A stretch of 64,000 nucleotides of DNA from Thermoplasmata archaeon (GTDB lineage: Archaea > Thermoplasmatota > Thermoplasmata > RBG-16-68-12). The notes under the pieces are model-generated. The model saw only the letters and a list, made by a program, of their open reading frames with translations, ran no database searches and was not told the origin of the DNA. Within the stretch, counting starts at the first letter, position 1. Each line of letters begins with the position of its first letter. The position numbers were made by a program, and so were the translations under genes. The stretch covers positions 2,735-66,734 of the forward strand of contig DATMDM010000166.1 in NCBI GenBank assembly GCA_035557795.1. The letters are read 5' to 3'. Positions 1 to 64,000 of this stretch are shown piece by piece.

Positions 1-58
1 GGTCACCCGATGGACGACGCGATGAAAGGTTTTTCTCGGTCGCCTCGCATCGCGCCGC

Positions 59-670
59 GTGCTCGTCAAGCGGGGGGCGGAGGCCGAGCTCCGACGGACG
101 GAGTTCCTCGGACGGGCCGCCATCGAGAAGCATCGCGCACCGAAGGCGTATCGTCTCGAGGGACTCGACGATGCCCTGCGCGGGTCTCGCATCCGGTACG
201 AGGCGCGTCTCATGTCGGAAGCCCGAGCGGCCGGAGTCGCGGTGCCGATCCTGTACGACATCAATCTGGTCGAGAACAAGATCATCATGGAGTTCATCGA
301 CGGCCCGACCGCGAAGGACGTCCTCGATCGAGGCGGCCCTGCGGCCATGAAGGTCGCACGGGGAATCGGCCAGGTCGTCGGTCGCCTCCATCGGGCCGGG
401 ATCATCCACGGCGATCTGACGACCTCGAACATGATCGTCCGCGACGGCCGGATCGTGATGATCGACTTCAGCCTGGGTGGAAAGGACGACCGTGTGGAAG
501 CCCGCGGCGTCGACCTCCACCTACTCAAGGAAGGCCTCGGGAGCGCGCACGCACGGGCGGCGTCGTACTATCGGGAGGCGCTCCGAGGGTATCGCGACAC
601 GATGGGGAAAGCGGCCGACGAGGTGATCGCGAAAGTGAAGGAGATCGAGTCGCGAGGTCGGTACACCTGA
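59..670 (+). CDS. bud32: Bud32/PRPK-type serine/threonine kinase, KEOPS complex subunit
   Basis: 203 aa. Atypical small kinase with the catalytic motif IIHGDLTTSNMIV and an N-terminal KRGAEA segment typical of archaeal Bud32. GTG start. Confidence 0.75.
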   Translation: MLVKRGAEAELRRTEFLGRAAIEKHRAPKAYRLEGLDDALRGSRIRYEARLMSEARAAGVAVPILYDINLVENKIIMEFIDGPTAKDVLDRGGPAAMKVARGIGQVVGRLHRAGIIHGDLTTSNMIVRDGRIVMIDFSLGGKDDRVEARGVDLHLLKEGLGSAHARAASYYREALRGYRDTMGKAADEVIAKVKEIESRGRYT

Positions 671-1224
671 TCGCCTTCGTCACGACGAACGAGGGCAAGT
701 TCCGCGAGGTCTCGGCGAAGCTTGGCGAAGCGAATATCAAGCTGGTCCACGAGGATCGTTCCTATCCGGAGATCCAGACAGACCGTCTCGAGAAGGTCGT
801 CCGGTTCGCGGCGACCGTCCTGGACGACCAGATCCGCGGGGACTACCTCATCGATGACTCCGGATTGTTCATCGAAGAGTTCGGCGGCTTCCCGGGCGTG
901 TACTCGTCGTACGTATACAAGCGCCTCGGCTGCGCTGGGATCCTGAAACTGCTCCAAGGGGCCCGAAACCGCGCGGCTCGGTTCGAGACGGTGTTCCTCC
1001 TGCGGACGGCGGACGACCACGAGGTCTTCCACGGGGAATGCCGGGGATCGATTCCGGACCGGGAGCGCGGGAGCGGCGGATTCGGTTTCGATCCGATCTT
1101 CGTCCCGGATGGCGCGACGAAGACGTTCGCGGAGATGACCGTGAGCGAGAAGAACGCGGTATCTCATCGCGCGAAGGCCGTCGAAGCGCTGACCGAACGC
1201 CTCCGGTCGCGGAAGGAACGTTGA
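661..1224 (+). CDS. Non-canonical purine NTP pyrophosphatase (Ham1/RdgB/ITPase family)
   Basis: C-terminal ~188 aa of the 10..1224 frame: IAFVTTNEGKFREV...DDSGLFIEEFGGFPGVYS...SHRAKA is the Ham1 signature. The upstream part of that ORF is GC-frame junk. No ATG, GTG or TTG lies in frame between the Bud32 stop and IAFVTTN, so the start is uncertain. Confidence 0.65.
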   Translation, partial: VHLIAFVTTNEGKFREVSAKLGEANIKLVHEDRSYPEIQTDRLEKVVRFAATVLDDQIRGDYLIDDSGLFIEEFGGFPGVYSSYVYKRLGCAGILKLLQGARNRAARFETVFLLRTADDHEVFHGECRGSIPDRERGSGGFGFDPIFVPDGATKTFAEMTVSEKNAVSHRAKAVEALTERLRSRKER

Positions 1225-1255
1225 TACGTCGTTACGAGTTGCGGCGACGGAGACC

Positions 1256-2224
1256 GTGGTCCGACCCAAAGTCGTCATCACCGGCGGTGCGGGGTTCATC
1301 GGCAGCCACTTCGCGGACGCGCTCGTGGGCGAGGCCGAGGTCGTTGCGATCGATCATCTGAAATCCGGGAAGCGCGCGAACCTCGCGCAGGCCATCAAGG
1401 CGGGGGCGACGCTCGTCAAACGCGATCTCCTCCAGGGCGACTTGCGTCCGATTTTCCGGCGGGCCGATGTCGTCTACCACTTTGCCGCAAACCCGGATGT
1501 CCGCCTGGACCGTCGAGGGACGAAGCCCACGATCGATGAGAACATCGTCGCGACGCATCGAGTCTTGGAAGCGTGCCGGGCGGCCTCGGTCCCGCGCATC
1601 GTGTTCCCCTCCACTTCGACCATCTACGGCGAGGCAAAGGTCGTTCCGACACCGGAGGACTACAGTCCGCTCGAGCCGATCTCCGTGTACGGCGCGTCGA
1701 AGCTCGCGGGCGAGGCGCTCCTTTCCGCGTACGCTCACACGTTCGGCGTTCAGGCGCTCGTCTTCCGTCTCGCCAACGTCGTCGGGCCGAGGAGCGGCCA
1801 TGGTGTGGTCGTCGACCTTGTCCGCAAACTCGCGCGGAATCCCAAACGGCTCGAGATCCTCGGATCCGATCCAGGTACGGCGAAGTCGTATGTCCACCTA
1901 GACGATGTCATGACCGGGATCCGCGCCGGCGAACGGGGCCCGTCGGGACCGTTCTCCGTGTACAATCTGGGGAGTGCGGATGCGATTACGGTGCGAGCCC
2001 TCGCCGACGCGATCTGCGAGGAGCTCGGCCTCGACGGCGTCGAGTACGCGTGGACCGGCGGCGCGGGAGGTGGCCGCGGTTGGACCGGAGACGTGCGGAC
2101 GATGCAACTCGCCGTTGACCGGCTGAAAAGGGCAGGATGGCGGCCGAGGAAGACGAGCGAACAGGCGGTGCGCGCGGCCGCACGGGATGCGTGGACCTCG
2201 ATCCGCGAGCCGCGTGCCACGTAG
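1256..2224 (+). CDS. NAD-dependent epimerase/dehydratase (SDR, UDP-glucose 4-epimerase-like)
   Basis: N-terminal TGGAGFIGSH Rossmann motif and YGASK catalytic motif. 322 aa. Confidence 0.7.
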   Translation: MVRPKVVITGGAGFIGSHFADALVGEAEVVAIDHLKSGKRANLAQAIKAGATLVKRDLLQGDLRPIFRRADVVYHFAANPDVRLDRRGTKPTIDENIVATHRVLEACRAASVPRIVFPSTSTIYGEAKVVPTPEDYSPLEPISVYGASKLAGEALLSAYAHTFGVQALVFRLANVVGPRSGHGVVVDLVRKLARNPKRLEILGSDPGTAKSYVHLDDVMTGIRAGERGPSGPFSVYNLGSADAITVRALADAICEELGLDGVEYAWTGGAGGGRGWTGDVRTMQLAVDRLKRAGWRPRKTSEQAVRAAARDAWTSIREPRAT

Positions 2225-2267
2225 GCGACAACGTATTTATCGCGTGTCCGGGTTCTTCCGCGCATCT

Positions 2268-2362
2268 GGGGCTGTGGGGTAGCTTGGTCTATCCTTCGGG
2301 CTTTGGGACCCCGCATTGGGGCAGAAGAGCCTGCGACGGCAGTTCAAATCTGCCCAGCCCCA
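2268..2362 (+). tRNA. tRNA-Pro(UGG) with a putative 20-nt intron between positions 37 and 38; CCA not encoded
   Basis: Acceptor GGGGCTG/CAGCCCC with discriminator A. T-arm GGCAG-TTCAAAT-CTGCC. Anticodon stem CGGGC/GCCTG is interrupted: loop TTTGGG, then ACCCCGCATTGGGGCAGAAG, then A. Anticodon TGG with G37. The D-arm is slightly irregular (one extra nt). Confidence 0.55.
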
Positions 2363-2364
2363 CT
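2346..2364 (+). repeat. Direct repeat copy 1 (3' end of tRNA-Pro, aaatctgcccagccccact); att-like
   Basis: 18 of 19 nt are identical to 3021..3039. Confidence 0.6.
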
Positions 2365-2371
2365 ACAATTG

Positions 2372-2947
2372 TTATCGCGGCTGATTCTCCCAGACATCTC
2401 CAGACCGCAGGACTGTCCGGATGAGCTCGGCATCCTTGGTTTCGAATGTGAAGAACGCGTCGTGATCGAAACCGATGTACGCCGTGATCAGGTCGAACAG
2501 GGCTGCCCGAAGGGGTTCCGTGCCTGTCGCCTTTTCAACCAAATCCTGGATGCTTTGGAGGCTTAGCCGTTTCTCAGACAAGAGGGCGGCGAACGAGACG
2601 CCAGGCGAAGTCAAGCCGACGTAATCCACCGGCTGGGCACCGCTTTCCGCGATGAAAGCAGCGTATGGCTCGGGGTATTGCGCGATTCTTCCATTGTGTT
2701 CCCCGACTCCGTATCGACTGTCTAGCAGAAGGTGAGAATTCGTGAGCACCTCACTTGGAGGTCTTCCTGATATGAGCAAAAGACATGATGTAAATTCATT
2801 CCGGATGTTTTCGAGGGTTTTCCCCAAAGAGTTCATCTGCCTATCTCGGACGGGTCCGCTATCTCCTGGTTTGAATTCCCCCCATATCGAGTGGATCCCT
2901 CCGGGACTCAACGAATAGCTGTACATAACGAAGGGTTCGAAGTGCAA
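2372..2947 (-). CDS. Hypothetical protein (low-GC orphan ORF between the tRNA-Pro att repeats)
   Basis: 191-aa ORF. Local GC is clearly lower (about 2560-3000) than the flanks. No recognisable motif. Confidence 0.4.
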   Translation of the reverse strand: MHFEPFVMYSYSLSPGGIHSIWGEFKPGDSGPVRDRQMNSLGKTLENIRNEFTSCLLLISGRPPSEVLTNSHLLLDSRYGVGEHNGRIAQYPEPYAAFIAESGAQPVDYVGLTSPGVSFAALLSEKRLSLQSIQDLVEKATGTEPLRAALFDLITAYIGFDHDAFFTFETKDAELIRTVLRSGDVWENQPR

Positions 2948-3020
2948 TCGCGGTCATCCCCGAATTCGTATCTTCCGGAATAAGGATTATCCCTTGGGAA
3001 GCGATCAAGTAGTAAATTCC

Positions 3021-3039
3021 AAGTCTGCCCAGCCCCACT
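3021..3039 (+). repeat. Direct repeat copy 2 of the tRNA-Pro 3' end (aagtctgcccagccccact); att-like
   Basis: Matches 2346..2364. Brackets the 2372..2947 ORF. Confidence 0.6.
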
Positions 3040-3082
3040 CCACGCGGCCTACCGGGAAATCGGATGCGGCGGAGGGAAGTCC

Positions 3083-3556
3083 ATGGCACGGAAACCCACG
3101 ACGGCAGAGCGGAGATGGCATCGGAAGATGGCCGCGGGGCTGTTCAATGAGGTCTGGCGGCTCTTGGAGAAGAAGCGCACGCCCGCCGAAGACGACCGGA
3201 TGATCCACGCGGCGCATGCGTCTCGCTACCATTGGGGTGAGGTCGGGACCGCCGTGAATCGCGCGATCGGAGAGTGGCAGGTGTCTCACGTCTACGCGAT
3301 CCTCGGTCGCCCGGAGCCTGCGACGTATCACGCAGTCCGCTCCCTCGCGATGTGCAAGGAAAACGGCATCAATGATTTCCCGCTCGCCTTCGCCTACGAA
3401 GCCTTGGCACGCGCCGACGCGGTCGCGGGGCGGAAGCGAGACCTCCGGCGGCATCTGGCCCTCGCGCGAGAGGTTGGCTCGAGGATCAAGGACAAGGAGG
3501 ACCGCGACCTTCTGTTCCGAGACCTCAAGTCGATTCGACCCGGTCTGAGCCGTTGA
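3083..3556 (+). CDS. Hypothetical protein
   Basis: 157-aa ORF with normal codon usage. No motif recognised. Confidence 0.35.
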   Translation: MARKPTTAERRWHRKMAAGLFNEVWRLLEKKRTPAEDDRMIHAAHASRYHWGEVGTAVNRAIGEWQVSHVYAILGRPEPATYHAVRSLAMCKENGINDFPLAFAYEALARADAVAGRKRDLRRHLALAREVGSRIKDKEDRDLLFRDLKSIRPGLSR

Positions 3557-4238
3557 GTTCCGCATTCCGTTTCGGCCCGAGTCGGGCCTCGTCGACGCGC
3601 CACACCCCCGCCGTGCCTCTCCAATCCAGCGTCGCACGCACGATCTCGATCGCGCGCTCGAAGGGAGGGGCGTCGAGGACGAGCGTCTCGAACTCCCCGC
3701 CCTCCCCGCATGGGTGGACGCCTCGGGTCTCCTGCATCCGGAGGAGATCCCGGATGACGCGATCGTCCCATCGCTTTCCGAGCCAGCCCGCATCGAGGCC
3801 TTCCGCCGACACGCTGGAAAAGGCGATGTCGAAGCCCGCCTCCAGATAATCGTACACGAGTCGCCTCGGGTCGCGGCGCCACAGCGGTGCGAAGACGCGG
3901 AGTCCGACCTCGTCGGCGATCCGATTCACCCGGGCGTGCTGGTAGTCCGACGCGATGGCCCCGACGATCACGCCATCCACGTCGATCCGGCGGAAGATCC
4001 GTCGCAACGCGTCGAGCTCGCCGTCCTCTCCCCTCGCGGCGGTCTCGTGGATCAGGGGGATTCGCATCGCCTCCGCCTGGAGCGGCGTGAGGTGCAGGTT
4101 CGGCGTGTGGAAAAGCATCGAGTCGCGGTCCTCCGGCAGGATCGAGAGCAGAAGCGTCACCTCCCAACCCCGTTGCATCGCGACGTAGGTCGCGTAGGTG
4201 GAGTCCTTGCCTCCGGAGAACAGGCTGGCCACGCGCAC
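3525..4238 (-). CDS. PP-loop ATPase, MJ0570/Dph6-like (diphthine-ammonia ligase family)
   Basis: N-terminal MRVASLFSGGKDSTYA (SGGxDS PP-loop) and the overall 237-aa architecture match the archaeal Dph6/ATPBD4 family. Confidence 0.6.
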   Translation of the reverse strand: MRVASLFSGGKDSTYATYVAMQRGWEVTLLLSILPEDRDSMLFHTPNLHLTPLQAEAMRIPLIHETAARGEDGELDALRRIFRRIDVDGVIVGAIASDYQHARVNRIADEVGLRVFAPLWRRDPRRLVYDYLEAGFDIAFSSVSAEGLDAGWLGKRWDDRVIRDLLRMQETRGVHPCGEGGEFETLVLDAPPFERAIEIVRATLDWRGTAGVWRVDEARLGPKRNAELNGSDRVEST

Positions 4239-4278
4239 GCGAGTCGGAGGGCCATGGAGGGGAAAAGGCTTCGGGACC

Positions 4279-4300
4279 CGATGTTAACCTTGTTTAAGGT
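4279..4300. promoter_or_regulatory. Palindromic motif GTTAACCTTgtttAAGGTTAAC in a divergent intergenic region; copy 1 of 2 in the window
   Basis: 9-bp inverted arms with a 4-nt spacer. 19 nt are identical to 46845..46863. Lies ~57-78 bp upstream of the 4357 ATG. Confidence 0.45.
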
Positions 4301-4356
4301 TAACCTAGACGCCGATCGTCGCGAACCATTTATGGCCCTCTCGCGGATTCCACCGC

Positions 4357-5064
4357 GTGCGCCTCGACGAGATGACCTCTGAGGAGTTCGCGGCGATCGC
4401 GAAGAAGGATCCCGTGGTCATCATCCCGGTCGGCGCGCTCGAGGAACACGGTCGGCACCTCCCCCTCGGCGCAGATGTGATTCAACCGCTTCACGTGGTC
4501 GACGAGGTCGCGCGGCGCACCCACGCCTACATCGCCCCCCCGATTCCGTACGGGGTCTGCACGACGACGCGGCCGTATCCGGGGACCGTCAGCGTCTCCG
4601 TCGACGCGCTCAAGGCCTTCGTGCGGGATATCCTCGCCGATTTCGTCCGCAACGGTGTGCGACGCGTGATGATCTTGAGCGGTCACGCCGGGCGAGAGCA
4701 CATGATGGCGTTGCGGGCGGCCGCGCAAGAGGTCGTCGACGAAGGGACCGGACTCAAGGCGACCGTCCTGTCGGACTACGACATCATCTACGCCTCGCAG
4801 GGCCTCCTACCGGAGGGCGACGGCCACGCGGGCGCGGGGGAGACGTCCCGGATCCTGACGGCGCGGCCTGATCTCGTGAAGGGCACGAGTCCGGCCGGGA
4901 AGAACGAGATTCCTCCATACGCGGTCGTCGACGACCCGCGGAAGTACTGGTCCGGCGTCACCGGGGATCCGTCGAAAGCCTCGAAGGCTTTGGGACAGAA
5001 GCTCGATGATCTCGTCATCGGGGAGCTCGTGAAGCTCGTCGAGGAACTGCGCCGGAGGGCCTGA
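4357..5064 (+). CDS. Creatininase-family amidohydrolase (ArfB-like)
   Basis: 235 aa. GALEEHGRHLPLG...SGHAG motifs of creatinine amidohydrolase and archaeal ArfB deformylase. Confidence 0.6.
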   Translation: MRLDEMTSEEFAAIAKKDPVVIIPVGALEEHGRHLPLGADVIQPLHVVDEVARRTHAYIAPPIPYGVCTTTRPYPGTVSVSVDALKAFVRDILADFVRNGVRRVMILSGHAGREHMMALRAAAQEVVDEGTGLKATVLSDYDIIYASQGLLPEGDGHAGAGETSRILTARPDLVKGTSPAGKNEIPPYAVVDDPRKYWSGVTGDPSKASKALGQKLDDLVIGELVKLVEELRRRA

Positions 5065-5065
5065 C

Positions 5066-5758
5066 ATGGCATCCCGAGACGAGTTGAAGCGGAACGCCGC
5101 GGAGGCCGCGTTGGCGTATGTCAAGCCAGGAATGGTCCTCGGTCTCGGCACCGGATCGACGGCGCGGCACTTCCTCGCGGGCGTCGCCCGGCTCGTGGCC
5201 GGCGGCATGGACATCAAGGGTGTGCCGACGTCTCTCGCGACTGCGGAGGAGGCGAAGCGGCTCGGGATTCCGCTGACCTCCCTCGAGGAGAGCTTCTGGC
5301 TCGACCTGACCGTGGACGGCGCCGACGAGGTCGACCCCAAGCTCGACCTGATCAAAGGCATGGGCGGCGCCCTGTTCCGCGAGAAGATCGTGGCCGCGGC
5401 GTCGAAGAAGTTCGTCGTGATCATCGACGACTCGAAGCTCGTCCGTCGCCTCGGCACGAAGACGCCGTTGCCCGTCGAGGTCCATCCGTTCGGCTGGAAG
5501 AACGCGGCCGCGGCGCTCGAGGCGCTCGGCGCCAAGATCGAATTGCGGAAGAACGGCGAGGAGCCATTCCGAACCGACAACGGGAACCACATCCTCGATG
5601 CCCACTTCGGCGCGATCCGGGGGCCCGCGAAACTCGCGGGCCGGATCTCGAGCATCCCCGGCGTCGTCGGCCACGGACTGTTCCTGAAGATGGCCCACGC
5701 CGTGCTGGTGGCGTCCCAGATGGGCGTCCGCACGCTCGAGCCTACGCGAACGACTTGA
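5066..5758 (+). CDS. rpiA: Ribose-5-phosphate isomerase A
   Basis: LGLGTGSTA and DGADEVD motifs. 230 aa. Confidence 0.85.
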
Positions 5759-6065
5759 GCTTCTTGCGGTTCGCCTCGATCCGATCGATCTTCGCCTGTT
5801 CTTCCCGGTCGATTTGGGCGAGGATGTCCGCCCACGGGACACTGAGCCGGTACGAATGGACGGGCCGGCCTTTGCCTTCCTTCTTGATGTCCCTCTTGTC
5901 GACCCACTTCCGCCGCCGGAGTTCCTGCATCGCGATGCTGACTTCCGGTTGACGCAGGCCCGTGGCCTTCTCGATCTCCACCGACGTCGTCTCGTCGCGC
6001 TTCGAAAGGAATACGAGGGTCTTCGCGATGTTCCTCGACAAGCCGGTCTCGATCAGCAGGTCCAC
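5742..6065 (-). CDS. Winged-HTH transcriptional regulator
   Basis: 107 aa. The NIAKTLVFL...[29 protein letters not shown] segment looks like a wHTH domain. Confidence 0.5.
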
Positions 6066-6120
6066 CAGCGTTTCGTCCCTCCGACTGAGGCGGACCTCCC
6101 GGCTCGTTGGAATTCCCCGC

Positions 6121-6165
6121 CATTTATTAATTTAGCAATATATATTTGTTGCGATGCAACTGGTG
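6121..6165. promoter_or_regulatory. AT-rich divergent promoter region with TATA-like elements (catttattaatttagcaatatatatttg)
   Basis: The only strongly AT-rich stretch locally. Sits between the wHTH regulator (minus) and L44e (plus). Confidence 0.35.
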
Positions 6166-6318
6166 AACTCTCGTCGCGGAGCGTAGGATCGTGGTGTTCT
6201 GGGACCGCGATGGACCGATTCTCGCCGGCCGACGAAGCCGTTTCGCGGAGATGGACTCGGCGACCCAGGAACCCTCAAATAGCAGTTCTCCTCTGTATCG
6301 ATGCTCGGTCGCCCCTCC

Positions 6319-6606
6319 ATGAAGATGCCCCAGCGTATCCGCGGTTACTGTCCGTTCTGCAACAAGCACGTCGAGCTCGAGGTCGAGCGGGTGAAGAACC
6401 GCCCGCGGTCCGAGCTCCGGGCGGGCCAGCGGCGGTTCCGGCGGGTCACGGCCGGGTACGGCGGCTTCCCCCGTCCGAAGCCCGAGGGTCGCGAGAAGCC
6501 GACGAAGAAGATCCATCTCCGCTTCCGCTGCCGGGAATGCAAGAAGGCCCACCAGCGGCCGGGAATCCGCGCGAAGAAGTTCGAGCTCGTGGAGGTGCAC
6601 AAGTGA
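6319..6606 (+). CDS. rpl44e: 50S ribosomal protein L44e (eL42)
   Basis: CPFCNKHV...RCRECKK zinc-ribbon. Starts at an internal M ([10 protein letters not shown]) of the listed ORF. Confidence 0.85.
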
Positions 6607-6782
6607 TCCCGAAGCCCACGAGTCGGTTCCTCCGGGTCAAGTGCGAGGATTGCGGCAACGAGCAGATCGTCTTCGACCGCGCCGCGAGCATCGTGTTGTG
6701 CCAAGTCTGCGGCGCCACGGTCGCGAAGCCGACGGGCGGGAAGGCCGTGGTCCGAGGCGAGATCCTGGGGGTCCTCGAGTAA
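6603..6782 (+). CDS. rps27e: 30S ribosomal protein S27e
   Basis: [16 protein letters not shown]...CQVCG C4 zinc finger. GTG start overlaps the L44e stop (GTGA). Confidence 0.85.
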
Positions 6783-7582
6783 TGGCCGAAGCGAAGACGG
6801 CCCGGCAAGCGTACGAGTGGCCCGACGAGGGCGAACTCGTCGTCTGCACCGTCGCGAACGTGAAGAACTTCGGGGCCTTCGTCACCCTGGACGAGTACGA
6901 GAACAAGGAAGGCTTCATCCACATCGCCGAGGTCAGCTCGGGCTGGATCAAGTACATCCGAGACTACGTGCGCGAGGGCCAGAAGGTCGTCTGCAAGGTC
7001 CTAAAGGTCGACCAGGACAAAGGCCACATCGACCTCTCGCTCAAGGCGGTCAACGAGCACCAGCGCCGCGAGAAGATCCAGGAATGGAAGAACGAGCAGA
7101 AGGCGGAGAACCTCCTGGGCATCGTCGCGACGCGCCTCGGCAAGACGGTGGAAGTGTGCTGGGAGGAATTCGGGTACGCCCTCCTCGACTCGTTTGGCTC
7201 GCTCTATCGCGCGTTCGAAGAGAGCGTGATGGACGAGCACGCCCTCGAGGATGAGGGCTTCAAAGGACCCTGGGTGAAGACGTTCGTCGAGGTCGCCCGG
7301 GAGAACATCGTCCCGCCGCACGTCACGATCGACGGCTACGTCGAGGCGATGGACTTCTGTCCCGACGGCGCCGTGCACATCCGCGAGGCGCTCACGAAAG
7401 CCGTCCAGGAGAACGACGGCATCACGGTCAAGGTGCAGTACATCGGGGCGCCACGCTATCGGATCGTCGTGCGCGCGCCGGACTACAAGACCGCGGAAGA
7501 GGAGATCGAGAAGGCGGCGAATCGCGTCATCAAGGCGCTGACCGCGAAGGGCGGCGAAGCGAAGTTCCATCGGAAGGACTGA
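6782..7582 (+). CDS. eif2a: Translation initiation factor 2 subunit alpha (aIF2-alpha)
   Basis: S1 domain (GELVVCTVANVKNFGAFVTLDEY) plus helical and C-terminal domains. The ATG overlaps the S27e stop (TAATG). Confidence 0.85.
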   Translation: MAEAKTARQAYEWPDEGELVVCTVANVKNFGAFVTLDEYENKEGFIHIAEVSSGWIKYIRDYVREGQKVVCKVLKVDQDKGHIDLSLKAVNEHQRREKIQEWKNEQKAENLLGIVATRLGKTVEVCWEEFGYALLDSFGSLYRAFEESVMDEHALEDEGFKGPWVKTFVEVARENIVPPHVTIDGYVEAMDFCPDGAVHIREALTKAVQENDGITVKVQYIGAPRYRIVVRAPDYKTAEEEIEKAANRVIKALTAKGGEAKFHRKD

Positions 7583-7586
7583 GGCG

Positions 7587-7757
7587 ATGCGATCCGTCCT
7601 GAAGAAGTGCGGAGCCTGCGGTCGGTATACCCTCAAGGACGTGTGCCCGGCGTGCGGCCACGCCGCCGGAAATCCGATGCCGCCCCGGTACTCCCCGGAG
7701 GACCGCTACGGCGCGTACAGGCGCAAACTTAAGCGGGCCCATCAATTGGAGAGATGA
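7587..7757 (+). CDS. nop10: H/ACA RNP protein Nop10
   Basis: 56 aa, MRSVLKKCGACGRYTLKDVCPACGHAAGNPMPPRYSPEDRY. Not in the ORF track as a separate call. Coordinates were worked out by hand. Confidence 0.8.
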   Translation: MRSVLKKCGACGRYTLKDVCPACGHAAGNPMPPRYSPEDRYGAYRRKLKRAHQLER

Positions 7758-7763
7758 GACACC

Positions 7764-8525
7764 ATGGACAACATCGTGATCCGGTACCTCGACCATCCGA
7801 AGCTGGAAGACCCGATCTTCATCGAAGGCCTCCCCGGCATCGGGAACGTCGGCAAGCTCGCCGCGGAGCATCTGAAGGACGAGCTGAAGGGCGTCAAGTT
7901 CGCGGAGATCTTCTCGAAGTACTTCCCGCCGCAGGTCCTCGTCCAGGACGACGGCCAGGTGAAGCTCGTGAACAACGAGATGCACTATGTCAAGCGGAAC
8001 AACGGGACGGACTTGATTCTCCTCACGGGGGACTACCAAGGGCTCACGCCGGAAGGGCAGTACGAGCTGAGCGACTTCATCTTGAAGGAGCTGAAGAAGC
8101 TCGGCGTGCGCCGCGTCTTCACCCTCGGCGGGTATGGGATGGGCCGCATGGTGACGAAGCCGCGGGTCCTTGGGGCCGCGACGGGCCTGGAGCTCGTGAA
8201 GGAGATGGAGAAGTACGGCGTCGTGTTCTCGCGGGGCGAGCCGGGCGCCGGGATCGTGGGGGCGAGCGGCCTGCTGCTGGGCCTCGGCCGACTATACGAC
8301 ATGAACGCGGTCTGCCTCATGGGCGAGACGTCCGGATATTTCGTCGATCCAAAGTCCGCGCAAGCGGTCCTTGAAGTCCTGACGAAGTATCTCGGGATCG
8401 AGATTTCGTTCAATGAGCTGGAGACGAAGGCGAAGCAGATCGACCAGATCACGTCGAAGCTGAAGGACATCGAGGCTGCGCCGGAGACGCCGGACAAGCG
8501 CGAAGACCTCGGGTACATTGGCTGA
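7764..8525 (+). CDS. PAC2-family protein (proteasome assembly chaperone homologue)
   Basis: 253 aa. GLPGIGNVGKLAAE...LGGYGMG architecture as in archaeal PbaA/PbaB. Confidence 0.55.
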   Translation: MDNIVIRYLDHPKLEDPIFIEGLPGIGNVGKLAAEHLKDELKGVKFAEIFSKYFPPQVLVQDDGQVKLVNNEMHYVKRNNGTDLILLTGDYQGLTPEGQYELSDFILKELKKLGVRRVFTLGGYGMGRMVTKPRVLGAATGLELVKEMEKYGVVFSRGEPGAGIVGASGLLLGLGRLYDMNAVCLMGETSGYFVDPKSAQAVLEVLTKYLGIEISFNELETKAKQIDQITSKLKDIEAAPETPDKREDLGYIG

Positions 8526-9276
8526 GACCGCGAAATCTCTATACGCCCGACGGGGCCTTATCCTCGCCATCGGGATGGGCGACGACGAGACGCGCAAGGC
8601 CTTTTTGAAAGGCTTCGAAGACGGCCTGAAGGCCGCGTGGCGAGAGATTGCCTCCCTGATGAGCCGTGGATATTCGTCGACGGAGCTGATGGTGTTCGCG
8701 AAGTCGAAGATGGCCGTCCTGTACCGCGACGTCGAGGCGATGGAGGCCCGGCTGCTCGACGAAGAGGGCATCCCCGTCGTGGGAGGCGGCGAAATGGTGG
8801 CGAGGAAAGACCTCCGCCGTCGTGGCGCATACCTCGTCCGCGAGCCGAAAGCGGAGCGCGTGTTCGAGTTGTTCGGGGATCTCCTCCGGGGCGAGGCGCG
8901 TGGCCTCTGCATTACCCGGATCCATCCGGACGACGCGCGCACGCGCTACGGCCTCGAGACCGCAGGTTTCATCTGGCTCTCGAAGTCCCCCGGTCAGAAA
9001 GGAAAGGACATGGCCATCGCCGAGCCCACGGCCCTCGTCGACATCGCGTCCGCGATCTCCGAGTTCGCCTCCGACGGCGGGAACGCCGCGGTCCTGCTCG
9101 AGGGGCTCGAGTATCTGATCTCTCAGAACGGCTTCCCGTCCGTGATGCGATTCCTCCAGAACGTCAACGAGAAAATCGTGATCAACGACTCGTACCTCTT
9201 GATTTCCGCGAATCCCGCGGCGATGAAGGAGCAGGAATACACCGTCCTCGCCAAGGAAGTCGCGGGCGAGGTCTGA
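8518..9276 (+). CDS. DUF835-domain protein
   Basis: The C-terminal ~100 aa (LLEGLEYLISQNGFPSVMRFLQNVNEKI) match the archaeal DUF835 pattern. Confidence 0.45.
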   Translation: MAETAKSLYARRGLILAIGMGDDETRKAFLKGFEDGLKAAWREIASLMSRGYSSTELMVFAKSKMAVLYRDVEAMEARLLDEEGIPVVGGGEMVARKDLRRRGAYLVREPKAERVFELFGDLLRGEARGLCITRIHPDDARTRYGLETAGFIWLSKSPGQKGKDMAIAEPTALVDIASAISEFASDGGNAAVLLEGLEYLISQNGFPSVMRFLQNVNEKIVINDSYLLISANPAAMKEQEYTVLAKEVAGEV

Positions 9277-9280
9277 CGGA

Positions 9281-9904
9281 TCAACGGGTCGACACCGCCG
9301 CGACCTTCGCGGTCTTGCGTCGCGCGACGCGCTCCGATTGCATCAAGGAGAGGAGCACGAGCACGGTCAGCACTTCGACGACTTTCGAGATGACACCGAG
9401 CGCATCGAGATCCTCGACGTATCCAATCGGCCACACGGAAACCGTTCGGGTGACGATATATGCCGCGATCAGGAACGCGGTCATTCCGAGCCACGCCCAA
9501 TCCAGATCCTTGTGGGCGTAGGGGATGAGGAAGGCGGCCGCGAGTTGGAGACCCGAGAACACGCCGAAGAACGCTGCCGGGAATGCCTCTCCCAGATGAT
9601 CGTTGAGCGCGTACAGGTGGAGGGACCCGTCGGCGAGGAAGAGGAACGAGACCAGGTACCGCTTCGCCATCTCGCCGTCACTCAGGATCTCCGGGAAGTT
9701 GTCGTACGCGACGCCGATCGTGGCGAAGGCGACGCCGAACATGGTGAGGAAGATGCGCAGCTGAAGGGTTCCCGTGCTGTGTCCGCCCGTGACCGTATTG
9801 AGCTCGAAGACGCCGAGGAGGTCCGCCAACCAGCCGACGATGATGACGAGGAACCCGCACACGAAAAACGACAATTCCGTGATCGTCGGCTTCTCGCGGC
9901 GCAT
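9281..9904 (-). CDS. Integral membrane protein (hypothetical)
   Basis: Multiple hydrophobic helices. The listed ORF runs to 10087 and would overlap tRNA-Glu, so it is trimmed to internal M62 (MRREKPTIT). Confidence 0.4.
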   Translation of the reverse strand: MRREKPTITELSFFVCGFLVIIVGWLADLLGVFELNTVTGGHSTGTLQLRIFLTMFGVAFATIGVAYDNFPEILSDGEMAKRYLVSFLFLADGSLHLYALNDHLGEAFPAAFFGVFSGLQLAAAFLIPYAHKDLDWAWLGMTAFLIAAYIVTRTVSVWPIGYVEDLDALGVISKVVEVLTVLVLLSLMQSERVARRKTAKVAAVSTR

Positions 9905-10011
9905 TCCCGGCCGCCGAAGGTGGTTGCGTCCAAGAAGTTTCCGGTTTTTGCGCCTCCAGTGAGTTTCGTTTCCAAAAGCATTTATGGGATTCGGGACTAA
10001 CCCGGCTTTCC

Positions 10012-10086
10012 GCTCCCGTAGTCTAGTCCGGTCAAGGATCGGGGCCTTTCGAGCCTCAGACGCGGGTTCGAATCCCGCCGGGAGCA
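10012..10086 (+). tRNA. tRNA-Glu(UUC), CCA not encoded
   Basis: GCTCCCG acceptor pairs with CGGGAGC. Anticodon loop CTTTCGA. T-arm GCGGG-TTCGAAT-CCCGC. Discriminator A. Confidence 0.85.
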
Positions 10087-10206
10087 TGCTATTTTATATC
10101 ACGCGGCTGGTCGATGCTTGTTGAGTTGAAACAAGGAGACGGCAGGCTTATGCGGTCACCCTCGGTAGCTCAAGGAAAAGCAAGTCACTAGGGGTAGGGA
10201 ACCGCT

Positions 10207-11100
10207 GTGGATCTTTACGGACCGGGTTTCGAAGAACCCTTCGCGCTGGTCAAACGGCGCATATTCCGAACCGGAGTCCTGCAGGGGCTCCTCTTCGTCG
10301 CTGGAAGTCTTCCAACCGCGGTTGCGGGCGCAATCTACGGACTTTCCCCGGTCTTGGCGATCGGGATCTTGGGACTCGTCCTGAGTCTCTTGCCGTTTTC
10401 GGGCGCCGTTCGCATCTATCGCCGGCTAAGTGACCCGAGGGTAACGTCGGATGGGGTATACCTCCCGCTTCCGAAACGGTTCCTCGAAGGAGGATACCGT
10501 GTGCCTTCGGAAGCAATCGCCGGGGCTGAGCTCCACGAATCCCCGCCTAAGGCGTTTGTGAGCTTCGAGGTGAACACGGCAGAGGGTAGGCGGACGGTTG
10601 CCATCGAGAAGGGCCTGATCGTCAGCTGGCCTGCCTTCGTCCGGGCTCTCCATCTCCTCGGGATCAAGGGCGTCCGCGCACCGCACTCACCGCGGCCAGT
10701 GTCTGTGTTTGAGGACATGTTCAATCGATCGGGACGCCGCCGGTTGACGTACCTTGGTTTCGTCGGAGGCTTGGCCTGCAGCATTGTGGTCGGATTTTCC
10801 CTCAGGGTGAGCTTTACGCTCGTGGCGTTTGCGTTCTCGTCGCTTGTTTCGGTGCTAGTCGTCGCCCTTGCGCTTCTCTTAGCCCGGCGCGTTCCTCTTC
10901 ACGTCCAAGTCGATGGGCAACATGTTTCGATCCGGTTGTTCGGGCGGTCAAAGCCAGTCCGGTTGCAGCTCCCGCAGATTCGAGTTGGGGCCGCTTGGGT
11001 GACAAGGTTGTCCGGTGGTTCACAGGTAACGTACGGTCCCCTGGACTCGGAAATCGTTCGTCGTTTGGAGTCCGTTGCAAGGCCGGAGGGAGACACTTGA
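10207..11100 (+). CDS. Membrane-anchored protein, paralog family A (N-terminal TM helices plus C-terminal soluble domain)
   Basis: 297 aa. Same architecture as the 13202 and 13915 ORFs. Confidence 0.4.
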   Translation: MDLYGPGFEEPFALVKRRIFRTGVLQGLLFVAGSLPTAVAGAIYGLSPVLAIGILGLVLSLLPFSGAVRIYRRLSDPRVTSDGVYLPLPKRFLEGGYRVPSEAIAGAELHESPPKAFVSFEVNTAEGRRTVAIEKGLIVSWPAFVRALHLLGIKGVRAPHSPRPVSVFEDMFNRSGRRRLTYLGFVGGLACSIVVGFSLRVSFTLVAFAFSSLVSVLVVALALLLARRVPLHVQVDGQHVSIRLFGRSKPVRLQLPQIRVGAAWVTRLSGGSQVTYGPLDSEIVRRLESVARPEGDT

Positions 11101-13193
11101 GCCTCTCAGGTGGTTCGCGGTTCATCGCGATCCTTGGCCTCACTGTTTCGATCAGCCGCAACACAGTTGAAGGCGCGTGGCTTGGGCTCGTAATGGCTGG
11201 GATTGGTTTGCTCATCACAGTTGCCAACCAGGACATTTTTGACCTCAGCCCTGTTTCTCCTTTAAACGCCGTTGAAGAGGTTGTGAGTACGGTGGCGGTC
11301 GGAGCCGCCGTCGCGGCGTACTGGTGGACCACGCCGCCGGGGACCCGAAACACCGTGCAGGGGCACTACCTGTCCGTCGACGTGCCGGACGATTCGACGT
11401 CCGTGAACATCACGCTGCAGATGTGGTCCTACGACTCCAGCGGACACAACCAGCACTCGAACATCGCGATTGCCCAGGATTGCGAGACGGTCGGGGGCGT
11501 CCTCGTCTGCTATGATCGGTACGGTCCGGTGACGTTCCAGTACTACCTTCAGGCGCCATACCACTCCACGTGGTACAACTTCTCAGGCCACGACGGCGGC
11601 AGTCTTCAAGCCCTTCCACTCACCGTCATCGTCTCGACGATCGTGCCGTACCGGATCGGCACGTCCCTCATCGTGCCGGCAGACTATTCGGGGATTTACA
11701 ACGTCACCGATTCCCAAGGGAACATCCTCGCGCGGCGCTACACGGGCGAACCGCGGTTCGTCGCGCTCCTGCTTAACGTGACGTCGATTGCGGGCACGGA
11801 TCCGGAGGCGATCCTTGTCCCGCGGTCGTTGTTCTTCTCGACTCTCCTCTACTCATATCTGAACTCGACGAGTCCGCCGACCCTCGTGAGCCAGCTCTCG
11901 TATGGGCAGAACGCTACGACGGCGTCGGCGAACGCGGACGACCTGCAGGAAGTCCTCTACGGCAACGTCACCCTAGACGACTTCCTGACGATCGTCGACG
12001 ACCTCGAGGTCAACGCGTCCGGTGGGACGATCGGCCGATCGTTCGTCTTCTCGATCAACGACGAGGTCGCAGGGAACCCGCTCTTCTACTCCCTCCCCGA
12101 CCGCGTCGTGCGGCTCGTCGGCTACCTCCCGCCCCTGACGGCTTCCTCGTGGTCGTACACGTTCTGCACGTCGTCTTGCGGTCAACCCACGCAGAGGCCG
12201 TGGTGGGAAGCCGTCTGGAATGGCTTCGTGTCGGTCGTCACGGGCGTGGTGCAAGCGGCGATCGTCATCGCCGCGACCGCATTCAAGGCGATCAGTACCG
12301 TCCTCGCGCAGGTCGGCGCGTGGCTCGTGGCCGCCGGGAACGCGGTCAAGAGCGCGGTGCAAGCGGCGGCGAAAGTGCTGGGACAGGTGCTTGAATTCGT
12401 TACGTTGCTCGTTAGGCAGATGGTCCAAAAGCTCATCGGTCCGCTACTCGCCGGGCTGAGCGAATCGACATCTGAGACACGCCTATCGGTCCAGAGCGCG
12501 TACCCCTCAGCCCTACGGCAGTACCAAACCATGGGCTCTCTCGACCCTTCTACGATTCAGGGGCTCGTCAACGTTCTCGCCGGGAAATACATCTGGATCC
12601 TCCTCGGGCTGAGTGCCGCCGTCGTGGCGATAGGAATTGCTCTCTACCCGATCGCACCAATTGGTTTGGCAATCATGACCGTAGCGGGCGCTATCGCGGG
12701 TGCGCTACTCTTCAAGGCAATTACCGGCGTCGACTTCGCGCTGCCGGCGAAGACTCCGTCCGTTGGACTCATGAACCCATTCAGCAGTAGCGTCTCCGAG
12801 ATTGCCTTAGCCTACGCCAACGCGGTGAGTCCGGACCCACAACTTGCCGACGAGCGGAAATCTGAGGCGGCTCTGGCGTCTATCGTTTTCGGTGCCTTCG
12901 CGGGATTCATCGGTCTAGCTGCCCTCTCAGCGGTCGATCCCACCGGTACCACTATCGCCCTCGCCGGAGTGGTCATATCAGCTGCAGGAGCTCTCTTGGC
13001 AGGGGCGGCAGTGCTTCCTGGAGCATCGGGCCTTGCAATTCTCGCTCTAGGGTTCGCGTTTTCTGGTTTCGTGGCCGCCCTCGCGGGCTTGGCGGCCTCA
13101 TACATCGCCGGGAATTCTGGCGCCGTCTTCGCGGGTTGGATCAGCTTCGATTTGTCACTCGGGTCGATTGCTTTCGCGATAGTGGCTTTGTGA
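11097..13193 (+). CDS. Large predicted membrane glycoprotein (N-terminal TM hairpin, sequon-rich ectodomain, C-terminal Ala/Gly-rich multi-TM region)
   Basis: ~698 aa from a TTG overlapping the upstream stop. At least 8 N-x-S/T sequons. The C-terminal ~250 aa are strongly hydrophobic and A/G-rich. No catalytic motifs. Confidence 0.45.
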   Translation: MSLSGGSRFIAILGLTVSISRNTVEGAWLGLVMAGIGLLITVANQDIFDLSPVSPLNAVEEVVSTVAVGAAVAAYWWTTPPGTRNTVQGHYLSVDVPDDSTSVNITLQMWSYDSSGHNQHSNIAIAQDCETVGGVLVCYDRYGPVTFQYYLQAPYHSTWYNFSGHDGGSLQALPLTVIVSTIVPYRIGTSLIVPADYSGIYNVTDSQGNILARRYTGEPRFVALLLNVTSIAGTDPEAILVPRSLFFSTLLYSYLNSTSPPTLVSQLSYGQNATTASANADDLQEVLYGNVTLDDFLTIVDDLEVNASGGTIGRSFVFSINDEVAGNPLFYSLPDRVVRLVGYLPPLTASSWSYTFCTSSCGQPTQRPWWEAVWNGFVSVVTGVVQAAIVIAATAFKAISTVLAQVGAWLVAAGNAVKSAVQAAAKVLGQVLEFVTLLVRQMVQKLIGPLLAGLSESTSETRLSVQSAYPSALRQYQTMGSLDPSTIQGLVNVLAGKYIWILLGLSAAVVAIGIALYPIAPIGLAIMTVAGAIAGALLFKAITGVDFALPAKTPSVGLMNPFSSSVSEIALAYANAVSPDPQLADERKSEAALASIVFGAFAGFIGLAALSAVDPTGTTIALAGVVISAAGALLAGAAVLPGASGLAILALGFAFSGFVAALAGLAASYIAGNSGAVFAGWISFDLSLGSIAFAIVAL

Positions 13194-13201
13194 GGTGAGG
13201 A

Positions 13202-13627
13202 ATGTCGGAGTGGGTGATTCTGACCACGGAGCGGTTTATCCGAAGGCTCCGCTTGATTTACCTCGCGGCCGCCATTGGACTAGTAATCGTCGCCATCCTT
13301 CTGTGGTTGTCCACGCTTAGTAGTCTGGCTGTGATTTCCGGGGCCGCGGCTTGGGCGGTCACGGTTGCGATCGCGGTCGCGAATTACAACGCGAAGCGAG
13401 GAGTCCCATCACGCGTAACTTTCGAGGAATCAGGCATTCGAGTCAGGTACCTGACCGGAAAGGAAAGGGGCATCTCATGGGTCGAAATCGAATCGATTCG
13501 CAAAGTCTCTTCAGGACCGTTGATTCTCAAATTGAGGGGAGGCGCGCCATTAACAATCCGCACTTCCAGAGACGAAGCCGCCATGGCCGTCTCTCTGTTT
13601 CAAGCCCATCAGATTCCAGTTACCTAA
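13202..13627 (+). CDS. Membrane-anchored protein, paralog family A
   Basis: 141 aa. Two N-terminal TM helices, then a ~70-aa soluble domain. Confidence 0.4.
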   Translation: MSEWVILTTERFIRRLRLIYLAAAIGLVIVAILLWLSTLSSLAVISGAAAWAVTVAIAVANYNAKRGVPSRVTFEESGIRVRYLTGKERGISWVEIESIRKVSSGPLILKLRGGAPLTIRTSRDEAAMAVSLFQAHQIPVT

Positions 13628-13899
13628 TGAGTCCGCCAAACTGGCCGGCGATGCCGCGACTTAAGCTCACAGGGTTCACAGTGGCAATCATCGGCCTGTT
13701 CGTTTCTCTGAACAGCAACACAATCGAAGGTGCATGGCCCGGGCTCGTCCTAGCTGGGATTGGTTTGCTCATCACAGTTGCCAACCAGGACATTTTCGAC
13801 CTTAGCCCTGTTTCTCCCTTGAACGCCGTTGAAGAGGTTGTGAGTACGGCGGCGGTCGGAGCCGCCGTCGCGACGTTGGCGGCAGACTATGGGCGGTAA
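13627..13899 (+). CDS. Truncated paralog of the N-terminal TM hairpin of the 11097 glycoprotein
   Basis: MSPPNWPAMPRLKLTGFTVAIIGLFVSLNSNTIEGAWPGLVLAGIGLLITVANQDIFDLSPVSPLNAVEEVV aligns residue for residue with the start of the 11097 ORF. About 121 bp are ~95% identical at nucleotide level. Confidence 0.35.
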   Translation: MSPPNWPAMPRLKLTGFTVAIIGLFVSLNSNTIEGAWPGLVLAGIGLLITVANQDIFDLSPVSPLNAVEEVVSTAAVGAAVATLAADYGR

Positions 13900-13914
13900 C
13901 CAGGGAAGGTCATC

Positions 13915-14472
13915 TTGTTGACAGCGAAGCAAGGTTCGCTTGTCAAGCAGACAGAACGCGCTTTTCGAGGAGGTGGCTTAGGCGTTCTCGTGGCTTCTGC
14001 AATCGTCTTGCTTGTGGCGCTCGGCCTTTTCCCCGGAATTACCCTGCGACCGATTAGCGGGTCAGAGACACCAACGAAAGTCGCCGCGCTCGTCGCGTTC
14101 GCGGCTGGAATTCTCGTCGGCCTCGTGCTTCTCGGGTATTCGTACCGCGGGTTCGAAGAAATGACTCTTGATGCGAACGGTGTAATCTTCCCCATACGCT
14201 CCTTGGGCAGAATGGTTCGAGGGCTTCGACAGGTCGTCCGCTACTCCGACATCAGTGAGGCTCACTTCCTCGTGAACACGAAAGGGGTTCCACTGGTCGA
14301 ACTGAGGGTTCGCTCGCCTGCGGGAAGGACCCGACTCCTTCGGTTCGCCACCAGCTGGTCCTCGAATCCCGACCGTTTCATCGAAACCCTTTCGGCGCAC
14401 GTCCAAGTCAGCAAAGTGGTGGGCTGGGAGCAGCTGTGGTTCGAATGGCGCTCAAAGGCAAAGCGTCAATGA
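13915..14472 (+). CDS. Membrane-anchored protein, paralog family A
   Basis: 185 aa. N-terminal TM helices, then a soluble beta-rich domain. Confidence 0.4.
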   Translation: MLTAKQGSLVKQTERAFRGGGLGVLVASAIVLLVALGLFPGITLRPISGSETPTKVAALVAFAAGILVGLVLLGYSYRGFEEMTLDANGVIFPIRSLGRMVRGLRQVVRYSDISEAHFLVNTKGVPLVELRVRSPAGRTRLLRFATSWSSNPDRFIETLSAHVQVSKVVGWEQLWFEWRSKAKRQ

Positions 14473-14628
14473 CTCCTACGCCTGCCTAGGCCCCGCCAAC
14501 GACTCATGGGAGAAACTCCTGATCCATCACCTAGCGTTGCGAGTGCCACGCCGGCCGCGGAAATCCGGTTTCCTGTTGAACCGGTCGTCGCATGACGCTT
14601 GCCGGAGGGACACGCTAACGCGCTGCCG

Positions 14629-14760
14629 TGGAACCGGCTACAAGTACGGCTTCAGAGCCCAATCGTAGAAACTTTCCACTGGCATATCTCTTGATGGGCT
14701 TGCCGGGTTTGCTTGCCAATAGACCGACTTCCCGCCGGGAGCATGCTATTTCATAGCACG
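14629..14760 (+). repeat. att-like direct repeat copy 2 (conserved ~100-bp leader plus tRNA-Glu 3'-end core)
   Basis: ggaaccggctacaagtacggc...tttccactggcatatctcttgatgggcttgccgggtttgcttgccaatagaccgacttcccgccgggagcatgctattt. Confidence 0.6.
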
Positions 14761-14930
14761 CTTACGGTCGAGTTCAGCGACTCCTTGCTCGGCTTTTTTG
14801 CAACCATCGGCGGCTGACGCATCGCGCAGGAGGAAGCAGACACTGATACCCGGTGCTCTACCTCCTGGCGTAACGTCGGAGAGGATTGATGCGTCCACGC
14901 AACGATGCGGACAATCGCCGATCCGATCGT

Positions 14931-15347
14931 CTAAGATGAGCGGACCACTTCCGGACTGAAGGCCTGGGTGAGCTGCAAGAGCCGGTCGTAGGCGGTTCGG
15001 TGTCGCAGCTTGATTGTAATCGAGTCTCCTTGATCGGGCGTAATCGTCATATGTCCGACCCCCAAACCCGGCTTCTTGAGCTTGATGCGGCGTATTTGGT
15101 CCTTTGCAATATCGAACTCCTTTAACCGGTCGAGGTCCTCGATCACCTTGGCGCTCTCCTCAGGAGATAGGTTTGGCATGAGCTCGCCTTTGATGAAGCC
15201 GGCTAGGGTGCCGCCGAGGGCTCCACCGCCGTGGCTGCCAAGGTCGATGCCGATCACTCTAGTCGTCGTGAAGTACAGCCCGTATCCGACGTGGAATCCC
15301 TTTTCCAGGAAGCCGCCCGCGAATCCTCCAAGAAACGTCTCTCCCAT
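14931..15347 (-). CDS. Hypothetical glycine-rich protein
   Basis: Trimmed to internal M (MGETFLGG). No known motif. Confidence 0.3.
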   Translation of the reverse strand: MGETFLGGFAGGFLEKGFHVGYGLYFTTTRVIGIDLGSHGGGALGGTLAGFIKGELMPNLSPEESAKVIEDLDRLKEFDIAKDQIRRIKLKKPGLGVGHMTITPDQGDSITIKLRHRTAYDRLLQLTQAFSPEVVRSS

Positions 15348-15424
15348 GTTGGCGTCCAGTCGGCTCCACTCGGGTGTCGGCAGAGTCCGCACGGCTACGT
15401 TCGGGCTTGAAGCTTGTGTTTCAA

Positions 15425-15507
15425 GGATTCGAACCTCTTCGCGAGCGGAGCCCGACATCGTACGACGGCGAACCGATGTTCAGCTCCTGGCGTGAGGTTC
15501 GAATCCC
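15425..15507. repeat. Inverted repeat with tRNA T-arm-like arms (ggattcgaacctc ... gaggttcgaatcc); possible tRNA-derived fragment or structured RNA
   Basis: 13-nt perfect inverted arms ~57 nt apart, with extra internal complementarity (ggagc/gctcc). Neither arm folds into a valid T-arm or cloverleaf. Confidence 0.35.
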
Positions 15508-15674
15508 GTGAGGTCCGCACCCCATGGGATGACCGACAGGCAACCGACAGTCCTCGATTTCTGGATGATCCATGCCTCGGGATCCTCTTCCCGGGAAGAT
15601 CCACGAAATTGCGCGACAGTACCCGCGGGCGTTCTCGGTCAAGCGCCATATAATGGACGCGTCGTCTCCTGTCC

Positions 15675-16274
15675 GTGCGCAGAGTCCAGGCCACGACCGG
15701 TCCGATCACGGACCGGGGGACGAAAGGCTCCAGGACAGTACAAGCGGCCTTCGTGGCAGGCGCTACTGGGAAATGGAAGGTCGAGAGACTAGAAGCTATC
15801 CGCGGGCCGCCGTTGGCGAAGGCCAGCCACTTGGAGGTCAGCCTCGGACTCAAGACAACTCCGCAGCACGCTGCGTGGATACTCCGCGGGATCACCAGCC
15901 ACGAGCGTTATGCAACACGGTCCGAGCACGACCGTCTCGCCGCCGTGCAACCCCCTCTTGAACGGGCGGGAGCGACAGGAGCCGCCCTCATCCCCATCGC
16001 CAAGTCAGCGGAATGGTGGGAGCTGCCCCAGGACGAACGACGTGCGATTCTCGAAGAAGACTCGCACCATATCGCGATCGGCCTCGAGTACCTCCCTGCG
16101 ATCGCCCGACGCCTCTACCATTGCCGCGACCTTGGCCAGCCCTTTGACTTCCTGACATGGTTCGAGTACTCACCCTCCGATGCGGCCTCGTTCGAGCAGC
16201 TCGTAACGCGGCTTCGCAGAACGCGAGAATGGGAGTACGTCGAACGCGAAATCGACATCAGGCTCGCCCGCTAG
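15675..16274 (+). CDS. Chlorite dismutase (Cld/HemQ/DyP) family protein, island-borne copy
   Basis: The C-terminal EWWELPQDERRAILEEDSHHIAIGLEYL...FDFLTWFEYSPSDAASFEQLVTRLRRTREWEY matches the Cld/HemQ C-terminal pattern. The start is uncertain; it may lie further upstream. Confidence 0.5.
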   Translation: MRRVQATTGPITDRGTKGSRTVQAAFVAGATGKWKVERLEAIRGPPLAKASHLEVSLGLKTTPQHAAWILRGITSHERYATRSEHDRLAAVQPPLERAGATGAALIPIAKSAEWWELPQDERRAILEEDSHHIAIGLEYLPAIARRLYHCRDLGQPFDFLTWFEYSPSDAASFEQLVTRLRRTREWEYVEREIDIRLAR

Positions 16275-16435
16275 GCACGGTTCAGGCCTTGTCTGTCGGT
16301 GTAGCGCTCGTCACCGGCTGGAAAGGGTACGGGCCTGCTGGGATTCGTCTCAATCCATGTGATCGCACTCGGTCACAGAGGACTAAGTTCCGCCTTCGAT
16401 CGGGTGGCGTTATGGAAAGCGATGATTCCCGTGCC

Positions 16436-16570
16436 GGGAACCGGCCGTAAGTACGGCTTCAAAGCCTGTCGGTAGAAAACTTTCCACTGGCACATCTCTT
16501 GATGGGCTTGCCGGGTTCACTTGCCAATAGACCGACTTCCCGCCGGGAGCATGCTATTTTGTGACACGCC
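16436..16570 (+). repeat. att-like direct repeat copy 3
   Basis: Same leader plus core as copy 2, with about 85-90% identity. Confidence 0.6.
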
Positions 16571-16712
16571 GCATCATTCGCCGCACGCGCGAAATGTTTC
16601 CGACACCCGCTTAATCGACTTCGGTTGCCGACCTACTCGCCCGGTGTGCCGAGTACACGCGGTTTCTGATAAAGCCCAACTTTCGCTCCGGACTCCAGCC
16701 ACCCGGGCTCAG

Positions 16713-18131
16713 CTAGATGGCGCAGCAACTGAGCTTGTCCACGTCCTCGAAGAATGAGAGGGCGGCGAGCTTGATCGCCTCGCTGTGGGTTGGGAACACG
16801 TGGACGGTATCGATGATGTCCTCGAGGGTGAGGCTATGCTTTACCGCGAGGACGCCCTCGTGGATCATGTCCGGCGCCAGGGAGGCCAGAATGTGCACCC
16901 CGAGGATCTTGTGGCTCTTCGCCTCCGCGACAATCTTCACCAGGCCGCGGGTGTCTTCCACGATTAGGGGCTTGGGGACCTGCTTCAACATAATCGTATT
17001 GCAAGCGCACCGGACTCGGCCGCCCGCGTTCGCCTGGGCGTCGGTAGGCCCGACGGAGGCGACGGCGGGATTGGTGAACACGGCGTGAGGCACCGCGCGG
17101 TAATCCATCTTCAGGCCGCGATTGGCCAAGGCGTTCTCCGCAGCGATGTATCCTTCTTTCGCCGCAACAGTCTCGAGCATCGGTTTCCCGATCACGTCGC
17201 CCGCCGCGAAGATGTCTGGCGCGGTCGATCGCATCTCGGAGTCGACCTTCACCCCCTGATCTTGCTTCACCTCGACGCGCGCCGCCTGGAGGTTAAGCCC
17301 CGCGGTGTTGGGGGTTCGACCCGTGGCTAGGAGCAGCTCGTCCGCTTCGATGGTGCGTTTCCGGTCGCCAATGCGAGCGACCATGATCTTCCGCCCGTTT
17401 CGCTGTTCGGCTGAGAGGACTTCCGCGCCGGCATGGATCTCGACTCCATCCTCTTTCAGGTACTGGTTCAAGTACTCAGAAATCTCCGGCTCCTCTTCCG
17501 GAACGATTCGCGGGCTGCGCTGCAGGACCGTCACCTGTGTGCCGAGATGCTGGTACATCTGGGCGAACTCCAAGCCAAGGGCGCGGCCGCCGAGGACGAT
17601 CATGGAATCGGGTCGCTCCTTCAGGGACAAGGCCTCCACGTTTGTGAGGTAGTCCACCTTGTCGATTCCCGGAACCGAAGGAATCGTGGGTGAGGAACCG
17701 GTACCGATGAGGAACTTGTCTCCTTCGTACCGCTCCGTGCCGACCTTGACTTCATGGGATGAGACAAAGGCGGCATGGCCCCGCACGTATTCCACGTCCT
17801 TCAGGGACGCGAGGACATCCGCGTACTTCGCCTTGCGGAGGTCGGCAACCAAGCGTTCCTTCGAGCGCATCACCGCTCGGAATTCCGCCGACCATCCGTC
17901 TTCGAGATGGAGCCCCGGGAACGGACGGTTCGCCACGCGAAAGAACTGGTCCCCGACCGCAAGGAGGCGTTTGCTGGGAACGCAGCCCACGTTCACGCAG
18001 GTGCCGCCGAGGATGCCGCCGTCAATCATCAAGGCCTTCGCTCCGTTTCGATCGGCGCGGATCGCTGCGCTGAAGGCCGCTGCTCCGCCGCCGAGAATGA
18101 TCAGGTCTTGTCGCTTCGCCATCTGTTCCAC
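16713..18131 (-). CDS. merA: Mercuric reductase (core MerA, no NmerA domain)
   Basis: GGTCVNVGCVPSK redox-active disulfide. FAD and NAD Rossmann motifs. C-terminal vicinal Cys pair (LSCCAI) diagnostic for MerA. 472 aa. Confidence 0.85.
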   Translation of the reverse strand: MEQMAKRQDLIILGGGAAAFSAAIRADRNGAKALMIDGGILGGTCVNVGCVPSKRLLAVGDQFFRVANRPFPGLHLEDGWSAEFRAVMRSKERLVADLRKAKYADVLASLKDVEYVRGHAAFVSSHEVKVGTERYEGDKFLIGTGSSPTIPSVPGIDKVDYLTNVEALSLKERPDSMIVLGGRALGLEFAQMYQHLGTQVTVLQRSPRIVPEEEPEISEYLNQYLKEDGVEIHAGAEVLSAEQRNGRKIMVARIGDRKRTIEADELLLATGRTPNTAGLNLQAARVEVKQDQGVKVDSEMRSTAPDIFAAGDVIGKPMLETVAAKEGYIAAENALANRGLKMDYRAVPHAVFTNPAVASVGPTDAQANAGGRVRCACNTIMLKQVPKPLIVEDTRGLVKIVAEAKSHKILGVHILASLAPDMIHEGVLAVKHSLTLEDIIDTVHVFPTHSEAIKLAALSFFEDVDKLSCCAI

Positions 18132-18167
18132 CTTTCCCTCCTCGCTTTCAAATCCATCGGCGCGGAC

Positions 18168-19859
18168 TCATCGAGTAGATTCGCCAACCGAGCGGGACCT
18201 ATGGGAATCTTTGGGCTTCTGCGCAGCCACGACCACGCTCTCCGCCCCGAACGTCTTCGTGATTCGCCTCGTGCTCTCCGAGGATGACTTCGCAAAGTAG
18301 TCGAGCCGCTTCAGGACTCGGACATCGGAGAACCCCGCCGACTTGATCATCTCTAGGTACTCCGGCTCCACCGCCGCCCCGCCGATGCAGTCTGCCCACA
18401 GCTGCGGGTTCAGCCCGCACACGGTGCCCACGTCCTCCTGCACGACAATGTCCGCGAGCTGGAGGCGCCCGCCCGGCTTGAGGACACGGCGAATCTCCGC
18501 GAACGCCGCGACCTTGTCCGGCACGAGGTTCAGGACGCCATTGCTCGTGACGACGTCGACGCTTGAGTCGGGGAGAGGGATCTCCGTGGCGTCCCCCGCT
18601 AGAATCTCGATGTTCTCTGCGCCTATCCGCTCGATGTTCCCGCGCGCCTTCGCGATCATCGCGGGCGTGATGTCGAGCCCGTAGACCTTCCCCGACGGAC
18701 CGGTCTTGAGGCACGCATACAGCACGTCCGTCCCGGAGCCGGACCCGATGTCGAGCACGGTATCGCCGGACCGAATCGCGTTGGCGGCGTGCGGATAGCC
18801 GACGCCTGCGAAGGATTCTGTCGCCGTCGGCGGCAGCTTACGCAGGTCCTCTTCCGGGTAGCCCACGTATAGGAGCGCCTCCAGACCGAGCGGGAAGTGG
18901 TACCCCTTGTCGGGCCGCGTCGCGACCTCCGTGTATAGCGATTGCACCGCCTTCGTGATGATCGGTTTGAGGTCTGAGACCGTCTCGACCTGGACTTCGG
19001 GCGGCACGTGCGAGATCTTCACGATTTCAAGAGGCAGCTTGTCCGCCTTCGTTCCCTTCCACTGCCAGGCTTCGATTCCTTCGAAGTCGTGGTGGGTCAG
19101 GAGCCCGGCTCGCTCCAACTGGGATAGCCGTATTTCGGCGTCTTCCACCCCAATCCGGAAGACGGATGCGATTTCATTCGCGGTCGTCAAGTCCCTGTGG
19201 TGCTCCAAGTATTCCAGGATGTCCGCAGGACTTCGCTTCGGGAGCCCGGGGGCGAGCTTGTCCACCATGTCCTCGAACGGTTTCGCGGTGAACGTCGCGC
19301 CCTTTATTTCCGCCTGTCCTCGACGATTCCGCACGAGGAGGGCGTCAAAGTTCGCATGGGCCCGCGCCATCTCCTGCCGATCTCGCTCGAACGCGTCCTT
19401 CACCGCATCCGAATGGATTTCCTTTCGGAAGCGATCCTTGTCGAGCCCAACCTCCGCCGCCAATTTCACGAGGGTGTCTTCCGTGGCGGGCAGACATTCG
19501 AGCCCGAACGCTTCCATCATCCGTCGGAAGTACTTCGCTGCTAGTTCCCTGGATTGGAGCTCCGCCGCCTTGAACGCTCGGCACGCGGGGAACGAGCTCT
19601 CGACCTTGCTCCGGAAGTAGTAATCGGGCCGCACGGGCATTTTGATGAGCGCGATGGATTCGAGGATCCAGTCAACCGTGCCCCGCTCATCGACCCCGTT
19701 CTCCCGCATCCACTCCGCTAAGGTCTCGAACTCCCCGCCCATCTTGTACGTGACCTCCACGTTATCCCCGTACACCTCCCGCAGGCGTTGCAGAATCGGC
19801 TCAAGGCCCCACGACCACCAGCACCACGGGTCTGCGAAGTGGACTATCTCGATGGGCAC
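18168..19859 (-). CDS. arsM: Three-domain fusion: DsbA-like thioredoxin-fold (CxxS variant), winged-HTH, and arsenite S-adenosylmethionine methyltransferase (ArsM)
   Basis: N-terminus DPWCWWSWG (DsbA/FrnE-like). Middle ILEYLEHHRDLTTANEIASV...LERAGLL (wHTH). C-terminus VLDIGSGSGTDV...GKVYGLDITPAMIAKAR...LKPGGRLQLADIV with conserved Cys (TVCG, DCIGGA) typical of ArsM. Confidence 0.65.
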   Translation of the reverse strand: MPIEIVHFADPWCWWSWGLEPILQRLREVYGDNVEVTYKMGGEFETLAEWMRENGVDERGTVDWILESIALIKMPVRPDYYFRSKVESSFPACRAFKAAELQSRELAAKYFRRMMEAFGLECLPATEDTLVKLAAEVGLDKDRFRKEIHSDAVKDAFERDRQEMARAHANFDALLVRNRRGQAEIKGATFTAKPFEDMVDKLAPGLPKRSPADILEYLEHHRDLTTANEIASVFRIGVEDAEIRLSQLERAGLLTHHDFEGIEAWQWKGTKADKLPLEIVKISHVPPEVQVETVSDLKPIITKAVQSLYTEVATRPDKGYHFPLGLEALLYVGYPEEDLRKLPPTATESFAGVGYPHAANAIRSGDTVLDIGSGSGTDVLYACLKTGPSGKVYGLDITPAMIAKARGNIERIGAENIEILAGDATEIPLPDSSVDVVTSNGVLNLVPDKVAAFAEIRRVLKPGGRLQLADIVVQEDVGTVCGLNPQLWADCIGGAAVEPEYLEMIKSAGFSDVRVLKRLDYFAKSSSESTRRITKTFGAESVVVAAQKPKDSHRSRSVGESTR

Positions 19860-20268
19860 GTCGTCTCTCGACGCTGTATCGCCCCCGCGCCGGCATCCGA
19901 GGGCCTCGACTTAAGTCTTCCCGGACGACGTCGCGACGACTCCTTGCCGGTCCGCATCGCCCGAAATTGCCGCGCATTTCTTGAACGCATCCGTCGGGGC
20001 GTTGACGATTGGTTGGCAGCCTGTCACCACACGTTCCTATCGCCGCTCAGAACCGTGGGAGCGGGGCCAGGAGGTCAAACGCAACGGGCAAAAGCCCACC
20101 AGTATTACGAAGATCAATGCGATCTCATACACACGCGCTCGCACTTGGCGGCATCAAAGGTCAGGTCGTCCGCATCAACAAGAAGACGACCAAGCCAATC
20201 CGACCGTTGGAACCCGAGCAAGTGGAAGCTTGACTGGACGGGGACAACAAGAGCGCTAATTCCCGTAG

Positions 20269-20386
20269 CGGGAACCGGCCGTACGCACAGTTCTAAGGCC
20301 CAACGATAGAAATTTTCCACTGGCATATCTCTCGATGGGCTTGCCGGGTTTGCTTGCCAATGTACCGACTTCCCGCCAGGAGCATC
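20269..20386 (+). repeat. att-like direct repeat copy 4 (degenerate core ttcccgccaggagcat); likely island boundary
   Basis: The leader is conserved. The core diverges after gagcat. Confidence 0.5.
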
Positions 20387-20575
20387 CCCAAACGAGTTCG
20401 CGGAGCCTTCGTCAAGTTCGAGCGCGCCAGTTGCCGTCTATATAGTCCCTGTCAGTCTCGCCTTTATAGACGCGATTCAATCGGGCCCCTCGAAGGTTTT
20501 TGTGTGAACGCCTCATTCGCTCGACACGCCCAACGCGCCGCTCGCGGTTCCGGAAGGCCGCGGCTGCTTCGGCTC

Positions 20576-21349
20576 ATGATCGTCATCGCGGCGGTCCTGA
20601 TCGTTTCGGTCTTGCCGGCGACCGTGCGCGCGAACAATTCCGAGACCAGGCCCACGATCGTCCTCGTCCACGGCGCTTGGGCCTCGGCGCCCGGCTGGGA
20701 CACGGTCGTCGCGGGGCTCCAGAAGGACGGGTTCGCGACCGCGACCCCGACCCTCGGCCTGCTGTCGATCGCCGACGACGTCGCGATCGTCCGTGCGGTG
20801 CTCGACGGCATCTCGGGCCCGAAGATCCTCGTTGGACACTCGTACGGTGGGATCGTGATCTCCAACGCGGCGTACGGCCGGTCCGACGTGCTCGGCCTTG
20901 TCTTCACCGCAGCGTTCGTTCCCGATCAGGGTGACTCGATATTCAGCCTCGGCGCGGGCTTCCATACATCCGAGGCGTTCAACCACTTCATCTGGACGGG
21001 CACGCCCTTCGCTTCACCGGCCTTCATTGACCCGGCCTTTTTCGCGCAGTTCTTCTGTCAGGACCTCAACCCGAACCTCGGGGCGATCCTGAACGATGAG
21101 CAGATCCCGCTCAACTTCCCGATCGCTGTGACCCCGTCCGGGCCGGTCGCGTGGCATACGCTGCCGTCCTGGTACGCCATCTCGGGGAAGGACCTGATGG
21201 TCGATCCTGCGGAGGAACTCTTCATGGCGCAGCGGGCCGGGGCGACGACCGTCTTGTTCCCTGCGGCGAGTCACGCGGGAGGAATCACCCACTATGCGAC
21301 CGGATTCGTGAAGCTCATCGAGGAGGCCGTCCAGGAGACGGCGGATTGA
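20576..21349 (+). CDS. Secreted alpha/beta hydrolase
   Basis: Signal-peptide-like N-terminus, then LVHGAW...GHSYGG nucleophile elbow. The listed ORF start at 20354 overlaps att copy 4, so the true start is probably GTG 20504 or ATG 20576. Confidence 0.55.
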   Translation: MIVIAAVLIVSVLPATVRANNSETRPTIVLVHGAWASAPGWDTVVAGLQKDGFATATPTLGLLSIADDVAIVRAVLDGISGPKILVGHSYGGIVISNAAYGRSDVLGLVFTAAFVPDQGDSIFSLGAGFHTSEAFNHFIWTGTPFASPAFIDPAFFAQFFCQDLNPNLGAILNDEQIPLNFPIAVTPSGPVAWHTLPSWYAISGKDLMVDPAEELFMAQRAGATTVLFPAASHAGGITHYATGFVKLIEEAVQETAD

Positions 21350-21452
21350 CCGGGCCGGGTTCGACCAAAACCCTATACGTCGCCGAAGATGTTAGACGCC
21401 GAGCCAAGCACGCAGCTGACCACTCCTTAACGGTCAGCGATCAAGGTCAAAC

Positions 21453-21959
21453 GTGAAGATGAAAGAGTTTCAGACGAAAAACCAAAAAGTCTCGCCGTTG
21501 AAGCCCGGCACCAAGGCGCCAAACTTCACCCTCAAGACGACGCCGGATCAGCACGTCTCTCTCAGGGATTTTCTCGGAAGGCCCGTGGTACTTTGCTTCT
21601 ATCCTGCGGATTGGAGCCCCGTCTGCAGCGACCAGCTGGGACTCTATGCGCAGTTGATGTCTGAGTTCAGGAAGTTCGACGCCGAACTCCTCGGAGTCTC
21701 CGTCGACGGAGTCTGGAGTCATCTGGCGTTTTCGAAGGATCGCAACCTGAACTTCCCCCTTCTCTCCGACTTCGATCCGAAAGGGGCGATCTCCAGGACC
21801 TACGGGGTCTTCACCGAACGCAACGGCGAATCGGCGCGGGCGCTCTTCGTGATCGATCCGAAGGGGATCATCCGATGGAGCTACCTCTCACCGGACGGGG
21901 TCAATCCGGGGGCTGACGGAATCCTCTCCGCACTGGAGAAACTCAAATCACCCGGCTGA
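21453..21959 (+). CDS. Peroxiredoxin (AhpC/TSA/Bcp family)
   Basis: FYPADWSPVCSDQ peroxidatic Cys motif. 168 aa. Confidence 0.8.
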   Translation: MKMKEFQTKNQKVSPLKPGTKAPNFTLKTTPDQHVSLRDFLGRPVVLCFYPADWSPVCSDQLGLYAQLMSEFRKFDAELLGVSVDGVWSHLAFSKDRNLNFPLLSDFDPKGAISRTYGVFTERNGESARALFVIDPKGIIRWSYLSPDGVNPGADGILSALEKLKSPG

Positions 21960-21964
21960 CGCGA

Positions 21965-22522
21965 GTGATCATGGCGAAGCAGAATTACCAACCGCCGAGA
22001 CTGACTCTGCCCGTCGGAGAACGGGACCACAGTGAAGGGCCGTCCGATGCTCGAATGGTGCTCGTCGAGTACGGGGATTACCAGTGTCCCTACTGCGGCG
22101 CGGCCTACCCGATCGTGAAGAAGGTCCAGAAGGAACTTGGAACGAAGCTGCGGTTCGTCTTCAGAAACTTCCCCATCACGACCTCCCACCCGGAAGCGGA
22201 ATGGGCCGCGGAAACCGCCGAAGCGGCCGCCGACCAAGGGAGGTTCTGGGAGATGCACGATTTTCTCTACGAGAACCAAGCATCGCTCGGCGACCACGGA
22301 TTCTTCAACACTTACGAGAAGAAACTCAAGCTGGATGTGAAGCGGCTCGAGCAGGAGGTGGCTCAGCACGTCCATGCAGGCAGAGTTCGAGAAGACTTCA
22401 TGAGCGGCGTCCGAAGCGGCGTCAACGGGACGCCGACGTTCTTCATCGGGGCCGCTCGATACGATGGCTATCCCGGATTTGGTCCCTTGATCGCCGCGCT
22501 CGAAAAGGCCGAGAAGGGTTGA
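21965..22522 (+). CDS. DsbA-like thiol:disulfide oxidoreductase (thioredoxin fold, CPYC)
   Basis: YGDYQCPYCG active site. 185 aa. Confidence 0.65.
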   Translation: MIMAKQNYQPPRLTLPVGERDHSEGPSDARMVLVEYGDYQCPYCGAAYPIVKKVQKELGTKLRFVFRNFPITTSHPEAEWAAETAEAAADQGRFWEMHDFLYENQASLGDHGFFNTYEKKLKLDVKRLEQEVAQHVHAGRVREDFMSGVRSGVNGTPTFFIGAARYDGYPGFGPLIAALEKAEKG

Positions 22523-22623
22523 CCGTGACCGCTCCGTAGCAGGGTCGCGTTAGTCGGCACCTCGGTGCGATTGCTTGAACTCATAGCAAAGCGATAAATC
22601 CAGCCCTCACTTAGTCCTCGACT

Positions 22624-23079
22624 ATGCCCATGATTGACGTGTACGCGCCGGCAGACCTTTTTCCGGCCGGGACCAACAGTCTGCTTGGCAAGGAGCTCAC
22701 CATGGCCGTTCTCCGCGCGGAGGGCGTGGCAAGCCCCGGGCCCTTCCATCTGAATAACACCGCTGCTTTCATCCACCGAATGGACCCGAACGCGGTCCAC
22801 ACCGCGGCAACCAGCTCCGCCCGCACGGTGCGTGTCCAGGTCATCACGCCTCCCGCGGCGTTGACCCGCGAAGGCCAGAAGCAACTTGTCAAAGAAATCA
22901 CGGAGATCGTGACCAAGGTCTCTGGAGATCCGACACAGGCGAGTCGCACCTGGGTAATACTCACCGAGGCGGCAGAGGGCGGTTGGGGGCTCTCGGGCAC
23001 CGCCTTTGGCCGCGAGGAGTTCGCGGCGCTCGCCGCCAAGGCGGCCGCGGCCCGCGCGAAGAGCGTGACGCCCCAGTAG
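22624..23079 (+). CDS. Tautomerase-superfamily-like protein (tentative)
   Basis: The N-terminal MPMIDVY looks like the Pro1 start of 4-oxalocrotonate tautomerase-like proteins. 151 aa. Weak call. Confidence 0.3.
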   Translation: MPMIDVYAPADLFPAGTNSLLGKELTMAVLRAEGVASPGPFHLNNTAAFIHRMDPNAVHTAATSSARTVRVQVITPPAALTREGQKQLVKEITEIVTKVSGDPTQASRTWVILTEAAEGGWGLSGTAFGREEFAALAAKAAAARAKSVTPQ

Positions 23080-23190
23080 CACCCAGTTGCACCGTCGCTC
23101 TTCATCCGCTTCTCCGGCAAACATTGGACTCGTCGAATTAAGGCAATCGGCTCGCCGCATCTTTATCCGCAAGCCCTCGGTGCCTGAGCC

Positions 23191-23535
23191 ATGGCTACCA
23201 GCACCGCGGCGCCATTCGACCCGATGGAGCCTTTCGCGCGGGACGACGTCCTCCGCGAGGTCCTCGATGGTCTCAAGACGTTCGACTATAAACTCTACGG
23301 ACCGATTCCGTTGCGGTTTCACCGAGGCCAGCCGACGAAATACGAATTCGATCTCAATCTGGGTGTCGTGCATTTCACCGAGCAGGACTTCGCGGGCCTG
23401 AGCGAATTCGTGCGAAGAATCAATGCGAAGTGGGGAACGCAGATGACATTTTGTGTGTATCCCTCGAAGGAGAAGGCGAGGGACATGATCCTCAACGTTC
23501 GCGGTTCACCGATGGCGCCCGCGGAGATTGACTAG
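23191..23535 (+). CDS. Hypothetical protein
   Basis: 114-aa ORF. No motif. Confidence 0.3.
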   Translation: MATSTAAPFDPMEPFARDDVLREVLDGLKTFDYKLYGPIPLRFHRGQPTKYEFDLNLGVVHFTEQDFAGLSEFVRRINAKWGTQMTFCVYPSKEKARDMILNVRGSPMAPAEID

Positions 23536-23549
23536 TCCGAGCTCGCTGT

Positions 23550-23855
23550 TCAAGGCAACTCGACGACGACCTTCCCGTCTTCGATTGCAACCGGATAGGA
23601 CCGAACCGGCTTCCGGGCTGGAGGGCCCACGACGTTCCCGGACGTCACGTCGAACCGCGACCCGTGCCACGGGCACTGGATGATGGAGCCTTGAAGCCGG
23701 CCTTGGCACAGTGGCCCACCCAAGTGGGTGCACGTGTTGTCGAGACAGTACACCTTCCCGGCGACCTTGAACAACGCGTACGGCCTTTGATTAGCCGAAA
23801 CGCATTTCGTACCGCCCTCCGGCACCTCGCTCTCCGTACCCAGGATGGCGCGCAT
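23550..23855 (-). CDS. Rieske [2Fe-2S] domain protein
   Basis: CTHLGGPL...CPWHGSRF cluster-binding boxes. 101 aa. Confidence 0.75.
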   Translation of the reverse strand: MRAILGTESEVPEGGTKCVSANQRPYALFKVAGKVYCLDNTCTHLGGPLCQGRLQGSIIQCPWHGSRFDVTSGNVVGPPARKPVRSYPVAIEDGKVVVELP

Positions 23856-23908
23856 GCCTCATCGAGAGGCGGGACCCGCTAGAAGTCGTTGTCGTTGGTC
23901 GAACCGGT

Positions 23909-25225
23909 CTAGGAGCGGGCGGACAGGGGAAACCGCGGCGTCGCATCGGCGATCTGCTCTCGTTCTGTCGACCCCTTCATCGCGAGGGTCGACGAGGTCC
24001 CGCCGGAGATGACCTGGCTGACCGCATCGAAGAACTCGGTCCCGACAAAGGCCTGGTGTTCCGTCGCTCGGTACCCGCGCTCCCGCGCCGCGAACTCGTC
24101 GTCCTGGAGTTCCGCATAGGCGGTCATCCCGCGGTCCGCGTATCGAGAGGCAAGTTCGAACATCGATAGGTTGAGCGTGTGGAACCCGGCGAGGGTGACG
24201 AACTGGAACCGATACCCCATCCGCCCCAGCTCCTGCTGGAACTCCGCGAGCGCGGAGGGATCCAGCTTCTTCCTCCAGTTGAACGAGGCCGAACAGTTGT
24301 AGGCGAGCAGCTTTCCGGGGAAGCGTGCGTGGATCGAGTCGGCGAACTCGCGAGCCTCCTCCACATCCGGAGAGGATGTCTCGCACCACAGCATGTCCGC
24401 ATACGGGGCGAACGCGAGGCCGCGGGCGATGGCCGCCGGCAGCCCGCCTTCGAACTGGAAGAAGCCTTCCGCTGTGCGCTCGCCTCCGATGAACGGACGG
24501 TCGGACGGATCGGCATCGCTCGTGATGAGGCGTGCGCTGTTCGCATCGGTCCGGGCGACGATCAACGTCCGGACGCCCATCACGTCGGCCGCGAGCCGAG
24601 CCGCGACGAGCTTCTGGATGAACTCCGAGGTCGGGACGACAACCTTCCCTCCGAGATGGCCGCACTTCTTCGCGGCTGCGAGTTGATCCTCGAAGTGGAC
24701 GCCGGCCGCTCCGGCCTCGATCATGGCCTTCATGAGTTCAAACGCGTGGAGGGGCCCACCGAATCCGGCTTCCGCGTCCGCGACGATCGGGACGAACCAG
24801 TCGACGTCGTGATTCCCGGCCATGTGCTGCTTTTCGTCTTCTCGCCGGAGTGCGTTGTTGATTCGCCGGACGACATTGGGGACGCTGTCCGCCGGGTAGA
24901 GGCTCAGATCGGGATACATCTGGCCCGCCCCGTTGCCGTCGGCGGCAACTTGCCAACCGCTCAGGTAGATCGCCCGGAGACCGGCTCGGACCTGCTGGAT
25001 CGCCTGGTTTCCGGTGAGCGCTCCCAGGGCAGGGACGTAGTTCTCCGACTTCAGGAGGCTCCAGAGGCGACCGGCCCCGCGCTCCGCGAGGGTATGCCGA
25101 ATCCGAATCGTTCCCCGAAGCCGGACGACGTCTTCCGGCCCGTAGGGGCGGATGATTCCGGCCCACCGTTCATCCATCTTCCAGTCCGGTTCCAGGTTCC
25201 AGGTCTCATCGATCATTCGGTCCAC
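23909..25225 (-). CDS. aceA: Isocitrate lyase
   Basis: KKCGHLGGK catalytic signature and overall ICL similarity. 438 aa. Confidence 0.85.
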
Positions 25226-25583
25226 AGGCTCCTCCGCGTATCGTGATACGCGACGACGGTCTTCGGAACGGACGGAGAAGGTCCCGGTGCGCGGGGCGCG
25301 ATCTCCGTCGAAATCGGGAGACGTCGGGATGCGCGGGAGCGGGAGAGGGATCGATGCCCGGACCTCGCGATGCCGCCCGCCATCACCGATGGGCTCCTCG
25401 GACCGCCGTCACGAGAGGCCATTCGAGGTGCGGCGTATAAGGGGCAGGAGTTACGTGGACGACGAAGCCGCCAGTCGAAATCATTCCAAACACGACCGAT
25501 GCGGGATTATTCTTCTATTCAATTTCCTGAGAGTATCGTAGCTGTATTCGGAGGACCGTTCACGAAGGCTCCAAGGCGACGCA

Positions 25584-26414
25584 ATGGACGCGGTTCGCCC
25601 GGGTCCGCATGCTTTATGGCGACGGGAGTCGCATCCCTCGCGCGTGCTGGCGTTCGACTCGACCGGCCATGGAAAGGATTCGGTCGTCGTCTTGCTGCAC
25701 GGCTGGCCTCTCAATCGTTCGATCTGGTCCGGCGTCGCGGCTCGGATCGCCGCGGCGGGCTCGCGGGTGCTGGCCCCGGACCTTCCTGGATTCGGGGACA
25801 GCCCTTCGATGGAACTCGGCCGGGCGACGGTCGAAGCGTATGCCGACGAGGTGGCGAAATTCACCCGCCCATTCGGGGCGCGGCGGGTTGCGCTCGCGGG
25901 ACACAGTTTCGGCGGATACGTCGTCTTGGCCCTCGCCGAGCGTCTTCCCGACCAAGTCGCGGGCCTCGGCCTGATCGCCTCGCGGACGACGGCGGATAAC
26001 GAGACCGCACGTCAGGGGAGGCACGACACGATGGAAAAGGTCCGTAAGGGCGGGACGAAGGTCCTGCTCCCCAGTCTCGCGGAGAAACTCGTCGGGCCTC
26101 GGGGAGGATCTACCTGGCGACATCAGGCCGAGCTCTTGATCGAACGGGCTCGCCCAGACGGCGTGATCGCGGCACTCGCTGCGATGGCCGCACGACCGGA
26201 TCGCACGGCGGTCTTCGATTCGTTTGCCGGACCTCGCCTCGTAATCCATGGAACGGAGGACGGCCTCATCCCCGTCTCGGAAGCCGCGCGAATCGAGCGC
26301 GGCCCTCCGGATGTCCGCGCGATCTTGGCAGGGGCGGGGCACACGCCGATGTGGGACGCGTCGGAGGCAACCGCCGAGGCGATCATTGCTTGGACCAAAG
26401 CCCTTCGGGCATGA
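25584..26414 (+). CDS. Alpha/beta hydrolase fold protein
   Basis: LLHGWPLN...GHSFGG nucleophile elbow. Confidence 0.65.
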   Translation: MDAVRPGPHALWRRESHPSRVLAFDSTGHGKDSVVVLLHGWPLNRSIWSGVAARIAAAGSRVLAPDLPGFGDSPSMELGRATVEAYADEVAKFTRPFGARRVALAGHSFGGYVVLALAERLPDQVAGLGLIASRTTADNETARQGRHDTMEKVRKGGTKVLLPSLAEKLVGPRGGSTWRHQAELLIERARPDGVIAALAAMAARPDRTAVFDSFAGPRLVIHGTEDGLIPVSEAARIERGPPDVRAILAGAGHTPMWDASEATAEAIIAWTKALRA

Positions 26415-26541
26415 GCGATTACTATCGGTGTGGTAATTCCTCTAGAAGCACCGTTGGATCGAGCGACCCTTCGATTCTCTGTCTTGGCGATTGAACCACC
26501 GCGAAAAGACTAAACCCTCGGAGAATCCCTCCTTCGAATCG

Positions 26542-27732
26542 ATGCGAGTCGCCATCCTTGGCGTGGGGGGGCTGGGCCGGACCCTGGCCTCGGAACTCCG
26601 GGGGGACCCGCGTGTGACGTCCCTGCTGCTCATTGACCTATTCGGGGAACGGGCGCGCGTGCTCACCGGCATCCGCGGTCGGGTCGCGATTGAGGCGAAG
26701 CAGCTGAACGTCGAGAACCGAATCGCCCTCACGAAGGCGATTGCGGGCTCGGACCTCGTGATCAACACGACCCTTCCGAAATACAACCTCGGGATCATGC
26801 AAGCGGCCCTCGAGGTCCGCGCGAATTACCTCGACCCCTCGGCCGCGGGACCCCGGGATGCCGGCGGACTCGCGGGGATCTTCGAACAGCTCGCGATGGG
26901 GGAGGCGTTCAAAGCCGCCGGCCTGACCGCCCTCGTCTCGATGGGCCTGGACCCCGGCATTTCGAATGTCATGGCGCGGAGCGCCGCCGAACGGCTCGAC
27001 ACGGTCGACGCGATCCGCATTCGCTCCGGCAGCGTCGCGGCGTTGCCCGGGTACACCACTTTCCCGCTTTACTCCCGCGAGGTGTTTCTATCGGACGTCT
27101 TGACGCCGCCGACCGTCTGGCTCGACGGGGTGCTCCAGAACCGGGCACCGCTCAGCGAACCGGAAGAATACCCGTTCCCCCCGCCGGTCGGGTCGCAGCG
27201 CACGTACCTCATTTCCCACGAGGAAGTGAAGACGTTGCCGAGGTACCTCGGCAAGCCGATCGGCCGGGTGGACTTCAAGTACGTCCTGGAGCCGCACCTG
27301 GTGCAGGCGATCCTCTCCCTCGACAAGCTCGGCCTCCTGGCGGATGCCCACCTGATCCGGGTCGGGAATCAGATGGTCTCGTTCCGCCGGGCGTTTCTTG
27401 CGGCGTTCCCGGAGCCGTCCGCCTTGGTCCTGCCGCTCGAAGGGGCCGAGTCGCTCAGCGTCGAGGTGGAAGGTCAGACCGGTGGGAAGCGAGTCGTGCA
27501 CCGAGGCGACGTTACCTTGACGCATCAGGAGGCGAACAGGAGGCGTTCGACGACTGCCGCCTCGTATCTGGGCGCCGTCGGCGTCGCGATCGGGACGGCA
27601 CTCATCGCGGACAAGGCGACGCCCGGGCCGGGCGTCCATCCCGCCGAGAGCCTGGATCCGGCGCGCGTGTTCAAGGAATGGGCCGCGCGGAATCTCCCGA
27701 TGGCTTGGTCCGAACGCGTCCTCGCGGGTTGA
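26542..27732 (+). CDS. Saccharopine dehydrogenase-like NAD(P)-binding oxidoreductase
   Basis: MRVAILGVGGLGRT Rossmann N-terminus followed by a Sacchrp_dh-like region. Trimmed to internal M. Confidence 0.55.
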   Translation: MRVAILGVGGLGRTLASELRGDPRVTSLLLIDLFGERARVLTGIRGRVAIEAKQLNVENRIALTKAIAGSDLVINTTLPKYNLGIMQAALEVRANYLDPSAAGPRDAGGLAGIFEQLAMGEAFKAAGLTALVSMGLDPGISNVMARSAAERLDTVDAIRIRSGSVAALPGYTTFPLYSREVFLSDVLTPPTVWLDGVLQNRAPLSEPEEYPFPPPVGSQRTYLISHEEVKTLPRYLGKPIGRVDFKYVLEPHLVQAILSLDKLGLLADAHLIRVGNQMVSFRRAFLAAFPEPSALVLPLEGAESLSVEVEGQTGGKRVVHRGDVTLTHQEANRRRSTTAASYLGAVGVAIGTALIADKATPGPGVHPAESLDPARVFKEWAARNLPMAWSERVLAG

Positions 27733-27777
27733 CTCGGCCTATCGAGCCGAGCGGGCTGAGGTCCTTCCGAATCCAGC

Positions 27778-29316
27778 TTACGTTGGATCGCCGAAGGTCA
27801 GATAGTGCCACGGCTTCCGGACCTGGTCCGTGAGGTCGATGAACACGTGCTTGATCTGCGTGTAATCCTCGAGGGAGAAGACGCTGAGGTCCTTCCCGAA
27901 GCCGCTCTGCTTGTACCCACCATGGGGCATCTCGCTCACGAGCGGCAGGTGATCGTTGATTTCGACAGCCCCGAAGCGGAGCGCGTTCGCGGTGCGGTGG
28001 GCGCGCTGCACGTCCTTCGTCCAGACGGACGAGTACAGGCCGTACACCGTATCGTTCGCCGCCTCGATCGCCTCGTCCTCGTTGGAGAACTTCTGGACGT
28101 TGACCACGGGTCCAAAGACTTCCTCGCGGGCGATTCGCATGGACGGATCCGTATCGACGAATGCGGTCGGCTCGTAGTACCAGCCTTTCGCGAACGCCTT
28201 GTCTTTCGGCCTCTTCCCGCCCAGCGCGAGCTTCGCGCCCTCGTCCTCGCCGATCTCCACGTACTTCTCGACCTTCTCCCGCTGCTTCTGCGAGACGAGC
28301 GGCCCGAGGTCCGTCGCCCGCATGAGCGGGTCGCCCATCCGGACGGTCTTGAGTCGCTCGAGGAACTTGTCTTCGAACTTCTTGTACGCCTTCTCGTGGA
28401 CGATGAATCGCGCGGCCTGCGTGCAATCCTGGCCGCCGTTCACCATCGACGCGGCGACGGCGCCTTCCGCGGCGGCCGCGATGTTCGCGTCGTCGAAGAC
28501 GATGAACGGTGCCTTGCCGCCGAGCTCGAGATGAAGCTTCTTCACGTTCGACTTCGCCGCTTCCATGATGTCCTTCCCGGTCGCCGTGTCACCGGTCAGG
28601 GAGACCATGTCGACCTTGTCGCTCGACGCGAGCTCATTCCCGACGACAGGGCCTGGACCCGTGATTAGGTTTACGACGCCGGCTGGAATCCCGGATTGTT
28701 CGACGAGCTTCCCCAGTTCGAGGGTCGTGAGCGGCGTGAGGGATGCCGGTTTGAGGACCGCGGTGTTCCCCGCCGCGAGCGCGGGGGCGAGCTTCCAGAT
28801 CGCCATCATGAACGGATAGTTCCACGGGGTGATCTGCCCGATGACGCCGATGGGCTCCCGCCGGATGACGCTCGTCGCGCCGTACGCGTATTCCGTCGAC
28901 GCGAGGCCCGTGAGGGTCCGCGCGGCGCCCGCCATGAACCGCAGGTTGTCGACGGAGAACGGGATGTCGGCGTCCCGCGCCTGCTTGATCGTCTTCCCCT
29001 GGTTCTGGACCTCGATTGGCGCGAGGTGGTCCATGTCCGCCTCGATGAGGTTCGCGAGTTTGAACAAGGCCGCGGAGCGGTCGCCCGGCGTCATGCGCGG
29101 CCACTTCCCCTTGTCGAAGGCGGCTCTCGCCGCGTCGATCGCGGCCCGCGTGTCTTCGACGTCCGCCTGCGGCACCGCGGCGATTTTCCCGCCCGTCGCT
29201 GGGTTGATTACCGTGTACGTCGCTTCCGTGTGGGACGGTACCCACGCACCGTTCACGTAGTTGAGATACTCTGACTTGCCCACTCGATTGCCCCCGGTGG
29301 AGGCGGTTAGAGTCAC
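27778..29316 (-). CDS. Aldehyde dehydrogenase (NAD(P)+) family
   Basis: ELGGKAPFIVFDDA and GQDCTQAARF catalytic Cys region. 512 aa. Confidence 0.85.
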   Translation of the reverse strand: MTLTASTGGNRVGKSEYLNYVNGAWVPSHTEATYTVINPATGGKIAAVPQADVEDTRAAIDAARAAFDKGKWPRMTPGDRSAALFKLANLIEADMDHLAPIEVQNQGKTIKQARDADIPFSVDNLRFMAGAARTLTGLASTEYAYGATSVIRREPIGVIGQITPWNYPFMMAIWKLAPALAAGNTAVLKPASLTPLTTLELGKLVEQSGIPAGVVNLITGPGPVVGNELASSDKVDMVSLTGDTATGKDIMEAAKSNVKKLHLELGGKAPFIVFDDANIAAAAEGAVAASMVNGGQDCTQAARFIVHEKAYKKFEDKFLERLKTVRMGDPLMRATDLGPLVSQKQREKVEKYVEIGEDEGAKLALGGKRPKDKAFAKGWYYEPTAFVDTDPSMRIAREEVFGPVVNVQKFSNEDEAIEAANDTVYGLYSSVWTKDVQRAHRTANALRFGAVEINDHLPLVSEMPHGGYKQSGFGKDLSVFSLEDYTQIKHVFIDLTDQVRKPWHYLTFGDPT

Positions 29317-29451
29317 CGCCCGCTAAGTAGCTTTCGCGCCTCGAGAGAGGGAGGCGAAGCGACGTTCATCCTCGAGCACGCTTGCGCTTCGAAGCCCCCG
29401 CCTTTCTCACCAAACTCGATATTCACTCGGAATACTATAAGTGCGGGAGGC

Positions 29452-29742
29452 ATGAATCGGAAGCCACGGGATGACATGAAGGCCCACAGCATCTACGTCG
29501 AGCAACGAACGATTTACAAATGTTCATGCGACCGTGAGTTCGGCGACATCCAGAAGGCAGAGTTACATCTTCGGAATCCGCCGAACGAGAAGGTCAAGAC
29601 CCTCCGACCGAAGAAACATGCGCCTCGGCGAAGGGAGGCAAAGACCGTGATGGCCGCGGCTGCGGACATGCCGGAGCCCACGGGAAGGCGCGCCTGGCTC
29701 GCTCCCAACCCCGAAGGGGACGAATCGCAAGACGGATCGTAG
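29452..29742 (+). CDS. Hypothetical small basic protein
   Basis: 96-aa ORF with a possible C-x-C element. Weak. Confidence 0.25.
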   Translation: MNRKPRDDMKAHSIYVEQRTIYKCSCDREFGDIQKAELHLRNPPNEKVKTLRPKKHAPRRREAKTVMAAAADMPEPTGRRAWLAPNPEGDESQDGS

Positions 29743-29760
29743 GCGCCGAAAAAAAGGCCG
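29743..29760. terminator. A8/T8 tract between convergent genes (possible archaeal oligo-T terminator for the minus-strand gene)
   Basis: cgaaaaaaaggccgg on plus equals ccggcctttttttcg on minus, immediately downstream of both convergent ORFs. Confidence 0.3.
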
Positions 29761-29804
29761 GATGCGGTGCGTCGACCGATCATGCACGTCCGAGTTCCAG
29801 AGCC

Positions 29805-30011
29805 CTACTTGCGGTTTGGGCCCTTGCGGCTATCTGCCTTCTCGCCGCCCCGTTTCTTCGCTGCCTTTTGCGCATAGCCAATCTCGCGCTCCATGAACAC
29901 TAAGGCACTGGAGAACGTGGCCCCTGCCGTCCGAACGAACGCGTCGGCGAACTTTCCGCCGGCCGCGGCCACTTCCTCCACTCGGCCTGCGAGCTCCTGC
30001 AGAAATCCCAT
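29805..30011 (-). CDS. Hypothetical small protein
   Basis: 68-aa ORF (MGFLQELAGRVEEVAAAGGKF...), the only plausible part of the long 29805..30623 GC-frame ORF. Confidence 0.25.
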   Translation of the reverse strand: MGFLQELAGRVEEVAAAGGKFADAFVRTAGATFSSALVFMEREIGYAQKAAKKRGGEKADSRKGPNRK

Positions 30012-30052
30012 GTCCCCCCCAGACGCGTCGGGCTCTATGAGCCTGTCGGACA

Positions 30053-31150
30053 CTACTTGGCGAGCTTGTCCATGACCACGGGGAACGAGTCCGCGAACCG
30101 CTGGCAATCGGCCTCCGACACCGTGAACGACACGCGGAGGAACTCGCCTCCGTGTTTCTTCGAGAGGTAAGACCCTGCGCGGGTGTGGACGAGGTGGTCG
30201 AACAGTAGGCGTTCCTCGACGACCTCCGGCTTCGCACCGGTCGAAGCGAGGTCGATCACGAACATGTTCGCCTTCGAGGGGTAGACCGGGAGGGAGGCGC
30301 CGTCGACCTTCTCGACGGCGTGCCGGATCGTCTCCTGATTCTTTCCGCAGGTCCGCCGGATTCCCGGCAGCCACTCCTTCTTGCTCTTGAGCGCGGCGAG
30401 CGCGGCTCGCTGCGCGAGGACGTTCACCCCAAGGACGTTCGTGTCGAATCGCCGCAGCGTCTGGATCGCATCCGCCGGTCCAATGATTGCTCCGATCCGA
30501 AGACCCGCGAGGCCCGGCGCCTTGCTGAAAGAATAGGACAAGAGGGTCCTCTCCGGGTAGAAGTCCGTGGCAAGGATGTGGTCCGCGTTGAAGTCTCGAT
30601 AGGTGATGTCGTCGATCAGCCAAAGGCCGTGGTCTCTCGCGATGTCCGCGAGGCCTTTGATCTGCGACCGCGAATATCCCGAGCCGAGCGGATTGTTCGG
30701 GTCGATCGCGAGGAGCATCTTCGTCGCGGGCGTAATCGATTCGAGCGCGAGGTCCGGCGTGAGCACGTACGGCTTGCGGTAGATGTCGACCTCGATCGCG
30801 TGACCTCCCGTCATAGCCACCTGGTCGTGGATCGGGAGGAACGCAGGGTCCGTCGAGAGCGCCTCGTCCCCCGCCTTCAGGAGCGCGCGGGTCGCGATGT
30901 ACTCCCCCTCGATCCCGCCGTTCGTCAGGATCATGTCGGCGTCGTCGAGGCCCAGGTCAGCCTTGATCGCCTCCGAGAGCCCAGAGATCCCGGCCTTCCG
31001 CGGGTAGAGATTGAACTCGCGGTCGTCGGCGCTCGTGCGGATTGCCTCGAGGATCGATGGATGGACGGGGAGGGTGTTCGTATTCTGCGACATCCAGGCG
31101 ACCTCGTGGCGGTGCTCGTGCGCGAATTCGAAGTTGTCCTTGGACGTCAT
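30053..31150 (-). CDS. Pyridoxal-phosphate-dependent aminotransferase, class I/II
   Basis: SFSKAPGLAGLRIG PLP-lysine motif. 365 aa. Confidence 0.75.
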   Translation of the reverse strand: MTSKDNFEFAHEHRHEVAWMSQNTNTLPVHPSILEAIRTSADDREFNLYPRKAGISGLSEAIKADLGLDDADMILTNGGIEGEYIATRALLKAGDEALSTDPAFLPIHDQVAMTGGHAIEVDIYRKPYVLTPDLALESITPATKMLLAIDPNNPLGSGYSRSQIKGLADIARDHGLWLIDDITYRDFNADHILATDFYPERTLLSYSFSKAPGLAGLRIGAIIGPADAIQTLRRFDTNVLGVNVLAQRAALAALKSKKEWLPGIRRTCGKNQETIRHAVEKVDGASLPVYPSKANMFVIDLASTGAKPEVVEERLLFDHLVHTRAGSYLSKKHGGEFLRVSFTVSEADCQRFADSFPVVMDKLAK

Positions 31151-31265
31151 CGAGTCCTCCCTCGGCGCGGACCGAGGCCGTCACCCCTCATATCGATTTT
31201 GGTCGAATCCCCCCGGCCCCGATTCATGCGCAAGAGATTTGACCGCGGTCCGTGATGGCCCACCC

Positions 31266-31787
31266 ATGACGCTGGAAGGAAGAAAAGTCGTCGTGCTCGC
31301 GGAAGATGGATACGAGGATCTCGAACTCTGGGTGCCATACTACCGGCTCGTGGAGGAAGGGGCCGAGGTAGTCCTCGCAGGTCACGAGAAGCGGACTTAC
31401 ACGTCGAAGCACTCGTACCCGTGCGAGGTCGACGTGACGGCCGCCAACCTGAAGGCGAAGGATTTCGACGCCGTCGTGATTCCCGGAGGCGTTGCGGGCC
31501 CGGATCGGATGCGCCAGCACAAGGAAATCCTGTCGTTCGTCCGCTCGATGGACGAAGGCCGCAAAGTCGTTGCAGCGATCTGCCATGCGGCGTGGGTGCC
31601 GATTAGCGCGGGGATCGTCAAAGGCCGCCGGATGACCTCGTATGCAAGCGTGCGAGACGACTGTCTGAACGCGGGCGCGGACTGGGTCGACAAGGAATGT
31701 GTGGTCGACGGGAATCTCATCACGTCGCGTTTCCCAGACGATCTTCCCGCGTTCTGTCGGGCCATCGTCTCCGCTTTGACGAAGTGA
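31266..31787 (+). CDS. DJ-1/PfpI family protein
   Basis: AICHAAW nucleophile-elbow Cys. 174 aa from internal M86 of the listed ORF. Confidence 0.75.
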   Translation: MTLEGRKVVVLAEDGYEDLELWVPYYRLVEEGAEVVLAGHEKRTYTSKHSYPCEVDVTAANLKAKDFDAVVIPGGVAGPDRMRQHKEILSFVRSMDEGRKVVAAICHAAWVPISAGIVKGRRMTSYASVRDDCLNAGADWVDKECVVDGNLITSRFPDDLPAFCRAIVSALTK

Positions 31788-31796
31788 GCGGCGTCG

Positions 31797-32426
31797 ATGG
31801 TCCGCGCACCCGCGGACTGGCGGAGCGTGCTTCGTCGCGCCGAGGTCCTCGTCCGACGCCGTGACATGCGGAGCCTCGAGCTGCTCCTTCCCGCCCTCCG
31901 TTGGCGGTACCTGACGGCCCGCAACCGAGCCGTGGTCCTCCTCGCCCGTTTGGGCCCGATTGCGGTCCCGCCTCTCCTCCAAACCCTGGAAAGCTCGCGG
32001 ACCGCCACCGAGCGCTCGGGAGCGGCCGATGCACTCGGCCGGATTGGGGATTCCCGGGCCGTCTCGCGACTGATCCGCGCGCTCGCGGATCCCGCGATGA
32101 CCGTGCGGCGGGCTGCGATGATCGCATTGCTGCGGCTCGAAGCGATGGACGCCGTGCCAAAGATCGCGCGCCTCCTGGAGGACGAGTCCGGTGGAGTGCG
32201 CTTGACTGCCGCGGGCGTCCTCGGGAAGCTCGAAGACCCTCGAGCCGTTCCGGCTCTCGTCCGCGCGCTCGACGACCCGCAATGGTTTGTGCGTCAGGCG
32301 TCCGCAACGGCGCTCGGAGCGATCGGGGACCGACGGGCCGCACCCGCGCTGCAGAAGGCAACTCACGATCCTCGGAAATCCGTCGCGCGGGCGGCGGCCG
32401 CGGCGCTGCGGGCGTTGCGAGCGTAA
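31797..32426 (+). CDS. HEAT-repeat (PBS-lyase-like) protein
   Basis: Repeated AxxALGxIGDxRAVxxLIxAL units. Confidence 0.6.
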   Translation: MVRAPADWRSVLRRAEVLVRRRDMRSLELLLPALRWRYLTARNRAVVLLARLGPIAVPPLLQTLESSRTATERSGAADALGRIGDSRAVSRLIRALADPAMTVRRAAMIALLRLEAMDAVPKIARLLEDESGGVRLTAAGVLGKLEDPRAVPALVRALDDPQWFVRQASATALGAIGDRRAAPALQKATHDPRKSVARAAAAALRALRA

Positions 32427-32528
32427 CAGATCCCGACGAACCCAAGTCGGACGTCGGGCGAACTTGCTCACGATTCTGTGAGCGCCAAGGAGTAGGCGGA
32501 GAAAGTCTTAAGCGAGCCGCAGGGTTAG

Positions 32529-32601
32529 GCCGCGGCGCGGGCTCGTGGTCTAGTGGCTATGACATCGCCTTGACATGGCGAAGGTCACCGGTTCGAATCC
32601 G
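32529..32601 (+). tRNA. tRNA-Val(GAC), CCA not encoded
   Basis: GGGCTCG acceptor pairs with CGAGCCC. Anticodon loop TTGACAT. T-arm ACCGG-TTCGAAT-CCGGT. Confidence 0.85.
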
Positions 32602-32670
32602 GTCGAGCCCACTGCCATTTCGAGTCGAAACCCGCAAATGATATCTACGCGCGCGGAATTCGGGGTGACG

Positions 32671-32838
32671 ATGAAGCGTCCGAACTGGAAGGCGATCGGG
32701 TTCCTCGCGTTCATCGCGGTGGGCGCCGTGTCCGCGGCGCTGGGATGTCCGTTCTTCCGAAACCCGGAGAACTACATGTCCGCAGGAGGCCTCGTTGGAT
32801 ACGTTCAGCACCTGGTCTCCGTGCACCGCAAGACCTGA
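32671..32838 (+). CDS. Possible small membrane protein
   Basis: 55 aa with one hydrophobic helix. The listed ORF starts inside tRNA-Val, so it is trimmed to internal M. Confidence 0.2.
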   Translation: MKRPNWKAIGFLAFIAVGAVSAALGCPFFRNPENYMSAGGLVGYVQHLVSVHRKT

Positions 32839-32994
32839 CGTGTCGGAGCCGGCGCTGACTTTCGGAACTACGCAGAGAGTCCGATCGATGGGCGGGGCGC
32901 AAGATCCTCGTGGCCCCGGTCGAGGCCGTCGCTCAACCGGTCACGTCAAACCGTTCTGTTCCGCCGAAGTTATCATTATGATGTGAATCGTCTG

Positions 32995-33018
32995 CGCACA
33001 CGTTCTTATAGGCTCGTC
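32995..33018 (+). promoter_or_regulatory. Putative TATA/BRE for the heme operon (cacgttcttataggctcg)
   Basis: AT-rich TATA-like element ~30 bp upstream of the hemA start, in an otherwise GC-rich spacer. Confidence 0.3.
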
Positions 33019-33041
33019 GGGTCGGACCTGTCGCGAGGCCG

Positions 33042-34328
33042 ATGAGTCGCGAGGCGCTTTCATCTCCGGGTCCTTCTGATGGGGTCACCCCCCCGGTCGC
33101 GCTACACCTCCTCGTAATCGGCACAAACCATCGCACCTCGAGCCTCGACGTGCGCGAGCGGCTACTCGGCAAAGCCTCCTATCCGTCGCTTCGGAAGGCC
33201 GGCGGACGCACCAGTCCCTGGTCCGACCTCGTCCTGCTGACGACGTGCAACCGAGTCGAAGTATACATGCTCACGGAGGCCCCTCGACGGGCCTGCGAAG
33301 CCGTTCTGAGAGCCCTCGGCGTCTCCGAGGACGAGCATCTACTGTACGTCCTCGAAGACCGCGATGCCGCGGCGCATCTTCTGCGCGTCGCCAGCGGTCT
33401 GGACTCGCTTGCCGAAGGCGAAGAGCAGGTGGCCGCGCAGGTCCGGAACGCCCCACGACAGCGACCGGCCCGGGCCTCGGCAGGCGGGCCCCTGGCCGAT
33501 TTATTCCTTCACGCCGCCCGGAGCGCTTCCCGGATCCGGAAACTCGCGGGCGTCTCAGTCGCCGACGCGTCCGCGAGTCACGCCGCCGTTCGATTCCTCG
33601 AGGCCGTCGTTCCGGTCGAGAATCGAATCGTCGCACTGATTGGGACAGGGAAGATGGCACGCATCGCGGCGAAGAGTCTCCGGCCGCGCGCCGAGATCCG
33701 CATCCTGAATCGGAATTTCGCGCGGGCCCGCGAGCTGGCAGAAGCCCTTGGCGGGAAGGCCGTCCCGCTGGCGGATCTTCGGAAGGTTCTCACCGAAGCC
33801 GATATCGTCCTCGCCGCGACCGCGGTCCGACACCCGCTCCTCACCGCGCAGACGCTCTGCACTGCAATCCGTCGACGCGAGGGTCGCCCGATCTGGCTCA
33901 TCGACCTTGGGTTTCCCCGGAACGTCGATCCGAGCTGTCGCACCCTCGCGGGCGTTCACGTGGTGGATTTGGATGGACTCGCGCCCTGGGGTCAGCGTCC
34001 TCCGTCACCGAGCGCCCAGGCCCGGGTCGAGCACCGAATCCGGGGGGAGGCGGAACGCATGATCGAATCGTTGCGCCCGGCCGCGTCGGTGGACATTGCC
34101 GTCCTCAGACGCAAGGCGGAAGCGGTCCGGCGGCACGAGGTGGAAACGACGTTGGCCCGACTCCCGGATCTCTCCGAGGGAGATCGCGCCGTCGTGGACA
34201 AGCTCGCGACTCGTTTGGTGAACCGGTTCCTCCACGGTCCCACCGAACGCCTACGCTCCCTCCCCGAGGGGACACGCACGGAAATCGTCCGGCAGATTGT
34301 CGAGAGCCTCCAACGAGGTCCTGGATGA
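33042..34328 (+). CDS. hemA: Glutamyl-tRNA reductase
   Basis: TCNRVE catalytic Cys motif, NADPH-binding GTGKMA, C-terminal dimerisation helix. 428 aa. Confidence 0.85.
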   Translation: MSREALSSPGPSDGVTPPVALHLLVIGTNHRTSSLDVRERLLGKASYPSLRKAGGRTSPWSDLVLLTTCNRVEVYMLTEAPRRACEAVLRALGVSEDEHLLYVLEDRDAAAHLLRVASGLDSLAEGEEQVAAQVRNAPRQRPARASAGGPLADLFLHAARSASRIRKLAGVSVADASASHAAVRFLEAVVPVENRIVALIGTGKMARIAAKSLRPRAEIRILNRNFARARELAEALGGKAVPLADLRKVLTEADIVLAATAVRHPLLTAQTLCTAIRRREGRPIWLIDLGFPRNVDPSCRTLAGVHVVDLDGLAPWGQRPPSPSAQARVEHRIRGEAERMIESLRPAASVDIAVLRRKAEAVRRHEVETTLARLPDLSEGDRAVVDKLATRLVNRFLHGPTERLRSLPEGTRTEIVRQIVESLQRGPG

Positions 34329-35245
34329 CTCCGTCCTTGCGGGCCGGCACTCGGGGGAGCCCGCTCGCGATCGCCCAGGCGGACGAAGTGGTGGTACGAC
34401 TCCGGACGATCCGGCCCGGCCTCCGGACGGAGACCGTCGTGATCCGGACCCATGGGGACGAAGGATATCGAGAGGACTTGGGAACGGCCCTCGACGGCAA
34501 GCGGGCCTTCACGAAACGCATCGAGGACGCTCTCCTGGAGGAGCGCATCGACTTCGCGGTCCACAGCCTGAAGGACTTGCCGACCGAAACCGCGACCGGA
34601 CTCGTCATCGCGGCGATTCCGCCGAGGGAGGATCCGAGAGATGCCCTCGTCGGCCGACGCCTGATGACTCTCGACGACTTGGGTCCGGGCGTCCGCGTCG
34701 GCACGAGCAGCCTCCGTCGGCGCGCGCAGCTCTTGTCGCAACGGCCCGGCCTCGAGGTCATCGCTCTCCACGGGAACGTGAATACCCGTCTGCGCCGACT
34801 CGACTCGAACGACTTCGACGCCGTGGTTGTCGCGGCCGCGGGCATGCGCCGACTCCACATCGATGACCGGTTCGCTCACCCGCTGTCGCCGGACGTGATG
34901 ACCCCCGCCCCCGGTCAGGGCGCGCTCGCCCTGGAGGCGCGAAAGGGCGACCGTCCGGTTCTCGACCTGTTGTCCGCGATTGACGACCCGAGTGCCCGCC
35001 GCACGACCGAGGCGGAGCGGGCCCTCGGCGCCCGTGTTGGCGGCGGATGCAACATCCCCTTCGGAGCGCTCGCCACGGTTGAGGGCGGCATGCGTCTTCG
35101 CGCCGTGCTTGCAGACCCGGAGGGTCGCCGCATCATCCGATCCGAGGATCGAGGCGACGCGTCTCGCTGGAAGGAAATCGTTGACTCCGTGTGGGCAAAA
35201 CTCGTTCAACAAGGAGCGGCCGACCTGGTCGCCGAGGCGGCGTAG
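34325..35245 (+). CDS. hemC: Porphobilinogen deaminase (hydroxymethylbilane synthase)
   Basis: GTRGSPLAIAQA N-terminus and the cofactor-binding Cys region (GGGCNIP). The ATG overlaps the hemA stop (ATGA). Confidence 0.85.
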   Translation: MTPSLRAGTRGSPLAIAQADEVVVRLRTIRPGLRTETVVIRTHGDEGYREDLGTALDGKRAFTKRIEDALLEERIDFAVHSLKDLPTETATGLVIAAIPPREDPRDALVGRRLMTLDDLGPGVRVGTSSLRRRAQLLSQRPGLEVIALHGNVNTRLRRLDSNDFDAVVVAAAGMRRLHIDDRFAHPLSPDVMTPAPGQGALALEARKGDRPVLDLLSAIDDPSARRTTEAERALGARVGGGCNIPFGALATVEGGMRLRAVLADPEGRRIIRSEDRGDASRWKEIVDSVWAKLVQQGAADLVAEAA

Positions 35246-36013
35246 ATGGACGACCTCCCGTTTCGCGGCCAGACGTTCCTCGTCGCAACCTCGGAAGACC
35301 TCGCCGACAAAGTCGCTCGTGCGGTGCGGGAGAGAGGAGGCCGCGCAATTCCATTCCCAACGATTCGCCTGGTTCCACCGGCGGACTACGAGAACCTGGA
35401 CCGCGGGCTTCGCCTCTGGCGGACGTTGGATTGGGTGGTCTTCACGAGTGCCCACGGCGTCGAGGCGGTCGTCGACCGGTCGAGGGCCTTAGGCGTGGAC
35501 TTGGCCGGCTTCCAGGGAAAGGTCGCGGCCGTAGGCCCCGCGACAAAAGCGGCCGCGGAGGCAGCGGGCCTGGCCGTGTCCTTGGTCCCGAACGAATTCC
35601 TGACCGATGCCATCGCGGGTGCGCTCGGCGACGTGTGCGGGCGAACGATCTTCCTGCCCCGCTCCCGGATCGCGCGGAAAAGCCTCGCGGACGAGCTGCG
35701 GGATCGAGGTGCGCAGGTCATCGAGGCGGATGCATACGACGCGATCCCGGCCGCGCCGGACATCGACGTTCTCCGGAAGACGGACCGGATCGATGTCGTG
35801 CTGTTCACGAGCGCGTCCGCGGCGACTCATCTAATGGACCTTCTTCCGAAAGACGTGCGGGACCGGTTGATCAAGGAGGCCGAGGCCGCGTGCATTGGAC
35901 CGGTCACCGCGCAGGCCGCACGTTCTCTCGGGTTCCGAGTTTGCGCGGTCGCGCGCAACCATACGGTCGACGGACTCGTCGAAAGCTTAGAGGAGGTTCG
36001 TGCCAATGGCTGA
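35246..36013 (+). CDS. hemD: Uroporphyrinogen-III synthase
   Basis: HEM4-like two-domain protein of 255 aa. Consistent with its position between hemC and hemB. Confidence 0.7.
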   Translation: MDDLPFRGQTFLVATSEDLADKVARAVRERGGRAIPFPTIRLVPPADYENLDRGLRLWRTLDWVVFTSAHGVEAVVDRSRALGVDLAGFQGKVAAVGPATKAAAEAAGLAVSLVPNEFLTDAIAGALGDVCGRTIFLPRSRIARKSLADELRDRGAQVIEADAYDAIPAAPDIDVLRKTDRIDVVLFTSASAATHLMDLLPKDVRDRLIKEAEAACIGPVTAQAARSLGFRVCAVARNHTVDGLVESLEEVRANG

Positions 36014-36998
36014 GCTCCCGCGTCCCCGCTATCGGCCCCGACGGTTGCGGAGGACCGCCGCCATCCGTGCGCTCGTCCGAGAGACGTCCGTCGACATCGA
36101 TCGTCTCGTGCAACCGCTCTTCATTCGGGAGGATCCCCGCATGGGGTCGGCGATTCCCTCCATGCCGGGCATCTTTCGACTGACGATGGACGAGGCCGCG
36201 TCCGAGGCGGAGCAGCTTGCGGAACTTGGCGTCCCCGCCGTGATCCTCTTCGGCCTCCCGGCGGAGAAGGATTCGCTCGGCCAGGGAGCGTACGACGAAA
36301 GCGGCGTCGTGCAGCAGGCCGTCCGTGCGGTGAAGAGGGCAACCCCGGATCTCATCGCGATGACGGATGTCTGCCTCTGCGAATACACCGACCACGGGCA
36401 TTGCGGCGTGGTCCGGGATGGTCGAATCGACAACGACGCGTCCCTCGAACTGCTCGCCAAGACGGCCGTGAGCCAGGCACGCGCGGGCGCCGACCTCGTG
36501 GCTCCAAGCGCGATGATGGACGGCCAGGTCGGCGCCATCCGCGCGGCCTTGGACCGCGAAGGATTCGAGGAGACGGCGATCCTCGCGTACGCAGCGAAGC
36601 ACGCCTCCGCGTTCTATGGCCCGTTCCGAGACGCCGCCGATTCCGTCCCCCGGTTCGGCGACCGCCGCACCTACCAGAAGGATCCTGCGAACCTGCGCGA
36701 GTCCCTCCGCGAGATCGCTCTCGACCTGGAGGAAGGTGCGGACATCGTGATGGTCAAGCCCGCCCTCGCATACCTGGACGTGATTCGCGCGGCGCGCGAA
36801 CGGTTTGACGCGCCGCTTGCCGCGTATTCCGTGAGCGGAGAGTACAGCCTGATCAAGGCGGCCGCGGAACGGGGATGGGTCGACGAACGCTCCGTGGTCG
36901 AGGAGACGATCACCGCAATCCGTCGCGCGGGCGCGGACCTCATCCTGACCTATTACGCGAAGGACTTCGCACGATGGCGGCGGGAGAGACGCGCATGA
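36000..36998 (+). CDS. hemB: Porphobilinogen synthase (ALA dehydratase)
   Basis: Active-site Lys regions and the CEYTDHGHCG metal-binding Cys cluster. 332 aa. Confidence 0.85.
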   Translation: MPMAELPRPRYRPRRLRRTAAIRALVRETSVDIDRLVQPLFIREDPRMGSAIPSMPGIFRLTMDEAASEAEQLAELGVPAVILFGLPAEKDSLGQGAYDESGVVQQAVRAVKRATPDLIAMTDVCLCEYTDHGHCGVVRDGRIDNDASLELLAKTAVSQARAGADLVAPSAMMDGQVGAIRAALDREGFEETAILAYAAKHASAFYGPFRDAADSVPRFGDRRTYQKDPANLRESLREIALDLEEGADIVMVKPALAYLDVIRAARERFDAPLAAYSVSGEYSLIKAAAERGWVDERSVVEETITAIRRAGADLILTYYAKDFARWRRERRA

Positions 36999-37732
36999 CG
37001 GAGCCGACTCAGGGGCAAGGATCCGACGAAACCGGGGAGGCGGGAGAATCCCGCGAGTTCCTCAAGTACACGTTCTACCAGGTCCGACCCGAATGGCGGC
37101 TGCTCGACTCGGAGCGGAAGAAGAAACAGAAAGCGGAGTTCGCCTCGCTCCTCCATGATCTCGAGGAAGACATCACCCTCTGGTGCTACTCCCTTCAAGG
37201 GATCCGGGCCGACGTGGATTTCATGGTCTGGGCGATCGACCCGCACCTCGAGACGTTACGGGAAATGGCCCGTCGAGTCTCATCGACGGAACTCGGCCAT
37301 TACCTCGAGACGACGTATGCATATCTCGCCGCGAGCAAGCGGTCCCAATACACAGGCGGCCACACCCACAAAGGTCAGGACGGTCTCGCCATGAAATCGG
37401 AGCCGCACGGTAGCCGCTACCTCTTCGTCTATCCGTTCGTGAAGAAGCGGGAGTGGTACTCGATTCCCTTTGAACATCGGCAGGAGATCATGCGGGATCA
37501 CTTCCGCATCGGCCACAAGTATCCCGACGTCAAGATTCACACGGCCTATTCGTTCGGGCTCGACGATCATGAGTTCGTTTTGTCCTTCGAGGCTGACAAT
37601 CCACTCGACTTCCTCGACCTCGTGATGGACCTCCGCTCGAGCGAGGCGAGCAAGTACACGGAGCGGGAGACGCCGATCTTTACGTGCATCCTATCCACGC
37701 CGGAGCAGATGCTCGACGCCCTGGGGATTTGA
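36995..37732 (+). CDS. Chlorite dismutase family protein (HemQ/ChdC-like, putative coproheme decarboxylase), operon copy
   Basis: EWYSIPFEHRQEIMRDHFRIGHKYPDVKIHTAYSFGLDDHEFVLSFEADN fits the Cld/HemQ pattern. The ATG overlaps the hemB stop. Confidence 0.6.
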   Translation: MTEPTQGQGSDETGEAGESREFLKYTFYQVRPEWRLLDSERKKKQKAEFASLLHDLEEDITLWCYSLQGIRADVDFMVWAIDPHLETLREMARRVSSTELGHYLETTYAYLAASKRSQYTGGHTHKGQDGLAMKSEPHGSRYLFVYPFVKKREWYSIPFEHRQEIMRDHFRIGHKYPDVKIHTAYSFGLDDHEFVLSFEADNPLDFLDLVMDLRSSEASKYTERETPIFTCILSTPEQMLDALGI

Positions 37733-37733
37733 C

Positions 37734-39047
37734 ATGGGATTCACAGCCTCCGGGGCGCTGAGCGCGCCGGAGTCGGAGAAGCTTTTCGGGCGGGCCCAAG
37801 AGAGCCTCGTTGGCGGAGTCGACAGTCCGGTCCGTTCGTTTCGATCCGTCGGCGGAACCCCGCGGTTCGTTGTTCGCGGAAACGGCGTAACCCTATGGGA
37901 CGCAGACGGACGCCGGTATCTTGATTTTTGCATGTCGTGGGGCGCTCTTGTACTCGGTCACGCGAATCCCTCCGTCGTCCGCGCCGTCCGCAGTGCCGCG
38001 GGCCGCGGGATGAGCTTCGGGGCCGCGACGGAGTCGGAGGTCCGCCTGGCCGAAGAAGTGAAGCGACGGTTCCCGAGCATCGACCTGCTCCGCTTCGTCA
38101 ATTCGGGAACGGAGGCCACGATGTCCGCCGTCCGCGTGGCTCGCGGCTTCACGGGTCGCGACAAGATCGTCATGTTCGAGGGGGCATACCACGGACATGC
38201 GGACGCCTTGCTCGTGAAAGCCGGTTCCGGGCTGGCCGCCGCGAGTTTGCCGGGTTCCGCGGGCGTCCCCGACAACGCGGTGCGGGACACGTTGTTGGCG
38301 CAGTACAACGACCTCGCTTCCGTGGAGGGTCTCTTCCGCAGCTACGGGGATCAGATTGCGGCCGTCTTGGTCGAGCCCATCGCCGGGAACATGGGCGTTG
38401 TCCCGCCGGATCCCGATTTCCTCGAAGGCCTCCGCCGGATGACTCGGGAGTTCGGCAGCCTGCTCGTCTTCGATGAGGTCATCACGGGCTTTCGGGTTGC
38501 GCCGGGCGGTGCCCAAGAGAAGTACGGCGTCGCGGCGGACGTCACCTGTCTGGGGAAGATCCTCGGCCACGGCATGCCCCTCGGGGCCTACGGAGGGCGG
38601 CGGGACATCCTCGAGATGGTCGCCCCGCTCGGCCCGGTGTACCAGGCGGGGACCCTCGCCGGGAACCCGATGGCGATGGCGGCCGGCCAAGCGACCATGA
38701 GTCAGCTGCGCCCCAGCCTGTACGCGAGTTTGGAGAAGCGCAGCGCTCAACTCGAGACGGGGCTCCGGGATGCGGCCGACGACGCGGACATGGAGGTGCA
38801 GGTGCCGCGCGTCGGATCGATGATGGGCATCTTTTTCCGGCCCGAGCCCGTCCGGAACTACCGCGACGCGCAGGCGATGAACAAGACCACGTATGGGCGC
38901 TTCTTCTGGGCTCTGCTGAAGGGCGGTGTGTACTTTCCGCCCGCTCCGTTCGAGAGCTTCTTCCTATCCTCGTCGCACCGTAAGCCGGAGGTCGAGCGGA
39001 CGATTGAGGCGGCCGCGGCCGCGCTCCGGGAGGTCCGGAATTCTTGA
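37734..39047 (+). CDS. hemL: Glutamate-1-semialdehyde 2,1-aminomutase
   Basis: Class-III aminotransferase with the GSA-AM N-terminus (SPVRSFRSVGGTP) and PLP-Lys region. 437 aa. Confidence 0.85.
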   Translation: MGFTASGALSAPESEKLFGRAQESLVGGVDSPVRSFRSVGGTPRFVVRGNGVTLWDADGRRYLDFCMSWGALVLGHANPSVVRAVRSAAGRGMSFGAATESEVRLAEEVKRRFPSIDLLRFVNSGTEATMSAVRVARGFTGRDKIVMFEGAYHGHADALLVKAGSGLAAASLPGSAGVPDNAVRDTLLAQYNDLASVEGLFRSYGDQIAAVLVEPIAGNMGVVPPDPDFLEGLRRMTREFGSLLVFDEVITGFRVAPGGAQEKYGVAADVTCLGKILGHGMPLGAYGGRRDILEMVAPLGPVYQAGTLAGNPMAMAAGQATMSQLRPSLYASLEKRSAQLETGLRDAADDADMEVQVPRVGSMMGIFFRPEPVRNYRDAQAMNKTTYGRFFWALLKGGVYFPPAPFESFFLSSSHRKPEVERTIEAAAAALREVRNS

Positions 39048-40069
39048 ACGATCGTTTCCTGCGTGCGTGCTGGCGCGAGCCCGTGGACTGCACCCCGGTC
39101 TGGTTCATGCGTCAAGCCGGTCGGTCCTCCCCGGCCTACCGGGCGATCCGCGCGAAGCACGGTATCTTGCAAATCGCAAAGTCGCCGGACCTGGCCGCCG
39201 AGGTGACCCTCCAGCCCCTCCGGGAGCTCGGGGTGGACGCCGCGATCGTGTTCGCGGATCTCCTGTTGCCGGTCGAGGCGATGGGCATCCGGGTGCGGAT
39301 CGACGCCGGCGAGGGTCCGATCCTCGAGCCCCGCATTCGCACCTCCGAAGACGTCGACCGATTGAAGCGGCTCGATCCCGTGAGAGACATGCCGTTTGTC
39401 TTCGAGACGATTCGACGCGTACGAGCCATGGCGGCGGTCCCTTGCATCGGATTCGCCGGCGCGCCGTTTACCCTGGCGAGCTACCTGATCGAAGGCGGGT
39501 CCTCCCGGGATTTCCTCGCGACGAAGTCGTTCATGCATGCGCATCCTGCCGACTGGCGGCGGTTGATGAACTTCCTCGTCGATGGGATGGCCACGTACCT
39601 TCGGGCCCAGGTCGATGCCGGCGCCCAAGCCCTCCAACTGTTCGACAGCTGGGCCGGCGCGCTGAGCCCCCGCGAATATGATGAGAGTGTGTCTCCGTTC
39701 ACGCGCCGCCTCTTTCACGAAATCTGCGAGACGGGAGTCCCGTGCATCCATTTCGGCACGGGCACATCCGGATTTCTCGAATCCTTTGCCGCGGCGGGAG
39801 GGGACGTCGTTGGCGTGGACTGGCGGATTCCGATCGATACCGCTTGGCGGCGGATTGGCGAGGACCGGGGAATTCAAGGCAATCTGGATCCGGCCGCCCT
39901 CCTCGGCCCGGCGGACGTTTGGCGGCCGGCGGCCCAGGACGTGTTAGACCGGATCGGGAACCGTACCGGCCATGTGTTCAATCTGGGCCACGGAGTCTTG
40001 CCGGAGACGCATCAGGACGAGTTGCGAGCGCTCGTGGGGCTCGTCCACGAGTCGACTCGGCGGGGATGA
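39044..40069 (+). CDS. hemE: Uroporphyrinogen decarboxylase
   Basis: PVWFMRQAGR URO-D signature. 341 aa. Confidence 0.85.
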   Translation: MNDRFLRACWREPVDCTPVWFMRQAGRSSPAYRAIRAKHGILQIAKSPDLAAEVTLQPLRELGVDAAIVFADLLLPVEAMGIRVRIDAGEGPILEPRIRTSEDVDRLKRLDPVRDMPFVFETIRRVRAMAAVPCIGFAGAPFTLASYLIEGGSSRDFLATKSFMHAHPADWRRLMNFLVDGMATYLRAQVDAGAQALQLFDSWAGALSPREYDESVSPFTRRLFHEICETGVPCIHFGTGTSGFLESFAAAGGDVVGVDWRIPIDTAWRRIGEDRGIQGNLDPAALLGPADVWRPAAQDVLDRIGNRTGHVFNLGHGVLPETHQDELRALVGLVHESTRRG

Positions 40070-40079
40070 GGAGGCCGTC

Positions 40080-41063
40080 ATGTCGAGAATTTCCGAGGAC
40101 GAACGGACGGCCGTCCTGTTGACGGCCGTAGGGGGACCCAACTCGCTCGATGAGGTCGGTCCGTTCCTTCTCGACGTGCGCGGGGGACGGCCGACGAGCG
40201 AAGAACTCATTGATGAATTCCGCGAGCGGTACCGCCGAATCGGCGGGAAATCACCGCTCCTGGACATTTCGCGGGCCCAGGCCAACGCTCTTGAAGACCG
40301 CCTGAACGGCGACGACCGGGCAACTTACCGGTGCTACGTCGGCATGAGGAACTGGCGACCATACATCCGGGATGTGATCACGGAAGTCGTCGCGGACGGC
40401 GTGGACCGGCTTGTCGTCCTGCCGCTGACGCCGTACTACTCCCGTAGGAGCGTGGGGGCCTATTTCGCCGCCGCCGACGCCGCGCTTTCGACGGTCGCCC
40501 GGCGGCCAGATGTGGCATATGTCGAGAGTTGGAACACGGAGCCTGCGCTAATCGGCATGTTCGCGGCGAAGGTCCGGGAGGGTCTCGAGCTCCTCGCACA
40601 GAGGAGTTTCCACGCCCCAATCGTCGTGTTCACCGCCCACAGCCTCCCAAAGAAACTCATCGACGGAGGGGACCCGTATGAACGGGAACTGTCCGAGACG
40701 ATGGCCCTCGTGCTCCGTCGACTGCCGTCTTTCCGGGCTCGGATGGCGTGGCAGAGTGCGGGCCGAACTGACGAGGCATGGCTCGGACCTCCGCTTGAGG
40801 AAGTCTTGGAGGAGATCGGAAAGACCGGTGAGAAGGCCGTGCTCGTGGTTCCGTTCGGATTCGTCTCGGACCATTTAGAAATCCTGTACGATGTGGACAT
40901 CGAGGCTCGGGCATTCGCTTCGGAGAGAGGTCTTCAACTCGAACGCACGGACTCGCCGAACACGGACCCGGGTTTCATCGACGCGATGGCTGCCGCGGTG
41001 CGGTCCGCCGGCCGTCCTTCCTCGAGGTCGCGTTCTGGCGAATCGCCAGCGCCGGTGCTTTAA
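40080..41063 (+). CDS. hemH: Ferrochelatase (HemH/CpfC type)
   Basis: Ferrochelatase fold motifs (LLTAVGGP, FTAHSLP, PFGFVSDHLE). Starts at internal M37 of the listed ORF. Confidence 0.8.
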   Translation: MSRISEDERTAVLLTAVGGPNSLDEVGPFLLDVRGGRPTSEELIDEFRERYRRIGGKSPLLDISRAQANALEDRLNGDDRATYRCYVGMRNWRPYIRDVITEVVADGVDRLVVLPLTPYYSRRSVGAYFAAADAALSTVARRPDVAYVESWNTEPALIGMFAAKVREGLELLAQRSFHAPIVVFTAHSLPKKLIDGGDPYERELSETMALVLRRLPSFRARMAWQSAGRTDEAWLGPPLEEVLEEIGKTGEKAVLVVPFGFVSDHLEILYDVDIEARAFASERGLQLERTDSPNTDPGFIDAMAAAVRSAGRPSSRSRSGESPAPVL

Positions 41064-41180
41064 GGCTCGGCTCCATGTGGCGGGGTCGGGGCGAGACGGG
41101 CGGACGCACCCAAGCCGAAGGCACACGGGCTCCCGAAGAATCGTCTCGAGACCCTAATCGACGGAGTCTTCGCCATCGCA

Positions 41181-41741
41181 ATGACGATCCTCGTCTTGGA
41201 GCTCCGCGCTCCCGCGACGCTCGGACCGCAGGGCTTGGCGGGAGGTCTGGTCGGGCTGTGGTCTCGGTTCGCGACATTCTTCATCAGTTTCATCGTCCTA
41301 GGGGTCTATTGGTTCGCGAACCACCAGGTGTTCCACTTCGTGTTGCGCGTGAACCGCACCCTGGTGTGGCTGAACGTTCTGTTCCTCATGGGCATCGCCC
41401 TCATCCCGTTCGCCGCCTCCCTGATGGGCACATATCCCCAAGACCCGATTGCCTTGAGCCTCTACGGCGCAGTCCTGGGTCTGCTGGCTGCCCTCGGCTA
41501 TGTGATTTGGTGGTACCTGACCGGAGACCGGGGCCTGATTGAACCGGGCCTCGACCCGGAGCTGGTCCACAAGGTGCGCGTCTGGCTCGCGATCGGCCCC
41601 GTGATCACCCCGGTGGCCATCGCGGTCTCCTTCGTGAACACGACGGTCGCCTTGCTCATCTACCTGGCCCTCCCGGTGGTTTTCATTTTCTTCAATCCCG
41701 TGAGCCGATACCTCGAGCGTCTCCGCGAGACGGAGCCTTGA
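41181..41741 (+). CDS. TMEM175/DUF1211-family membrane protein (putative K+ channel); N-terminus unresolved
   Basis: The conserved first-helix motif RLETLIDGVFAIAMTILVLEL is encoded in frame just upstream (41142..41180), but there is no ATG, GTG or TTG after the stop at 41061. An ATG at 41075 lies in another frame. Confidence 0.5.
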   Translation: MTILVLELRAPATLGPQGLAGGLVGLWSRFATFFISFIVLGVYWFANHQVFHFVLRVNRTLVWLNVLFLMGIALIPFAASLMGTYPQDPIALSLYGAVLGLLAALGYVIWWYLTGDRGLIEPGLDPELVHKVRVWLAIGPVITPVAIAVSFVNTTVALLIYLALPVVFIFFNPVSRYLERLRETEP

Positions 41742-41817
41742 GGCATCGGCCGTTTGATTGAATCCGGATCCAATCGATGCGGTTTTGGATTTCGGATGTC
41801 CAGTCGTCGGTGGGTTG

Positions 41818-42774
41818 TCAGAGGGAGATGGACTTGCCGATTCCCCGGTCGCGTGCGCGCTCGTACACAAGCGCAGCCGCCGCGACATCCTCAATCGCGA
41901 TCCCGTGAGATTTGAACAACGTGATGTCCTCGGCGTTCGTCCGCCCCTGGATTTTTCCCGCGACGACTTCGCTGATTTCGTGGACGCGGTCCCACGTGAT
42001 CAGCCCGCGTTTCATCGGCTCGACGAGGTCGCCGCTCTCCTCTTTGGCCTGTTCAATCGAATCGGTTGCCACGAACGCACATCGACGGACCGCGGCGTCA
42101 TCGAGCTCGCGAGTCTCGAGTCGGTTCGCTCCGATGGCGTTGATGTGACATCCCGCGCGCAGCCAATCTCCGTGGATGACCGGTTGAGGCGCGTTCGTCG
42201 CCGCGATGACAACGTCGGCGTCACGGATCGCCTCTTCGGCCGACCTCGCCCCTTCGACATTCACCCCGAGGACGGAGGACATCTTCTCCGCGAAAGCTTC
42301 GCGATGTGCCCGGTCCCGTCCGGAGCAGCGGATTCGCTGGATGGAGCGGACCGCGCAGACCGCCTCCAGCTGGCTCTCGGCCTGCCATCCCGTACCGACG
42401 ATGCCGACAGTCGATGCATCGGATCGCGCGAGATACCTCGTCGCGACTCCGGAGGCTGCTCCAGTGCGCCGCTGTCCAAGTCGGTCGGCCTGAATCACGG
42501 CGACAAGCTCGCCGGTCGCCAGGTCGAACAGGTGGACCCAAAAGCGAATTCCCGCGCGAGACGCCGTGTAATACTTGAACCCGGCATAGCCCCGCCCCGG
42601 CCAAGACGCGAGCATCACGTTGACCGCGGTCTCTGCTGTTCCGACTCGCTGCCGCGGGCGGTTCGTTGCCTCGCCTCTCCCCAAAGCCCGGAATCCTTCC
42701 TCGACCACCTTCAACGCATCGTCCATCCGGAGGAGGCCATCGACGTCCTGTTCCGCCAGGAGCAACGCAGTCAT
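41818..42774 (-). CDS. Ornithine cyclodeaminase/mu-crystallin family protein
   Basis: 318 aa. GIVGTGWQA Rossmann motif and OCD-family layout. Confidence 0.75.
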   Translation of the reverse strand: MTALLLAEQDVDGLLRMDDALKVVEEGFRALGRGEATNRPRQRVGTAETAVNVMLASWPGRGYAGFKYYTASRAGIRFWVHLFDLATGELVAVIQADRLGQRRTGAASGVATRYLARSDASTVGIVGTGWQAESQLEAVCAVRSIQRIRCSGRDRAHREAFAEKMSSVLGVNVEGARSAEEAIRDADVVIAATNAPQPVIHGDWLRAGCHINAIGANRLETRELDDAAVRRCAFVATDSIEQAKEESGDLVEPMKRGLITWDRVHEISEVVAGKIQGRTNAEDITLFKSHGIAIEDVAAAALVYERARDRGIGKSISL

Positions 42775-42873
42775 CCAACGCCTCGTATCCGGAAGACACT
42801 TATTTCATTACTTGGGCGCTCACTCGCCACGGCGCCGGAAGTTTGCGCAACCGATGGGCCGGCCCACTCTGGC

Positions 42874-44340
42874 TTAGGAGATTCTTACCTTTGCGAAACG
42901 GAGTAAGTCGGCCACCGAGAACTCGCCATCCCGAGGCGCGCCGAATTCCCCGCCCTTCGGCTGCCACATCGGCTGGACGCTCAAGAACGACGACGGATCT
43001 CCTCGGATGAGGCCGATGATGACCTCCGCGACGATGCGGCCACCGACCGGGCCCAGTTTCTTCCCGTGGCTCAGGGCCTCCGCCTCCTTGAGGACGTAGA
43101 AGAACAGTGGGGTGTCCTTTCCGAACGCTTTGATCAGGTCCGGGGGAAGCGGCTTCAAGTCGTCTCCGCGCAAGATGAGGTCGTCCGGGATCCCCATCGC
43201 GCGGGCGACCGATTGGCCGGAAGGGAGGCCGAGCGCTTTGCCGCGCTTCAGATCCCGCTCCGCGAGCGCGGCGATTCCCTTCGCCACGCTCTCCGGAAGT
43301 TCGCTGAGGCCGAACGCGAGCTTCGTGTCAATCCGGCGCGAGGGTTGGACGTCGAGGTTCGCTCCGGAGAACTCAAAGAATCGCGCCCATTGGATCACGT
43401 GTCCCTCGGGCAGCTCGCGGAACCCCCGAAGGTCGGGCTCCGGAGGCTTTGCGAAAATCGGGACGTCCTGCACCTCGGCGTTCAGTTCGTACTCGCCCCG
43501 GACCATGCTGTGCCCGAAGCGATACGCGGCGATGGAGAACTCGACGGGCATGAAGGGGCGGTGCTTCCAGGCGAAGAACTTCAGGACGACCTTGACGGTC
43601 TTCACGGTCTTCTTTCCGCGGTCCGTGGGAACGGTGAATGCATCGGGCTGGAGCACGTCGCGGATGACTTCGTCCCCGACCAGCCGCCTCAGGAAGTCGT
43701 GGACGACAGTCCACTGAAAATGCCATCGGACGATCCGCCGGGCCTCGTCGAATCGCTCCCGCGCGGGCGTCTCGGCCAAGGCGTCGACCACTTGGTTGTG
43801 ATACTTCAAGAACCCGAGCGCTAGCTGCGAGACAATCAGGTTCTCGTCGTTCCTCGGATCGCCGAGGAGTGCCCGCCCGTTCGTGTTCCGGGGCAGGTCG
43901 TCGTCTCCCTCGGCGTTGCGGCCGATGAGGAGATGGACGCCGTCCCGATCGTACACGAAGGGGACATCGTCGGGACCGCGTCCGTACACGGAATCGAGAT
44001 CGAGCCGCGGCGTCCGAAAATCCGTCAGTGCGTCCGGGTCGTTGTCGCGCTGCAGCTGCGACGTCGGGTCGAAGGTGAGGTCGTGGTCCACAAACTGGCC
44101 GAAATAGGTGAACCCCGCCGGAATGTCCGGATTGTCTCCGCTCGCATCCTCCACCCCCGGTTTCGGCTCCGGCTCGACCATCTGCTTCGCGAGCTTGCGG
44201 AGGGCCGCATCCGGTGGAAGGGAAGGCGACAGGTTGCGGAACATCCGCCCGAAGCGACCCTCGAACATCGCGGACCGCACGACGATGCTGAGACCGCGCT
44301 GTTCGGTTCCGTGGAAGTTCTGTTTGGTCACCGAATTCAC
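42874..44340 (-). CDS. Animal-type heme peroxidase (peroxidase-cyclooxygenase superfamily)
   Basis: Distal-His motif GFTYFGQFVDHDLTF and LGDPRNDENLIVSQLALGFLKYHN region characteristic of An_peroxidase domains. 488 aa. Confidence 0.6.
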   Translation of the reverse strand: MNSVTKQNFHGTEQRGLSIVVRSAMFEGRFGRMFRNLSPSLPPDAALRKLAKQMVEPEPKPGVEDASGDNPDIPAGFTYFGQFVDHDLTFDPTSQLQRDNDPDALTDFRTPRLDLDSVYGRGPDDVPFVYDRDGVHLLIGRNAEGDDDLPRNTNGRALLGDPRNDENLIVSQLALGFLKYHNQVVDALAETPARERFDEARRIVRWHFQWTVVHDFLRRLVGDEVIRDVLQPDAFTVPTDRGKKTVKTVKVVLKFFAWKHRPFMPVEFSIAAYRFGHSMVRGEYELNAEVQDVPIFAKPPEPDLRGFRELPEGHVIQWARFFEFSGANLDVQPSRRIDTKLAFGLSELPESVAKGIAALAERDLKRGKALGLPSGQSVARAMGIPDDLILRGDDLKPLPPDLIKAFGKDTPLFFYVLKEAEALSHGKKLGPVGGRIVAEVIIGLIRGDPSSFLSVQPMWQPKGGEFGAPRDGEFSVADLLRFAKVRIS

Positions 44341-44552
44341 CTGCGAGAGAGGGGCGTGATGCTAGTTCCGCGGTGGTGGGGCAAGGACTGGCGTGCTGTT
44401 CGAGGAGAAGCCGATCCAGAGAGGTGCGACGAGCGAGTCGGTCGCCCGTGGGGATGCGCCTCGTACGGCGACGGTCTGAGGGGACATCGCGGCCGTATCC
44501 AGCAACGCCTATTTGATGGCTTTTGACAACCAATCGTCCCGCGGCGGGACTC

Positions 44553-45125
44553 TTACGGCGAAAGTCGTTCGGTCGCACGCCAGCGCACATCGGGTGTCGA
44601 ATTCGGCCTTCGCACGATCGAGGCCGTCACGAACATCGCGCCGCCGAATTCTCGCTCGTCGAGGATCTTGATACGTCTCGGAAGGAACCGGTAGAAGGCG
44701 TAGGATCGGAGGAGTGCGGCTTGCCGACGCTCGGCGAGGCTCAGCCCCTTCATCCACTTCCCGTACGGCGAGAATCTCGCCCCGTACGCGCGTTCCGCTT
44801 CCCTCGCCCCGCGTCCGTGGGTTCGTCGACAGCGGCCGAACAGCTGGAGTCCTCGATCCGGACCTCCCCATTCTTGAGTCGATCGGAAAATCGTCATCGC
44901 CAGGGATGGGTTTTGTTCGAGATTCCGACCATGCCGCGACTCGGGGTCGGAGAGGAAATACAACTCGAGGTCGGGCGTGCAGCAGAAGTACGCCGTGTTG
45001 ATGTGCGCTCGACCGTCCGGCGCGACCGTCGACATCGAACAGAGCACATTTTCCCGAAGGATCCGGAAGATGCTCCGTCGAATCCGGTCGGCCGAGAAAC
45101 GCTTGTCGATGGGTTGGACCGTCAT
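44553..45125 (-). CDS. Pyridoxamine 5'-phosphate oxidase-like FMN-binding protein
   Basis: Only the C-terminal 190 aa of the listed 366-aa ORF (from MTVQPIDKRF) looks protein-like, with a PNPOx split-barrel pattern. The upstream part is GC junk. Confidence 0.55.
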   Translation of the reverse strand: MTVQPIDKRFSADRIRRSIFRILRENVLCSMSTVAPDGRAHINTAYFCCTPDLELYFLSDPESRHGRNLEQNPSLAMTIFRSTQEWGGPDRGLQLFGRCRRTHGRGAREAERAYGARFSPYGKWMKGLSLAERRQAALLRSYAFYRFLPRRIKILDEREFGGAMFVTASIVRRPNSTPDVRWRATERLSP

Positions 45126-46768
45126 CGGCCCTCCCCGTGCCGGAGGACCTGCCCGGACAAAGCGCCCGTCGGCCGGCCCATTTCCACCGCGACGGTCCCG
45201 TTCACCAGGACCCAGTCGATTCCCTCCGGGTATTGATGAGGATAGTTCTCGAACGGATAGGTATGGGGCCACCGGTTCGTCGCGCGGTCCCGAACACGCG
45301 TCAAGTCGAAGACGACGAGATCGGCCCAGAACCCGGGTCGAACGAGGCCGCGGTCCCCGAGTCCAAGCCGCGAGGCCGGCAAGGCCGTCATCTTGCGAAT
45401 GGCCTCTTCGAGCCGAAGCACGCTCTCGTTCACGACGAACCGCTCGATGACGCCGGGGAACTCGCCGTACGTGCACGGCTGGTAGGGCGCGGTGGGCGAG
45501 GTGCGCTCCTCCTTCGGCGCGACCCAGCCGTCGGAACAAATCATCACGAGAGGATGCCGCAAGGTCGACTTGATTTCCTCCGGGTCCATGTAGTCGAACA
45601 GGCCCACCGCCCGGTCTCGCTCCTCGACGATCATGTCGAAGTATGCGGTCCACGGATCAACGCGGCGCTGCTTCGCAAGCTGTGCGATTGTCTTTCCTTC
45701 CTTCGAAGAATCTTCCGGGCAACGTAAGAGCCAGATTCGATCGAATTGTTCGTGAACCAGCAACCCGACGTATCCGGCGCCGGGACGCTTGTCCGCTTGA
45801 ATTTCCGCTTTCAACGCCTCCCGTTTCGCGGGTTGCCGCAGCAATCCGAGGAGTTCGTCCGTCGGGAGCTTCTGGGTCCACTGCGGAAGCGCGTGACTCA
45901 GGGGAGGCCCGAAGTCCGTGTGCACGTCGTTGTCCGCGAGGACGTCCACGCCGCGCGCCCGGGCGGCCTCCCACAGCGCCTGGATTTCCTTCGCCTTCCC
46001 GATGCCGCCGTACTTCGGATTGTTGTGACTGATCTGGACCGGACAGCCGGCCTGCTCGCCGATCTCGATGCATTCCCGGACCGCGTCGACAATCGTCTCC
46101 CGCTCGCCCCGGATGTGAGACGCGTAGAAGCCGTGATGACGCGCGACGACTTTGGCGAGCACGACAATCTCCTCCATCGCCGCGAAGCATCCCGGGGGGT
46201 AGACAAGGCCGGTGCTCATCCCGAAGGCGCCCGCGCGCATCGCCTCATCGACATGATTCTTCATCGTGCGCGTTTCTTCCGGAGTCGGTGGTCTCTCCTC
46301 GAAGCCCATCGTCGCGAGCCGCACGCTCCCGTGGCCGACGAGGCCCGCGATGTTGATGCCGACACCATGGTGGGCCATGAAATCGAGGTATCCCCCGTAC
46401 GTCGACCAATTCCAATCTTTCGCCTGCGCGTAGTACTCGAACCGCCGGACCGCGAGCTCGCGGTATCGCTCACCGATCGGCGCAGGCGAGTCGCCGCAGT
46501 TCCCGATCACATGGGTCGTCACGCCTTGGCGGACCGCGCACTCCGCCGTGGGCTCGACGAGGATTCCGATATCGCTGTGCGTGTGGATGTCGATGAAGCC
46601 GGGGGCGACAAAGGTCCCCGAGGCATCGATTGCGCGGTCGCATTTCGCACGCCCGAGGGGGCCCACGCGTGAGATCTTCCCTCTGCGGATTCCGATATCC
46701 GCGACGCGCCACGCGGAGCCCGTTCCGTCGAGGACGCGCCCTCCCCGGATGACGATGTCAAACGCCAT
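45122..46768 (-). CDS. N-acyl-D-amino-acid deacylase (D-aminoacylase) family amidohydrolase
   Basis: IDIHTHSD metal-binding motif, HVIGNCG, and the composite fold. 548 aa. Confidence 0.75.
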   Translation of the reverse strand: MAFDIVIRGGRVLDGTGSAWRVADIGIRRGKISRVGPLGRAKCDRAIDASGTFVAPGFIDIHTHSDIGILVEPTAECAVRQGVTTHVIGNCGDSPAPIGERYRELAVRRFEYYAQAKDWNWSTYGGYLDFMAHHGVGINIAGLVGHGSVRLATMGFEERPPTPEETRTMKNHVDEAMRAGAFGMSTGLVYPPGCFAAMEEIVVLAKVVARHHGFYASHIRGERETIVDAVRECIEIGEQAGCPVQISHNNPKYGGIGKAKEIQALWEAARARGVDVLADNDVHTDFGPPLSHALPQWTQKLPTDELLGLLRQPAKREALKAEIQADKRPGAGYVGLLVHEQFDRIWLLRCPEDSSKEGKTIAQLAKQRRVDPWTAYFDMIVEERDRAVGLFDYMDPEEIKSTLRHPLVMICSDGWVAPKEERTSPTAPYQPCTYGEFPGVIERFVVNESVLRLEEAIRKMTALPASRLGLGDRGLVRPGFWADLVVFDLTRVRDRATNRWPHTYPFENYPHQYPEGIDWVLVNGTVAVEMGRPTGALSGQVLRHGEGR

Positions 46769-46844
46769 CCCGTGGAGAACGCCCGCGTGCCTTTAACCTC
46801 GTTCGCCGAGACCATGGGGGCGGAGCGTTCTCATGGCGAGAATC

Positions 46845-46863
46845 AACCTTGTTTAAGGTTAAC
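46845..46863. promoter_or_regulatory. Palindromic motif AACCTTgtttAAGGTTAAC, copy 2 (see 4279..4300)
   Basis: 19 nt identical to the 4282..4300 core. Also lies in a divergent intergenic region. Confidence 0.45.
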
Positions 46864-46953
46864 AATTCTGGCGCGGCCATTCTCGTTCCATGGCCTCGTC
46901 TTTCATTGCCGCATCCGAGAACGTTCCATCTGTTGCGCGAAACCGTTTATAGT

Positions 46954-48351
46954 ATGCGAGCGTTCGAGCGCCGACTTATCGATATCATGCAATCGTGGGA
47001 GGAAGAACTCCAAGCGTTTCGCCGGCGGACGAAGAAATCCGCGCAGGCGTGGGAGGCCGCGAAGAAGCGGATCCCCTTCGGGGTCAACAGCAACTACCGT
47101 CTCGTCGATCCGTACCCGCTATACGTTCGCAAGGCGAAAGGCTCGCGGATTTGGGATGCGGACGGAACGGAATACATCGACTTCTGTATGGCCTTCGGCG
47201 CACTGGTCGCAGGTCACAGCCACCCGGTCCTCGCGAAGGCGATGCGGGAGCGGGTGTCCAACGGCACGATCTTTGGTTTCGAGTCGGTCGACGCGGGCCC
47301 ACTCGCGGACCACATCTGCCGGCGGTTCCGGTTGGACCGCCTCAAGTTCTCGATGACGGGCCTCGATGCGACGTTGTTCGCGGTTCGCCTCGCTCGCGCG
47401 GTCACCGGTCGCCGCCGGATCCTGAAATTCGAAGGCTGCTACCACGGATCGCACGACGCTCTCATGGTGTCAATCAAACCGAAGAAAGAGGACTCCGGAG
47501 ATCGAAGGCGGCCGAACCCGGTGCCGTCGTCGAAGGGCCTCCTGCCGGAACTCGTGCAGACCGCGGTCGTCGCGCCGTTCAACGACCTCGCGGCGACGGA
47601 GGCCCTGGCCAACGAGTACGCCGACGACATTGCGGGGATCATCCTCGAGCCTGTGCCGATGAACATGGGCTACGTCCCGCCGAAACCGGGATTCCTCGAA
47701 GGGCTCCGGAAGATCGCGAGTGAGATCGGCGCGCTCCTGATATTCGACGAAGTCAAGACGTGCGGCAAGTGGTACGGCGGGGCGGAGGAGGCGTTCGGCG
47801 TCACCCCGGACCTCAAGGTGCTCGGGAAGGCGATCGGCGGCGGATTCCCGCTCGCCGCCGTCGGCGGATCGAGGTCGATCATGGACCAAGTGGTCCCGGG
47901 TCAGATCGGCCACGCGGGGACGTTCAACGCGAATCCGCTCAGCATTTCCGCGGGGCTCGTGACGATGACGAAGATCCTGACGCGGGCCGGAATGCGTCAC
48001 GCGCAGCAGATTGGCGACGATCTCGCCAAAGGCTACCGCGACATCAGCGGAGACCACGGCCTCGAGATGGTCGTCCAGGCCGGCGGGATCAGCGGGACCG
48101 TGCATTTCGCCCGCCGAGCGGTGACGGATTGGCGGTCGTTCCAAGATGTCGACGTGGGCCGGTGGTGGGGCTACTACACCGCGATGCTGAACCGCGGAAT
48201 CATCCCGATGGCCACGGGCCCGGACGAGCAGTGGACATCCTCCGTCGCGCACACGAAGGCGGACGTCTCGCGGCACCTCGACGCCTTCGAGGACGTCGCG
48301 GAGAGCATGAAACGCGGTCGGGCCGAGATGTCGCTCGTCGAGGCGGTCTGA
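46954..48351 (+). CDS. Class-III aminotransferase (GSA-aminomutase-like paralog)
   Basis: DGTEYIDFCMAFGALVAGHSHP...FEGCYHG...LIFDEVKT. Trimmed to internal M (MRAFERR). Confidence 0.7.
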   Translation: MRAFERRLIDIMQSWEEELQAFRRRTKKSAQAWEAAKKRIPFGVNSNYRLVDPYPLYVRKAKGSRIWDADGTEYIDFCMAFGALVAGHSHPVLAKAMRERVSNGTIFGFESVDAGPLADHICRRFRLDRLKFSMTGLDATLFAVRLARAVTGRRRILKFEGCYHGSHDALMVSIKPKKEDSGDRRRPNPVPSSKGLLPELVQTAVVAPFNDLAATEALANEYADDIAGIILEPVPMNMGYVPPKPGFLEGLRKIASEIGALLIFDEVKTCGKWYGGAEEAFGVTPDLKVLGKAIGGGFPLAAVGGSRSIMDQVVPGQIGHAGTFNANPLSISAGLVTMTKILTRAGMRHAQQIGDDLAKGYRDISGDHGLEMVVQAGGISGTVHFARRAVTDWRSFQDVDVGRWWGYYTAMLNRGIIPMATGPDEQWTSSVAHTKADVSRHLDAFEDVAESMKRGRAEMSLVEAV

Positions 48352-48548
48352 GGCCGCAAGCGAGGCGGTGATCCGAACGCCGCGTCGGAAGTACGGTCGG
48401 ATGATCAAGCCGCTCCCGGTCACGAAGCCGGAGAAGTGTCGATTTTGCAAAGCCGGGAAACCATGTCCGATCCACAAGCAGGAGACGACGGTTTCGCCTC
48501 GATGACAGCCTCAATTGAATCCGCTTTCGAGCGCGACGTGCGGCCCGA

Positions 48549-49136
48549 TTATCGGCGTTCCATCAGGATCGACCAGGCCAGAGGCCGGAAGTCTTCACGG
48601 TCGAGCGTGAACCGGAACTCGTGTGCCTCGAGGATCTTGAAGAGCGGTCCCAGCTCGGTCCGGAATTCCTCCTCGGTCACGACCGGCGGACCGTTGACCA
48701 TCGGCTCTTTGGCGTTCCCCGCGAGGGTCAACCAACGCGTGCCTTTGCGGGTGACGCGTTCGAGCATCTTGAGGAACGCCGTGAGGTTCCCGTTGCGAAT
48801 GCCGTGATAGACGCCTCGGTCGAACACCACTTCGTAGGGTCCGCCGAGATCCATCCGGGTCGCGTCTCCGACGCGAAAGTCAATCTCGATTCCCGCCTTC
48901 CATGCTTTCTCCCGCGCCCGCCGCACCGCCAGCTCGACGTAGTCGACCGCGGTCACCCGATATCCGCGGCGAGCGAATGCGATGGCGTTGGTCCCCGTGC
49001 CACATCCGATCTCGAGAACTGTTTTCCCAGACAACAATCCAGCGTCAGGAACGCGGATTAGTTCCGCGCTCGGCACGCCGGAATCCCATGGGGTGTCGCC
49101 GGTCCGGTATGATTCTTCGAATTCGTCGCCACTCAT
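48549..49136 (-). CDS. Class I SAM-dependent methyltransferase (TPMT/TehB-like)
   Basis: VLEIGCGTGTNA motif I. 195 aa. Confidence 0.65.
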   Translation of the reverse strand: MSGDEFEESYRTGDTPWDSGVPSAELIRVPDAGLLSGKTVLEIGCGTGTNAIAFARRGYRVTAVDYVELAVRRAREKAWKAGIEIDFRVGDATRMDLGGPYEVVFDRGVYHGIRNGNLTAFLKMLERVTRKGTRWLTLAGNAKEPMVNGPPVVTEEEFRTELGPLFKILEAHEFRFTLDREDFRPLAWSILMERR

Positions 49137-49288
49137 CGAATCTCCACCGGCTTTCAGACGCGCATCGACGGATGCCTATTAAGCGCCGAGGGCCGCCGAG
49201 GAAGGCGCGTCCTCGAGGGCCGATAATGAGCGTTGGCTTTTCCCGACCGCGAACGAGAAGGAAGGGCACATCGCGGACAGAGGCACGG

Positions 49289-49690
49289 TCAATGCTCCGC
49301 CGACTCAACCGGTTTGATCTTGCGCCTGTGGTCTGCCACGTAGCGTTGGATCATGTGGCTCTCCAACAGCAGCCGGTCAAAGGTATAGAGCACTGAGCAG
49401 ACAGGGTCCTCGATAGCGCAAGCGACGATCATCGCATCGCAAGGGGTCAGTTCGCGCTCCCGTGAGCGCAATTCCTTCGCCATCGCGAAGACTCGAGTGG
49501 CTTTGTCTCCGAGGCCGTAGGTTACGAGGTTGCCACTCTTGGTCTGCAGTTCGAGGATTCGGGCGACGTCTTGGAGGTCAAGTTTCTTTGGTTCAGTCAG
49601 GACCTCGTTAACGAGTTCCCCGAGGACGATGAATGAGGCGCAGGATTGAAGTTGCTTGCCGCTGTGGAGAAACGGCCGACAGGTTTTCAC
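49289..49690 (-). CDS. PIN-domain nuclease (VapC-like toxin); N-terminus probably extends upstream
   Basis: Conserved PIN acidic motifs DAMIVACAIED and TFDR. The first catalytic Asp motif (LDTDVL) is encoded in frame upstream of the listed GTG start. Confidence 0.5.
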   Translation of the reverse strand: MKTCRPFLHSGKQLQSCASFIVLGELVNEVLTEPKKLDLQDVARILELQTKSGNLVTYGLGDKATRVFAMAKELRSRERELTPCDAMIVACAIEDPVCSVLYTFDRLLLESHMIQRYVADHRRKIKPVESAEH

Positions 49691-49737
49691 GCGGTCGGCG
49701 ACATCGTCCCCCAGGGCGCAGCGCAGGACGTCGGTGT

Positions 49738-50229
49738 CTAGGTGGCACCGGGAACGAGTCCGTGTTTCTTTAGTAATGACAACGCCTCTCTCCCGCGGCC
49801 AACAAGCCAGCCCTTAACCTTGCCGAGGTATGCGATTGCGTCATCTCCTGACGCGTCACGGTTCCTGGTCAAGAACGCGTGCATCGTCGCAGCGGCCTCG
49901 AGCATGTCGTTTCCCGCCTTTATGGCCTCCCGGAGGAATTCGATGGCCGCCGGCGGGAACGCAGGCGGGGGGCCAACAGCAACCTCTTCGGAGTCGAGGC
50001 TCCTGAGGTCGTAATATTGGTTCGCGAGCTTCGGTGAGTACGGACCATGGAAGTAGTCGCCGAACGAGTATTCCTTCGTGGGGCCGTACCCGAATGCCCG
50101 AAGAAAGTAGATTGCCTTCTGAATACGCAGTCGACTCTGAAAAGAGCGTCCGCTGAAATCCTGCGACGTGGCCCTCTTCAGCGCCGCTAGTATTTTGCCA
50201 AGCTCGCGTGTCGGCATTCTCTCGAGCAT
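49738..50229 (-). CDS. Panacea/DUF4065-domain protein (putative antitoxin)
   Basis: RIQKAIYFLRAFGYGPTKEYSFGDYFHGPYSP matches the KLQKLLYF...G...YGP pattern of Panacea/SocA-type proteins. Sits directly upstream of, and overlaps, the PIN gene. Confidence 0.45.
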   Translation of the reverse strand: MLERMPTRELGKILAALKRATSQDFSGRSFQSRLRIQKAIYFLRAFGYGPTKEYSFGDYFHGPYSPKLANQYYDLRSLDSEEVAVGPPPAFPPAAIEFLREAIKAGNDMLEAAATMHAFLTRNRDASGDDAIAYLGKVKGWLVGRGREALSLLKKHGLVPGAT

Positions 50230-50634
50230 CCTCGCGTGCGCGCATACGCGCGCACGCGCAAACAAGTCACCTCGGACCGATATAAAGATATTTACGAGGT
50301 TGCCGAATCCGAACCACCAAGGATCAACCCGATGTCCTCTCCCGAGCAAACGACGCAACACCACACGGTCGCTTACCGCAGGTAAGCCGCGCTAGCATTC
50401 TCTCGCACGCACCGCAGAACGAGCCCCATCACGCGGGGGCGGAAGTGCTTCGGGCTCAGTTGACGGCCGACCGCATCACGGTAACGTCGCAAGCGGCTCG
50501 ACCACGGCGGGCATGAGGGCGTAGGCTGCCTTTGTGCGGGCGCCGTTGTCGGCTCGGCCGAGGACGTGGACATCCCGGATGGCTCTGGTGGTCCACGAAG
50601 AGTATATCGGCCGGACGCAAGATGGCGTCCGGAG

Positions 50635-51957
50635 ATGACCAAGCCCGACTCGGATATCGATCTGGCAGTCAGGGTGAAGGCATCGCACGCGTATGCGGAC
50701 AGGGCCCGACGATCTCTCCCGGGCGGCGTCACGGCTGGCGTGAAATACTTCGATCCGTACCCGATTGCGATGAAGAAGGCGAAAGGATGCCGTCTGTGGG
50801 ACCTCGACGGCAACGAGTACATTGACTACTGCCTGTCCTTCGGCCCCCTCATCCTGGGCCACGGCCACCCGCGCGTCTTGAAAGCGATTCGGGACAGCCT
50901 CGAGTTGGCCGGCACGACAATGTTCGGCACTCCCCACGAACTCGAGGCGACCTATGCGGAACGGCTCCTCCGGATCTTCCGGCCGGACGGGAAGATGCGC
51001 TTCACGATGTCCGGAACTGAAGCGACGGTTCACGCCGTCCGGCTCGCGAGGGCGTACCGGAAGCGTCCGATGATCGCAAAGTTCGAAGGCCACTTCCACG
51101 GCGGTGTCGATGAACTCCTCGTGAGCCACACGCCGTCGAAGGAGGAGGTGAGACGAGGCCTGGTACCGATCTCGGGATCTCGCGGGACGCCTGACTCGGT
51201 CCTGAAGAACACGGTCGTCCTGCCCTTCAACGATCTGGCCGAAACCGAGGCGCGGATTCGGGCCCGCGCGGACCGTCTCGCGTGCGTGATGGTGGAGCCG
51301 GTCGAGCGATCGTACATCGCGCCGGACCCGGACTTCCTGAAAGGGTTGCGGGAAATCACCTCGGACCACGACATCCCTCTCATCTTCGACGAGGTGATGA
51401 GCGGCTTTCGCCTCGGGTTTGGCGGGGCCCAGCACGCGTATCACGTGGCGCCGGACCTCACCTGTCTCGGCAAAATCATCGGAGGAGGCCTGCCTTGCGG
51501 GGCGTTCCTCGGACGTTCGGATATCCTCGACCTCGCGGATCCGGCGAGCGGGGACTTCTTCCAGAGCAGCACGTTTGCCGGGTACCCGATGGCGATGGCC
51601 GCGGGGATCGCGACCATCGATGAACTCGAGAAGCCCGGTGTCTTCGACGCTCTCCTCAAGACGACGCACGCGTTGACCTCCGGACTCGAGGAACTTCTGA
51701 ACGACCACGATGTGCCTGCGGTGGTCCCCGCCGTGGGAACCGTCTTCTCGATCCTGTTTACGAATCGGTTGCCCCGCAACTACCGGGACACGCTCGAAGC
51801 GAACGAAGCACGTCGGAGCGTCCTCGACACCTCCCTGCTGGCCCGAGGGATTTTCGTGAAACCGGGGAAGCCATTCTATCTATCCACGGCCCACGATGAC
51901 GCCGCGATCCGCCAGACCCTCGAAGCGTTCGAGGAGAGCGTGACCGGCCTCGGGTGA
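50635..51957 (+). CDS. Class-III aminotransferase (second GSA-aminomutase-like paralog)
   Basis: DGNEYIDYCLSFGPLILGHGHP...FEGHFHG...LIFDEVMS. Trimmed to M24. Confidence 0.7.
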   Translation: MTKPDSDIDLAVRVKASHAYADRARRSLPGGVTAGVKYFDPYPIAMKKAKGCRLWDLDGNEYIDYCLSFGPLILGHGHPRVLKAIRDSLELAGTTMFGTPHELEATYAERLLRIFRPDGKMRFTMSGTEATVHAVRLARAYRKRPMIAKFEGHFHGGVDELLVSHTPSKEEVRRGLVPISGSRGTPDSVLKNTVVLPFNDLAETEARIRARADRLACVMVEPVERSYIAPDPDFLKGLREITSDHDIPLIFDEVMSGFRLGFGGAQHAYHVAPDLTCLGKIIGGGLPCGAFLGRSDILDLADPASGDFFQSSTFAGYPMAMAAGIATIDELEKPGVFDALLKTTHALTSGLEELLNDHDVPAVVPAVGTVFSILFTNRLPRNYRDTLEANEARRSVLDTSLLARGIFVKPGKPFYLSTAHDDAAIRQTLEAFEESVTGLG

Positions 51958-52788
51958 TCATCGTTGCGGGCCAAGACCCATCATCCCGCGTGCCTCGTCC
52001 GGCGACGCGACCTCCCGTTGGAGATCCTCCGCGAGGTGCCGCGCGCGCGCGACCAACTCCTCGTTTCGGGCGAGGACGCCTTTCTTTAGGTAGAGGTTGT
52101 CCTCGAGGCCCACGCGGACATGGCCGCCCAGGACGATCGCCATCGTCGTCATCGGGAGCTGCATCCGGGACATGCCCGCGACGACGTACGTCGCGGTCGG
52201 CGGGAGCTGATTGCGCATGTGCAGGAGATTCTCCGGGGTCGCGGGGACACCGCCGTCGACGCCCATGACGAGCTGGAAATGGGCCGGTTCCTTCACGAGG
52301 CCCGCATCGATCAGCCGTTTCCCTTGCTGGACGAAGCCGACATCGAAGGCCTCGAGCTCCGGCTTGATGTTCTGATCGAGCATCGTCTTCGCGAGAAACT
52401 GAACCGTCTCCGGTGTGTTCACGTAGACCACGGACGGCTTGCGCCCGACGAAGTTCAGGGTTCCCGTCGTGAGCGAGCCCATCTCCGGGCTCGTCTTCAA
52501 CGGCGTCGCACGATCCTCGTCCGTCTGGCCTGCGATGCCGCTCGTCGAGGTCATGACGACGAGCTTCGTCCGCTTGCGGATCTTGTCGACGCTCTCCCGG
52601 AAAATGTCGAATCGGGATGTGGGACGCTCGTTCTCGTCGCGGCAGTGGACATGGATGATCGCCGCACCTTCTTGCTCGGACAAATACGCGGTCTCTGCGA
52701 TCTCGTCCGGTGTCACGGGCACGTGGGGCGTGTCCTTCTTCCGCGGCACGGAGCCCGTCGGCGCGACCGTGATGATGAGCTTGTCCAT
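51958..52788 (-). CDS. kce: 3-keto-5-aminohexanoate cleavage enzyme family (BKACE/DUF849)
   Basis: N-terminal IITVAPTG and the TIM-barrel motif pattern of BKACE. 276 aa. Confidence 0.7.
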   Translation of the reverse strand: MDKLIITVAPTGSVPRKKDTPHVPVTPDEIAETAYLSEQEGAAIIHVHCRDENERPTSRFDIFRESVDKIRKRTKLVVMTSTSGIAGQTDEDRATPLKTSPEMGSLTTGTLNFVGRKPSVVYVNTPETVQFLAKTMLDQNIKPELEAFDVGFVQQGKRLIDAGLVKEPAHFQLVMGVDGGVPATPENLLHMRNQLPPTATYVVAGMSRMQLPMTTMAIVLGGHVRVGLEDNLYLKKGVLARNEELVARARHLAEDLQREVASPDEARGMMGLGPQR

Positions 52789-52876
52789 GCCTTCCGCCCG
52801 CGCCCGCTACGCGTCGATTCGTAGTAAGGGTTGTGGCTCTTCGAGTGTTTGCCACCGTGCGCGCCGGAACCCTGGC

Positions 52877-54619
52877 CTAGGCGAAGAGGTGGCACGACAC
52901 CTTGACGTCGGGGGCGATGCCCTTCAACTCCGGCTCCGTGAATTCGTGCAATGAAACCCGGATCCCGCCATCCGCACGCTCGATGGTCCGTATCGCCTTC
53001 AGCCCGCGGAACTCCTCCGCCTTCACTTCGATGATTCGACGGATCGACGCCTCGGCGTCCGGAGGCGCGGCCGGCATCGTGAAAACGAGCGGAGAATCCG
53101 CATGAAGGCCCGCGAAGAGTCCCTCCTCCGGCGTACCGGCCGCCAGGTCCTTCAGCTCGTCCACGACCTCCTTGACGGTCCAGCCACATCGTTCGAAGGC
53201 CACGGGGCATCGCGGATGGAACCGGCATCCGGGCGGGATGTCCGAGGGGTCCGGTCGCTCGCCTTTCAGGATGATGCGCTGCCGCCGTCGGTCCGGGTCG
53301 GGGACCGGCACGACGGACACGAGCGCTTTCGTGTACGGGTGCCGCGGATTCTTGATCAGCTCCCGCGTCGGCCCTTCTTCGACGATTTTCCCCAGGTACA
53401 TGACCCCGATGCGGTCCGCGAGGACCCACGCGAGGGAGAGGTCGTGGGTAATGAACAGGTAGGTGAGGCCTTTCTTCTCGCGCAGCTCCAGGAGCAGCTC
53501 GAGGATCTCCGTGCGGATCGACACGTCGAGCATCGAGACGGGCTCGTCGGCCACCAGGAACTCGGGATCCAGGACGAGGGCGCCCGCGATCGACACGCGC
53601 TGTCGCTGGCCTCCGGAGAGCTCGTGCGGATATCGGAACAGGAAGTCCCGCGGCGGTCGCAAGCCTGCGTCGGATAGGGCCTGCTCGACCCGCGCTTCGG
53701 TCTCGGCGCGGTTCCGGCTGAGTCTATTCACGATCAGCGGCTCCGCGACGATGTCGTACACGGAGTGTTTCGGATTCAGCGACTCGTACGGATCCTGGAA
53801 GATGATCTGGAGCTTCTGCCGCAAGCCTTGGATCTTGATCCCCTCGAGGCCCTCCTCCCGCAACCGGTTCCAAATGAGGACCCGGCCGACGAGGACCGCG
53901 ACGACGAACGCGAAGAGAGTGCCACCGAGCATCGCGACGGTCTGAACGCCCCACACCTGGGATTGATACAGCCCGCCCGCGTCGATGTACCCGGAGAACA
54001 CGAGGCCAAGGTACGTGCTCACGTTGAACAAGAGGACCGCAAGGCCCCCGAGGACGGTCGTGGTCCGCGGCGTCGGCCGAGTCGGCGGGATGCTCCCGAA
54101 ATAAGCGACCAGGAGGGCGACAATCAGCCCGTAGCCGATGTAACTCAAGCCGTTCGTGAAGGGGAGATGGAACACCGACGCGGAGACGAGCGCGGGCAAT
54201 GCCGTCGCGATCAGACCTGCGACCGCGATGACGATCCCGAGGAGGACGAAGTGCGGGATGGTCCAGGGCCGGTCTTCTTTCCAGGAGAGGGAGTGCTGCC
54301 GGCGAATCGTCTCCAGGTCCGCGGAGCCGTGGCCCGCTTTCGCGGCCTCGTAGTCGTCGAGGACGTTCTTCGGCACCCCGACGAAGACGTCGCCCCCGGT
54401 CGGCGGGACGAGCCTCAGGATTCCCTTGCCCGTCGTCGTCTTCCCGCATCCGCTCTCTCCCACGAGGCAGAAGATCTCTCCCCTCCCGACGTCGAGGTCG
54501 ACCCCGTCGACCGCGCGCACGTATTCCGGCGTAGTCTTTCGCAACGCCGCGAGGAATCCCCGGCGCTTCTCGAACCATACGCGGAAATCGCGCAGGACGA
54601 GGTACGGCTCGCGGGTCAC
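52877..54619 (-). CDS. oppF: Oligopeptide/dipeptide ABC transporter ATPase (OppF/DppF type) carrying a ~190-aa multi-helix hydrophobic insertion after Walker A
   Basis: Walker A GESGCGKTT, then a long hydrophobic segment, then IFQDPYESLNP Q-loop, LSGGQRQR signature, Walker B and the C-terminal Opp domain. 580 aa. Confidence 0.7.
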   Translation of the reverse strand: MTREPYLVLRDFRVWFEKRRGFLAALRKTTPEYVRAVDGVDLDVGRGEIFCLVGESGCGKTTTGKGILRLVPPTGGDVFVGVPKNVLDDYEAAKAGHGSADLETIRRQHSLSWKEDRPWTIPHFVLLGIVIAVAGLIATALPALVSASVFHLPFTNGLSYIGYGLIVALLVAYFGSIPPTRPTPRTTTVLGGLAVLLFNVSTYLGLVFSGYIDAGGLYQSQVWGVQTVAMLGGTLFAFVVAVLVGRVLIWNRLREEGLEGIKIQGLRQKLQIIFQDPYESLNPKHSVYDIVAEPLIVNRLSRNRAETEARVEQALSDAGLRPPRDFLFRYPHELSGGQRQRVSIAGALVLDPEFLVADEPVSMLDVSIRTEILELLLELREKKGLTYLFITHDLSLAWVLADRIGVMYLGKIVEEGPTRELIKNPRHPYTKALVSVVPVPDPDRRRQRIILKGERPDPSDIPPGCRFHPRCPVAFERCGWTVKEVVDELKDLAAGTPEEGLFAGLHADSPLVFTMPAAPPDAEASIRRIIEVKAEEFRGLKAIRTIERADGGIRVSLHEFTEPELKGIAPDVKVSCHLFA

Positions 54620-54620
54620 C

Positions 54621-55601
54621 TCACGTCGCCTCCCTCGGCGGCGGCGTCGTGGTGTTCAGGTGGCACGCCGCGAAGTGGCCCTCGCCCACCGGGTCGAGTC
54701 CCGGTTCCTGGTCGACGCAGAGCGGCCATGCGTACTTGCATCGCGGGTGGAAGCGGCAGCCGACCGGCGGGTTGATCAACGAGGGCAACAGGCCCGGTAT
54801 GTACGCCGGCAGGGTCTGCGGCCCCTCGATGTCCGGGAACGCGCCGATCAGGTCTTTCGTGTACGGGTGTTTCGCGTCCTTGTAGACGTCCCGCACGCTC
54901 CCGCGCTCGACGATCTTCCCGGCGTACATGATCGCCATCGAGTCGCACGTCTCCGCCATGACGCTGAGGTCGTGGGAGATCAGGATCATCGACAGGTCGA
55001 GTTCGCGCTTGAGTCGCTCGAGGAGTTCCAGGATCTGCGCCTGGATCATGACGTCCAGTGCGGTCACGGGTTCGTCCGCGATGACGATCCTGGGATTGCA
55101 TGCGAGGGCCATCGCGATCATCACGCGTTGCCGCATGCCGCCGGAGAACTCGTGCGGGTACTCCCGGGCGCGCTCGCGGTGGATGCCGACGAGTTCGAGC
55201 AGCTCGCCGACGCGCTTCATCGCGGCTTCCTTGTCCACCTTGTCGTGGATGACGATCGGCTCCGCGATCTGGTCCCCGATCCGCTTCACCGGATTCAGGG
55301 CGTTCATCGCCCCTTGGAAGATGATCGAGATGTGCTTCCATCGGATCCCGCGGAGCTGGCCCTCCGTGACCTTCGCGAGGTCATACCCGACGTAATCGAT
55401 CGTCCCATCGACGATCTTCCCGTTCGACGGGAGGAGACGCATGATCGACAGGGCAGCCGTCGTCTTGCCGCAGCCGCTCTCCCCCGCGAGCCCGAGGCTC
55501 TCGCCCTCGCCCAAGGTGAAGTCGACGCCGTCGACCGCACGGACGGTCCCCTCCTGGGTCTGGAAATGCGTCTTGAGCCCCTTCACCGTCAGGAGCGGCA
55601 T
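54621..55601 (-). CDS. oppD: Oligopeptide/dipeptide ABC transporter ATPase (OppD/DppD type)
   Basis: GESGCGKTT, FQGAMNALNP, FSGGMRQR, Walker B, C-terminal Opp domain. Starts at MPLLTVKG. Confidence 0.8.
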   Translation of the reverse strand: MPLLTVKGLKTHFQTQEGTVRAVDGVDFTLGEGESLGLAGESGCGKTTAALSIMRLLPSNGKIVDGTIDYVGYDLAKVTEGQLRGIRWKHISIIFQGAMNALNPVKRIGDQIAEPIVIHDKVDKEAAMKRVGELLELVGIHRERAREYPHEFSGGMRQRVMIAMALACNPRIVIADEPVTALDVMIQAQILELLERLKRELDLSMILISHDLSVMAETCDSMAIMYAGKIVERGSVRDVYKDAKHPYTKDLIGAFPDIEGPQTLPAYIPGLLPSLINPPVGCRFHPRCKYAWPLCVDQEPGLDPVGEGHFAACHLNTTTPPPREAT

Positions 55602-55731
55602 TGTTACCGCTCCGCGGAATGGGTCGGACGAGCTCGGGAACCCGTTTTTCGGAGCGTATATCGAGGACGCCGGGAAGCGCCTTAACGTTTTCTCAGACGC
55701 GCACCCAGTTCGAGCGCATCGTATAAGGGGA

Positions 55732-57036
55732 ATGGGGCTTTCGCGGTTCACGAAGCCGGTGTCATCCTCCGATTTGCGGACGCGCGTGCGTCGCTTCTAC
55801 GCGTACCAGACCGCATCGTCGTTCGCGATCTGGATCCCGTTCTGGGCGCTGTGGATTCGCGGCCATCTGTCCTCCGACTTCGAATTCACGCTCGTCGACG
55901 TCGCCTTCTGGGTCGGGCTCCTCGTGTTCCAGCTCCCCGTCGGCGTCGTCGCAGACCGCACGCCGCGGAGACGGACGATCGTCCTGAGCGAGTTGTTCCG
56001 CTCGGCGGGCATCCTGGGCTACGGCATCAGCGCAACGTTCTGGGGATTCGTCGCGGCCAACGTTGTCTGGTCGCTCGGAGCGGCGTTCTCGATCGGGACC
56101 TCCGCGTATCTGTACGAGACGTTGCTCGAGGCGGGCCACGAGACGGAGTTCCCGCGGTATATCGGCCGGGTCACGATGATCCAGCTCCTCTCGAACGCGG
56201 CGGGAGCCTTCGTCGGCGGCGTGTTCGTCGGGGTGGTGGGGGACCTGCGACTCACCCTCTTGGTCGGCGCGATCCTGAATCTCGGAGCGATCGGCGTTGC
56301 GGTCACGTTCCGCGAGCCGAAGGTCGAGCGAACTCCCGAATCGACCTACGTGGAGCAACTCGTGCAAGGCCTGCGGGTCGTGCGTCGACGGGAGGGCGTC
56401 GCCTTGTTGATCGGAGTCGAGGTGTTCCTCGGCGTCACGCTTTACGTGATGGCCGTGTTCCGGCCGCTGTACCTCCAGGCGCTCGGCCTCTCCGAATCCG
56501 TGATCGCGATTTCGATCAGCGGCTTCCTCCTCGTCGCGGCGATCTGGTCCGCGTTCGCGGGAACGATCACGCGGGTCCTCGGCGAATTCGGGACGCTCGC
56601 CCTCCTAGTCCTCATGGCGTCCGCCGCGTTTTTCGGCATGTACGGCGCGGGACAATTTCCCGGCGCGGCGCTGGTCCAGGTGCCCCTGTACATCGTCTGG
56701 AGTCTGCAGCCAGCCCTCACGACCGCGTTCCTGAACCGCCGGCTCGAGCCCGGCCAGCGGGCGACCGTGTTGTCGATGGGCGCGTTCGCGTACACGTTGG
56801 GCCTCGTGATCGTCGAGCCGCTCGCGGGCGCGCTCACGACGACGACGGGATTGCTGAACCTCGGACTCTTCCTCGGGGTCGTGACGTTCTTCCCATGCGC
56901 CTACATCCTCGCACGCTGGCGCACGACCGTCGCCGCGTGGCCCGCGGTGACTCCGCTGCCGTCCCGGCTGATCGCAGGCCACCGCGTGTCGCGGTTCCAT
57001 CGCCTCCTGGAGAGGATGAGCCGCCTCAGGCCGTGA
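55732..57036 (+). CDS. MFS transporter
   Basis: 12 predicted TM helices and MFS-like loop motifs. Trimmed to M98 of the listed ORF. Confidence 0.55.
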   Translation: MGLSRFTKPVSSSDLRTRVRRFYAYQTASSFAIWIPFWALWIRGHLSSDFEFTLVDVAFWVGLLVFQLPVGVVADRTPRRRTIVLSELFRSAGILGYGISATFWGFVAANVVWSLGAAFSIGTSAYLYETLLEAGHETEFPRYIGRVTMIQLLSNAAGAFVGGVFVGVVGDLRLTLLVGAILNLGAIGVAVTFREPKVERTPESTYVEQLVQGLRVVRRREGVALLIGVEVFLGVTLYVMAVFRPLYLQALGLSESVIAISISGFLLVAAIWSAFAGTITRVLGEFGTLALLVLMASAAFFGMYGAGQFPGAALVQVPLYIVWSLQPALTTAFLNRRLEPGQRATVLSMGAFAYTLGLVIVEPLAGALTTTTGLLNLGLFLGVVTFFPCAYILARWRTTVAAWPAVTPLPSRLIAGHRVSRFHRLLERMSRLRP

Positions 57037-58824
57037 CGGTCACGTCGGTCGGGGTGGGTGGCGTCACGAGGTGGCACGCCGCGGCGTTCCCGGGCTCGAG
57101 CTCCACGAGCGGCGGCTCGCTCCACGCGTGCATCGAGGCGTAGACGTATCCGGCGCTCACCCGGACCTCGGCGATGCCCTTCAGCGCGAGCCGCGAGGAT
57201 CGGTGTTCCGCTACGAAGGTGCGGAGACCCTCGGCGACGGCCTCGGGGGTCGCACCGGGAGCGAGCGCGATGCCGATCGTCTTCGGATCCTGGGCCTGCA
57301 ACGCCGCGATCCCGGTCAGCATCCCTTTGCCCTGGAGGGATCTCAGCTCGTCGACGGCCTCGTCCGCGGTCCAGCCACATCGCTCGAACGCAACGGGACA
57401 CCGGGGATGGAATCGACAACCGGCCGGAATGTTCACCGGATCCGGCCGCTCGCCCTTCAAGATCACGCGGTCCACTTTCTTCCGGGGGTCCGGACTCGGG
57501 ACGACGGAGATGAGCGCCTGCGTGTACGGATGCTTCGGGTGCCCGATGACCTGTTCCGCCGTCCCGATCTCGACGATCTTCCCCAGGTACATGACCGCGA
57601 TCCGGTCGGCGAGGACCCATGCGAGCCCGAGGTCGTGCGTGATGAACAGGTACGTGAGCCCTTTCTTCTCGCGGAGCTCGAGGAGGAGCTGGAGGATGTC
57701 CGTCCGGATCGACACGTCGAGCATCGACACCGGTTCGTCCGCCACGACGAACTCCGGTTCGAGGGCGAGCGCCGCGGCGATCGAGACGCGCTGCCGCTGC
57801 CCGCCGCTCAGCTCGTGCGGGAACCGGAACATCAGCTCCTCGGCGGGGCGGAGGCCGGCGTCGTTCAGCGCCCTCGTTACCTGAGCCACCGTCTCCTCCT
57901 GGGACGACGTCAATCGGTTCACCCGCACAGGCTCCGAGACGATCTCGAAGACGCTTTGCTTCGGGTTCAGGGACTCGTACGGATCCTGGAAGATCATGTG
58001 GAGGCGCCGCCGCATGCTCCGGATCTTGATCCCGGCGAGCCCTTCCGAGGTCGATCGGAGGTCCAGGATGACGCGGGACAATCCCGCGGCGAGGCCGGGC
58101 GCGAACACCAGTCCGATCAACATCGCGAACGCGGTGTCTGTCCACAGGAATCCGAGTGCGCTCGGGACATCGAACCGCGCCCCCGGCCCTTGGAGGACGA
58201 CCGCGTACAGGTCTAGCGCGAACAGGGGACCGATGTTCATGATTCCGAGGGCGAGGAGCGCGAGGAATGCGGGCGTGCGTCGGGTTGGTCGCGAAGGCGG
58301 CAAGGATCCCACCGTGCCGAGGACGAAGCCGATGAAGATCGATGTGCCGAGGACCATCCACTGGTTCGTGAACGGTTGCTGGAGCAGCGCGACCAACAAG
58401 GCCGGCACCGTCAGCGCGAGAAAGGCCGCGACGACGATCGCGGCGGTCGTCGTGAGGATGTCCCTCGGCGTCCACGGGTCGTTCGGAATCCAAGTGAACG
58501 AGTATCGTCGTCGAAGATCCTCCAGGGTGGCGGCCTGGGCCGGGTCGTCCGGGTGATTCCGAGCCTCCTCGTACCGGCGGTAGTCGGCGTCCGGCATCTC
58601 GAACAAGACATCGCCGTCCGTGGGCTCGGCGAGTCGCAGGAGCGCCTTGCCCGTCGTCGTCTTGCCACAGCCGCTCTCCCCGACGAGGCACAAGATCTCC
58701 CGCCGTCGGACGTCGAGGTCGATCCCGTCGACCGCCTTGACCCAGGCGTCCCCGGAGCCCAGGACGTCCTTGAGCAGGCCCCGTCGCTGCGAGAACCAGA
58801 CTTTCAGGCCGCGGACGCGGATCA
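57026..58824 (-). CDS. oppF: Second OppF-type ABC ATPase with the same post-Walker-A membrane insertion
   Basis: Same architecture as 52877..54619 (GESGCGKTT, TM insert, IFQDPYESLNP, LSGGQRQR). True start is GTG (VIRVRGLKVWF) overlapping the oppD-2 stop. The listed 763-aa ORF N-terminus is antisense GC junk. Confidence 0.65.
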
Positions 58825-59817
58825 CGGCGTCGCTGCGAGCGGACGCGGGGATACCTCCGGGACTTGCGGATACAGGAAACAGGCGGCCCGGCGCCGCGGG
58901 GTGACTTCGGCGAGGGCCGGCTCGGCGGCCGTGCAGCGGTCGAACGCGAACTTGCATCGCGGGTGGAACACGCACCCCGCCGGCGGTGAGATAAGGCTGG
59001 GAACGAGACCCGGAATCGACGACGGCATGACTCGCGGTCCCCGCACGTCCGGGAAGGCGCCGACCAGGCCCTGCGTGTACGGATGCTTCGGATCCGTGAA
59101 CACGTCGACCGTGCTCCCGAGCTCCATGATCTTGCCAGCATACATGATGGCGATTCGTTCGCACGTTTCCGCCATGACGCTGAGGTCGTGGGAAATCAGG
59201 ATCATGGACAGGTGGAGATCCCGCCGGAGTCGCTCGAGGAGGTCTAGGATTTGCGCTTGGATCATCACGTCGAGGGCCGTGACCGGCTCGTCGGCGATCA
59301 CGAGTTTCGGGTTGCACGCGAGGGCCATGGCGATCATCACCCGCTGCCGCATGCCGCCGGAGAACTCATGGGGAAAGTCTCGGACGCGGGCTCGCGGGAT
59401 GCCGACCAGCTCGAGGAGCTCTTCGGCCCGCCGCATCGCCTCCGGCTCTTGCACCTTCTCGTGGAGGACGATCGGTTCGGCGATTTGGCGGCCGATCCGC
59501 CGGACCGGGTTCAAGGAGTTCATCGCGCCTTGGAAGATGATCGAGATGTCTTTCCATCGAACGTTCCGGATCGCGGTCTCCGAGGCGCGGGTGAGGTCTC
59601 GACCGTTGAAGCGGATCCGGCCGCGAACGATCTTCCCGTTGTACGGCAAGAGGCGCATGAGTGCCAACGCAGTCGTGGTCTTGCCGCATCCGCTCTCCCC
59701 GGCGAGGCCGAGCGCCTCGCCCTCCTCCAGGCCGAACGAGACGCCTTCGACCGCGTGGACCGTCCCCTCTTGCGTCGTGTACTCGACGACGAGGTCCTCG
59801 ACCTCGAGGAGCGGAAT
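58822..59817 (-). CDS. oppD: Second OppD-type ABC ATPase; start codon anomalous (ATT where the paralog has ATG)
   Basis: The full N-terminal domain (IPLLEVEDLVVEYTTQEGTVHAVEGVSFGLEEGEALGLAGESGCGKTT) is encoded in frame after a stop. The only ATG, GTG or TTG is far downstream (TTG at ALMRLLP). Confidence 0.55.
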   Translation of the reverse strand: MPLLEVEDLVVEYTTQEGTVHAVEGVSFGLEEGEALGLAGESGCGKTTTALALMRLLPYNGKIVRGRIRFNGRDLTRASETAIRNVRWKDISIIFQGAMNSLNPVRRIGRQIAEPIVLHEKVQEPEAMRRAEELLELVGIPRARVRDFPHEFSGGMRQRVMIAMALACNPKLVIADEPVTALDVMIQAQILDLLERLRRDLHLSMILISHDLSVMAETCERIAIMYAGKIMELGSTVDVFTDPKHPYTQGLVGAFPDVRGPRVMPSSIPGLVPSLISPPAGCVFHPRCKFAFDRCTAAEPALAEVTPRRRAACFLYPQVPEVSPRPLAATP

Positions 59818-59818
59818 C

Positions 59819-60751
59819 CTACCGCCTCCGGAGACGCGGGTTCAGGATTTCATCGAGCGCGTATCCGAAGAGGTAGAACCCGAACACGAGGAAGACGATG
59901 CACAGCCCCGGGACGATTAGCCAGCCCGGATTCCCGATGCCGATTGCGTTGTTGTCGATCGCCTCGTCGATGATCTTCCCCCAGCTCACCGTGTTCGTCG
60001 GCGAGAGACGCAAGAATGCGAGGACGCTCTCCGACAGGATCGAGACCGCGACGGTCAGGATTGTGTTCGCGAAGATGAGCGGGAAGGCGTTCGGGAAGAT
60101 GTGCCGAAGCAGGATCCGCCAACTCGGGACCCCGATCATCCGGGCCCGCTCGATGAACACCCGCTCTTTGATGCTGAGCACCTGGCTGCGGATGACCCGA
60201 GCCGTCACGGACCAACCCGTGAGGCCGATGACAAGGATGAGTCCCGTGAGGTCGATCACCCCCAGCTTGGCGGCGACGATGATCATGAGCACGAGCCAAG
60301 GGATCGACAGGACCACGTCGTTGAAGCGCATCATGACCTCGTCGAGCCAGCCTCCCGCGAAACCGGAGATGAGGCCGACCGCGGTCCCGACGACGCTGGC
60401 CACGACCGCGGACGCGATTCCCACGATGAGGGAGGTCTGGGTCCCCCAGATGATTTGGGAGTAGATGTCGAAGCTGAAGTAGTTCGTCCCGAGCGGATGC
60501 AGGGGATTGGGCCGCTGCAGGAACGACGTCGGGTTGGAGTCGGAGACGGCCTGGCGGGGACCGTACGGCGCGAGCCACGGTGCGGCGAGCGCGAGGAACG
60601 TGAAGAAGATGAGGATGCCCATCCCGGCCATCGCGGTGCGACTATGGTAGATCTGGGTCCACACGTCGCGGAACCGTCGATACGCGACGATCAGCGATGC
60701 GCGGAGGATCGAAACCGACGGCCTCTTGATGATGACTTCCGTCGCGCCCAT
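59819..60751 (-). CDS. oppC: Oligopeptide/dipeptide ABC transporter permease (OppC/DppC)
   Basis: BPD_transp_1 EAA-loop region and 6 TM helices. 310 aa. Confidence 0.8.
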   Translation of the reverse strand: MGATEVIIKRPSVSILRASLIVAYRRFRDVWTQIYHSRTAMAGMGILIFFTFLALAAPWLAPYGPRQAVSDSNPTSFLQRPNPLHPLGTNYFSFDIYSQIIWGTQTSLIVGIASAVVASVVGTAVGLISGFAGGWLDEVMMRFNDVVLSIPWLVLMIIVAAKLGVIDLTGLILVIGLTGWSVTARVIRSQVLSIKERVFIERARMIGVPSWRILLRHIFPNAFPLIFANTILTVAVSILSESVLAFLRLSPTNTVSWGKIIDEAIDNNAIGIGNPGWLIVPGLCIVFLVFGFYLFGYALDEILNPRLRRR

Positions 60752-60760
60752 TTCGACCCC

Positions 60761-61780
60761 CTAGGCGACCTTGATTCGCGGGTCGAGGTAGAGCAGCAGG
60801 AAATCGGAGACGAGGTTGGCGAGGACGATGGCGACGCCGCCCACGACGATGATGAACTGGAGGAGCGGGTAGTCGAGGTTGTGAATCGCCTCGATCGTCC
60901 GCCAGCCGATCCCCCGGTAGTTGAAGACCCACTCGACCTGGTACGCCCCGCCGAGGATGAACGCGATGTCCAGGGCGATGAGGGACACCATCGGCGGCAA
61001 GCCGTTCGGGAAGATATGCCGACGGAGCACTTGTCGATCGCTGAGCCCCTTCGCCTTTGCGGTCGTCACGAAATCCTCCGTCATCACGTCGATGAGGGAG
61101 CTTCGCATGACGAGGGAGATGCCGGCCAGGGTTCCGACGCTCAACGTGAGGGCCGGCAGGATCAGATGGGTGGACACGCTCGCGATATGGGCCCAGTCCC
61201 AGGCCCATTGCTGGGGGAACGGCGGGTCGTCGAGGTAGCCGCCGGACGGCAGCACAGGCCACCACGAGAAATATCCCTTCAGGAAGGAGCTCCTCGAAAA
61301 GGCGACTTGGAGGACGATCCCCAGCCAGAAGATTGGCATGCCGTAGAAGAAGATGCTGAGGCCCGTCGAGGCGAGATCGAACGGTCGTCCGCGCTTCACC
61401 GCGGCATATGAGCCGACGATCATCCCGATCAAGATCGTGAAGATGGTCGACGTCCCGACGAGGAGGAGCGTCCAGCCGAGGTCGTGGAAGAGGAGGTCCG
61501 CCACGGGCGCGCGCCAGAAGTACGAGTAGCCCCAGTTGAGGGTGACCGTGTTCTGCAGGTAGATGACGAACTGTTCGAACGGAGGCTTGTCGAGTCCGAA
61601 CAGTTCGGCGTTTGCTTTCGCGAGGCCGATGAACTGGGTATTCCTCGGTACTAAGGCGAGGTTCGGGTCTCCGGGCATCAGCCGGATCAGCACGTAGTTC
61701 AGGCAGATGATCCCGAAGATCGTGACGACCGCGTTGATCGATCGCCGAATGACGACCCTCAGGACCTTGCCCATGGGCAT
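60761..61780 (-). CDS. oppB: Oligopeptide/dipeptide ABC transporter permease (OppB/DppB)
   Basis: N-terminal VLRVVIRRSINAVVT and the OppB layout. 339 aa. Confidence 0.8.
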   Translation of the reverse strand: MPMGKVLRVVIRRSINAVVTIFGIICLNYVLIRLMPGDPNLALVPRNTQFIGLAKANAELFGLDKPPFEQFVIYLQNTVTLNWGYSYFWRAPVADLLFHDLGWTLLLVGTSTIFTILIGMIVGSYAAVKRGRPFDLASTGLSIFFYGMPIFWLGIVLQVAFSRSSFLKGYFSWWPVLPSGGYLDDPPFPQQWAWDWAHIASVSTHLILPALTLSVGTLAGISLVMRSSLIDVMTEDFVTTAKAKGLSDRQVLRRHIFPNGLPPMVSLIALDIAFILGGAYQVEWVFNYRGIGWRTIEAIHNLDYPLLQFIIVVGGVAIVLANLVSDFLLLYLDPRIKVA

Positions 61781-61820
61781 TCCCTCTTCCCGGGAGGGCT
61801 TCGCGCGAGCCGACTCGCGG

Positions 61821-64000
61821 TCATGGAGGCGGCGCCGGTGGGGGCGGCGGCGGTCCCGGTGGCCCCGCCTGCTCCCGTTCTTCCTGTGACCGCTTCCTCC
61901 GACGCCACAACGTCGCGACGACGGCGAGGGCGATGGCTGCGACGATCACCAACGGAACGCCGTAGTTGATCCACGGATTGACCTCGGGGGTTGGAGTCCC
62001 GCCGCCGGTCGATCGGGCTTGCACGACGATCGTCGCCCTCGCACTGATGGCTGCCGAGACGTTGTCCGTGTAGTTTGCGGTCACCGAGTACGTACCCACC
62101 GTTGCGTATGCGTGCACCAGCTGGACCACCTTCGAGGTCGAGGTCCCGGTGACATAACTCGTGCCGCTACTCCCGTCTCCGAAGCGCCACACGACGTACA
62201 CCGGGTCGCCTTCGGCGTCACTCACCGTGAGGTTGAAGTAGACATTTTCCCCGGGGTAGACGAAGGTCTGGTGGGCCAGTCCCACCTGCAACGTCGCCGC
62301 CGGCGGGTTGTTGGTGCCCGCCGGGCTGATCGTGGCGACCGCGGATTGGCAGACGGGCCACTCCGAGTCCGTCGCTCGAACGCGGATTGGGTACGTTCCC
62401 GCTTGGGCATACGTGTGGGTCACGCTGGCCTGCGCGGTCGTGACGGCTGCGGTACCATCCCCGAAATCGAACGTGTAGGTCAGGGACTGCGCCTCCGGAT
62501 CCACGGCCGAGACCGAGATCGTGGCGGCCGCTCCCGCGACGCCGCCGATATCGGAGAAGCTGGTGATCACCGGCGCCCGGTTGTCGAGCGGATCGACCCG
62601 GAACCACAGGTTGGGCAAGTCGCTATCGGGAGTGTCGCCGATGGCTTGGCTCCAGTTCCCGTAGTTCGTCCATCCCGAGCGTGGGTTCGTCCCAGGTCGG
62701 CCGTTCGTCGCTCCGTACAACGAGAGTTGGTAGTACGGCAGGATGTACGAGGCGTAATGGTACAACATGGCTTGCATCTGGTCCGTGATGGTCCGGCGCG
62801 ATGAGGGATTGATGGTCGTCAGGGACTGGTTGTACAGCGCGTCGTACGTCGCGTTGCTGTAGTAGTTGTCGCTCGTCGGGCCAAGCGCTCCGCTCGTCTC
62901 GACCTGCAAGACGTCGAGGGAGGGGTCCGAGATGGGCGAGAAGATCCAGTCCCAGATCCACAGATCGTAGTCTCCGGAGAACCAGATGCCGACCATCTGG
63001 TTGTACGTGTATACGTGGTATCCGGGATTGCCCCGGGCATCCGTCGTCCGGATGCCCGTCTGCGCGAGCCACGCGGTGATGTTGATGGCCGCGGCTTCGA
63101 ACGCCGCGTACGTATTGGGCATGTAGAGTCGGAACGTGAGCGGGTCGGCCCCGTTCGCCTTGTAAAGCGGCGTCGTGTTCAGGTCCACCGTCCCCGCTGA
63201 ATTGTACTTCCAGCCGGCGGCGTTCAGCATGGCCCTCGCGGCCTTCGGATCGAACACGAAGCGGTCGCTCGCCGGGATCGAGTAGTGCCATGGATTCGCG
63301 GACGGGACCAGGGTGTCCGCCTCGCGGCCGAGCCCGAGCAAGGCATACTTGACGACGGCCGTCTTGTCGATGCTCATGGCAATCGCCTTGCGGACCGTGT
63401 AGTTGAGGAGCAGCTGGTTGTTGTATGCGCCTCCCGTCTGGAATTGCGGATACGCCGCCCGGATCTGCGGGGTCATGACGTTCACGTTGAATTCGGCGAC
63501 GAACCCGGCATCCGCGGCCCACTTCTCGAACCCGTTCGGGTTGTTCCCGGCGGGCAGCGCGTTCAGGTAGTCCGCCGGGCCGACGAAGGCGATCGTGTCG
63601 AGGCCCGAGGTCCCCGAGAGGAAGTCGGAGACCATGCTCGCGGAGCTCGTGTATCCCTTGAAGAAGACCTCGTCCGGCCGGGAGACTTGGCAGTACTGCT
63701 GCGCGCCGAAGTAGTTCGGGTTCCTCCGCAGAACGAAATTCGATCCGAAGGTGGTGTTGGCGACATCGTAGTACATCGCCCCGGAACCGATTGGCACGCC
63801 GTTCGCGTACCGGGTCGGGCTCCTGACCGTCGACCAGACGTACTGCGGGAAGATCGGGATGACGCTCGCCGTCGTGTACATCGCCGCGAACGGGGCGTCC
63901 GTCACGATTTGCACCGTGTGGGGATCCAGCGCGGTCACGTTCTGCCACGGAATTTGAACCATGTAGGCGTTGAAGATGCTCGCCGTCTCGTTTGCATTCA
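61821..64000 (-). CDS. oppA: ABC substrate-binding protein (family 5, OppA-like) with two C-terminal PKD-like domains, a TM anchor and a Pro-rich tail; 5' end outside the window
   Basis: Solute-binding family-5 core. C-terminal FDFGDGT and WRFGDGSSG PKD-like repeats. Hydrophobic anchor VPLVIVAAIALAVVATLW, then RRRKR and a PPGPPPPPPAPPP tail. The reading frame is open to the window end. Confidence 0.65.
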   Translation of the reverse strand, partial: NANETASIFNAYMVQIPWQNVTALDPHTVQIVTDAPFAAMYTTASVIPIFPQYVWSTVRSPTRYANGVPIGSGAMYYDVANTTFGSNFVLRRNPNYFGAQQYCQVSRPDEVFFKGYTSSASMVSDFLSGTSGLDTIAFVGPADYLNALPAGNNPNGFEKWAADAGFVAEFNVNVMTPQIRAAYPQFQTGGAYNNQLLLNYTVRKAIAMSIDKTAVVKYALLGLGREADTLVPSANPWHYSIPASDRFVFDPKAARAMLNAAGWKYNSAGTVDLNTTPLYKANGADPLTFRLYMPNTYAAFEAAAINITAWLAQTGIRTTDARGNPGYHVYTYNQMVGIWFSGDYDLWIWDWIFSPISDPSLDVLQVETSGALGPTSDNYYSNATYDALYNQSLTTINPSSRRTITDQMQAMLYHYASYILPYYQLSLYGATNGRPGTNPRSGWTNYGNWSQAIGDTPDSDLPNLWFRVDPLDNRAPVITSFSDIGGVAGAAATISVSAVDPEAQSLTYTFDFGDGTAAVTTAQASVTHTYAQAGTYPIRVRATDSEWPVCQSAVATISPAGTNNPPAATLQVGLAHQTFVYPGENVYFNLTVSDAEGDPVYVVWRFGDGSSGTSYVTGTSTSKVVQLVHAYATVGTYSVTANYTDNVSAAISARATIVVQARSTGGGTPTPEVNPWINYGVPLVIVAAIALAVVATLWRRRKRSQEEREQAGPPGPPPPPPAPPP

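Follow-up and report, generated by a model that had tools for sequence, protein, structure and literature searches.

A tRNA-Glu-anchored array of small gene cassettes, without a linked recombinase gene, in soil Thermoplasmata

CIMEs, known from ICE/IME accretion in Streptococcus, are flanked by att sites and lack recombination genes, and they are presumed to be mobilised by the integrase of another element. In Prochlorococcus, tycheposons build genomic islands at tRNA genes (bioRxiv 10.1101/2020.12.28.424599). In archaea, DNA captured 'suicidally' by SSV-type integrases ends in int(N) on one side and in int(C) on the other, the att site lying inside the int reading frame (PMC8371274, PMC7253208). 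The archaeal locus analysed here has the boundaries of a generic tRNA-targeting genomic island, an intact tRNA-Glu proximally and a direct repeat of the tRNA 3′ segment distally, but no integrase gene within, and it also fits one CIME criterion (att sites on both sides, without recombination or transfer genes). Different cassettes and cassette orders occur at this one site in related genomes and no recombinase gene was found nearby, so the region behaves like a tRNA-anchored integron. We propose, with a probability of about 0.7, that cassettes enter the array and change places in it by site-specific recombination at the tRNA 3′ end, catalysed by a recombinase acting in trans.

Anatomy of the array downstream of tRNA-Glu

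The window, meaning the whole 64-kb stretch of DNA that was analysed, contains an array whose units are separated by 14-bp copies (cores) of the tRNA 3′ end. To the left of the tRNA are genes for PAC2, DUF835 and a membrane protein. The features of the array are listed here by position in the window.

10012-10086, + strand: intact tRNA-Glu(TTC), the array anchor (attB/attI-like site); ARAGORN, and Rfam RF00005 at 61.4 bits
10073-10086, + strand: core copy 1, TCCCGCCGGGAGCA, the last 14 bases of tRNA-Glu
10087-10104, + strand: cassette left-end motif TGCTATTTTATATCACGC (family i), kept after cores 1-3 and after many cores elsewhere
10087-14729, no strand: cassette E1, membrane/surface ORFs
10207-11100, 10995-13193, 13202-13627 and 13915-14472, all + strand: the membrane/surface ORFs of E1
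~14624-14665, upstream of leader copy 2: frameshifted remnant of the 3′ end of a small gene, c74
14666-14729, + strand: universal leader copy 2, 64 nt, from TAG to core
14730-14743, + strand: core copy 2
14744-16537, no strand: cassette E2
14931-15458, - strand: E2 ORF of family c18, which is a separate cassette elsewhere
15675-16274, + strand: E2 Cld-like ORF (Pfam Chlor_dismutase, 1.9e-10, partial)
16419-16472, + strand: last 18 codons of c74 (AMIPVPGTGRKYGFKACR, then the stop codon), from tblastn with c74
16473-16537, + strand: universal leader copy 3, 65 nt
16538-16551, + strand: core copy 3
16552-20370, no strand: cassette E3
16713-18131, - strand: E3 merA (TIGR02053 MerA, 561 bits, above cutoff)
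18168-19859, - strand: E3 DsbA/HTH/ArsM-like methyltransferase fusion (ArsM models match below their cutoffs)
20129-20306, + strand: c74 pseudogene remnant of some 58 3′-terminal codons, interrupted by a stop and a frameshift (tblastn and six-frame reading)
20307-20370, + strand: universal leader copy 4, 64 nt
20371-20384, + strand: core copy 4, TCCCGCCAGGAGCA, one mismatch to TCCCGCCGGGAGCA, followed by a different left end
20385-23079, no strand: decayed distal cassettes
20354-21349: ORF for an alpha/beta hydrolase (Pfam), decayed distal part
21453-21959: peroxiredoxin (Prx; Pfam), decayed distal part
21965-22522: DsbA-like (Pfam), decayed distal part
22624-23079: tautomerase-like (Pfam), decayed distal part

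Core copy 1 spans the last base of the T-loop, the 3′ strands of the T-stem and acceptor stem, and the discriminator base, and the left-end motif that follows it doubles as the T-rich trailer of tRNA-Glu. There are precisely three copies of the 21-mer TCCCGCCGGGAGCATGCTATT, at 10073, 14730 and 16538, where 0 are expected (100 shuffles). Core copy 4 lacks the TGCTATTT extension. The original prediction had the tRNA 3′ end recurring near 14729, near 16535 and, in degenerate form, near 20370, and the cores indeed lie at 14730, 16538 and 20371; likewise, the segments given as 4.6, 1.8 and 3.8 kb (E1, E2 and E3) measure 4657, 1808 and 3833 bp from core to core. The four-core island is therefore real, but its predicted end at 20386 is not, as the array runs on in decayed form to ~23.1 kb. 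In this distal part the core between the hydrolase and Prx genes has been lost (~21350-21365), and a core with two mismatches persists at 22663-22675. The hydrolase, Prx-DsbA and tautomerase genes are separate cassettes with intact bounding cores in other loci. No copy of leader plus core was found in the 64-kb window beyond copies 2-4.

The predicted cargo of membrane and glycoprotein genes (here membrane or surface ORFs), a Cld-family gene, and merA with an arsM fusion was recovered at the levels of support listed above. For the E1 ORFs no Pfam or NCBIfam family was found except for weak bPH matches. The GC3 of cassette genes is below that of flanking genes, with E1 at 0.62-0.75 compared to 0.8-0.9 in the flanks. 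A context look-up for merA returned only a 1.9-kb contig; for a flank protein, and for the ORFs resembling the leader translation (see below), no context is on record.

The sequence shared ahead of cores 2-4 was confirmed by blastn (14624-14751, 16432-16559 and 20252-20385; 82-91% identity, E 1e-31 to 1e-43). It had been described as one conserved, non-tRNA leader of about 100 bp, but this proves to be a composite: a universal part of 64-65 nt adjoins the core and runs to it from the stop codon of c74, and the preceding 50-180 nt represent what decay has left of the 3′ end of that small gene. Mean pairwise identity is 87-89% in the leader proper and 71% in the adjacent c74 remnant, and the remnants adjoining the leader form nested 5′ deletions (tblastn). 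Only three close homologues of c74 were found. The idea that c74 is a mobility protein was dropped, there being no Pfam, PHROG, NCBIfam or PDB match; its AlphaFold model (pLDDT 47.5) is too poor for use.

A second tRNA, tRNA-Pro, is accompanied by a 16-17-nt duplication around one ORF (2348-3039 in the window). An insertion of the same kind there hints at a mechanism that reads tRNA 3′ ends in general.

Related loci and insertion polymorphism

Leader plus core was found in four soil Thermoplasmata MAGs and in 63 soil metagenome contigs. The latter remain from 76 metagenome pattern matches after 13 were discarded, which fell by chance within a conserved coding gene whose translation tentatively suggests a metK-like product. 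The sequence readable around each metagenome match was limited to 10 kb. tRNA-Glu is visible in ten loci; in all of them the leaders follow it in the same orientation, and the left flank is the same. A generic dispersed repeat, which would have refuted the prediction, is not what we see, as leader plus core is confined to arrays that follow tRNA-Glu. The 68 loci together span 453 kb and hold 137 co-oriented cores and 69 complete cassettes, which between them carry 31 different sets of genes. The cassettes have a median length of 1.4 kb and 31 of the 69 hold a single gene; many such single-gene units measure 0.5-1.5 kb and have precise core boundaries. An array can reach five or more units, cassette genes point either way, and the same 13-14 nt mark the boundaries of cassettes whose right ends are unrelated (types 2-4). 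In one locus (L011) two leaders stand head to head, which has the look of a fold-back assembly artefact and not of an inversion. Serial integration at one tRNA-Glu, as originally predicted, is thus borne out by the 67 related loci; what integrates, however, are small cassettes of which only the ends are related, and not related elements.

Relatives also differ at this tRNA, so the other possible refutation, identical gene content, does not apply. One core-bounded presence/absence difference separates loci L067 and L028: L067 is L028 with an extra 1463-bp cassette, which sits exactly at the tRNA core. The L067/L028 alignments overlap by 15 nt, TCCCGCCGGGAGCAT, a 15-bp duplication, and the flanks are 97.7-98.8% identical. 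From the core onward, L067 also shares 2.66 kb with L068 at 99.0% identity; upstream of this shared stretch, one of the two loci has the tRNA and the other has the leader of another cassette. The window itself shows the same kind of polymorphism in comparison with L027 and L039. Its E1 cassette is 98.3% identical to that of L027, where a different cassette comes next, and E3 recurs in L004 at 89.7% identity and in a different array position.

Cassette order varies as well. In the window merA precedes the hydrolase, and in L039 the hydrolase precedes merA. Similarly, Prx-DsbA-tautomerase follows the merA cassette in the window but precedes it in L004, L028 and L079, and a DNA methyltransferase cassette stands ahead of Prx in L047 and behind tautomerase-SDR in L073.

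Proposed mobilisation in trans and its alternatives

The absence of an integrase, as first noted, held up in a phmmer search of all six-frame ORFs of the window and the 67 loci (~0.5 Mb): XerC, XerD, lambda Int, Cre and gamma-delta resolvase as queries brought up neither a tyrosine nor a serine recombinase, and a positive control worked. Divergent SSV-type integrases could escape these queries; Pfam scans of ~70 ORFs likewise gave no recombinase. As no more than 10 kb was readable around each metagenome match, an integrase further along some arrays cannot be excluded. A free element carrying the leader and an integrase was also sought. In IMG/VR, neither the leader pattern nor that of core plus left end had a single match, and a pattern for the tRNA 3′ half matched only unrelated phage tRNAs. 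PLSDB and a phage collection yielded no match and no autonomous relative. In these data we saw no circular junction and no free element.

A cassette comprises a short left end, a cargo of one to a few genes, and a right end that leads into the 14-bp core; in this window the right end is the 64-65-nt leader, which follows the stop codon of decayed c74. The mechanism we infer would work as follows. The recombinase would be encoded neither in nor near the array; we infer that it acts in trans and is most likely a tyrosine integrase belonging to the host or to a helper element. The core of a cassette, presumed to be circular, would recombine with the core in the tRNA gene or with any core of the array. 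Insertion at the tRNA would rebuild its 3′ end and supply a new T-rich trailer, pushing older cassettes distally. Recombination between two cores would excise or delete a cassette, and re-insertion would reshuffle the array. Distal boundaries in the window are decayed, with one core lost and others carrying 1-2 mismatches, so that at least part of this particular array may now be immobile.

That the leader acts as an RNA (as a small RNA, within a 3′ UTR or as a tRNA-like module) and is conserved for reasons unrelated to recombination is suggested by the strong conservation, by the stop codon at the start, and by the tRNA 3′ end and then a T-run at the end. We nevertheless give this very little credence, and the small RNA raised in the original prediction finds no support: the leader has no Rfam match and no tRNA by ARAGORN, its folding z-scores are about zero (-1.35 to +0.25, both strands), and RNAalifold on 26 distinct copies gives 0 compensatory pairs and a covariation term of -0.02. 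The leader was therefore rejected as a structured RNA, lacking family match, excess folding stability and covariation alike. A protein-coding fragment, for instance of a split SSV-type integrase, looked promising at one point on account of a conserved minus-strand peptide, and was then ruled out. Searching 5.8 billion proteins with this peptide returned only spurious ORFs, with ~40 common residues in shifting frames. There is a conserved TAG beside the core on the minus strand, which blocks the frame there so that it does not cross the core, and none of the frames stays open across the core in every copy. The leader is thus non-coding, unstructured and extra-conserved. Its role as a protein-binding arm of the cassette site is an inference that rests on conservation only.

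The prediction left open whether the segments are decayed remnants or are mobilised in trans. If they were inert scars, each would be the leftover of a separate full-size integrative plasmid or provirus that once had its own integrase and was stripped by internal deletions of all but its cargo, and nothing would move any longer. Tandem integration with later integrase loss is documented for archaeal elements (PMC8371274), and the nested 5′ deletions of the c74 remnants and the decay of distal boundaries fit such a history. We consider it unlikely, however: ~0.5 Mb with 137 cores yielded no integrase fragment, the many precisely bounded single-gene units and the extra conservation of the leader over its flanks count against it, and deletion alone cannot yield order swaps. 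Trans mobilisation is favoured because 98-99% identical cassettes occur in different contexts and because order is swapped. General homologous recombination between repeated leaders could shuffle units with no site-specific enzyme; the leaders, with 64-130 nt and ~90% identity, have sufficient length to be substrates, and the process has been invoked for module exchange between tandem elements (PMC8371274). It is a very improbable account here, as tRNA and leader share only 14-15 nt, yet insertions beside the tRNA are bounded exactly there, and the unrelated right ends are bounded by the same short core. Family-2 casposons have repeats of 14-15 bp and target tRNA 3′ ends. The repeat at our locus could on this pattern be the target-site duplication of non-autonomous casposon- or transposon-like insertions, and the duplication at tRNA-Pro would agree. 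Against this, there are no terminal inverted repeats (left end and reverse-complemented right end share only ~5 nt), the ends are strongly asymmetric (64 nt vs ~18 nt), and neither Cas1 nor PolB occurs among the Pfam-scanned ORFs, which were not all ORFs; we regard the possibility as highly improbable. Finally, mostly single-gene cassettes parted by recombination sites recall a classical integron or CALIN, in which IntI recombines attC cassettes, and integrons have been reported in archaeal MAGs (PMC9668308). This is hardly tenable for our array: the window and loci contain no IntI and no GTTRRRY/RYYYAAC pair, rebuilt junctions folded as ssDNA give no consistent hairpin (z -2.1 to +2.3), cassette genes occur in either orientation, and the array begins within a tRNA gene.

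Going beyond recombinase supply in trans, it is possible, though we advance it only tentatively, that soil Thermoplasmata own an integron-like capture system. In such a system the tRNA 3′ end would be the primary site, cassettes would carry a 14-bp copy with linear arms, and an unlinked recombinase, possibly host-domesticated or entirely new, would insert, excise and reorder them.

Comparison with known systems

If the cassettes are mobilised in trans, they form a compact gene-shuffling platform in abundant, uncultivated soil archaea, with genes for mercury, arsenic and copper resistance, redox functions, restriction-modification-type functions and surface proteins as plug-in units. The question then posed is which enzyme recognises a 14-bp tRNA 3′ end and a 64-nt arm. 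Such short, defined sites could possibly serve as landing pads for archaeal genome engineering.

The array resembles tycheposon islands in its repeated integration at one tRNA 3′ end, where newer units displace older ones into the island, in the partial tRNA copies scattered through it, and in its niche-adaptive plug-in cargo. Tycheposons, however, have their own tyrosine recombinase and replication module and leave integrase fragments in islands, of which there are none in our ~0.5 Mb; the units of the array are also much smaller, often one gene, and the host is an archaeon. CIMEs are similar in forming tandem att-flanked units at a tRNA-type site without recombination genes, but are usually single, demonstrably ICE-derived and bacterial, whereas the array is long, has many cassette types, and has no known cognate autonomous element. 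SSV-type capture (She et al. 2001; PMC8371274, PMC7253208) shares the archaeal host, the position beside a tRNA, the direct repeat of the tRNA 3′ end and the lack of an intact integrase; unlike it, the array has no reading frame across the core and no integrase-like sequence. With integrons and CALINs (archaeal integrons included; PMC9668308) the array shares mostly one gene per cassette, shuffling between genomes, a fixed primary site at one end, and adaptive cargo such as metal resistance, redox and surface genes. It differs in having no IntI or folded attC, its site being a 14-bp tRNA 3′ end with linear flanking arms, and in its genes of both orientations and its primary site within a tRNA gene. 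If mobilised in trans, the array would be a linear-site, tRNA-anchored counterpart to integrons and to the tycheposon and CIME islands of bacteria.

The repeated core and cassettes of the tRNA-Glu island

The window has a G+C content of 60-68%, and its nearest public-genome relatives are soil MAGs named Thermoplasmata or 'Methanobacteriota archaeon EA_11/12/17'. Together with an intron-containing tRNA-Pro, this marks it as part of an archaeal chromosome. The original prediction was of repeats of the tRNA-Glu 3' end, with a shared leader before copies 2-4, and this is confirmed by exact repeats and leader alignments. The sequence TCCCGCCGGGAGCATGCTATT, which joins the last 14 bases of the tRNA gene (the core) to 7 downstream bases, recurs exactly at 14730 and 16538, where no repeat is expected by chance; core copy 4, at 20371, carries a single mismatch and continues differently from the other copies. 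Upstream of copies 2-4 we see a common sequence with 82-91% identity across 88-135 nt, which is absent from the rest of the 64-kb window. The core-to-core intervals measure 4657, 1808 and 3833 bp (cassettes E1, E2 and E3), and their genes have a lower third-position G+C than flanking housekeeping genes.

10012-10086, tRNA-Glu(TTC)
14666-14729, 16473-16537 and 20307-20370, universal leader before core copies 2, 3 and 4, respectively
16419-16472, remnant of the small gene c74 before copy 3 (last 18 codons)
20129-20306, c74 remnant before copy 4 (about 58 broken codons)
Island intervals, membrane/surface ORFs (no family assigned)
Island intervals, chlorite-dismutase-family ORF (partial match)
Island intervals, MerA (TIGR02053, 561 bits)
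Island intervals, DsbA/HTH/ArsM-like methyltransferase fusion

The island had been thought to end at 20386, but the array extends further: other genomes carry the hydrolase, peroxiredoxin (Prx)-DsbA and tautomerase genes found right of copy 4 as individual cassettes, each bounded by cores. The window no longer has a core separating hydrolase from Prx, and the one preceding the tautomerase (22663-22675) shows two mismatches.

Other repeats were also observed. E1 contains an internal direct repeat of 193 nt (11127-11319 and 13684-13876, 86% identical), being a duplication of the N-terminal transmembrane region of a 732-aa ORF, upstream of the ORF at 13915-14472. The intron-containing tRNA-Pro(TGG) at 2268-2363 has a duplicated 3' end, with an exact 16-17 nt repeat, TCTGCCCAGCCCCACT, at 2348-2364 and 3023-3039. 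The pair flanks a single ORF (2372-2947, minus strand, 191 aa) of low GC3 and no Pfam family; the repeat occupies the same sublocation as the tRNA-Glu core, but the right end bears no relation to the leader.

The leader as a conserved DNA element

The predicted leader of ~100 bp is indeed a conserved element, but only 64-65 nt of it are universal, the upstream stretch being a remnant of c74. In an alignment of 39 distinct copies taken from other loci, the universal part runs from a TAG to the core, as TAGAAACTTTCCACTGGCATATCTCTTGATGGGCTTGCCGGGTTTGCTTGCCAATGTACCGACT followed by TCCCGCCGGGAGCA, and this first triplet is the c74 stop codon. The c74 product (162 aa, MHWPNQ...GTGRKYGFKAQQ) is known only from these soil archaea, with three close homologues and no match in Pfam, PHROGs, NCBIfam or PDB; its AlphaFold model (pLDDT 47.5) is too poor for use. 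Intact c74 occurs on two contigs, and elsewhere the gene is progressively 5'-deleted.

L052, 2504-2989, intact c74
L056, 2865-3350, intact c74

Across cassettes, the core-adjacent 64-68 nt retain 87-89% identity. The neighbouring c74 remnant retains 71% within its own family and is unalignable across families, which indicates that the leader is under its own constraint. A minus-strand leader frame reads as a conserved peptide. A split-integrase origin was considered and rejected: protein-database matches comprised five ORFs with only ~40 residues in common, read in varying frames and set in unrelated surroundings, indicating a conserved DNA element and not a protein. The suggestion of a small RNA found no support, as there was no Rfam match, folding z-scores were about 0 on both strands, and no compensatory pairs appeared among 26 distinct sequences. 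Folded as single-stranded DNA, reconstituted cassette junctions likewise gave no consistent hairpin. What the leader does is still a matter of inference.

Cassette content and evidence of movement in related loci

A degenerate leader pattern matched 4 Thermoplasmata MAG contigs and 76 soil metagenome contigs; 13 of the latter were dropped as chance matches within a conserved coding gene. tRNA-Glu is visible in ten loci, and in every one of them the leaders are on its downstream side in the same orientation, with a constant left flank (PAC2, DUF835, membrane protein). A scan of the oriented loci with the 13-mer CCCGCCGGGAGCA (≤1 mismatch) located 137 cores across 453 kb, many preceded by non-leader right ends such as ..CCTAGCGTTAGTYGGCAC. 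Cores delimit 69 complete cassettes of 0.5-8.6 kb (median 1.4 kb), with 31 distinct gene contents; 31/69 carry a single gene. Cargo includes:

P-type metal ATPase
merA + merB + HxlR regulator
merA + ArsM-like fusion
GNAT acetyltransferase
DNA methyltransferase; SAM methyltransferases
Peroxiredoxin + DsbA-like protein
Tautomerase; SDR; alpha/beta hydrolase
Giant lectin-like surface proteins; small membrane proteins

Comparisons between loci are evidence for cassette movement through recombination at the core. Locus L067 corresponds to L028 with one extra 1463-bp cassette, inserted precisely at the tRNA core; the alignments overlap by 15 nt (TCCCGCCGGGAGCAT), and flank identity is 97.7-98.8%. 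L067 and L068 share 2.66 kb from the core onward (99.0% identity), preceded by the tRNA in one and by another cassette's leader in the other. E1 is 98.3% identical to its counterpart in L027 until about 10 nt past TGCTATTT after the core, and the cassette that follows differs. Order also varies: merA precedes the hydrolase in the window but follows it in L039; the merA cassette, relative to Prx-DsbA-tautomerase, is proximal in the window and distal in L004, L028 and L079; and the DNA methyltransferase cassette comes ahead of Prx in L047 but after tautomerase-SDR in L073. Such order swaps cannot be explained by deletion alone.

The right ends themselves are diverse. A second family, ..(A)CCTAGCGTTAGTYGGCAC, abuts the core at L003 4052, L015 1535, L033 5076, L047 1751, L055 1025 and L072 5807, among others, and two further types end in ..GCCCAGGGGTTTGCGA and ..GGGTAAGACGAAT. 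A TTGGCA/TGCCAA half-site common to types 1 and 2 might be a protein-binding motif. In L006 (4786), L025, L064, L078 and L080, the core after the leader is truncated, CCCGCCGG then AATAG..., and gives way to unrelated DNA; this resembles a deletion, or an illegitimate joint, within the core at one array end. Two head-to-head leaders in L011 (Ga0137417_1420782, about 3008-3242), with merA fragments on both sides, are most likely a fold-back assembly artefact, although an inversion between cores in inverted orientation remains possible.

Recombination and known systems

The absence of an integrase from the island, as predicted, was upheld by phmmer and Pfam. XerC, XerD, lambda Int, Cre and gamma-delta resolvase were searched against all six-frame ORFs of ≥60 aa from the whole window and 67 loci, yielding no recombinase (best E = 0.28); the same queries matched an integrase in an unrelated viral contig at E = 3.5e-22. 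Pfam detected no integrase, transposase or Cas1 in about 70 ORFs and cluster representatives, and IMG/VR, PLSDB and a phage collection yielded no free element with either the leader or the core-plus-left-end junction. A very arginine-rich 415-aa ORF adjoining tRNA-Val (31224-32471, minus strand), without a family, is probably not an integrase but a spurious reading of the antisense strand.

The site is asymmetric: a 14-15-bp identity block lies between arms of 64 nt and ~18 nt. Cassettes insert precisely and in doing so restore the tRNA; together these features fit conservative site-specific recombination. The likeliest enzyme would be a tyrosine integrase supplied in trans and acting on the 3' sublocation of the tRNA gene, but both the recombinase and circular intermediates remain inferences. 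Archaeal integrases can act unaided on short sites, and tandem integration and integrase loss both occur (review of archaeal tyrosine recombinases, PMC8371274).

Set against known systems, the array does not qualify as SSV-type capture, for want of a split int, or as a casposon, having no TIR and, among the ORFs scanned, no Cas1. It works like an integron, yet fails to qualify as one for lack of IntI and attC, and it also works like CIME/tycheposon accretion. The array stands out for its scale and modularity, down to single-gene units, for being reshuffled across a whole lineage, for having no integrase remnants at all, and for its dedicated conserved arm.

Follow-up and report, generated by a model that had tools for sequence, protein, structure and literature searches.

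In a soil archaeon of the Thermoplasmata, the reverse-strand gene at positions 18168 to 19859 of the window (the whole 64-kb stretch of DNA that was analyzed) encodes one protein in which a YjbH/SpxH-type module is joined to a methyltransferase related to the arsenite methyltransferase ArsM. The best overall explanation that we can offer, and one that we hold tentatively, is that this protein is a non-canonical SAM-dependent methyltransferase of the ArsM superfamily whose YjbH-like part serves in cis as a thiol relay or docking module. The gene lies beside a mercuric reductase gene, merA, on a variable segment next to a tRNA-Glu gene.

Architecture of the fusion protein

The gene and its parts are as follows.

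18168..19859, (-) strand: whole fusion gene, 563 aa, GTG start, TGA stop at 18168-18170
19260..19859, (-) strand: DsbA-like thioredoxin fold with helical insertion (aa 1-200); Pfam Thioredoxin_5, AF2 pLDDT 94-98
19050..19232, (-) strand: winged-helix domain (aa 210-270), three helices and a beta hairpin by DSSP of the model
18960..19049, (-) strand: flexible linker between the two modules (aa 271-300), pLDDT <50 at residues 289-294
18204..18959, (-) strand: ArsM-like class I SAM methyltransferase of the SNG clade (aa 301-552), from NF008823, phmmer and Foldseek
19812..19823, (-) strand: C13-W-W-S16 monothiol active-site motif (aa 13-16), codon coordinates checked directly
19581..19583, (-) strand: Cys93 in the helical insertion, invariant across the family
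18387..18419, (-) strand: C481-x9-C491 pair, with C481 in TVCG (18417-18419) and C491 in DCIGGA (18387-18389)

We looked for a stop or frameshift between the domains and found none. The ORF list of the window holds a single open reading frame at 18168..19859 on the (-) strand, gene calling on JGI contigs independently yielded the identical protein, and HWM53641.1 is a deposited member of its 90% cluster. Pfam and the codon check agree with the initial annotation that a DsbA-like domain with a CxxS motif (CWWS), a winged helix and an ArsM-related SAM methyltransferase share this one frame. In the N-terminal part, Thioredoxin_5 (PF13743) matches aa 8-162 with 78 bits (cut-off 27) and DSBA matches with 33 bits; HTH_20 matches aa 212-256 with 20 bits, under its cut-off of 27. 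In the C-terminal half, Pfam places class I methyltransferase domains at aa 362-477, and the motifs of this half include ESFAGVGYP, VLDIGSGSGTD (aa 368-378) and TSNGVLNL. The AF2 model of the protein has a pLDDT of 88.9 and a pTM of 0.77, with low confidence in the loop from C481 to C491 (pLDDT 52-76). Strand beta-1 begins at residue 3 and the protein has no signal peptide; it is cytoplasmic.

[quoted passage not shown] Foldseek aligns the N-terminal half with 6gho_B over 274 columns, the whole YjbH chain, with a TM(target) of 0.87 and an rmsd of 2.6 Å, and phmmer aligns aa 2-249 with YjbH 6ghb_B (E 8.6e-18) and also matches VP2116 (3kzq). As a sequence-family test of YjbH/SpxH membership, the 78-bit match to PF13743 stands beside the absence of any NCBIfam match for the N-terminal half. 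A DPxCxxxWGLEP motif lies in register in YjbH/SpxH (6gho, 6ghb) and in the fusion; however, identity is 20-22%, YjbH has CPEC where the fusion has CWWS, and Geobacillus YjbH has a serine at the position of Cys93. The free-standing DsbA-like proteins of COG3531 (VP2116, 3kzq; NE, 2in3) share Thioredoxin_5 and a Cys93 equivalent with the fusion, but 3kzq and 2in3 have a dithiol CSWC site and neither a winged helix nor a methyltransferase. The active site of the fusion, C13-W-W-S16, is thus not of the DsbA-type CxxC form.

The whole-chain equivalence raises the question of whether the fusion works on protein clients. YjbH, which has the same combination of thioredoxin fold and winged helix, is a protein-protein adaptor whose client interface is formed by its thioredoxin domain and helical insertion (PMC7253607). 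The fusion could then be an adaptor-guided protein methyltransferase or a proteolysis adaptor, with its YjbH-like module recruiting a client in the way that YjbH brings in the ArsC-fold protein Spx, and the presence of free-standing YjbH-like proteins in Thermoplasmata is in keeping with such a role. YjbH is a ClpXP adaptor of Firmicutes, whereas the fusion is archaeal and its module is covalently joined to an enzyme. To our knowledge, ClpXP is not an archaeal system, which counts against an adaptor role. There is no Spx- or ArsC(Grx)-type client gene in the window or the fetched loci and no NCBIfam match of SpxH type, and the clade to which the methyltransferase belongs mostly stands alone or is joined to small-molecule or sulfur-carrier domains. 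We consider an adaptor role improbable.

None of the free-standing YjbH-like genes in the Thermoplasmata loci examined adjoins an SNG methyltransferase gene, and some of the free-standing proteins lack Cys13, which indicates that the YjbH-like module has a role independent of the methyltransferase and weighs against the proposed relay. One apparent natural split of the fusion, P0397 followed by a gene for a 184-aa methyltransferase, proved to be a frameshifted fusion with the same synteny as locus L003.

The winged helix had earlier been read as a helix-turn-helix that might sense metalloids, a role that does not fit its identity as part of the YjbH/SpxH module. It is acidic, with a net charge of -7 (family median -5) and a charge of -2 on its third helix, and aa 205-300 contain no cysteines; it is therefore unlikely to bind DNA. 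The features expected of an ArsR/SmtB-type metal sensor are lacking on each count, namely HTH_20 score, charge and ligand cysteines. If the protein were a one-component sensor-regulator that bound DNA through its winged helix and governed merA, this would account for the weak HTH_20 match and for the fact that this strain has no separate mer regulator where sister strains carry HxlR. Against it, in addition to the subthreshold HTH_20 score and the charges given above, the domain matches the winged helix of YjbH, for which no DNA-binding role is described, and most homologs do not lie beside merA. The fusion protein is most probably not a DNA-binding regulator, and we give the sensor-regulator alternative almost no weight.

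The methyltransferase half and its relation to ArsM

The C-terminal half contains a class I SAM methyltransferase fold and an ArsM-type substrate subdomain. It matches CmArsM in phmmer (E 6e-24) and 6cx6_A, 4fr0 and 5evj in Foldseek (probability 1.0, 29-31% identity over ~240 residues). The assignment of this half as an ArsM catalytic domain thus holds for fold, sequence and the VLDIGSGSGTD motif, but not for ArsM in the strict sense: the fusion scores 211.8 bits against the NCBIfam ArsM profile NF008823, under the cut-off of 263, and no ars genes accompany it in the 64-kb window. A free-standing member of the SNG clade, P0133, is also under this cut-off, at 197.8 bits.

ArsM has four conserved cysteines (CmArsM Cys44, Cys72, Cys174 and Cys224), of which Cys174 and Cys224 form the metalloid site, and its mechanism requires two thiols that take part in disulfide cascades, with thioredoxin needed to recycle the enzyme (PMC6138428). 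The fusion retains the Cys224 equivalent alone, as C491, within a WxxC(I/L)GGA motif that is common to the fusion and ArsM/AS3MT (CmArsM, 4fr0, 6cx6). The Cys72 and Cys174 positions are occupied by Val353 and Gly441, both invariant in the family, within loop sequences that are otherwise conserved with ArsM, and the alignment with CmArsM shows no equivalent of Cys44. In place of the ArsM N-terminal domain, the fusion carries the 300-aa YjbH-like module. Two cysteines had been put forward as As(III) ligands; the one in DCIGGA does correspond to Cys224, whereas C481 in TVCG aligns with no ArsM cysteine. The lack of the ArsM Cys triad, which had been named as grounds for refuting the initial annotation, applies here in part.

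The fusion had been thought unusual, but it is common in metagenome-assembled genomes of Thermoplasmata, where it has at least 100 full-length relatives, and it represents a real, uncharacterized protein family that is not rare. No full-length relative bears a specific annotation, although public pipelines often name relatives "arsenite methyltransferase". All 100 family members have C93, C481 and C491, 99 of them have a cysteine at C13, and Ser16 is invariant; beyond these four cysteines, none is conserved among the 100 members. The SAM motifs of the methyltransferase half are likewise intact and invariant across the family, and the CxWS form is general among archaeal relatives, whether fused or free. 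In a divergent paralog type (P0124, 43% identity), C13, C481 and C491 have been lost together and C93 has been kept; this co-loss represents one lineage event only.

The methyltransferase of the fusion belongs to what we call here the SNG clade, a large sister group of canonical ArsM, most of whose members lack C481. In a comparison drawn from the output of a genome-collection scan that is dominated by the generic pattern EIxRVLKPGG and includes one fusion locus, ars genes lie within 6 kb at 3 of 41 SNG loci versus 42 of 59 canonical ArsM loci. In a Pfam census of neighbors, rhodanese is one of the leading families around SNG genes; examples are proteins that fuse ArsR to rhodanese, encoded directly upstream, and one that combines rhodanese domains with a metallo-beta-lactamase fold. 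The control census around canonical ArsM returned ArsR, Acr3, ArsC, ArsN and ArsP. Rhodanese genes adjoin the archaeal fusion, in convergent orientation, at three loci (L002-L004), and a DsrE gene is present at another (L089). The association with sulfur relay concerns a few loci. In a seeded search for rhodaneses, GlpE-type seeds gave matches and the archaeal SseA-type protein gave none.

SNG methyltransferases are mostly stand-alone or fused to small-molecule or sulfur-carrier domains, with independent fusions to TusA (three times), to CMD/AhpD and to MerC-like domains. The fusion partners of methyltransferase relatives include MerC-like or MerT/HMA-like membrane domains, of which one MerC match alone is above the Pfam threshold. 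The MerC-like fusions and the linkage to merA speak for mercury instead of sulfur. MddH and MddM, which methylate H2S and methanethiol, were considered as an identity for the clade and rejected, because they are of UbiE/UbiG type and the papers on them make no link to arsenite or ArsM.

In many bacterial relatives, the position of C491 is an in-frame TGA (Sec), which suggests that C491 is functionally central. The UxxG selenoprotein form with Sec at this position has been described (PMC13188914). We set aside Sec at this site as an argument against arsenic, since the UxxG form is also recorded for a protein listed as an experimentally verified arsenite methyltransferase. The NCBIfam ArsM-like fusion selenoproteins NF041537 (ArsM/AhpD), NF041536 (ArsM/DUF2284) and NF047649 align with the methyltransferase of the fusion at 181-200 bits, and the alignment begins in its first N-terminal helix (profile position 12 onward). 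Like the fusion, they join this methyltransferase clade to a thiol- or metal-handling domain and have Cys or Sec at UxxG; unlike them, the fusion has an N-terminal YjbH-like partner and Cys rather than Sec, and it scores far under their cut-offs of 460-575 bits.

These comparisons bear directly on whether the protein is a genuine arsenite methyltransferase, in which C481 and C491 would form a metalloid site in place of Cys174/Cys224, the DsbA-like domain would provide the redox cysteines, and the enzyme would join MerA in Hg/As resistance. ArsM is the closest characterized family by sequence, profile and fold, C491 is the Cys224 equivalent, and a two-thiol site suffices for MAs(III) in ArsM (PMC6138428). 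The pipeline names also favor arsenite, as does an LMW-PTP ArsC-like gene 3.6 kb from one relative (L007). However, the fusion lacks three of the four defining cysteines, Gly441 and Val353 are invariant, both the fusion and P0133 fall under the NF008823 cut-off, most of the SNG clade lacks C481, and ars genes are absent from the window and rare at SNG loci relative to canonical ones. The evidence does not support naming the fusion an "arsenite methyltransferase", and we regard this alternative as unlikely.

merA and the tRNA-Glu cassette array

The features surrounding the fusion gene are as follows.

16713..18131, (-) strand: merA, core-only mercuric reductase of 472 aa without an NmerA domain; TIGR02053
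18132..18167, (-) strand: intergenic spacer of 36 nt, with GGAGG, a Shine-Dalgarno-like motif, upstream of the merA start
10012..10086, (+) strand: tRNA-Glu(UUC), whose 3' end and 28 nt downstream (10072-10114) are reiterated at repeat ends
14617..14771, (+) strand: repeat copy 1, at the boundary of cassettes 1 and 2
16425..16579, (+) strand: repeat copy 2, merA-side bound of the cassette; last ~40 nt match the tRNA-Glu 3' end and downstream sequence
20258..20390, (+) strand: repeat copy 3, bound upstream of the fusion gene, with a degenerate tRNA-like end

As the initial annotation had stated, merA lies directly downstream of the fusion gene on the same strand. Its product scores 561.6 bits against TIGR02053 (cut-off 454) and carries the redox pair CVNVGC and a C-terminal CC (...SCCAI). 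We infer that the two genes are probably co-transcribed. The pair sits on a variable, repeat-bounded segment, in line with the earlier proposal: direct repeats of the tRNA-Glu 3' end bound cargo that differs among 12 metagenome contigs, as in a tRNA-linked island. No integrase or recombinase family was found among the ORFs scanned with Pfam or, by eye only, among the remaining variant cargo ORFs. The repeat has no match in the viral collection, and its interpretation as a structured RNA was rejected (fold z-scores of -1.9 to +0.1, not significant; no Rfam match).

At two sister-strain loci (L098 and L106), genes for HxlR, DUF3237 and a MerB-family protein stand in front of the same merA (90% aa identity), and homology stops exactly at the merA 5' end. 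The arrangement thus resembles that of merB-merA operons, since the same cassette slot next to tRNA-Glu holds a gene just upstream of merA, but here that gene is the fusion, which has no similarity to MerB. The window contains no merB, HxlR or DUF3237 gene and no remnant of one. The fusion and merA probably make up the cargo of a single cassette within a tRNA-Glu-linked array whose stress genes can be swapped. The description of the pair as an Hg/As detoxification cassette is not supported: linkage to merA is confined to near-identical strains and the neighbors of other relatives differ; in sister strains the slot holds a merB-family gene.

Another candidate role is that of a mercury-handling accessory of MerA. 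Hg(II) or an organomercurial would be captured by the thiols C13/C93 and C481/C491 and passed to a reductase that lacks the N-terminal metal-binding domain, and the fusion gene would take the operon place of the sister strains' merB-family gene. The 36-nt gap with its Shine-Dalgarno-like motif, the replacement of HxlR-DUF3237-MerB by the fusion in front of the same merA, the absence of NmerA and the MerC-like or MerT/HMA-like partners of methyltransferase relatives are all consistent with this. Conversely, merA is not beside any more distant homolog examined, just one of the MerC matches exceeds the Pfam threshold, and the adjacency could be mere cassette accretion. The invariant SAM motifs argue for methyl transfer over a chaperone role, and SAM provides an electrophilic methyl group, which is ill-suited to Hg(II). 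We therefore find a mercury-accessory function quite unlikely.

Proposed mechanism and implications

The fusion is predicted to be a catalytically competent SAM-dependent methyltransferase of the SNG branch, with Val and Gly in place of Cys72 and Cys174. We propose that a thiophilic nucleophile would be held on Cys491, the sole retained ArsM ligand, with Cys481 probably helping, and that SAM would methylate the nucleophile held there. The YjbH-like module, comprising the C13-x-x-S fold, Cys93 and the acidic winged helix, may serve as a thiol-relay or docking partner in cis, with Cys13 either delivering substrate to the C481/C491 site or resolving the C481/C491 state. Such a relay would take over the work that canonical ArsM leaves to its N-terminal Cys44/Cys72 pair and to an external thioredoxin. 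The proposal draws on the conserved cysteines and the joint loss of C13, C481 and C491 in P0124, on the Cys/Sec site at C491, on the need of ArsM for a thiol pair and thioredoxin, and on the thiol or sulfur-carrier partners and rhodanese neighbors of the SNG clade.

The position of the fusion gene beside a mercuric reductase gene in a swappable cassette suggests that the protein is probably a detoxification enzyme for a sulfur-loving substrate. We infer that a Cys-borne chalcogen (sulfane sulfur or selenium, as persulfide or perselenide) or another soft metalloid is likelier than inorganic As(III). As a rough division, a chalcogen is a possible substrate, arsenic or antimony a doubtful one, and some other substrate about an even prospect.

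A bolder and distinctly speculative version of this proposal is that the YjbH-like module supplies the methyltransferase's missing thiol in cis. The fusion would then be a methyltransferase complete with its own cross-domain thiol relay and would form a new mechanistic class in the ArsM superfamily, one that methylates sulfane sulfur, selenium or some other soft metalloid (the first two bound to Cys) and that was recruited beside MerA into the slot of the sister strains' merB-family gene. This might be the first case in which the YjbH/SpxH fold is put to enzymatic use, and the first role for it in archaea.

The YjbH/SpxH fold now extends beyond the proteolysis adaptors of Firmicutes, and the fusion offers a directly testable hypothesis, that of an ArsM-like enzyme with an in-built redox partner. 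Counts of "arsM" in metagenomes go by homology, and the SNG clade has neither the arsenic-binding cysteines nor the ars context; such counts may therefore overstate the potential for arsenic methylation and miss a different detoxification chemistry. Finally, the exchange of merA, merB and fusion genes at the tRNA-Glu hotspot constitutes a natural experiment on the shuffling of metal-stress genes in soil archaea.

Architecture of the fusion protein

The fusion gene and its neighbor have the following positions in the window:

18168..19859, minus strand: fusion gene, a single uninterrupted ORF of 563 aa with a GTG start and a TGA stop
16713..18131, minus strand: merA, encoding a core-only MerA (TIGR02053, 561.6 bits against a cut-off of 454)

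The initial annotation described a single three-segment ORF with merA next to it on the same strand, and ORF, codon, and profile checks bear this out. At the codon level, FADPWCWWSWGLEP corresponds to aa 8-21, VLDIGSGSGTD to aa 368-378, and TSNGVLNL to aa 438-445, and both C481 and C491 lie within VCGLNPQLWADCIGGA. Pfam assigns Thioredoxin_5 to aa 8-162 (78 bits; DSBA scores 33 bits), and several class I methyltransferase models match aa 362-477. Independent gene calls on JGI contigs yielded an identical 563-aa protein, and HWM53641.1 is a deposited member of its 90% cluster. The two genes are separated by 36 nt, with a GGAGG motif upstream of the merA start, and MerA carries the pair CVNVGC and, at its C terminus, a CC pair.

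No NCBIfam model matches the N-terminal half. Residues 2-249 align with Geobacillus YjbH (6ghb_B, E 8.6e-18, phmmer). An AlphaFold2 model computed with 100 family members as input has a mean pLDDT of 88.9 and a pTM of 0.77, and Foldseek aligns its N half with the complete YjbH chain 6gho_B over 274 columns (TM 0.87, rmsd 2.6 Å). Thus, the first 290 residues make up a single, previously known module, which is YjbH-like. The client interface of YjbH is its thioredoxin part (PMC7253607). The active site reads C13-W-W-S16 in the fusion, CPEC in YjbH, and CSWC in the DsbA-like proteins 3kzq and 2in3; Cys93 of the fusion is common to the latter two, but is a serine in YjbH. The CxWS motif is general among archaeal relatives, both fused and free-standing. 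In the model, aa 214-267 form three helices and a beta hairpin, that is, a winged helix; metalloid sensing had been suggested as one possible function of the fusion. This domain is acidic (net charge -7, family median -5; third helix -2) and contains no cysteines, and HTH_20 matches aa 212-256 with only 20 bits, below its cut-off of 27. It therefore looks unlike an ArsR-type DNA-binding sensor, and we conclude firmly that the fusion is not a winged-helix regulator.

The C-terminal half resembles ArsM, with NF008823 (arsenite methyltransferase) as its top NCBIfam model and CmArsM, CrArsM, and human AS3MT as the closest solved structures. Arsenite methyltransferases are defined by four cysteines, Cys44, Cys72, Cys174, and Cys224 in CmArsM, of which Cys174 and Cys224 form the metalloid site; a disulfide cascade, recycled by thioredoxin, proceeds through Cys44 and Cys72 (PMC6138428). 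In a residue-by-residue alignment, CmArsM GECLGGA corresponds to ADCIGGA in the fusion, so that Cys224 is matched by Cys491. In contrast, FYGCGS corresponds to FAGVGY, replacing Cys72 with Val353, and SNCVCNL corresponds to SNGVLNL, replacing Cys174 with Gly441. No stand-in for Cys44 was found, there being no cysteines between residues 123 and 382. The "TVCG" cysteine that had been suggested to bind As(III) is C481, which aligns with an alanine in CmArsM. Thus, the assignment as ArsM holds for the best profile, the fold, and one cysteine, but fails for the other three cysteines and for the score, which at 211.8 bits is below the cut-off of 263. Among 100 full-length family members, C13 is present in 99, C93, C481, C491, and Gly441 are invariant, and Val353 is near-invariant (>=90%). 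The fusion clearly falls outside the ArsM definition. It consists, we are confident, of a YjbH-like module and an ArsM-like methyltransferase of the SNG clade, a non-canonical branch of the ArsM superfamily with Val and Gly at the Cys72 and Cys174 positions. Its thiol set (C13, C93, C481, and C491) is firmly established as conserved and unusual, and its SAM site is, judging from sequence, firmly predicted to be intact.

The fusion family and the SNG clade

In a first search, all 120 of the best 120 matches had both Thioredoxin_5 and methyltransferase domains, and 100 of them were 540-580 aa long with 62-93% identity to the window protein. The named homologues among these come from Thermoplasmata or "Methanobacteriota" metagenome-assembled genomes (MAGs), one of which, GCA_030157125.1, encodes two fusion paralogues. 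Clustering at 50% reduces the family to a few representatives and one divergent type (P0124, 43% identity), in which C13, C481, and C491 have been lost together and C93 is kept. Thermoplasmata also encode YjbH-like proteins that stand alone and have CFWS or CWWS; their genes lie apart from those of SNG methyltransferases. An apparent "split" fusion (L093/L094:6001-7667), called as a 387-aa 'DsbA family protein' and an overlapping 184-aa methyltransferase, was rejected: it is a frameshifted fusion whose synteny is that of the intact gene in locus L003, and represents a pseudogene or else an error of assembly. We found no paper on the YjbH-like/ArsM-like architecture, and MAG studies list only generic "arsM". 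Public databases already contain the family, to which no specific annotation or literature is attached. It represents a new architecture within known ArsM-like and YjbH-like families rather than a system of a new kind.

When 1.84 billion representatives were searched exhaustively with the methyltransferase half (HMMER), its nearest relatives proved to be free-standing bacterial proteins of ~262 aa (50-58% identity), which share the FAGVG, SNGV, and WxxC motifs; canonical ArsMs (GCG, SNCV) score below them. A word-indexed search seeded with one free-standing member, which at 197.8 bits is also under the NCBIfam ArsM cut-off, returned >5,000 proteins. Many bacterial members have an in-frame TGA at the codon aligned with C491 (CmArsM Cys224), past which conserved sequence continues (L010, L011, L014-L026, and L029; e.g. 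L017:3905-4642). These cases are Sec/Cys pairs. A UxxG selenocysteine "arsenite methyltransferase", along with AhpD and DUF2284 fusion forms, has already been listed among known selenoproteins (PMC13188914). Selenocysteine at this position marks C491 as the key residue, without pointing to a particular substrate. Among the top representatives surveyed, fusion partners of SNG methyltransferases are TusA (3 cases), CMD/AhpD, a MerC-like membrane domain (two cases, of which one passes the Pfam threshold and the other falls just short of it), and a MerT/HMA-like domain (a sub-threshold match). Several independent bacterial loci (L008:9956-12436; L087-L092) have a conserved operon of an ECF sigma factor, a zf-HC2 anti-sigma factor, and an SNG methyltransferase, usually with a second SNG-type methyltransferase gene nearby.

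Gene context was compared using loci from a genome-collection scan, each methyltransferase match being classed by its residue at the Cys174 position. ArsR, Acr3, or LMW-PTP ArsC is encoded within 6 kb at 42 of 59 canonical (SNC) loci, versus 3 of 41 SNG loci. Pfam families were also counted among the ORFs lying within 3 kb, with the following leading neighbors:

16 SNG loci, 92 ORFs: Rhodanese 4, Response_reg 4, MFS 3, HTH_5 3
16 canonical loci, 117 ORFs: HTH_5 9, Acr3/SBF 5, LMWPc 5, GNAT 5, ArsP 3

Acr3, ArsC, and ArsP are missing from the top 25 neighbor families of the SNG set, as is rhodanese from those of the canonical set. ArsR-type HTH-rhodanese fusions lie upstream of Sec-type SNG methyltransferases on the same strand at L014:1717-2445, where an MFS gene intervenes, and at L021:2845-3540, 27 nt away. 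Locus L021 also encodes (611-2242) a metallo-beta-lactamase-like N-terminal part, its fold read from sequence motifs, joined to two rhodanese domains. A convergent rhodanese gene adjoins the archaeal fusion in L002-L004, with OsmC nearby, and a DsrE gene is present in L089. No homologues of Acr3, ArsR, ArsC, or Spx were found in the 64-kb window. Given that ars genes are scarce near SNG loci and lacking in the window, the SNG clade falls outside the ars system. Sulfur-carrier and thiol-stress proteins are what recurs around it, occasionally with mer-type domains.

Near an ArsM, this thioredoxin subfamily was encountered in one bacterium only, Chitinophaga rupis, where a 238-aa DsbA-like protein (L046:13018-13734; motif DPLCCWSW, Cys93 equivalent present) is encoded convergently with a canonical arsR-arsM-arsN-acr3 operon.

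A cassette island at tRNA-Glu

The fusion-merA pair lies in an array of gene cassettes, at least four in number, that is linked to tRNA-Glu (window 10012-21360) and in which direct repeats separate the cassettes:

10012-10086: tRNA-Glu
14617-14771: repeat copy 1
16425-16579: repeat copy 2
20258-20390: repeat copy 3

The repeat is ~140-155 nt long, and its last ~40 nt match the tRNA-Glu 3' end and downstream sequence. The two ends are imperfect inverted counterparts of each other (GGGAACCGG ... CCGACTTCCC); folding of the repeat was not significant. Copies 2 and 3 bracket the fusion-merA pair exactly. Twelve metagenome contigs contain the repeat core; they have common flanks, tRNA-Glu on one side and an AhpC gene from ~21358 on the other, and varying cargo: mer genes, P-type ATPase-like, GNAT-like, DNA methylase (among unrelated genes, in L106), alpha/beta hydrolase (a unit missing in L100 and L104), and membrane proteins. 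The P-type ATPase-like and GNAT-like acetyltransferase genes are those of L105, identified from translations. No recombinase family was found in the Pfam-scanned ORFs; other variant cargo ORFs were read by eye. The repeats and variable cargo therefore support the earlier suggestion of a mobile segment.

A compact Hg/As cassette, as also suggested, is not supported. Fusion neighborhoods vary by lineage, and merA is absent from those of the other lineages examined. In sister strains (L098:253-3339 and L106:1689-4775), HxlR, DUF3237, and MerB-family genes precede a merA with 90% aa identity to that of the window and occupy the slot of the fusion; on Pfam the MerB-family protein scores 67 bits, but it does not reach the NCBIfam MerB cut-offs. 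Similarity to the window at the nucleotide level ends at the merA 5' end/start codon (window position 18113), and no traces of the HxlR, DUF3237, or MerB-family genes were found in the window. The fusion and merA thus do not form a conserved operon; their pairing is a module swap at the level of strains.

Within cassette 1, two membrane-protein ORFs have their N-terminal coding segment in duplicate, as a 193-nt direct repeat (11127-11319 and 13684-13876, 86% identity). In cassette 2, a chlorite-dismutase-family ORF (15675-16274) matches its Pfam profile only in the C-terminal half (aa 101-195); it may be truncated, or its start may be miscalled. The island is immediately followed on its right by a thiol-redox cluster (21453-23079), kept as a flank in all variants, with genes for an AhpC/Prx peroxiredoxin, a Thioredoxin_4/DsbA-like protein that has CPYC, and a member of the tautomerase family. 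ARAGORN reports a 96-nt tRNA-Pro(UGG) at 2268-2363, presumably with an intron, which Rfam does not report at its gathering threshold. Contig L099 (Ga0137417_1420782) has the merA-fusion region twice, in inverted orientation and with frame disruptions, and is probably a chimeric or palindromic assembly.

Proposed thiol chemistry

We favor a mechanism in which C491 and C481 would hold a thiophilic nucleophile for methyl transfer and the fused monothiol thioredoxin-fold domain would serve as an in-cis delivery or resolving partner, replacing both the N-terminal cysteine pair of ArsM and external thioredoxin. Such a mechanism fits the repeated independent fusions of SNG methyltransferases to thiol and sulfur-carrier domains, the joint loss of C13, C481, and C491 in one paralogue type, and the moderately high pTM of the model, which may reflect a defined inter-domain arrangement. 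Gene context circumstantially favors a chalcogen or sulfane-sulfur type substrate over arsenite. The merA linkage and the MerC-like fusions of the clade would also fit a mercury-related role. Hg(II) itself is unlikely to accept the methyl group, given the general chemistry of SAM.

The fusion, accompanied by a natural merB/fusion swap at an archaeal cassette hotspot, warns against "arsM" calls from homology alone and offers a clean, testable thiol-relay hypothesis.

Follow-up and report, generated by a model that had tools for sequence, protein, structure and literature searches.

The window (the whole stretch of DNA that was analyzed, 64 kb long) contains a run of eight co-directional genes on the plus strand, at positions 33042 to 41063, in the order hemA-hemC-hemD-hemB-chdC-hemL-hemE-hemH (Table 1). 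This run from hemA to hemH had been proposed in a preliminary description, and it was confirmed, all on the plus strand, by scans against NCBIfam and Pfam. All eight family assignments hold, and they count in favor of the coproporphyrin-dependent (CPD) pathway discussed below. The three HemA domains GlutR_N, Shikimate_DH and GlutR_dimer were all found in these scans. In the 428-aa form, alignment to the HemA models begins at residue 22-24, and the start at 33042 given in the preliminary description is therefore preferred over the public gene call at 33150.

Across the eight genes, which lie on a single strand, the junctions range from -25 to +10 nt. They had been described as ATGA junctions, which is literally correct for one or two of them; the remainder are of other kinds, though equally tight. 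The eight genes are predicted to be co-transcribed. The leader ahead of hemA follows a small ORF and a tRNA-Val gene (32539-32612), and the AT-rich sequence TTCTTATAGG occupies 33003-33012, some 30 nt ahead of the hemA start codon. This leader is a possible archaeal promoter region; a scan of it for sigma-70 promoters, which does not model archaeal promoters, gave nothing.

Table 1. Genes, leader and gene junctions of the heme operon (window coordinates)
Feature	Position	Strand	Evidence or detail
Intergenic leader, possible archaeal promoter region	32839-33041	+	203-nt non-coding gap before hemA
hemA, glutamyl-tRNA reductase, 428 aa	33042-34328	+	TIGR01035, 246.9 bits (cutoff 209.6)
hemA/hemC junction			ATGA overlap with hemA stop
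hemC, hydroxymethylbilane synthase, 306 aa	34325-35245	+	TIGR00212, 292 bits (cutoff 164)
hemC/hemD junction			abutting, TAGATG
hemD, uroporphyrinogen-III synthase, 255 aa	35246-36013	+	PF02602 (Pfam HEM4), 1.6e-52
hemD/hemB junction			-8
hemB, porphobilinogen synthase, 330 aa	36006-36998	+	NF006762, 486 bits (cutoff 297); Pfam ALAD, 2.3e-145
hemB/chdC junction			-25; ATGA overlap if chdC starts at 36995
chdC (hemQ)-type Cld-family gene, putative coproheme decarboxylase, 252 aa	36974-37732, alternative start 36995	+	PF06778, 5.1e-58
chdC/hemL junction			+1
hemL, glutamate-1-semialdehyde 2,1-aminomutase, 437 aa	37734-39047	+	TIGR00713, 581 bits (cutoff 527)
hemL/hemE junction			TTGA overlap (TTG start)
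hemE, uroporphyrinogen decarboxylase, 341 aa, TTG start	39044-40069	+	TIGR01464, 402 bits (cutoff 303)
hemE/hemH junction			+10; GAGGAGG ahead of hemH ATG
hemH, probable coproporphyrin ferrochelatase, short soluble type, 327 aa	40080-41063	+	TIGR00109, 234 bits (cutoff 125)

Host and integrity of the locus

The host is an archaeon of the class Thermoplasmata, from soil. Its archaeal nature, already claimed in the preliminary description, is borne out by marker genes on the contig (aIF2-alpha, diphthamide synthase, PAC2, RIO1 and DUF835, as well as ribosomal L44e, S27e and Nop10) and by a tRNA-Pro of 96 nt, which is longer than an intron-less tRNA could be. The enzymes of the operon are bacterial in type, as would be expected if a bacterial heme operon had been mis-joined to archaeal DNA in a chimeric or contaminated assembly. 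However, three independent assemblies yielded an identical stretch, with matching flanks there and in four related metagenome-assembled genomes, and related contigs have archaeal marker genes on both sides. GC content is uniform, and so is GC3 over the eight genes (0.74-0.82). We thus assign next to no probability to a mis-join, and the locus is not an assembly artifact.

The chlorite dismutase family protein

The fifth gene encodes a member of the chlorite dismutase (Cld) family, and both PF06778 and a Foldseek search with its AF2 model (pLDDT 82.5) identify the dimeric alpha+beta barrel fold of that family. The top Foldseek match is the ChdC of Streptomyces coelicolor (E 1e-20, TM 0.75-0.85), and the best solved relatives by sequence are the ChdCs of Streptomyces and Corynebacterium. 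Upon alignment with the Corynebacterium ChdC, Tyr153 corresponds to the catalytic tyrosine (CdChdC Y135, equivalent to LmChdC Y147), His130 to the distal H118 and His176 to the proximal histidine. Among the 79 relatives from a genome scan, Tyr153 and His176 never vary, and 73 have His130 as well. The site 13 residues after His176, where Clds have their essential arginine, is occupied by His189 in the window protein and by His or Asn, once Ser, but never by Arg in the 79 relatives. This spacing rule was checked on NwCld (3QPI) and on a second Cld gene of the window, and both have the arginine.

Judged by these residues, the protein is of the ChdC/HemQ type, as the preliminary description had supposed from its place in the operon, and is no chlorite dismutase; the residue comparison that it had called for thus came out on the side of ChdC. 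Such a protein would putatively act as a coproheme decarboxylase that converts coproheme to heme b with H2O2. Several observations count against this assignment. The best NCBIfam model, HemQ_actino (NF042928), gives 148.6 bits and a second heme-synthase model (NF008913) 90.6 bits, both under their cutoffs of 235 and 253, respectively. In the AF2 model, the loop that carries the distal histidine (residues 130-138) has a pLDDT below 50, and public records label the relatives merely "chlorite dismutase (family protein)". That label, shared by the Pfam family "Chlorite dismutase", would also suit a genuine chlorite dismutase that lies in the operon by chance, and by fold alone the Nitrospira Cld scores almost as high as the ChdCs. 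Yet the distal-site arginine is absent from all 80 family members examined, ChdCs are the best matches by both sequence and fold, and an Arg-bearing clade-2 gene that resembles true Clds is already present 21 kb upstream (15675-16274, the second Cld gene mentioned above). A chance-placed chlorite dismutase is therefore highly improbable.

HemH, HemE and HemL

For HemH, HemE and HemL, the nearest solved enzymes are those of Bacillus and Listeria. The best PDB match of HemE is 2INF (322 bits), and that of HemL is 3K28 (500 bits; 2EPJ, 350 bits). HemH has its best matches among coproporphyrin III ferrochelatase chains (6RWV, 6SV3 and 8OFL) and scores 193 bits against the Listeria coproporphyrin ferrochelatase (CpfC) versus 144 bits against the human protoporphyrin ferrochelatase (PpfC). 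The protein is of the short soluble form, without a Cys-rich C-terminal tail. In Listeria numbering, it keeps the equivalents of the catalytic H182 and E263, and also those of R29, R45, Y46 and S53, which we take to be the propionate contacts of Listeria CpfC.

The proximal tyrosine of CpfC is replaced by Val17 in HemH. Val, Leu or Ala is found here in the subclade, and Tyr in other archaeal operons. The proximal ferrochelatase residue is Tyr in Firmicute CpfC, Phe in actinobacterial CpfC and Met in human PpfC (PMC10427985). Due to the valine at this site, the porphyrin preference of HemH is not readable from the sequence. We regard HemH as a probable coproporphyrin ferrochelatase, and its substrate would be coproporphyrin III.

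The valine is one of two points that favor a protoporphyrin route, in which HemH would be a protoporphyrin ferrochelatase, an unlinked HemN or HemF and a protoporphyrinogen oxidase would complete the pathway and the Cld-family protein would have another heme-related role; the other point is that the oxidase step is missing locally. On the other hand, HemH is clearly closer to solved CpfCs than to PpfCs, the catalytic residues of ChdC do not vary within the archaeal family and dozens of genomes have chdC in one operon with hemE and hemH. The oxidase that is linked to the operon in relatives (see below) also speaks against this route, since it is closest to 3I6D with 314 bits, versus 204, 115 and 110 bits for the protoporphyrinogen oxidases of Myxococcus, plant and human. 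In view of these data, a protoporphyrin route appears quite improbable.

The coproporphyrinogen oxidation step

The preliminary description had stated that the oxidase is missing from the window, and this was upheld by a six-frame tblastn search of the 64 kb with two archaeal CgoX queries, which found no CgoX. Pfam/NCBIfam scans detected neither CgoX nor CgoN in the window, the contig's left 2.7 kb contained neither of them, and no HemF, HemN, HemY, HemG or HemJ was found among the window ORFs scanned. The pathway as encoded here thus has a gap at this step. In four relatives (L008, L012, L016 and L091), cgoX follows hemH, and several related Thermoplasmata operons go on with hemH, cgoX and a radical SAM gene (TIGR04053, AhbD-like). 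The HemY-like CgoX of these relatives has 3I6D, presumably the B. subtilis protein, as its best solved relative; its addition to the operon yields a complete UroD-CpfC-CgoX-ChdC set in the four relatives. The oxidase therefore exists in this operon family and is either unlinked or lost here.

A true loss, with coproporphyrinogen III oxidized by air or an unrecognized oxidase in an otherwise CPD pathway, would agree with the negative searches of the window and the left contig end, and in the nearest relatives (L005, L006, L019 and L095) hemH runs straight into unrelated genes. None of the best 120 CgoX homologues falls in a cluster whose longest contig is as long as 427 or 522 kb, the sizes of the operon-bearing contigs of two relatives; this argument extends as far as CgoX proteins within those top 120 matches, which weakens it. 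Picrophilus and Thermoplasma, whose genomes are complete, likewise have hemE and hemH without hemY or hemG (PMC3004389). However, cgoX lies directly after hemH in the sister operons L008, L012 and L016 (71-75% ChdC identity), so that relocation within the genome explains the absence equally well, and the inspected part of this genome amounts to about 67 kb. We consider a sub-lineage truly without CgoX a serious candidate, at somewhat less than even odds.

Proposed pathway

With a probability of roughly 0.8, this one operon covers almost every step between glutamyl-tRNA and heme b, according to CPD logic. HemA and HemL would provide 5-aminolevulinate, from which HemB, HemC and HemD would form uroporphyrinogen III, and HemE would decarboxylate the latter to coproporphyrinogen III. 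For the next step we infer, as a whole, an oxidation to coproporphyrin III by an enzyme encoded outside (an unlinked CgoX or another oxidase) or by air. HemH would then insert iron to give coproheme, and ChdC, with H2O2 and a Tyr radical, would turn two propionates into vinyl groups to yield heme b. That the gene set is of the CPD type, as first described, is supported by the family assignments of all eight genes. An animal-heme-peroxidase family gene 1.8 kb downstream was counted as local heme demand and thus also in favor of the CPD reading.

The ChdC could also act in a hybrid pathway like that of haloarchaea, on coproheme derived from siroheme by AhbABC, with hemE and hemH in another role or redundant. 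Haloferax uses the ChdC-domain protein PitA aerobically without uroD, cgoX or cpfC (PMC5746218), and a ChdC can hence be fed by the Ahb branch. Here, by contrast, chdC lies between hemB and hemL together with hemE and hemH, a linkage retained in three archaeal lineages. A tblastn search of the window gave no AhbD-like radical SAM protein, other ahb families did not appear among the window ORFs scanned against Pfam/NCBIfam, and the Thermoplasmatales examined in 2010 were without ahb-nir genes (PMC3004389). A hybrid is thus very unlikely.

Comparison with known systems

The CPD pathway of Firmicutes (Bacillus, Listeria and Staphylococcus: hemAXCDBL, hemEHY and hemQ/chdC) uses the same enzyme family at each encoded step. 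Bacillus and Listeria proteins are the best solved matches also of the relatives' CgoX, and the short, soluble ferrochelatase without an Fe-S tail is a further likeness. In contrast to the Firmicute system, the window has all genes in one operon in an archaeal host, with hemB and hemL flanking the inserted chdC, without hemX and, in this lineage, without cgoX. Its ChdC belongs to the distal-His, actinobacterial-like type rather than the Firmicute type, and its HemH has Val in place of the proximal Tyr. With the actinobacterial pathway (Corynebacterium, Streptomyces), the window shares the catalytic Tyr, distal His and proximal His of ChdC, but identity is about 28-29% over the structural alignment, the HemQ_actino score stays below its cutoff and, in a neighbor-joining tree, the actinobacterial reference ChdCs fall outside the separate archaeal/Chloroflexota branch that holds the window protein. 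Actinobacterial CpfC often carries a [2Fe-2S] cluster, whereas the window HemH is without the C-terminal cluster region and lies far from the one coproporphyrin ferrochelatase of 362 aa among the PDB chains (105.6 bits, versus 193 bits for Listeria).

Closer in taxonomy are the Thermoplasmatales (Picrophilus torridus, Thermoplasma acidophilum and T. volcanium), which belong to the same class and have hemE, hemH and a ChdC-family protein (PMC3004389, PMC7611857); the oxidase is missing there as in the window (PMC3004389). Their heme genes are scattered (PMC3004389, Table 1), whereas eight are in one operon here. The Thermoplasma protein 3DTZ is already named TaChdC in the field (PMC7611857), and the window ChdC is only distantly related to it (58 bits, versus 110 bits to the Streptomyces ChdC). 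The haloarchaeal PitA, in which a ChdC domain is joined with an ABM domain, is likewise an archaeal member of the ChdC family and is implicated in aerobic heme formation (PMC5746218). In contrast to the window operon with its UroD and ferrochelatase, Haloferax obtains coproheme from siroheme, and the window ChdC is a stand-alone protein.

Distribution and origin

Among 80 species-level genomes, at least 43 have the same gene order; they belong to Thermoplasmata and Nitrososphaeria, and Bathyarchaeia have the operon in a shorter form. At least 43 complete archaeal operons, and about 17 that are truncated by contig ends, place chdC between hemB and hemL. The ChdC clades track taxonomy. The operon is thus an old, lineage-coherent archaeal one without recent transfer, and any transfer between domains must be ancient. 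Horizontal acquisition had been suggested first. The affinity of HemH, HemE, HemL and ChdC is of bacterial type, but a recent import is contradicted by the conserved order, the taxonomy-tracking clades and a base composition without any sign of it. Among bacteria, the ChdCs nearest to the window protein come from Chloroflexota (Dehalococcoidia/SAR202) rather than from Firmicutes or Actinobacteria, and in these Chloroflexota the gene stands alone.

Nor is the pathway exceptional for this lineage of archaea: Storbeck et al. (2010) already described Picrophilus and Thermoplasma as archaea with hemE and hemH but without hemY/hemN and without ahb (PMC3004389), and the gene order is kept in dozens of archaea. 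The finding is therefore solid but fairly ordinary: the operon is common among archaea and agrees with an exception that has been known since 2010. Its point of interest is how this lineage oxidizes coproporphyrinogen.

An eight-gene heme operon in a thermoplasmatal host

Family matches (see table) identified hemA, hemC, hemD, hemB, a gene of the chlorite dismutase (Cld) family, hemL, hemE and hemH on one strand at 33042-41063. The junctions from hemA to hemH are tight: -4 (ATGA), 0, -8, -25, +1, -4 (TTGA) and +10. The -25 becomes an ATGA overlap if the Cld-family gene is started at 36995, which yields 245 aa, instead of at the public call. These junctions on one strand make the block operon-like and thus confirm the eight-gene hem block reported in the preliminary description; the genes are predicted to be co-transcribed. 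A scan for sigma-70 promoters and intrinsic terminators, with bacterial models that are not applicable to archaea, gave nothing above shuffled sequences. For hemA, the public call begins at a GTG at 33150 (392 aa) and loses the conserved N-terminal strand. The ATG at 33042 (428 aa) is the better start, since HemA models already align from residue 22-24. For the window, the outcome is a correct and well-supported annotation, not a discovery.

Two minus-strand ORFs, both produced by crude ORF calling, were rejected as antisense shadows: one within the operon, and one near the left end, opposite the creatininase and ribose-5-phosphate isomerase genes of the public annotation. Two adjacent ORFs at 10-13 kb had no Pfam or NCBIfam match.

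Coordinates of the operon, of other features in the window, and of radical SAM (rSAM) genes in related loci (L-numbers)
Feature	Location	Strand	Family match or remark
hemA	starts 33042	+	TIGR01035, 246.9 bits
hemC		+	TIGR00212, 292 bits
hemD		+	Pfam HEM4, 1.6e-52
hemB		+	NF006762, 486 bits
Cld-family gene (chdC)	36974-37732	+	PF06778, 5.1e-58
hemL		+	TIGR00713, 581 bits
hemE		+	TIGR01464, 402 bits; TTG start
hemH	ends 41063	+	TIGR00109, 234 bits; 327 aa
tRNA-Pro(UGG)	2268-2363	+	ARAGORN
Shadow ORF	4807-6123	-	
ORF	10206-11099	+	297 aa
ORF	11096-13193	+	about 698-732 aa
Second Cld-family ORF	15675-16274	+	199 aa; no NCBIfam model match
Small ORF, Rieske-type motif	23550-23855	-	CTH...CPWH
Isocitrate lyase gene	23909-25225	-	PF00463, 2.3e-107
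DJ-1/PfpI gene	31266-31787	+	
HEAT-repeat protein gene	31797-32426	+	PBS-lyase type
Small ORF	32575-32838		
Shadow ORF	33992-35455	-	
Animal haem peroxidase family gene	42874-44340	-	PF03098, 1.8e-18; 488 aa; no NCBIfam model match
rSAM gene	L012, 15021-16544		
rSAM gene	L016, 13985-15493		
rSAM gene	L020, 7309-8400		
rSAM gene	L024, 5462-6625		
rSAM gene	nine other loci		
rSAM gene, further loci	L084, L087, L089, L091		

The window lies on contig k141_1672784 (70.9 kb) of the metagenome assembly ENA ERZ27253151, and identical stretches were recovered from a Logan assembly and a JGI soil metagenome. The contig carries the archaeal markers aIF2-alpha, diphthamide synthase, PAC2, RIO kinase and DUF835, and also encodes ribosomal L44e, S27e and Nop10. 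At 96 nt its tRNA-Pro exceeds the size of an intron-less tRNA, consistent with an archaeal intron 3' of the anticodon; the Rfam tRNA model gave no report there at the gathering threshold. The marker genes and the long tRNA identify the host as archaeal. In the GTDB species set, its closest genomes are soil metagenome-assembled genomes (MAGs) that carry the labels 'Methanobacteriota archaeon EA_10/EA_12' and 'Thermoplasmata archaeon'; their operon Cld-family proteins are 94-97% identical to that of the window, which places the host in the class Thermoplasmata.

A chimeric assembly was considered and rejected. The eight genes (GC 0.59-0.69, GC3 0.74-0.82) match the remainder of the window, and four related MAGs have the same flanks: DJ-1/PfpI and HEAT-repeat proteins upstream, and TMEM175, ornithine cyclodeaminase and peroxidase downstream. 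Among relatives, only the nearest (L004, L005, L019) keep the DJ-1/HEAT-repeat pair, which a tRNA-Val and a small ORF separate from hemA; PBS-lyase HEAT repeats are also found in bilin lyases. The peroxidase-family gene, 1.8 kb downstream of the operon and to our knowledge unusual in an archaeon, is kept in the closest relatives L006 and L019. The preliminary description had listed it among nearby aerobic heme enzymes together with isocitrate lyase and the adjoining Rieske-motif ORF. All three genes are present, but the latter two do not encode heme enzymes.

The Cld-family gene is of the ChdC type

The Cld family includes both coproheme decarboxylase (ChdC, HemQ) and true chlorite dismutases. 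The best NCBIfam model for the operon protein was HemQ_actino, at 148.6 bits, below the cutoff of 235. Its closest solved sequences are coproheme decarboxylases (9MHR/9MIQ, ~1e-30; Corynebacterium 6XUB, 2.5e-21), ahead of Nitrospira Cld (~1e-15) and Thermoplasma 3DTZ (8e-15). The top fold matches of its AlphaFold model (pLDDT 82.5) were Streptomyces coelicolor ChdC, although by fold alone ChdC and Cld are only weakly distinguished. In an alignment to Corynebacterium ChdC, whose numbering was checked through the W183Y mutant entry, Tyr153 corresponds to Y135 (the radical site) and His130 to H118 (the distal base), with His176 as the proximal ligand. Across all 79 genome-derived relatives neither Tyr153 nor His176 varies, and 73 of the 79 keep His130. 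Functional Clds have an essential Arg 13 positions past the proximal His. At this position none of the 79 relatives has Arg; they carry His or Asn and, in one case, Ser.

The second Cld-family ORF of the window does have the distal Arg there. Its matches to solved clade-2 Clds (9GTJ, 5e-64; 3QPI, 2e-61; 5K8Z, 2e-59) make it look like a genuine chlorite dismutase of the short, dimeric clade-2 type. With this internal control, the active-site residues and the matches assign the operon gene to the ChdC type, as had been proposed from its position, and not to the true Clds. The protein is of the distal-His kind, in common with actinobacterial ChdC, and belongs to a separate archaeal/Chloroflexota branch.

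HemH, HemE and HemL resemble bacterial forms

The best solved matches of HemH, a short form, are Listeria coproporphyrin ferrochelatase (CpfC; 193 bits) and 1AK1 (189 bits), presumably the Bacillus subtilis entry, compared with 144 bits for human ferrochelatase and 106 bits for the PDB's single coproporphyrin ferrochelatase chain of 362 aa. Equivalents of the catalytic His182 and Glu263 are kept, as are R29, R45, Y46 and S53, which we take to be propionate contacts. Firmicutes have Tyr as the proximal clade-marker residue, Actinobacteria have Phe and the human protoporphyrin ferrochelatase has Met (PMC10427985); here it is Val. Specificity for coproporphyrin is thus likely, not proven, since this residue is not the clade-typical one. 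The nearest solved relative of HemE is 2INF (322 bits), and HemL is closest to 3K28 (500 bits) and 3BS8 (478 bits), with 2EPJ lower at 350 bits; we take these to be entries from B. subtilis, Bacillus anthracis, B. subtilis and the archaeon Aeropyrum pernix, respectively. Comparison of HemB with solved structures did not discriminate its affinity. By these matches the operon enzymes, at least one from the trunk pathway among them, look bacterial in type: ferrochelatase, UroD and GSAM here, and the oxidase of related operons, resemble Firmicute enzymes. The Gram-positive coproporphyrin-dependent (CPD) pathway has the same enzyme set; heme gene arrangements in Bacillus and Mycobacterium differ from a single operon with chdC between hemB and hemL.

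The operon is an old archaeal feature

A scan with one genome per species gave 276 stretches with ChdC relatives, and all eight window proteins were mapped onto the best 80 of these. Among the best 80 of 276, the complete order hemA-hemC-hemD-hemB-chdC-hemL-hemE-hemH was found in at least 43 loci, and about 17 further loci have it interrupted by contig ends. These operons belong to two Thermoplasmata clades and to Nitrososphaeria (labelled Nitrososphaerales, Nitrosopumilales or Thaumarchaeota). The hemD of the second Thermoplasmata clade has diverged beyond the reach of tblastn and was recovered by ORF clustering. The same set of 80 holds six Bathyarchaeia loci with rSAM-hemC-hemD-hemB-chdC-hemE-hemH and ten Chloroflexota (Dehalococcoidia/SAR202) loci with chdC alone. 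In these ten (L045, L051, L058, L071, L074-L076, L078, L081, L083), ChdC is 47-55% identical to the archaeal proteins and neither hemE nor hemH was found within 10 kb of it.

In a neighbour-joining ChdC tree, midpoint-rooted and without support values, the clades are taxon-coherent, Chloroflexota fall among the archaeal clades, and the actinobacterial references, two partial sequences, lie outside. Given the widely conserved order and these clades, the operon is an old, widely inherited archaeal feature and not a peculiarity of this contig. The preliminary description had suggested horizontal acquisition: the bacterial-type enzymes agree with an interdomain origin, but a recent import is rejected, as composition is uniform and the ChdC clades follow taxonomy.

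The oxidase step

Searching the window by tblastn with archaeal coproporphyrinogen III oxidase (CgoX, HemY-like) and TIGR04053 rSAM proteins gave chance matches only, and the left contig end contained no CgoX. The earlier observation that the window has no oxidase thus holds, and the TIGR04053 gene is absent as well. A HemY-like gene follows hemH in the related Thermoplasmata operons L012 and L016 and also in L008, where the contig end cuts it; those of L012 and L016 reach 285-293 bits against TIGR00562, whose cutoff is 98. Among solved structures the L016 protein is closest to 3I6D (314 bits), which we take to be B. subtilis HemY/CgoX; Myxococcus PgoX scores 204 bits. Next comes a TIGR04053 radical SAM/SPASM gene, with AhbD (heme b synthase) as second-best model. 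In 13 of the 80 related loci a member of this family (421-467 bits) lies within or next to the heme operon, and the overlapping triad hemH-cgoX-rSAM recurs and also stands alone in other archaeal contigs. The rSAM protein is probably an oxygen-independent coproheme decarboxylase, acting beside or instead of ChdC. One MAG (GCA_964546105.1, CAZJIP01) has both hemACDB-chdC-hemLEH-cgoX-rSAM (L016) and a whole operon lacking chdC, hemACDB-hemLEH-cgoX-rSAM (L091). The two could be a paralogous pair, a strain mixture or bin contamination; they suggest that an older operon acquired chdC by insertion.

The nearest relatives (L005, L006, L019, L095) have operons that stop at hemH, like that of the window. 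Five CgoX homologues (P0016, P0015, P0011, P0023, P0010) were rejected as the window's oxidase, since all lie on contigs of other organisms, either within a second operon or within hemH-cgoX-rSAM triads. The 120 best CgoX homologues include no cluster that reaches 427 or 522 kb, the sizes of the operon-bearing contigs of two relatives. We slightly favour a cgoX elsewhere in the genome; its loss is somewhat less probable. Loss has a precedent in the complete genomes of Picrophilus and Thermoplasma, which have hemE and hemH and no hemY, hemG, hemN or ahb-nir genes, and whose heme route was termed 'unclear' in 2010 (PMC3004389). Tentatively, and at lower probability still, the window may represent a sub-lineage with a CgoX-less CPD route like theirs, using an unrecognised coproporphyrinogen oxidase or spontaneous oxidation.

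Proposed pathway and significance

In the pathway we propose, HemA and HemL would convert glutamyl-tRNA to ALA, and HemB, HemC and HemD would build uroporphyrinogen III, from which HemE would form coproporphyrinogen III. After an oxidation to coproporphyrin III not encoded here, HemH would act as CpfC to give coproheme, and ChdC, with H2O2, Tyr153 and His130, would yield heme b. We put the probability of this CPD-type reading at about 0.8.

The archaeal operon is known in outline and under-recognised. Thermoplasmatales possess hemE and hemH (PMC3004389), Thermoplasma 3DTZ has been treated as TaChdC (PMC7611857; PMC5095920), and haloarchaea use a ChdC-domain protein (PMC5746218). Recent reviews still present the CPD route as essentially Gram-positive bacterial (PMC10427985; PMC13564367), and when 2,978 archaeal genomes were surveyed in 2024, it was rated 'complete' in no others than some Halobacteria and a single Hydrothermarchaeota genome (PMC11459464). 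Across the loci compiled here, many Thermoplasmata and Nitrososphaeria from soil and sediment share a conserved hemACDB-chdC-hemLEH, and Bathyarchaeia have a shorter version. Surveys probably miss the pathway in Thermoplasmata and Nitrososphaeria because their ChdCs, that of the window and its relatives P0121-P0240 alike, fall below both NCBIfam heme-synthase cutoffs and are publicly named 'chlorite dismutase' or 'chlorite dismutase family protein', and probably also because CgoX is often unlinked. Comparing operons that end at hemH with those that continue into cgoX-rSAM offers a direct handle on the 'missing oxidase' of Thermoplasmatales, a question since 2010. The operon bears on how the metabolism of aerobic soil archaea is reconstructed and on evolutionary scenarios for the three heme pathways.
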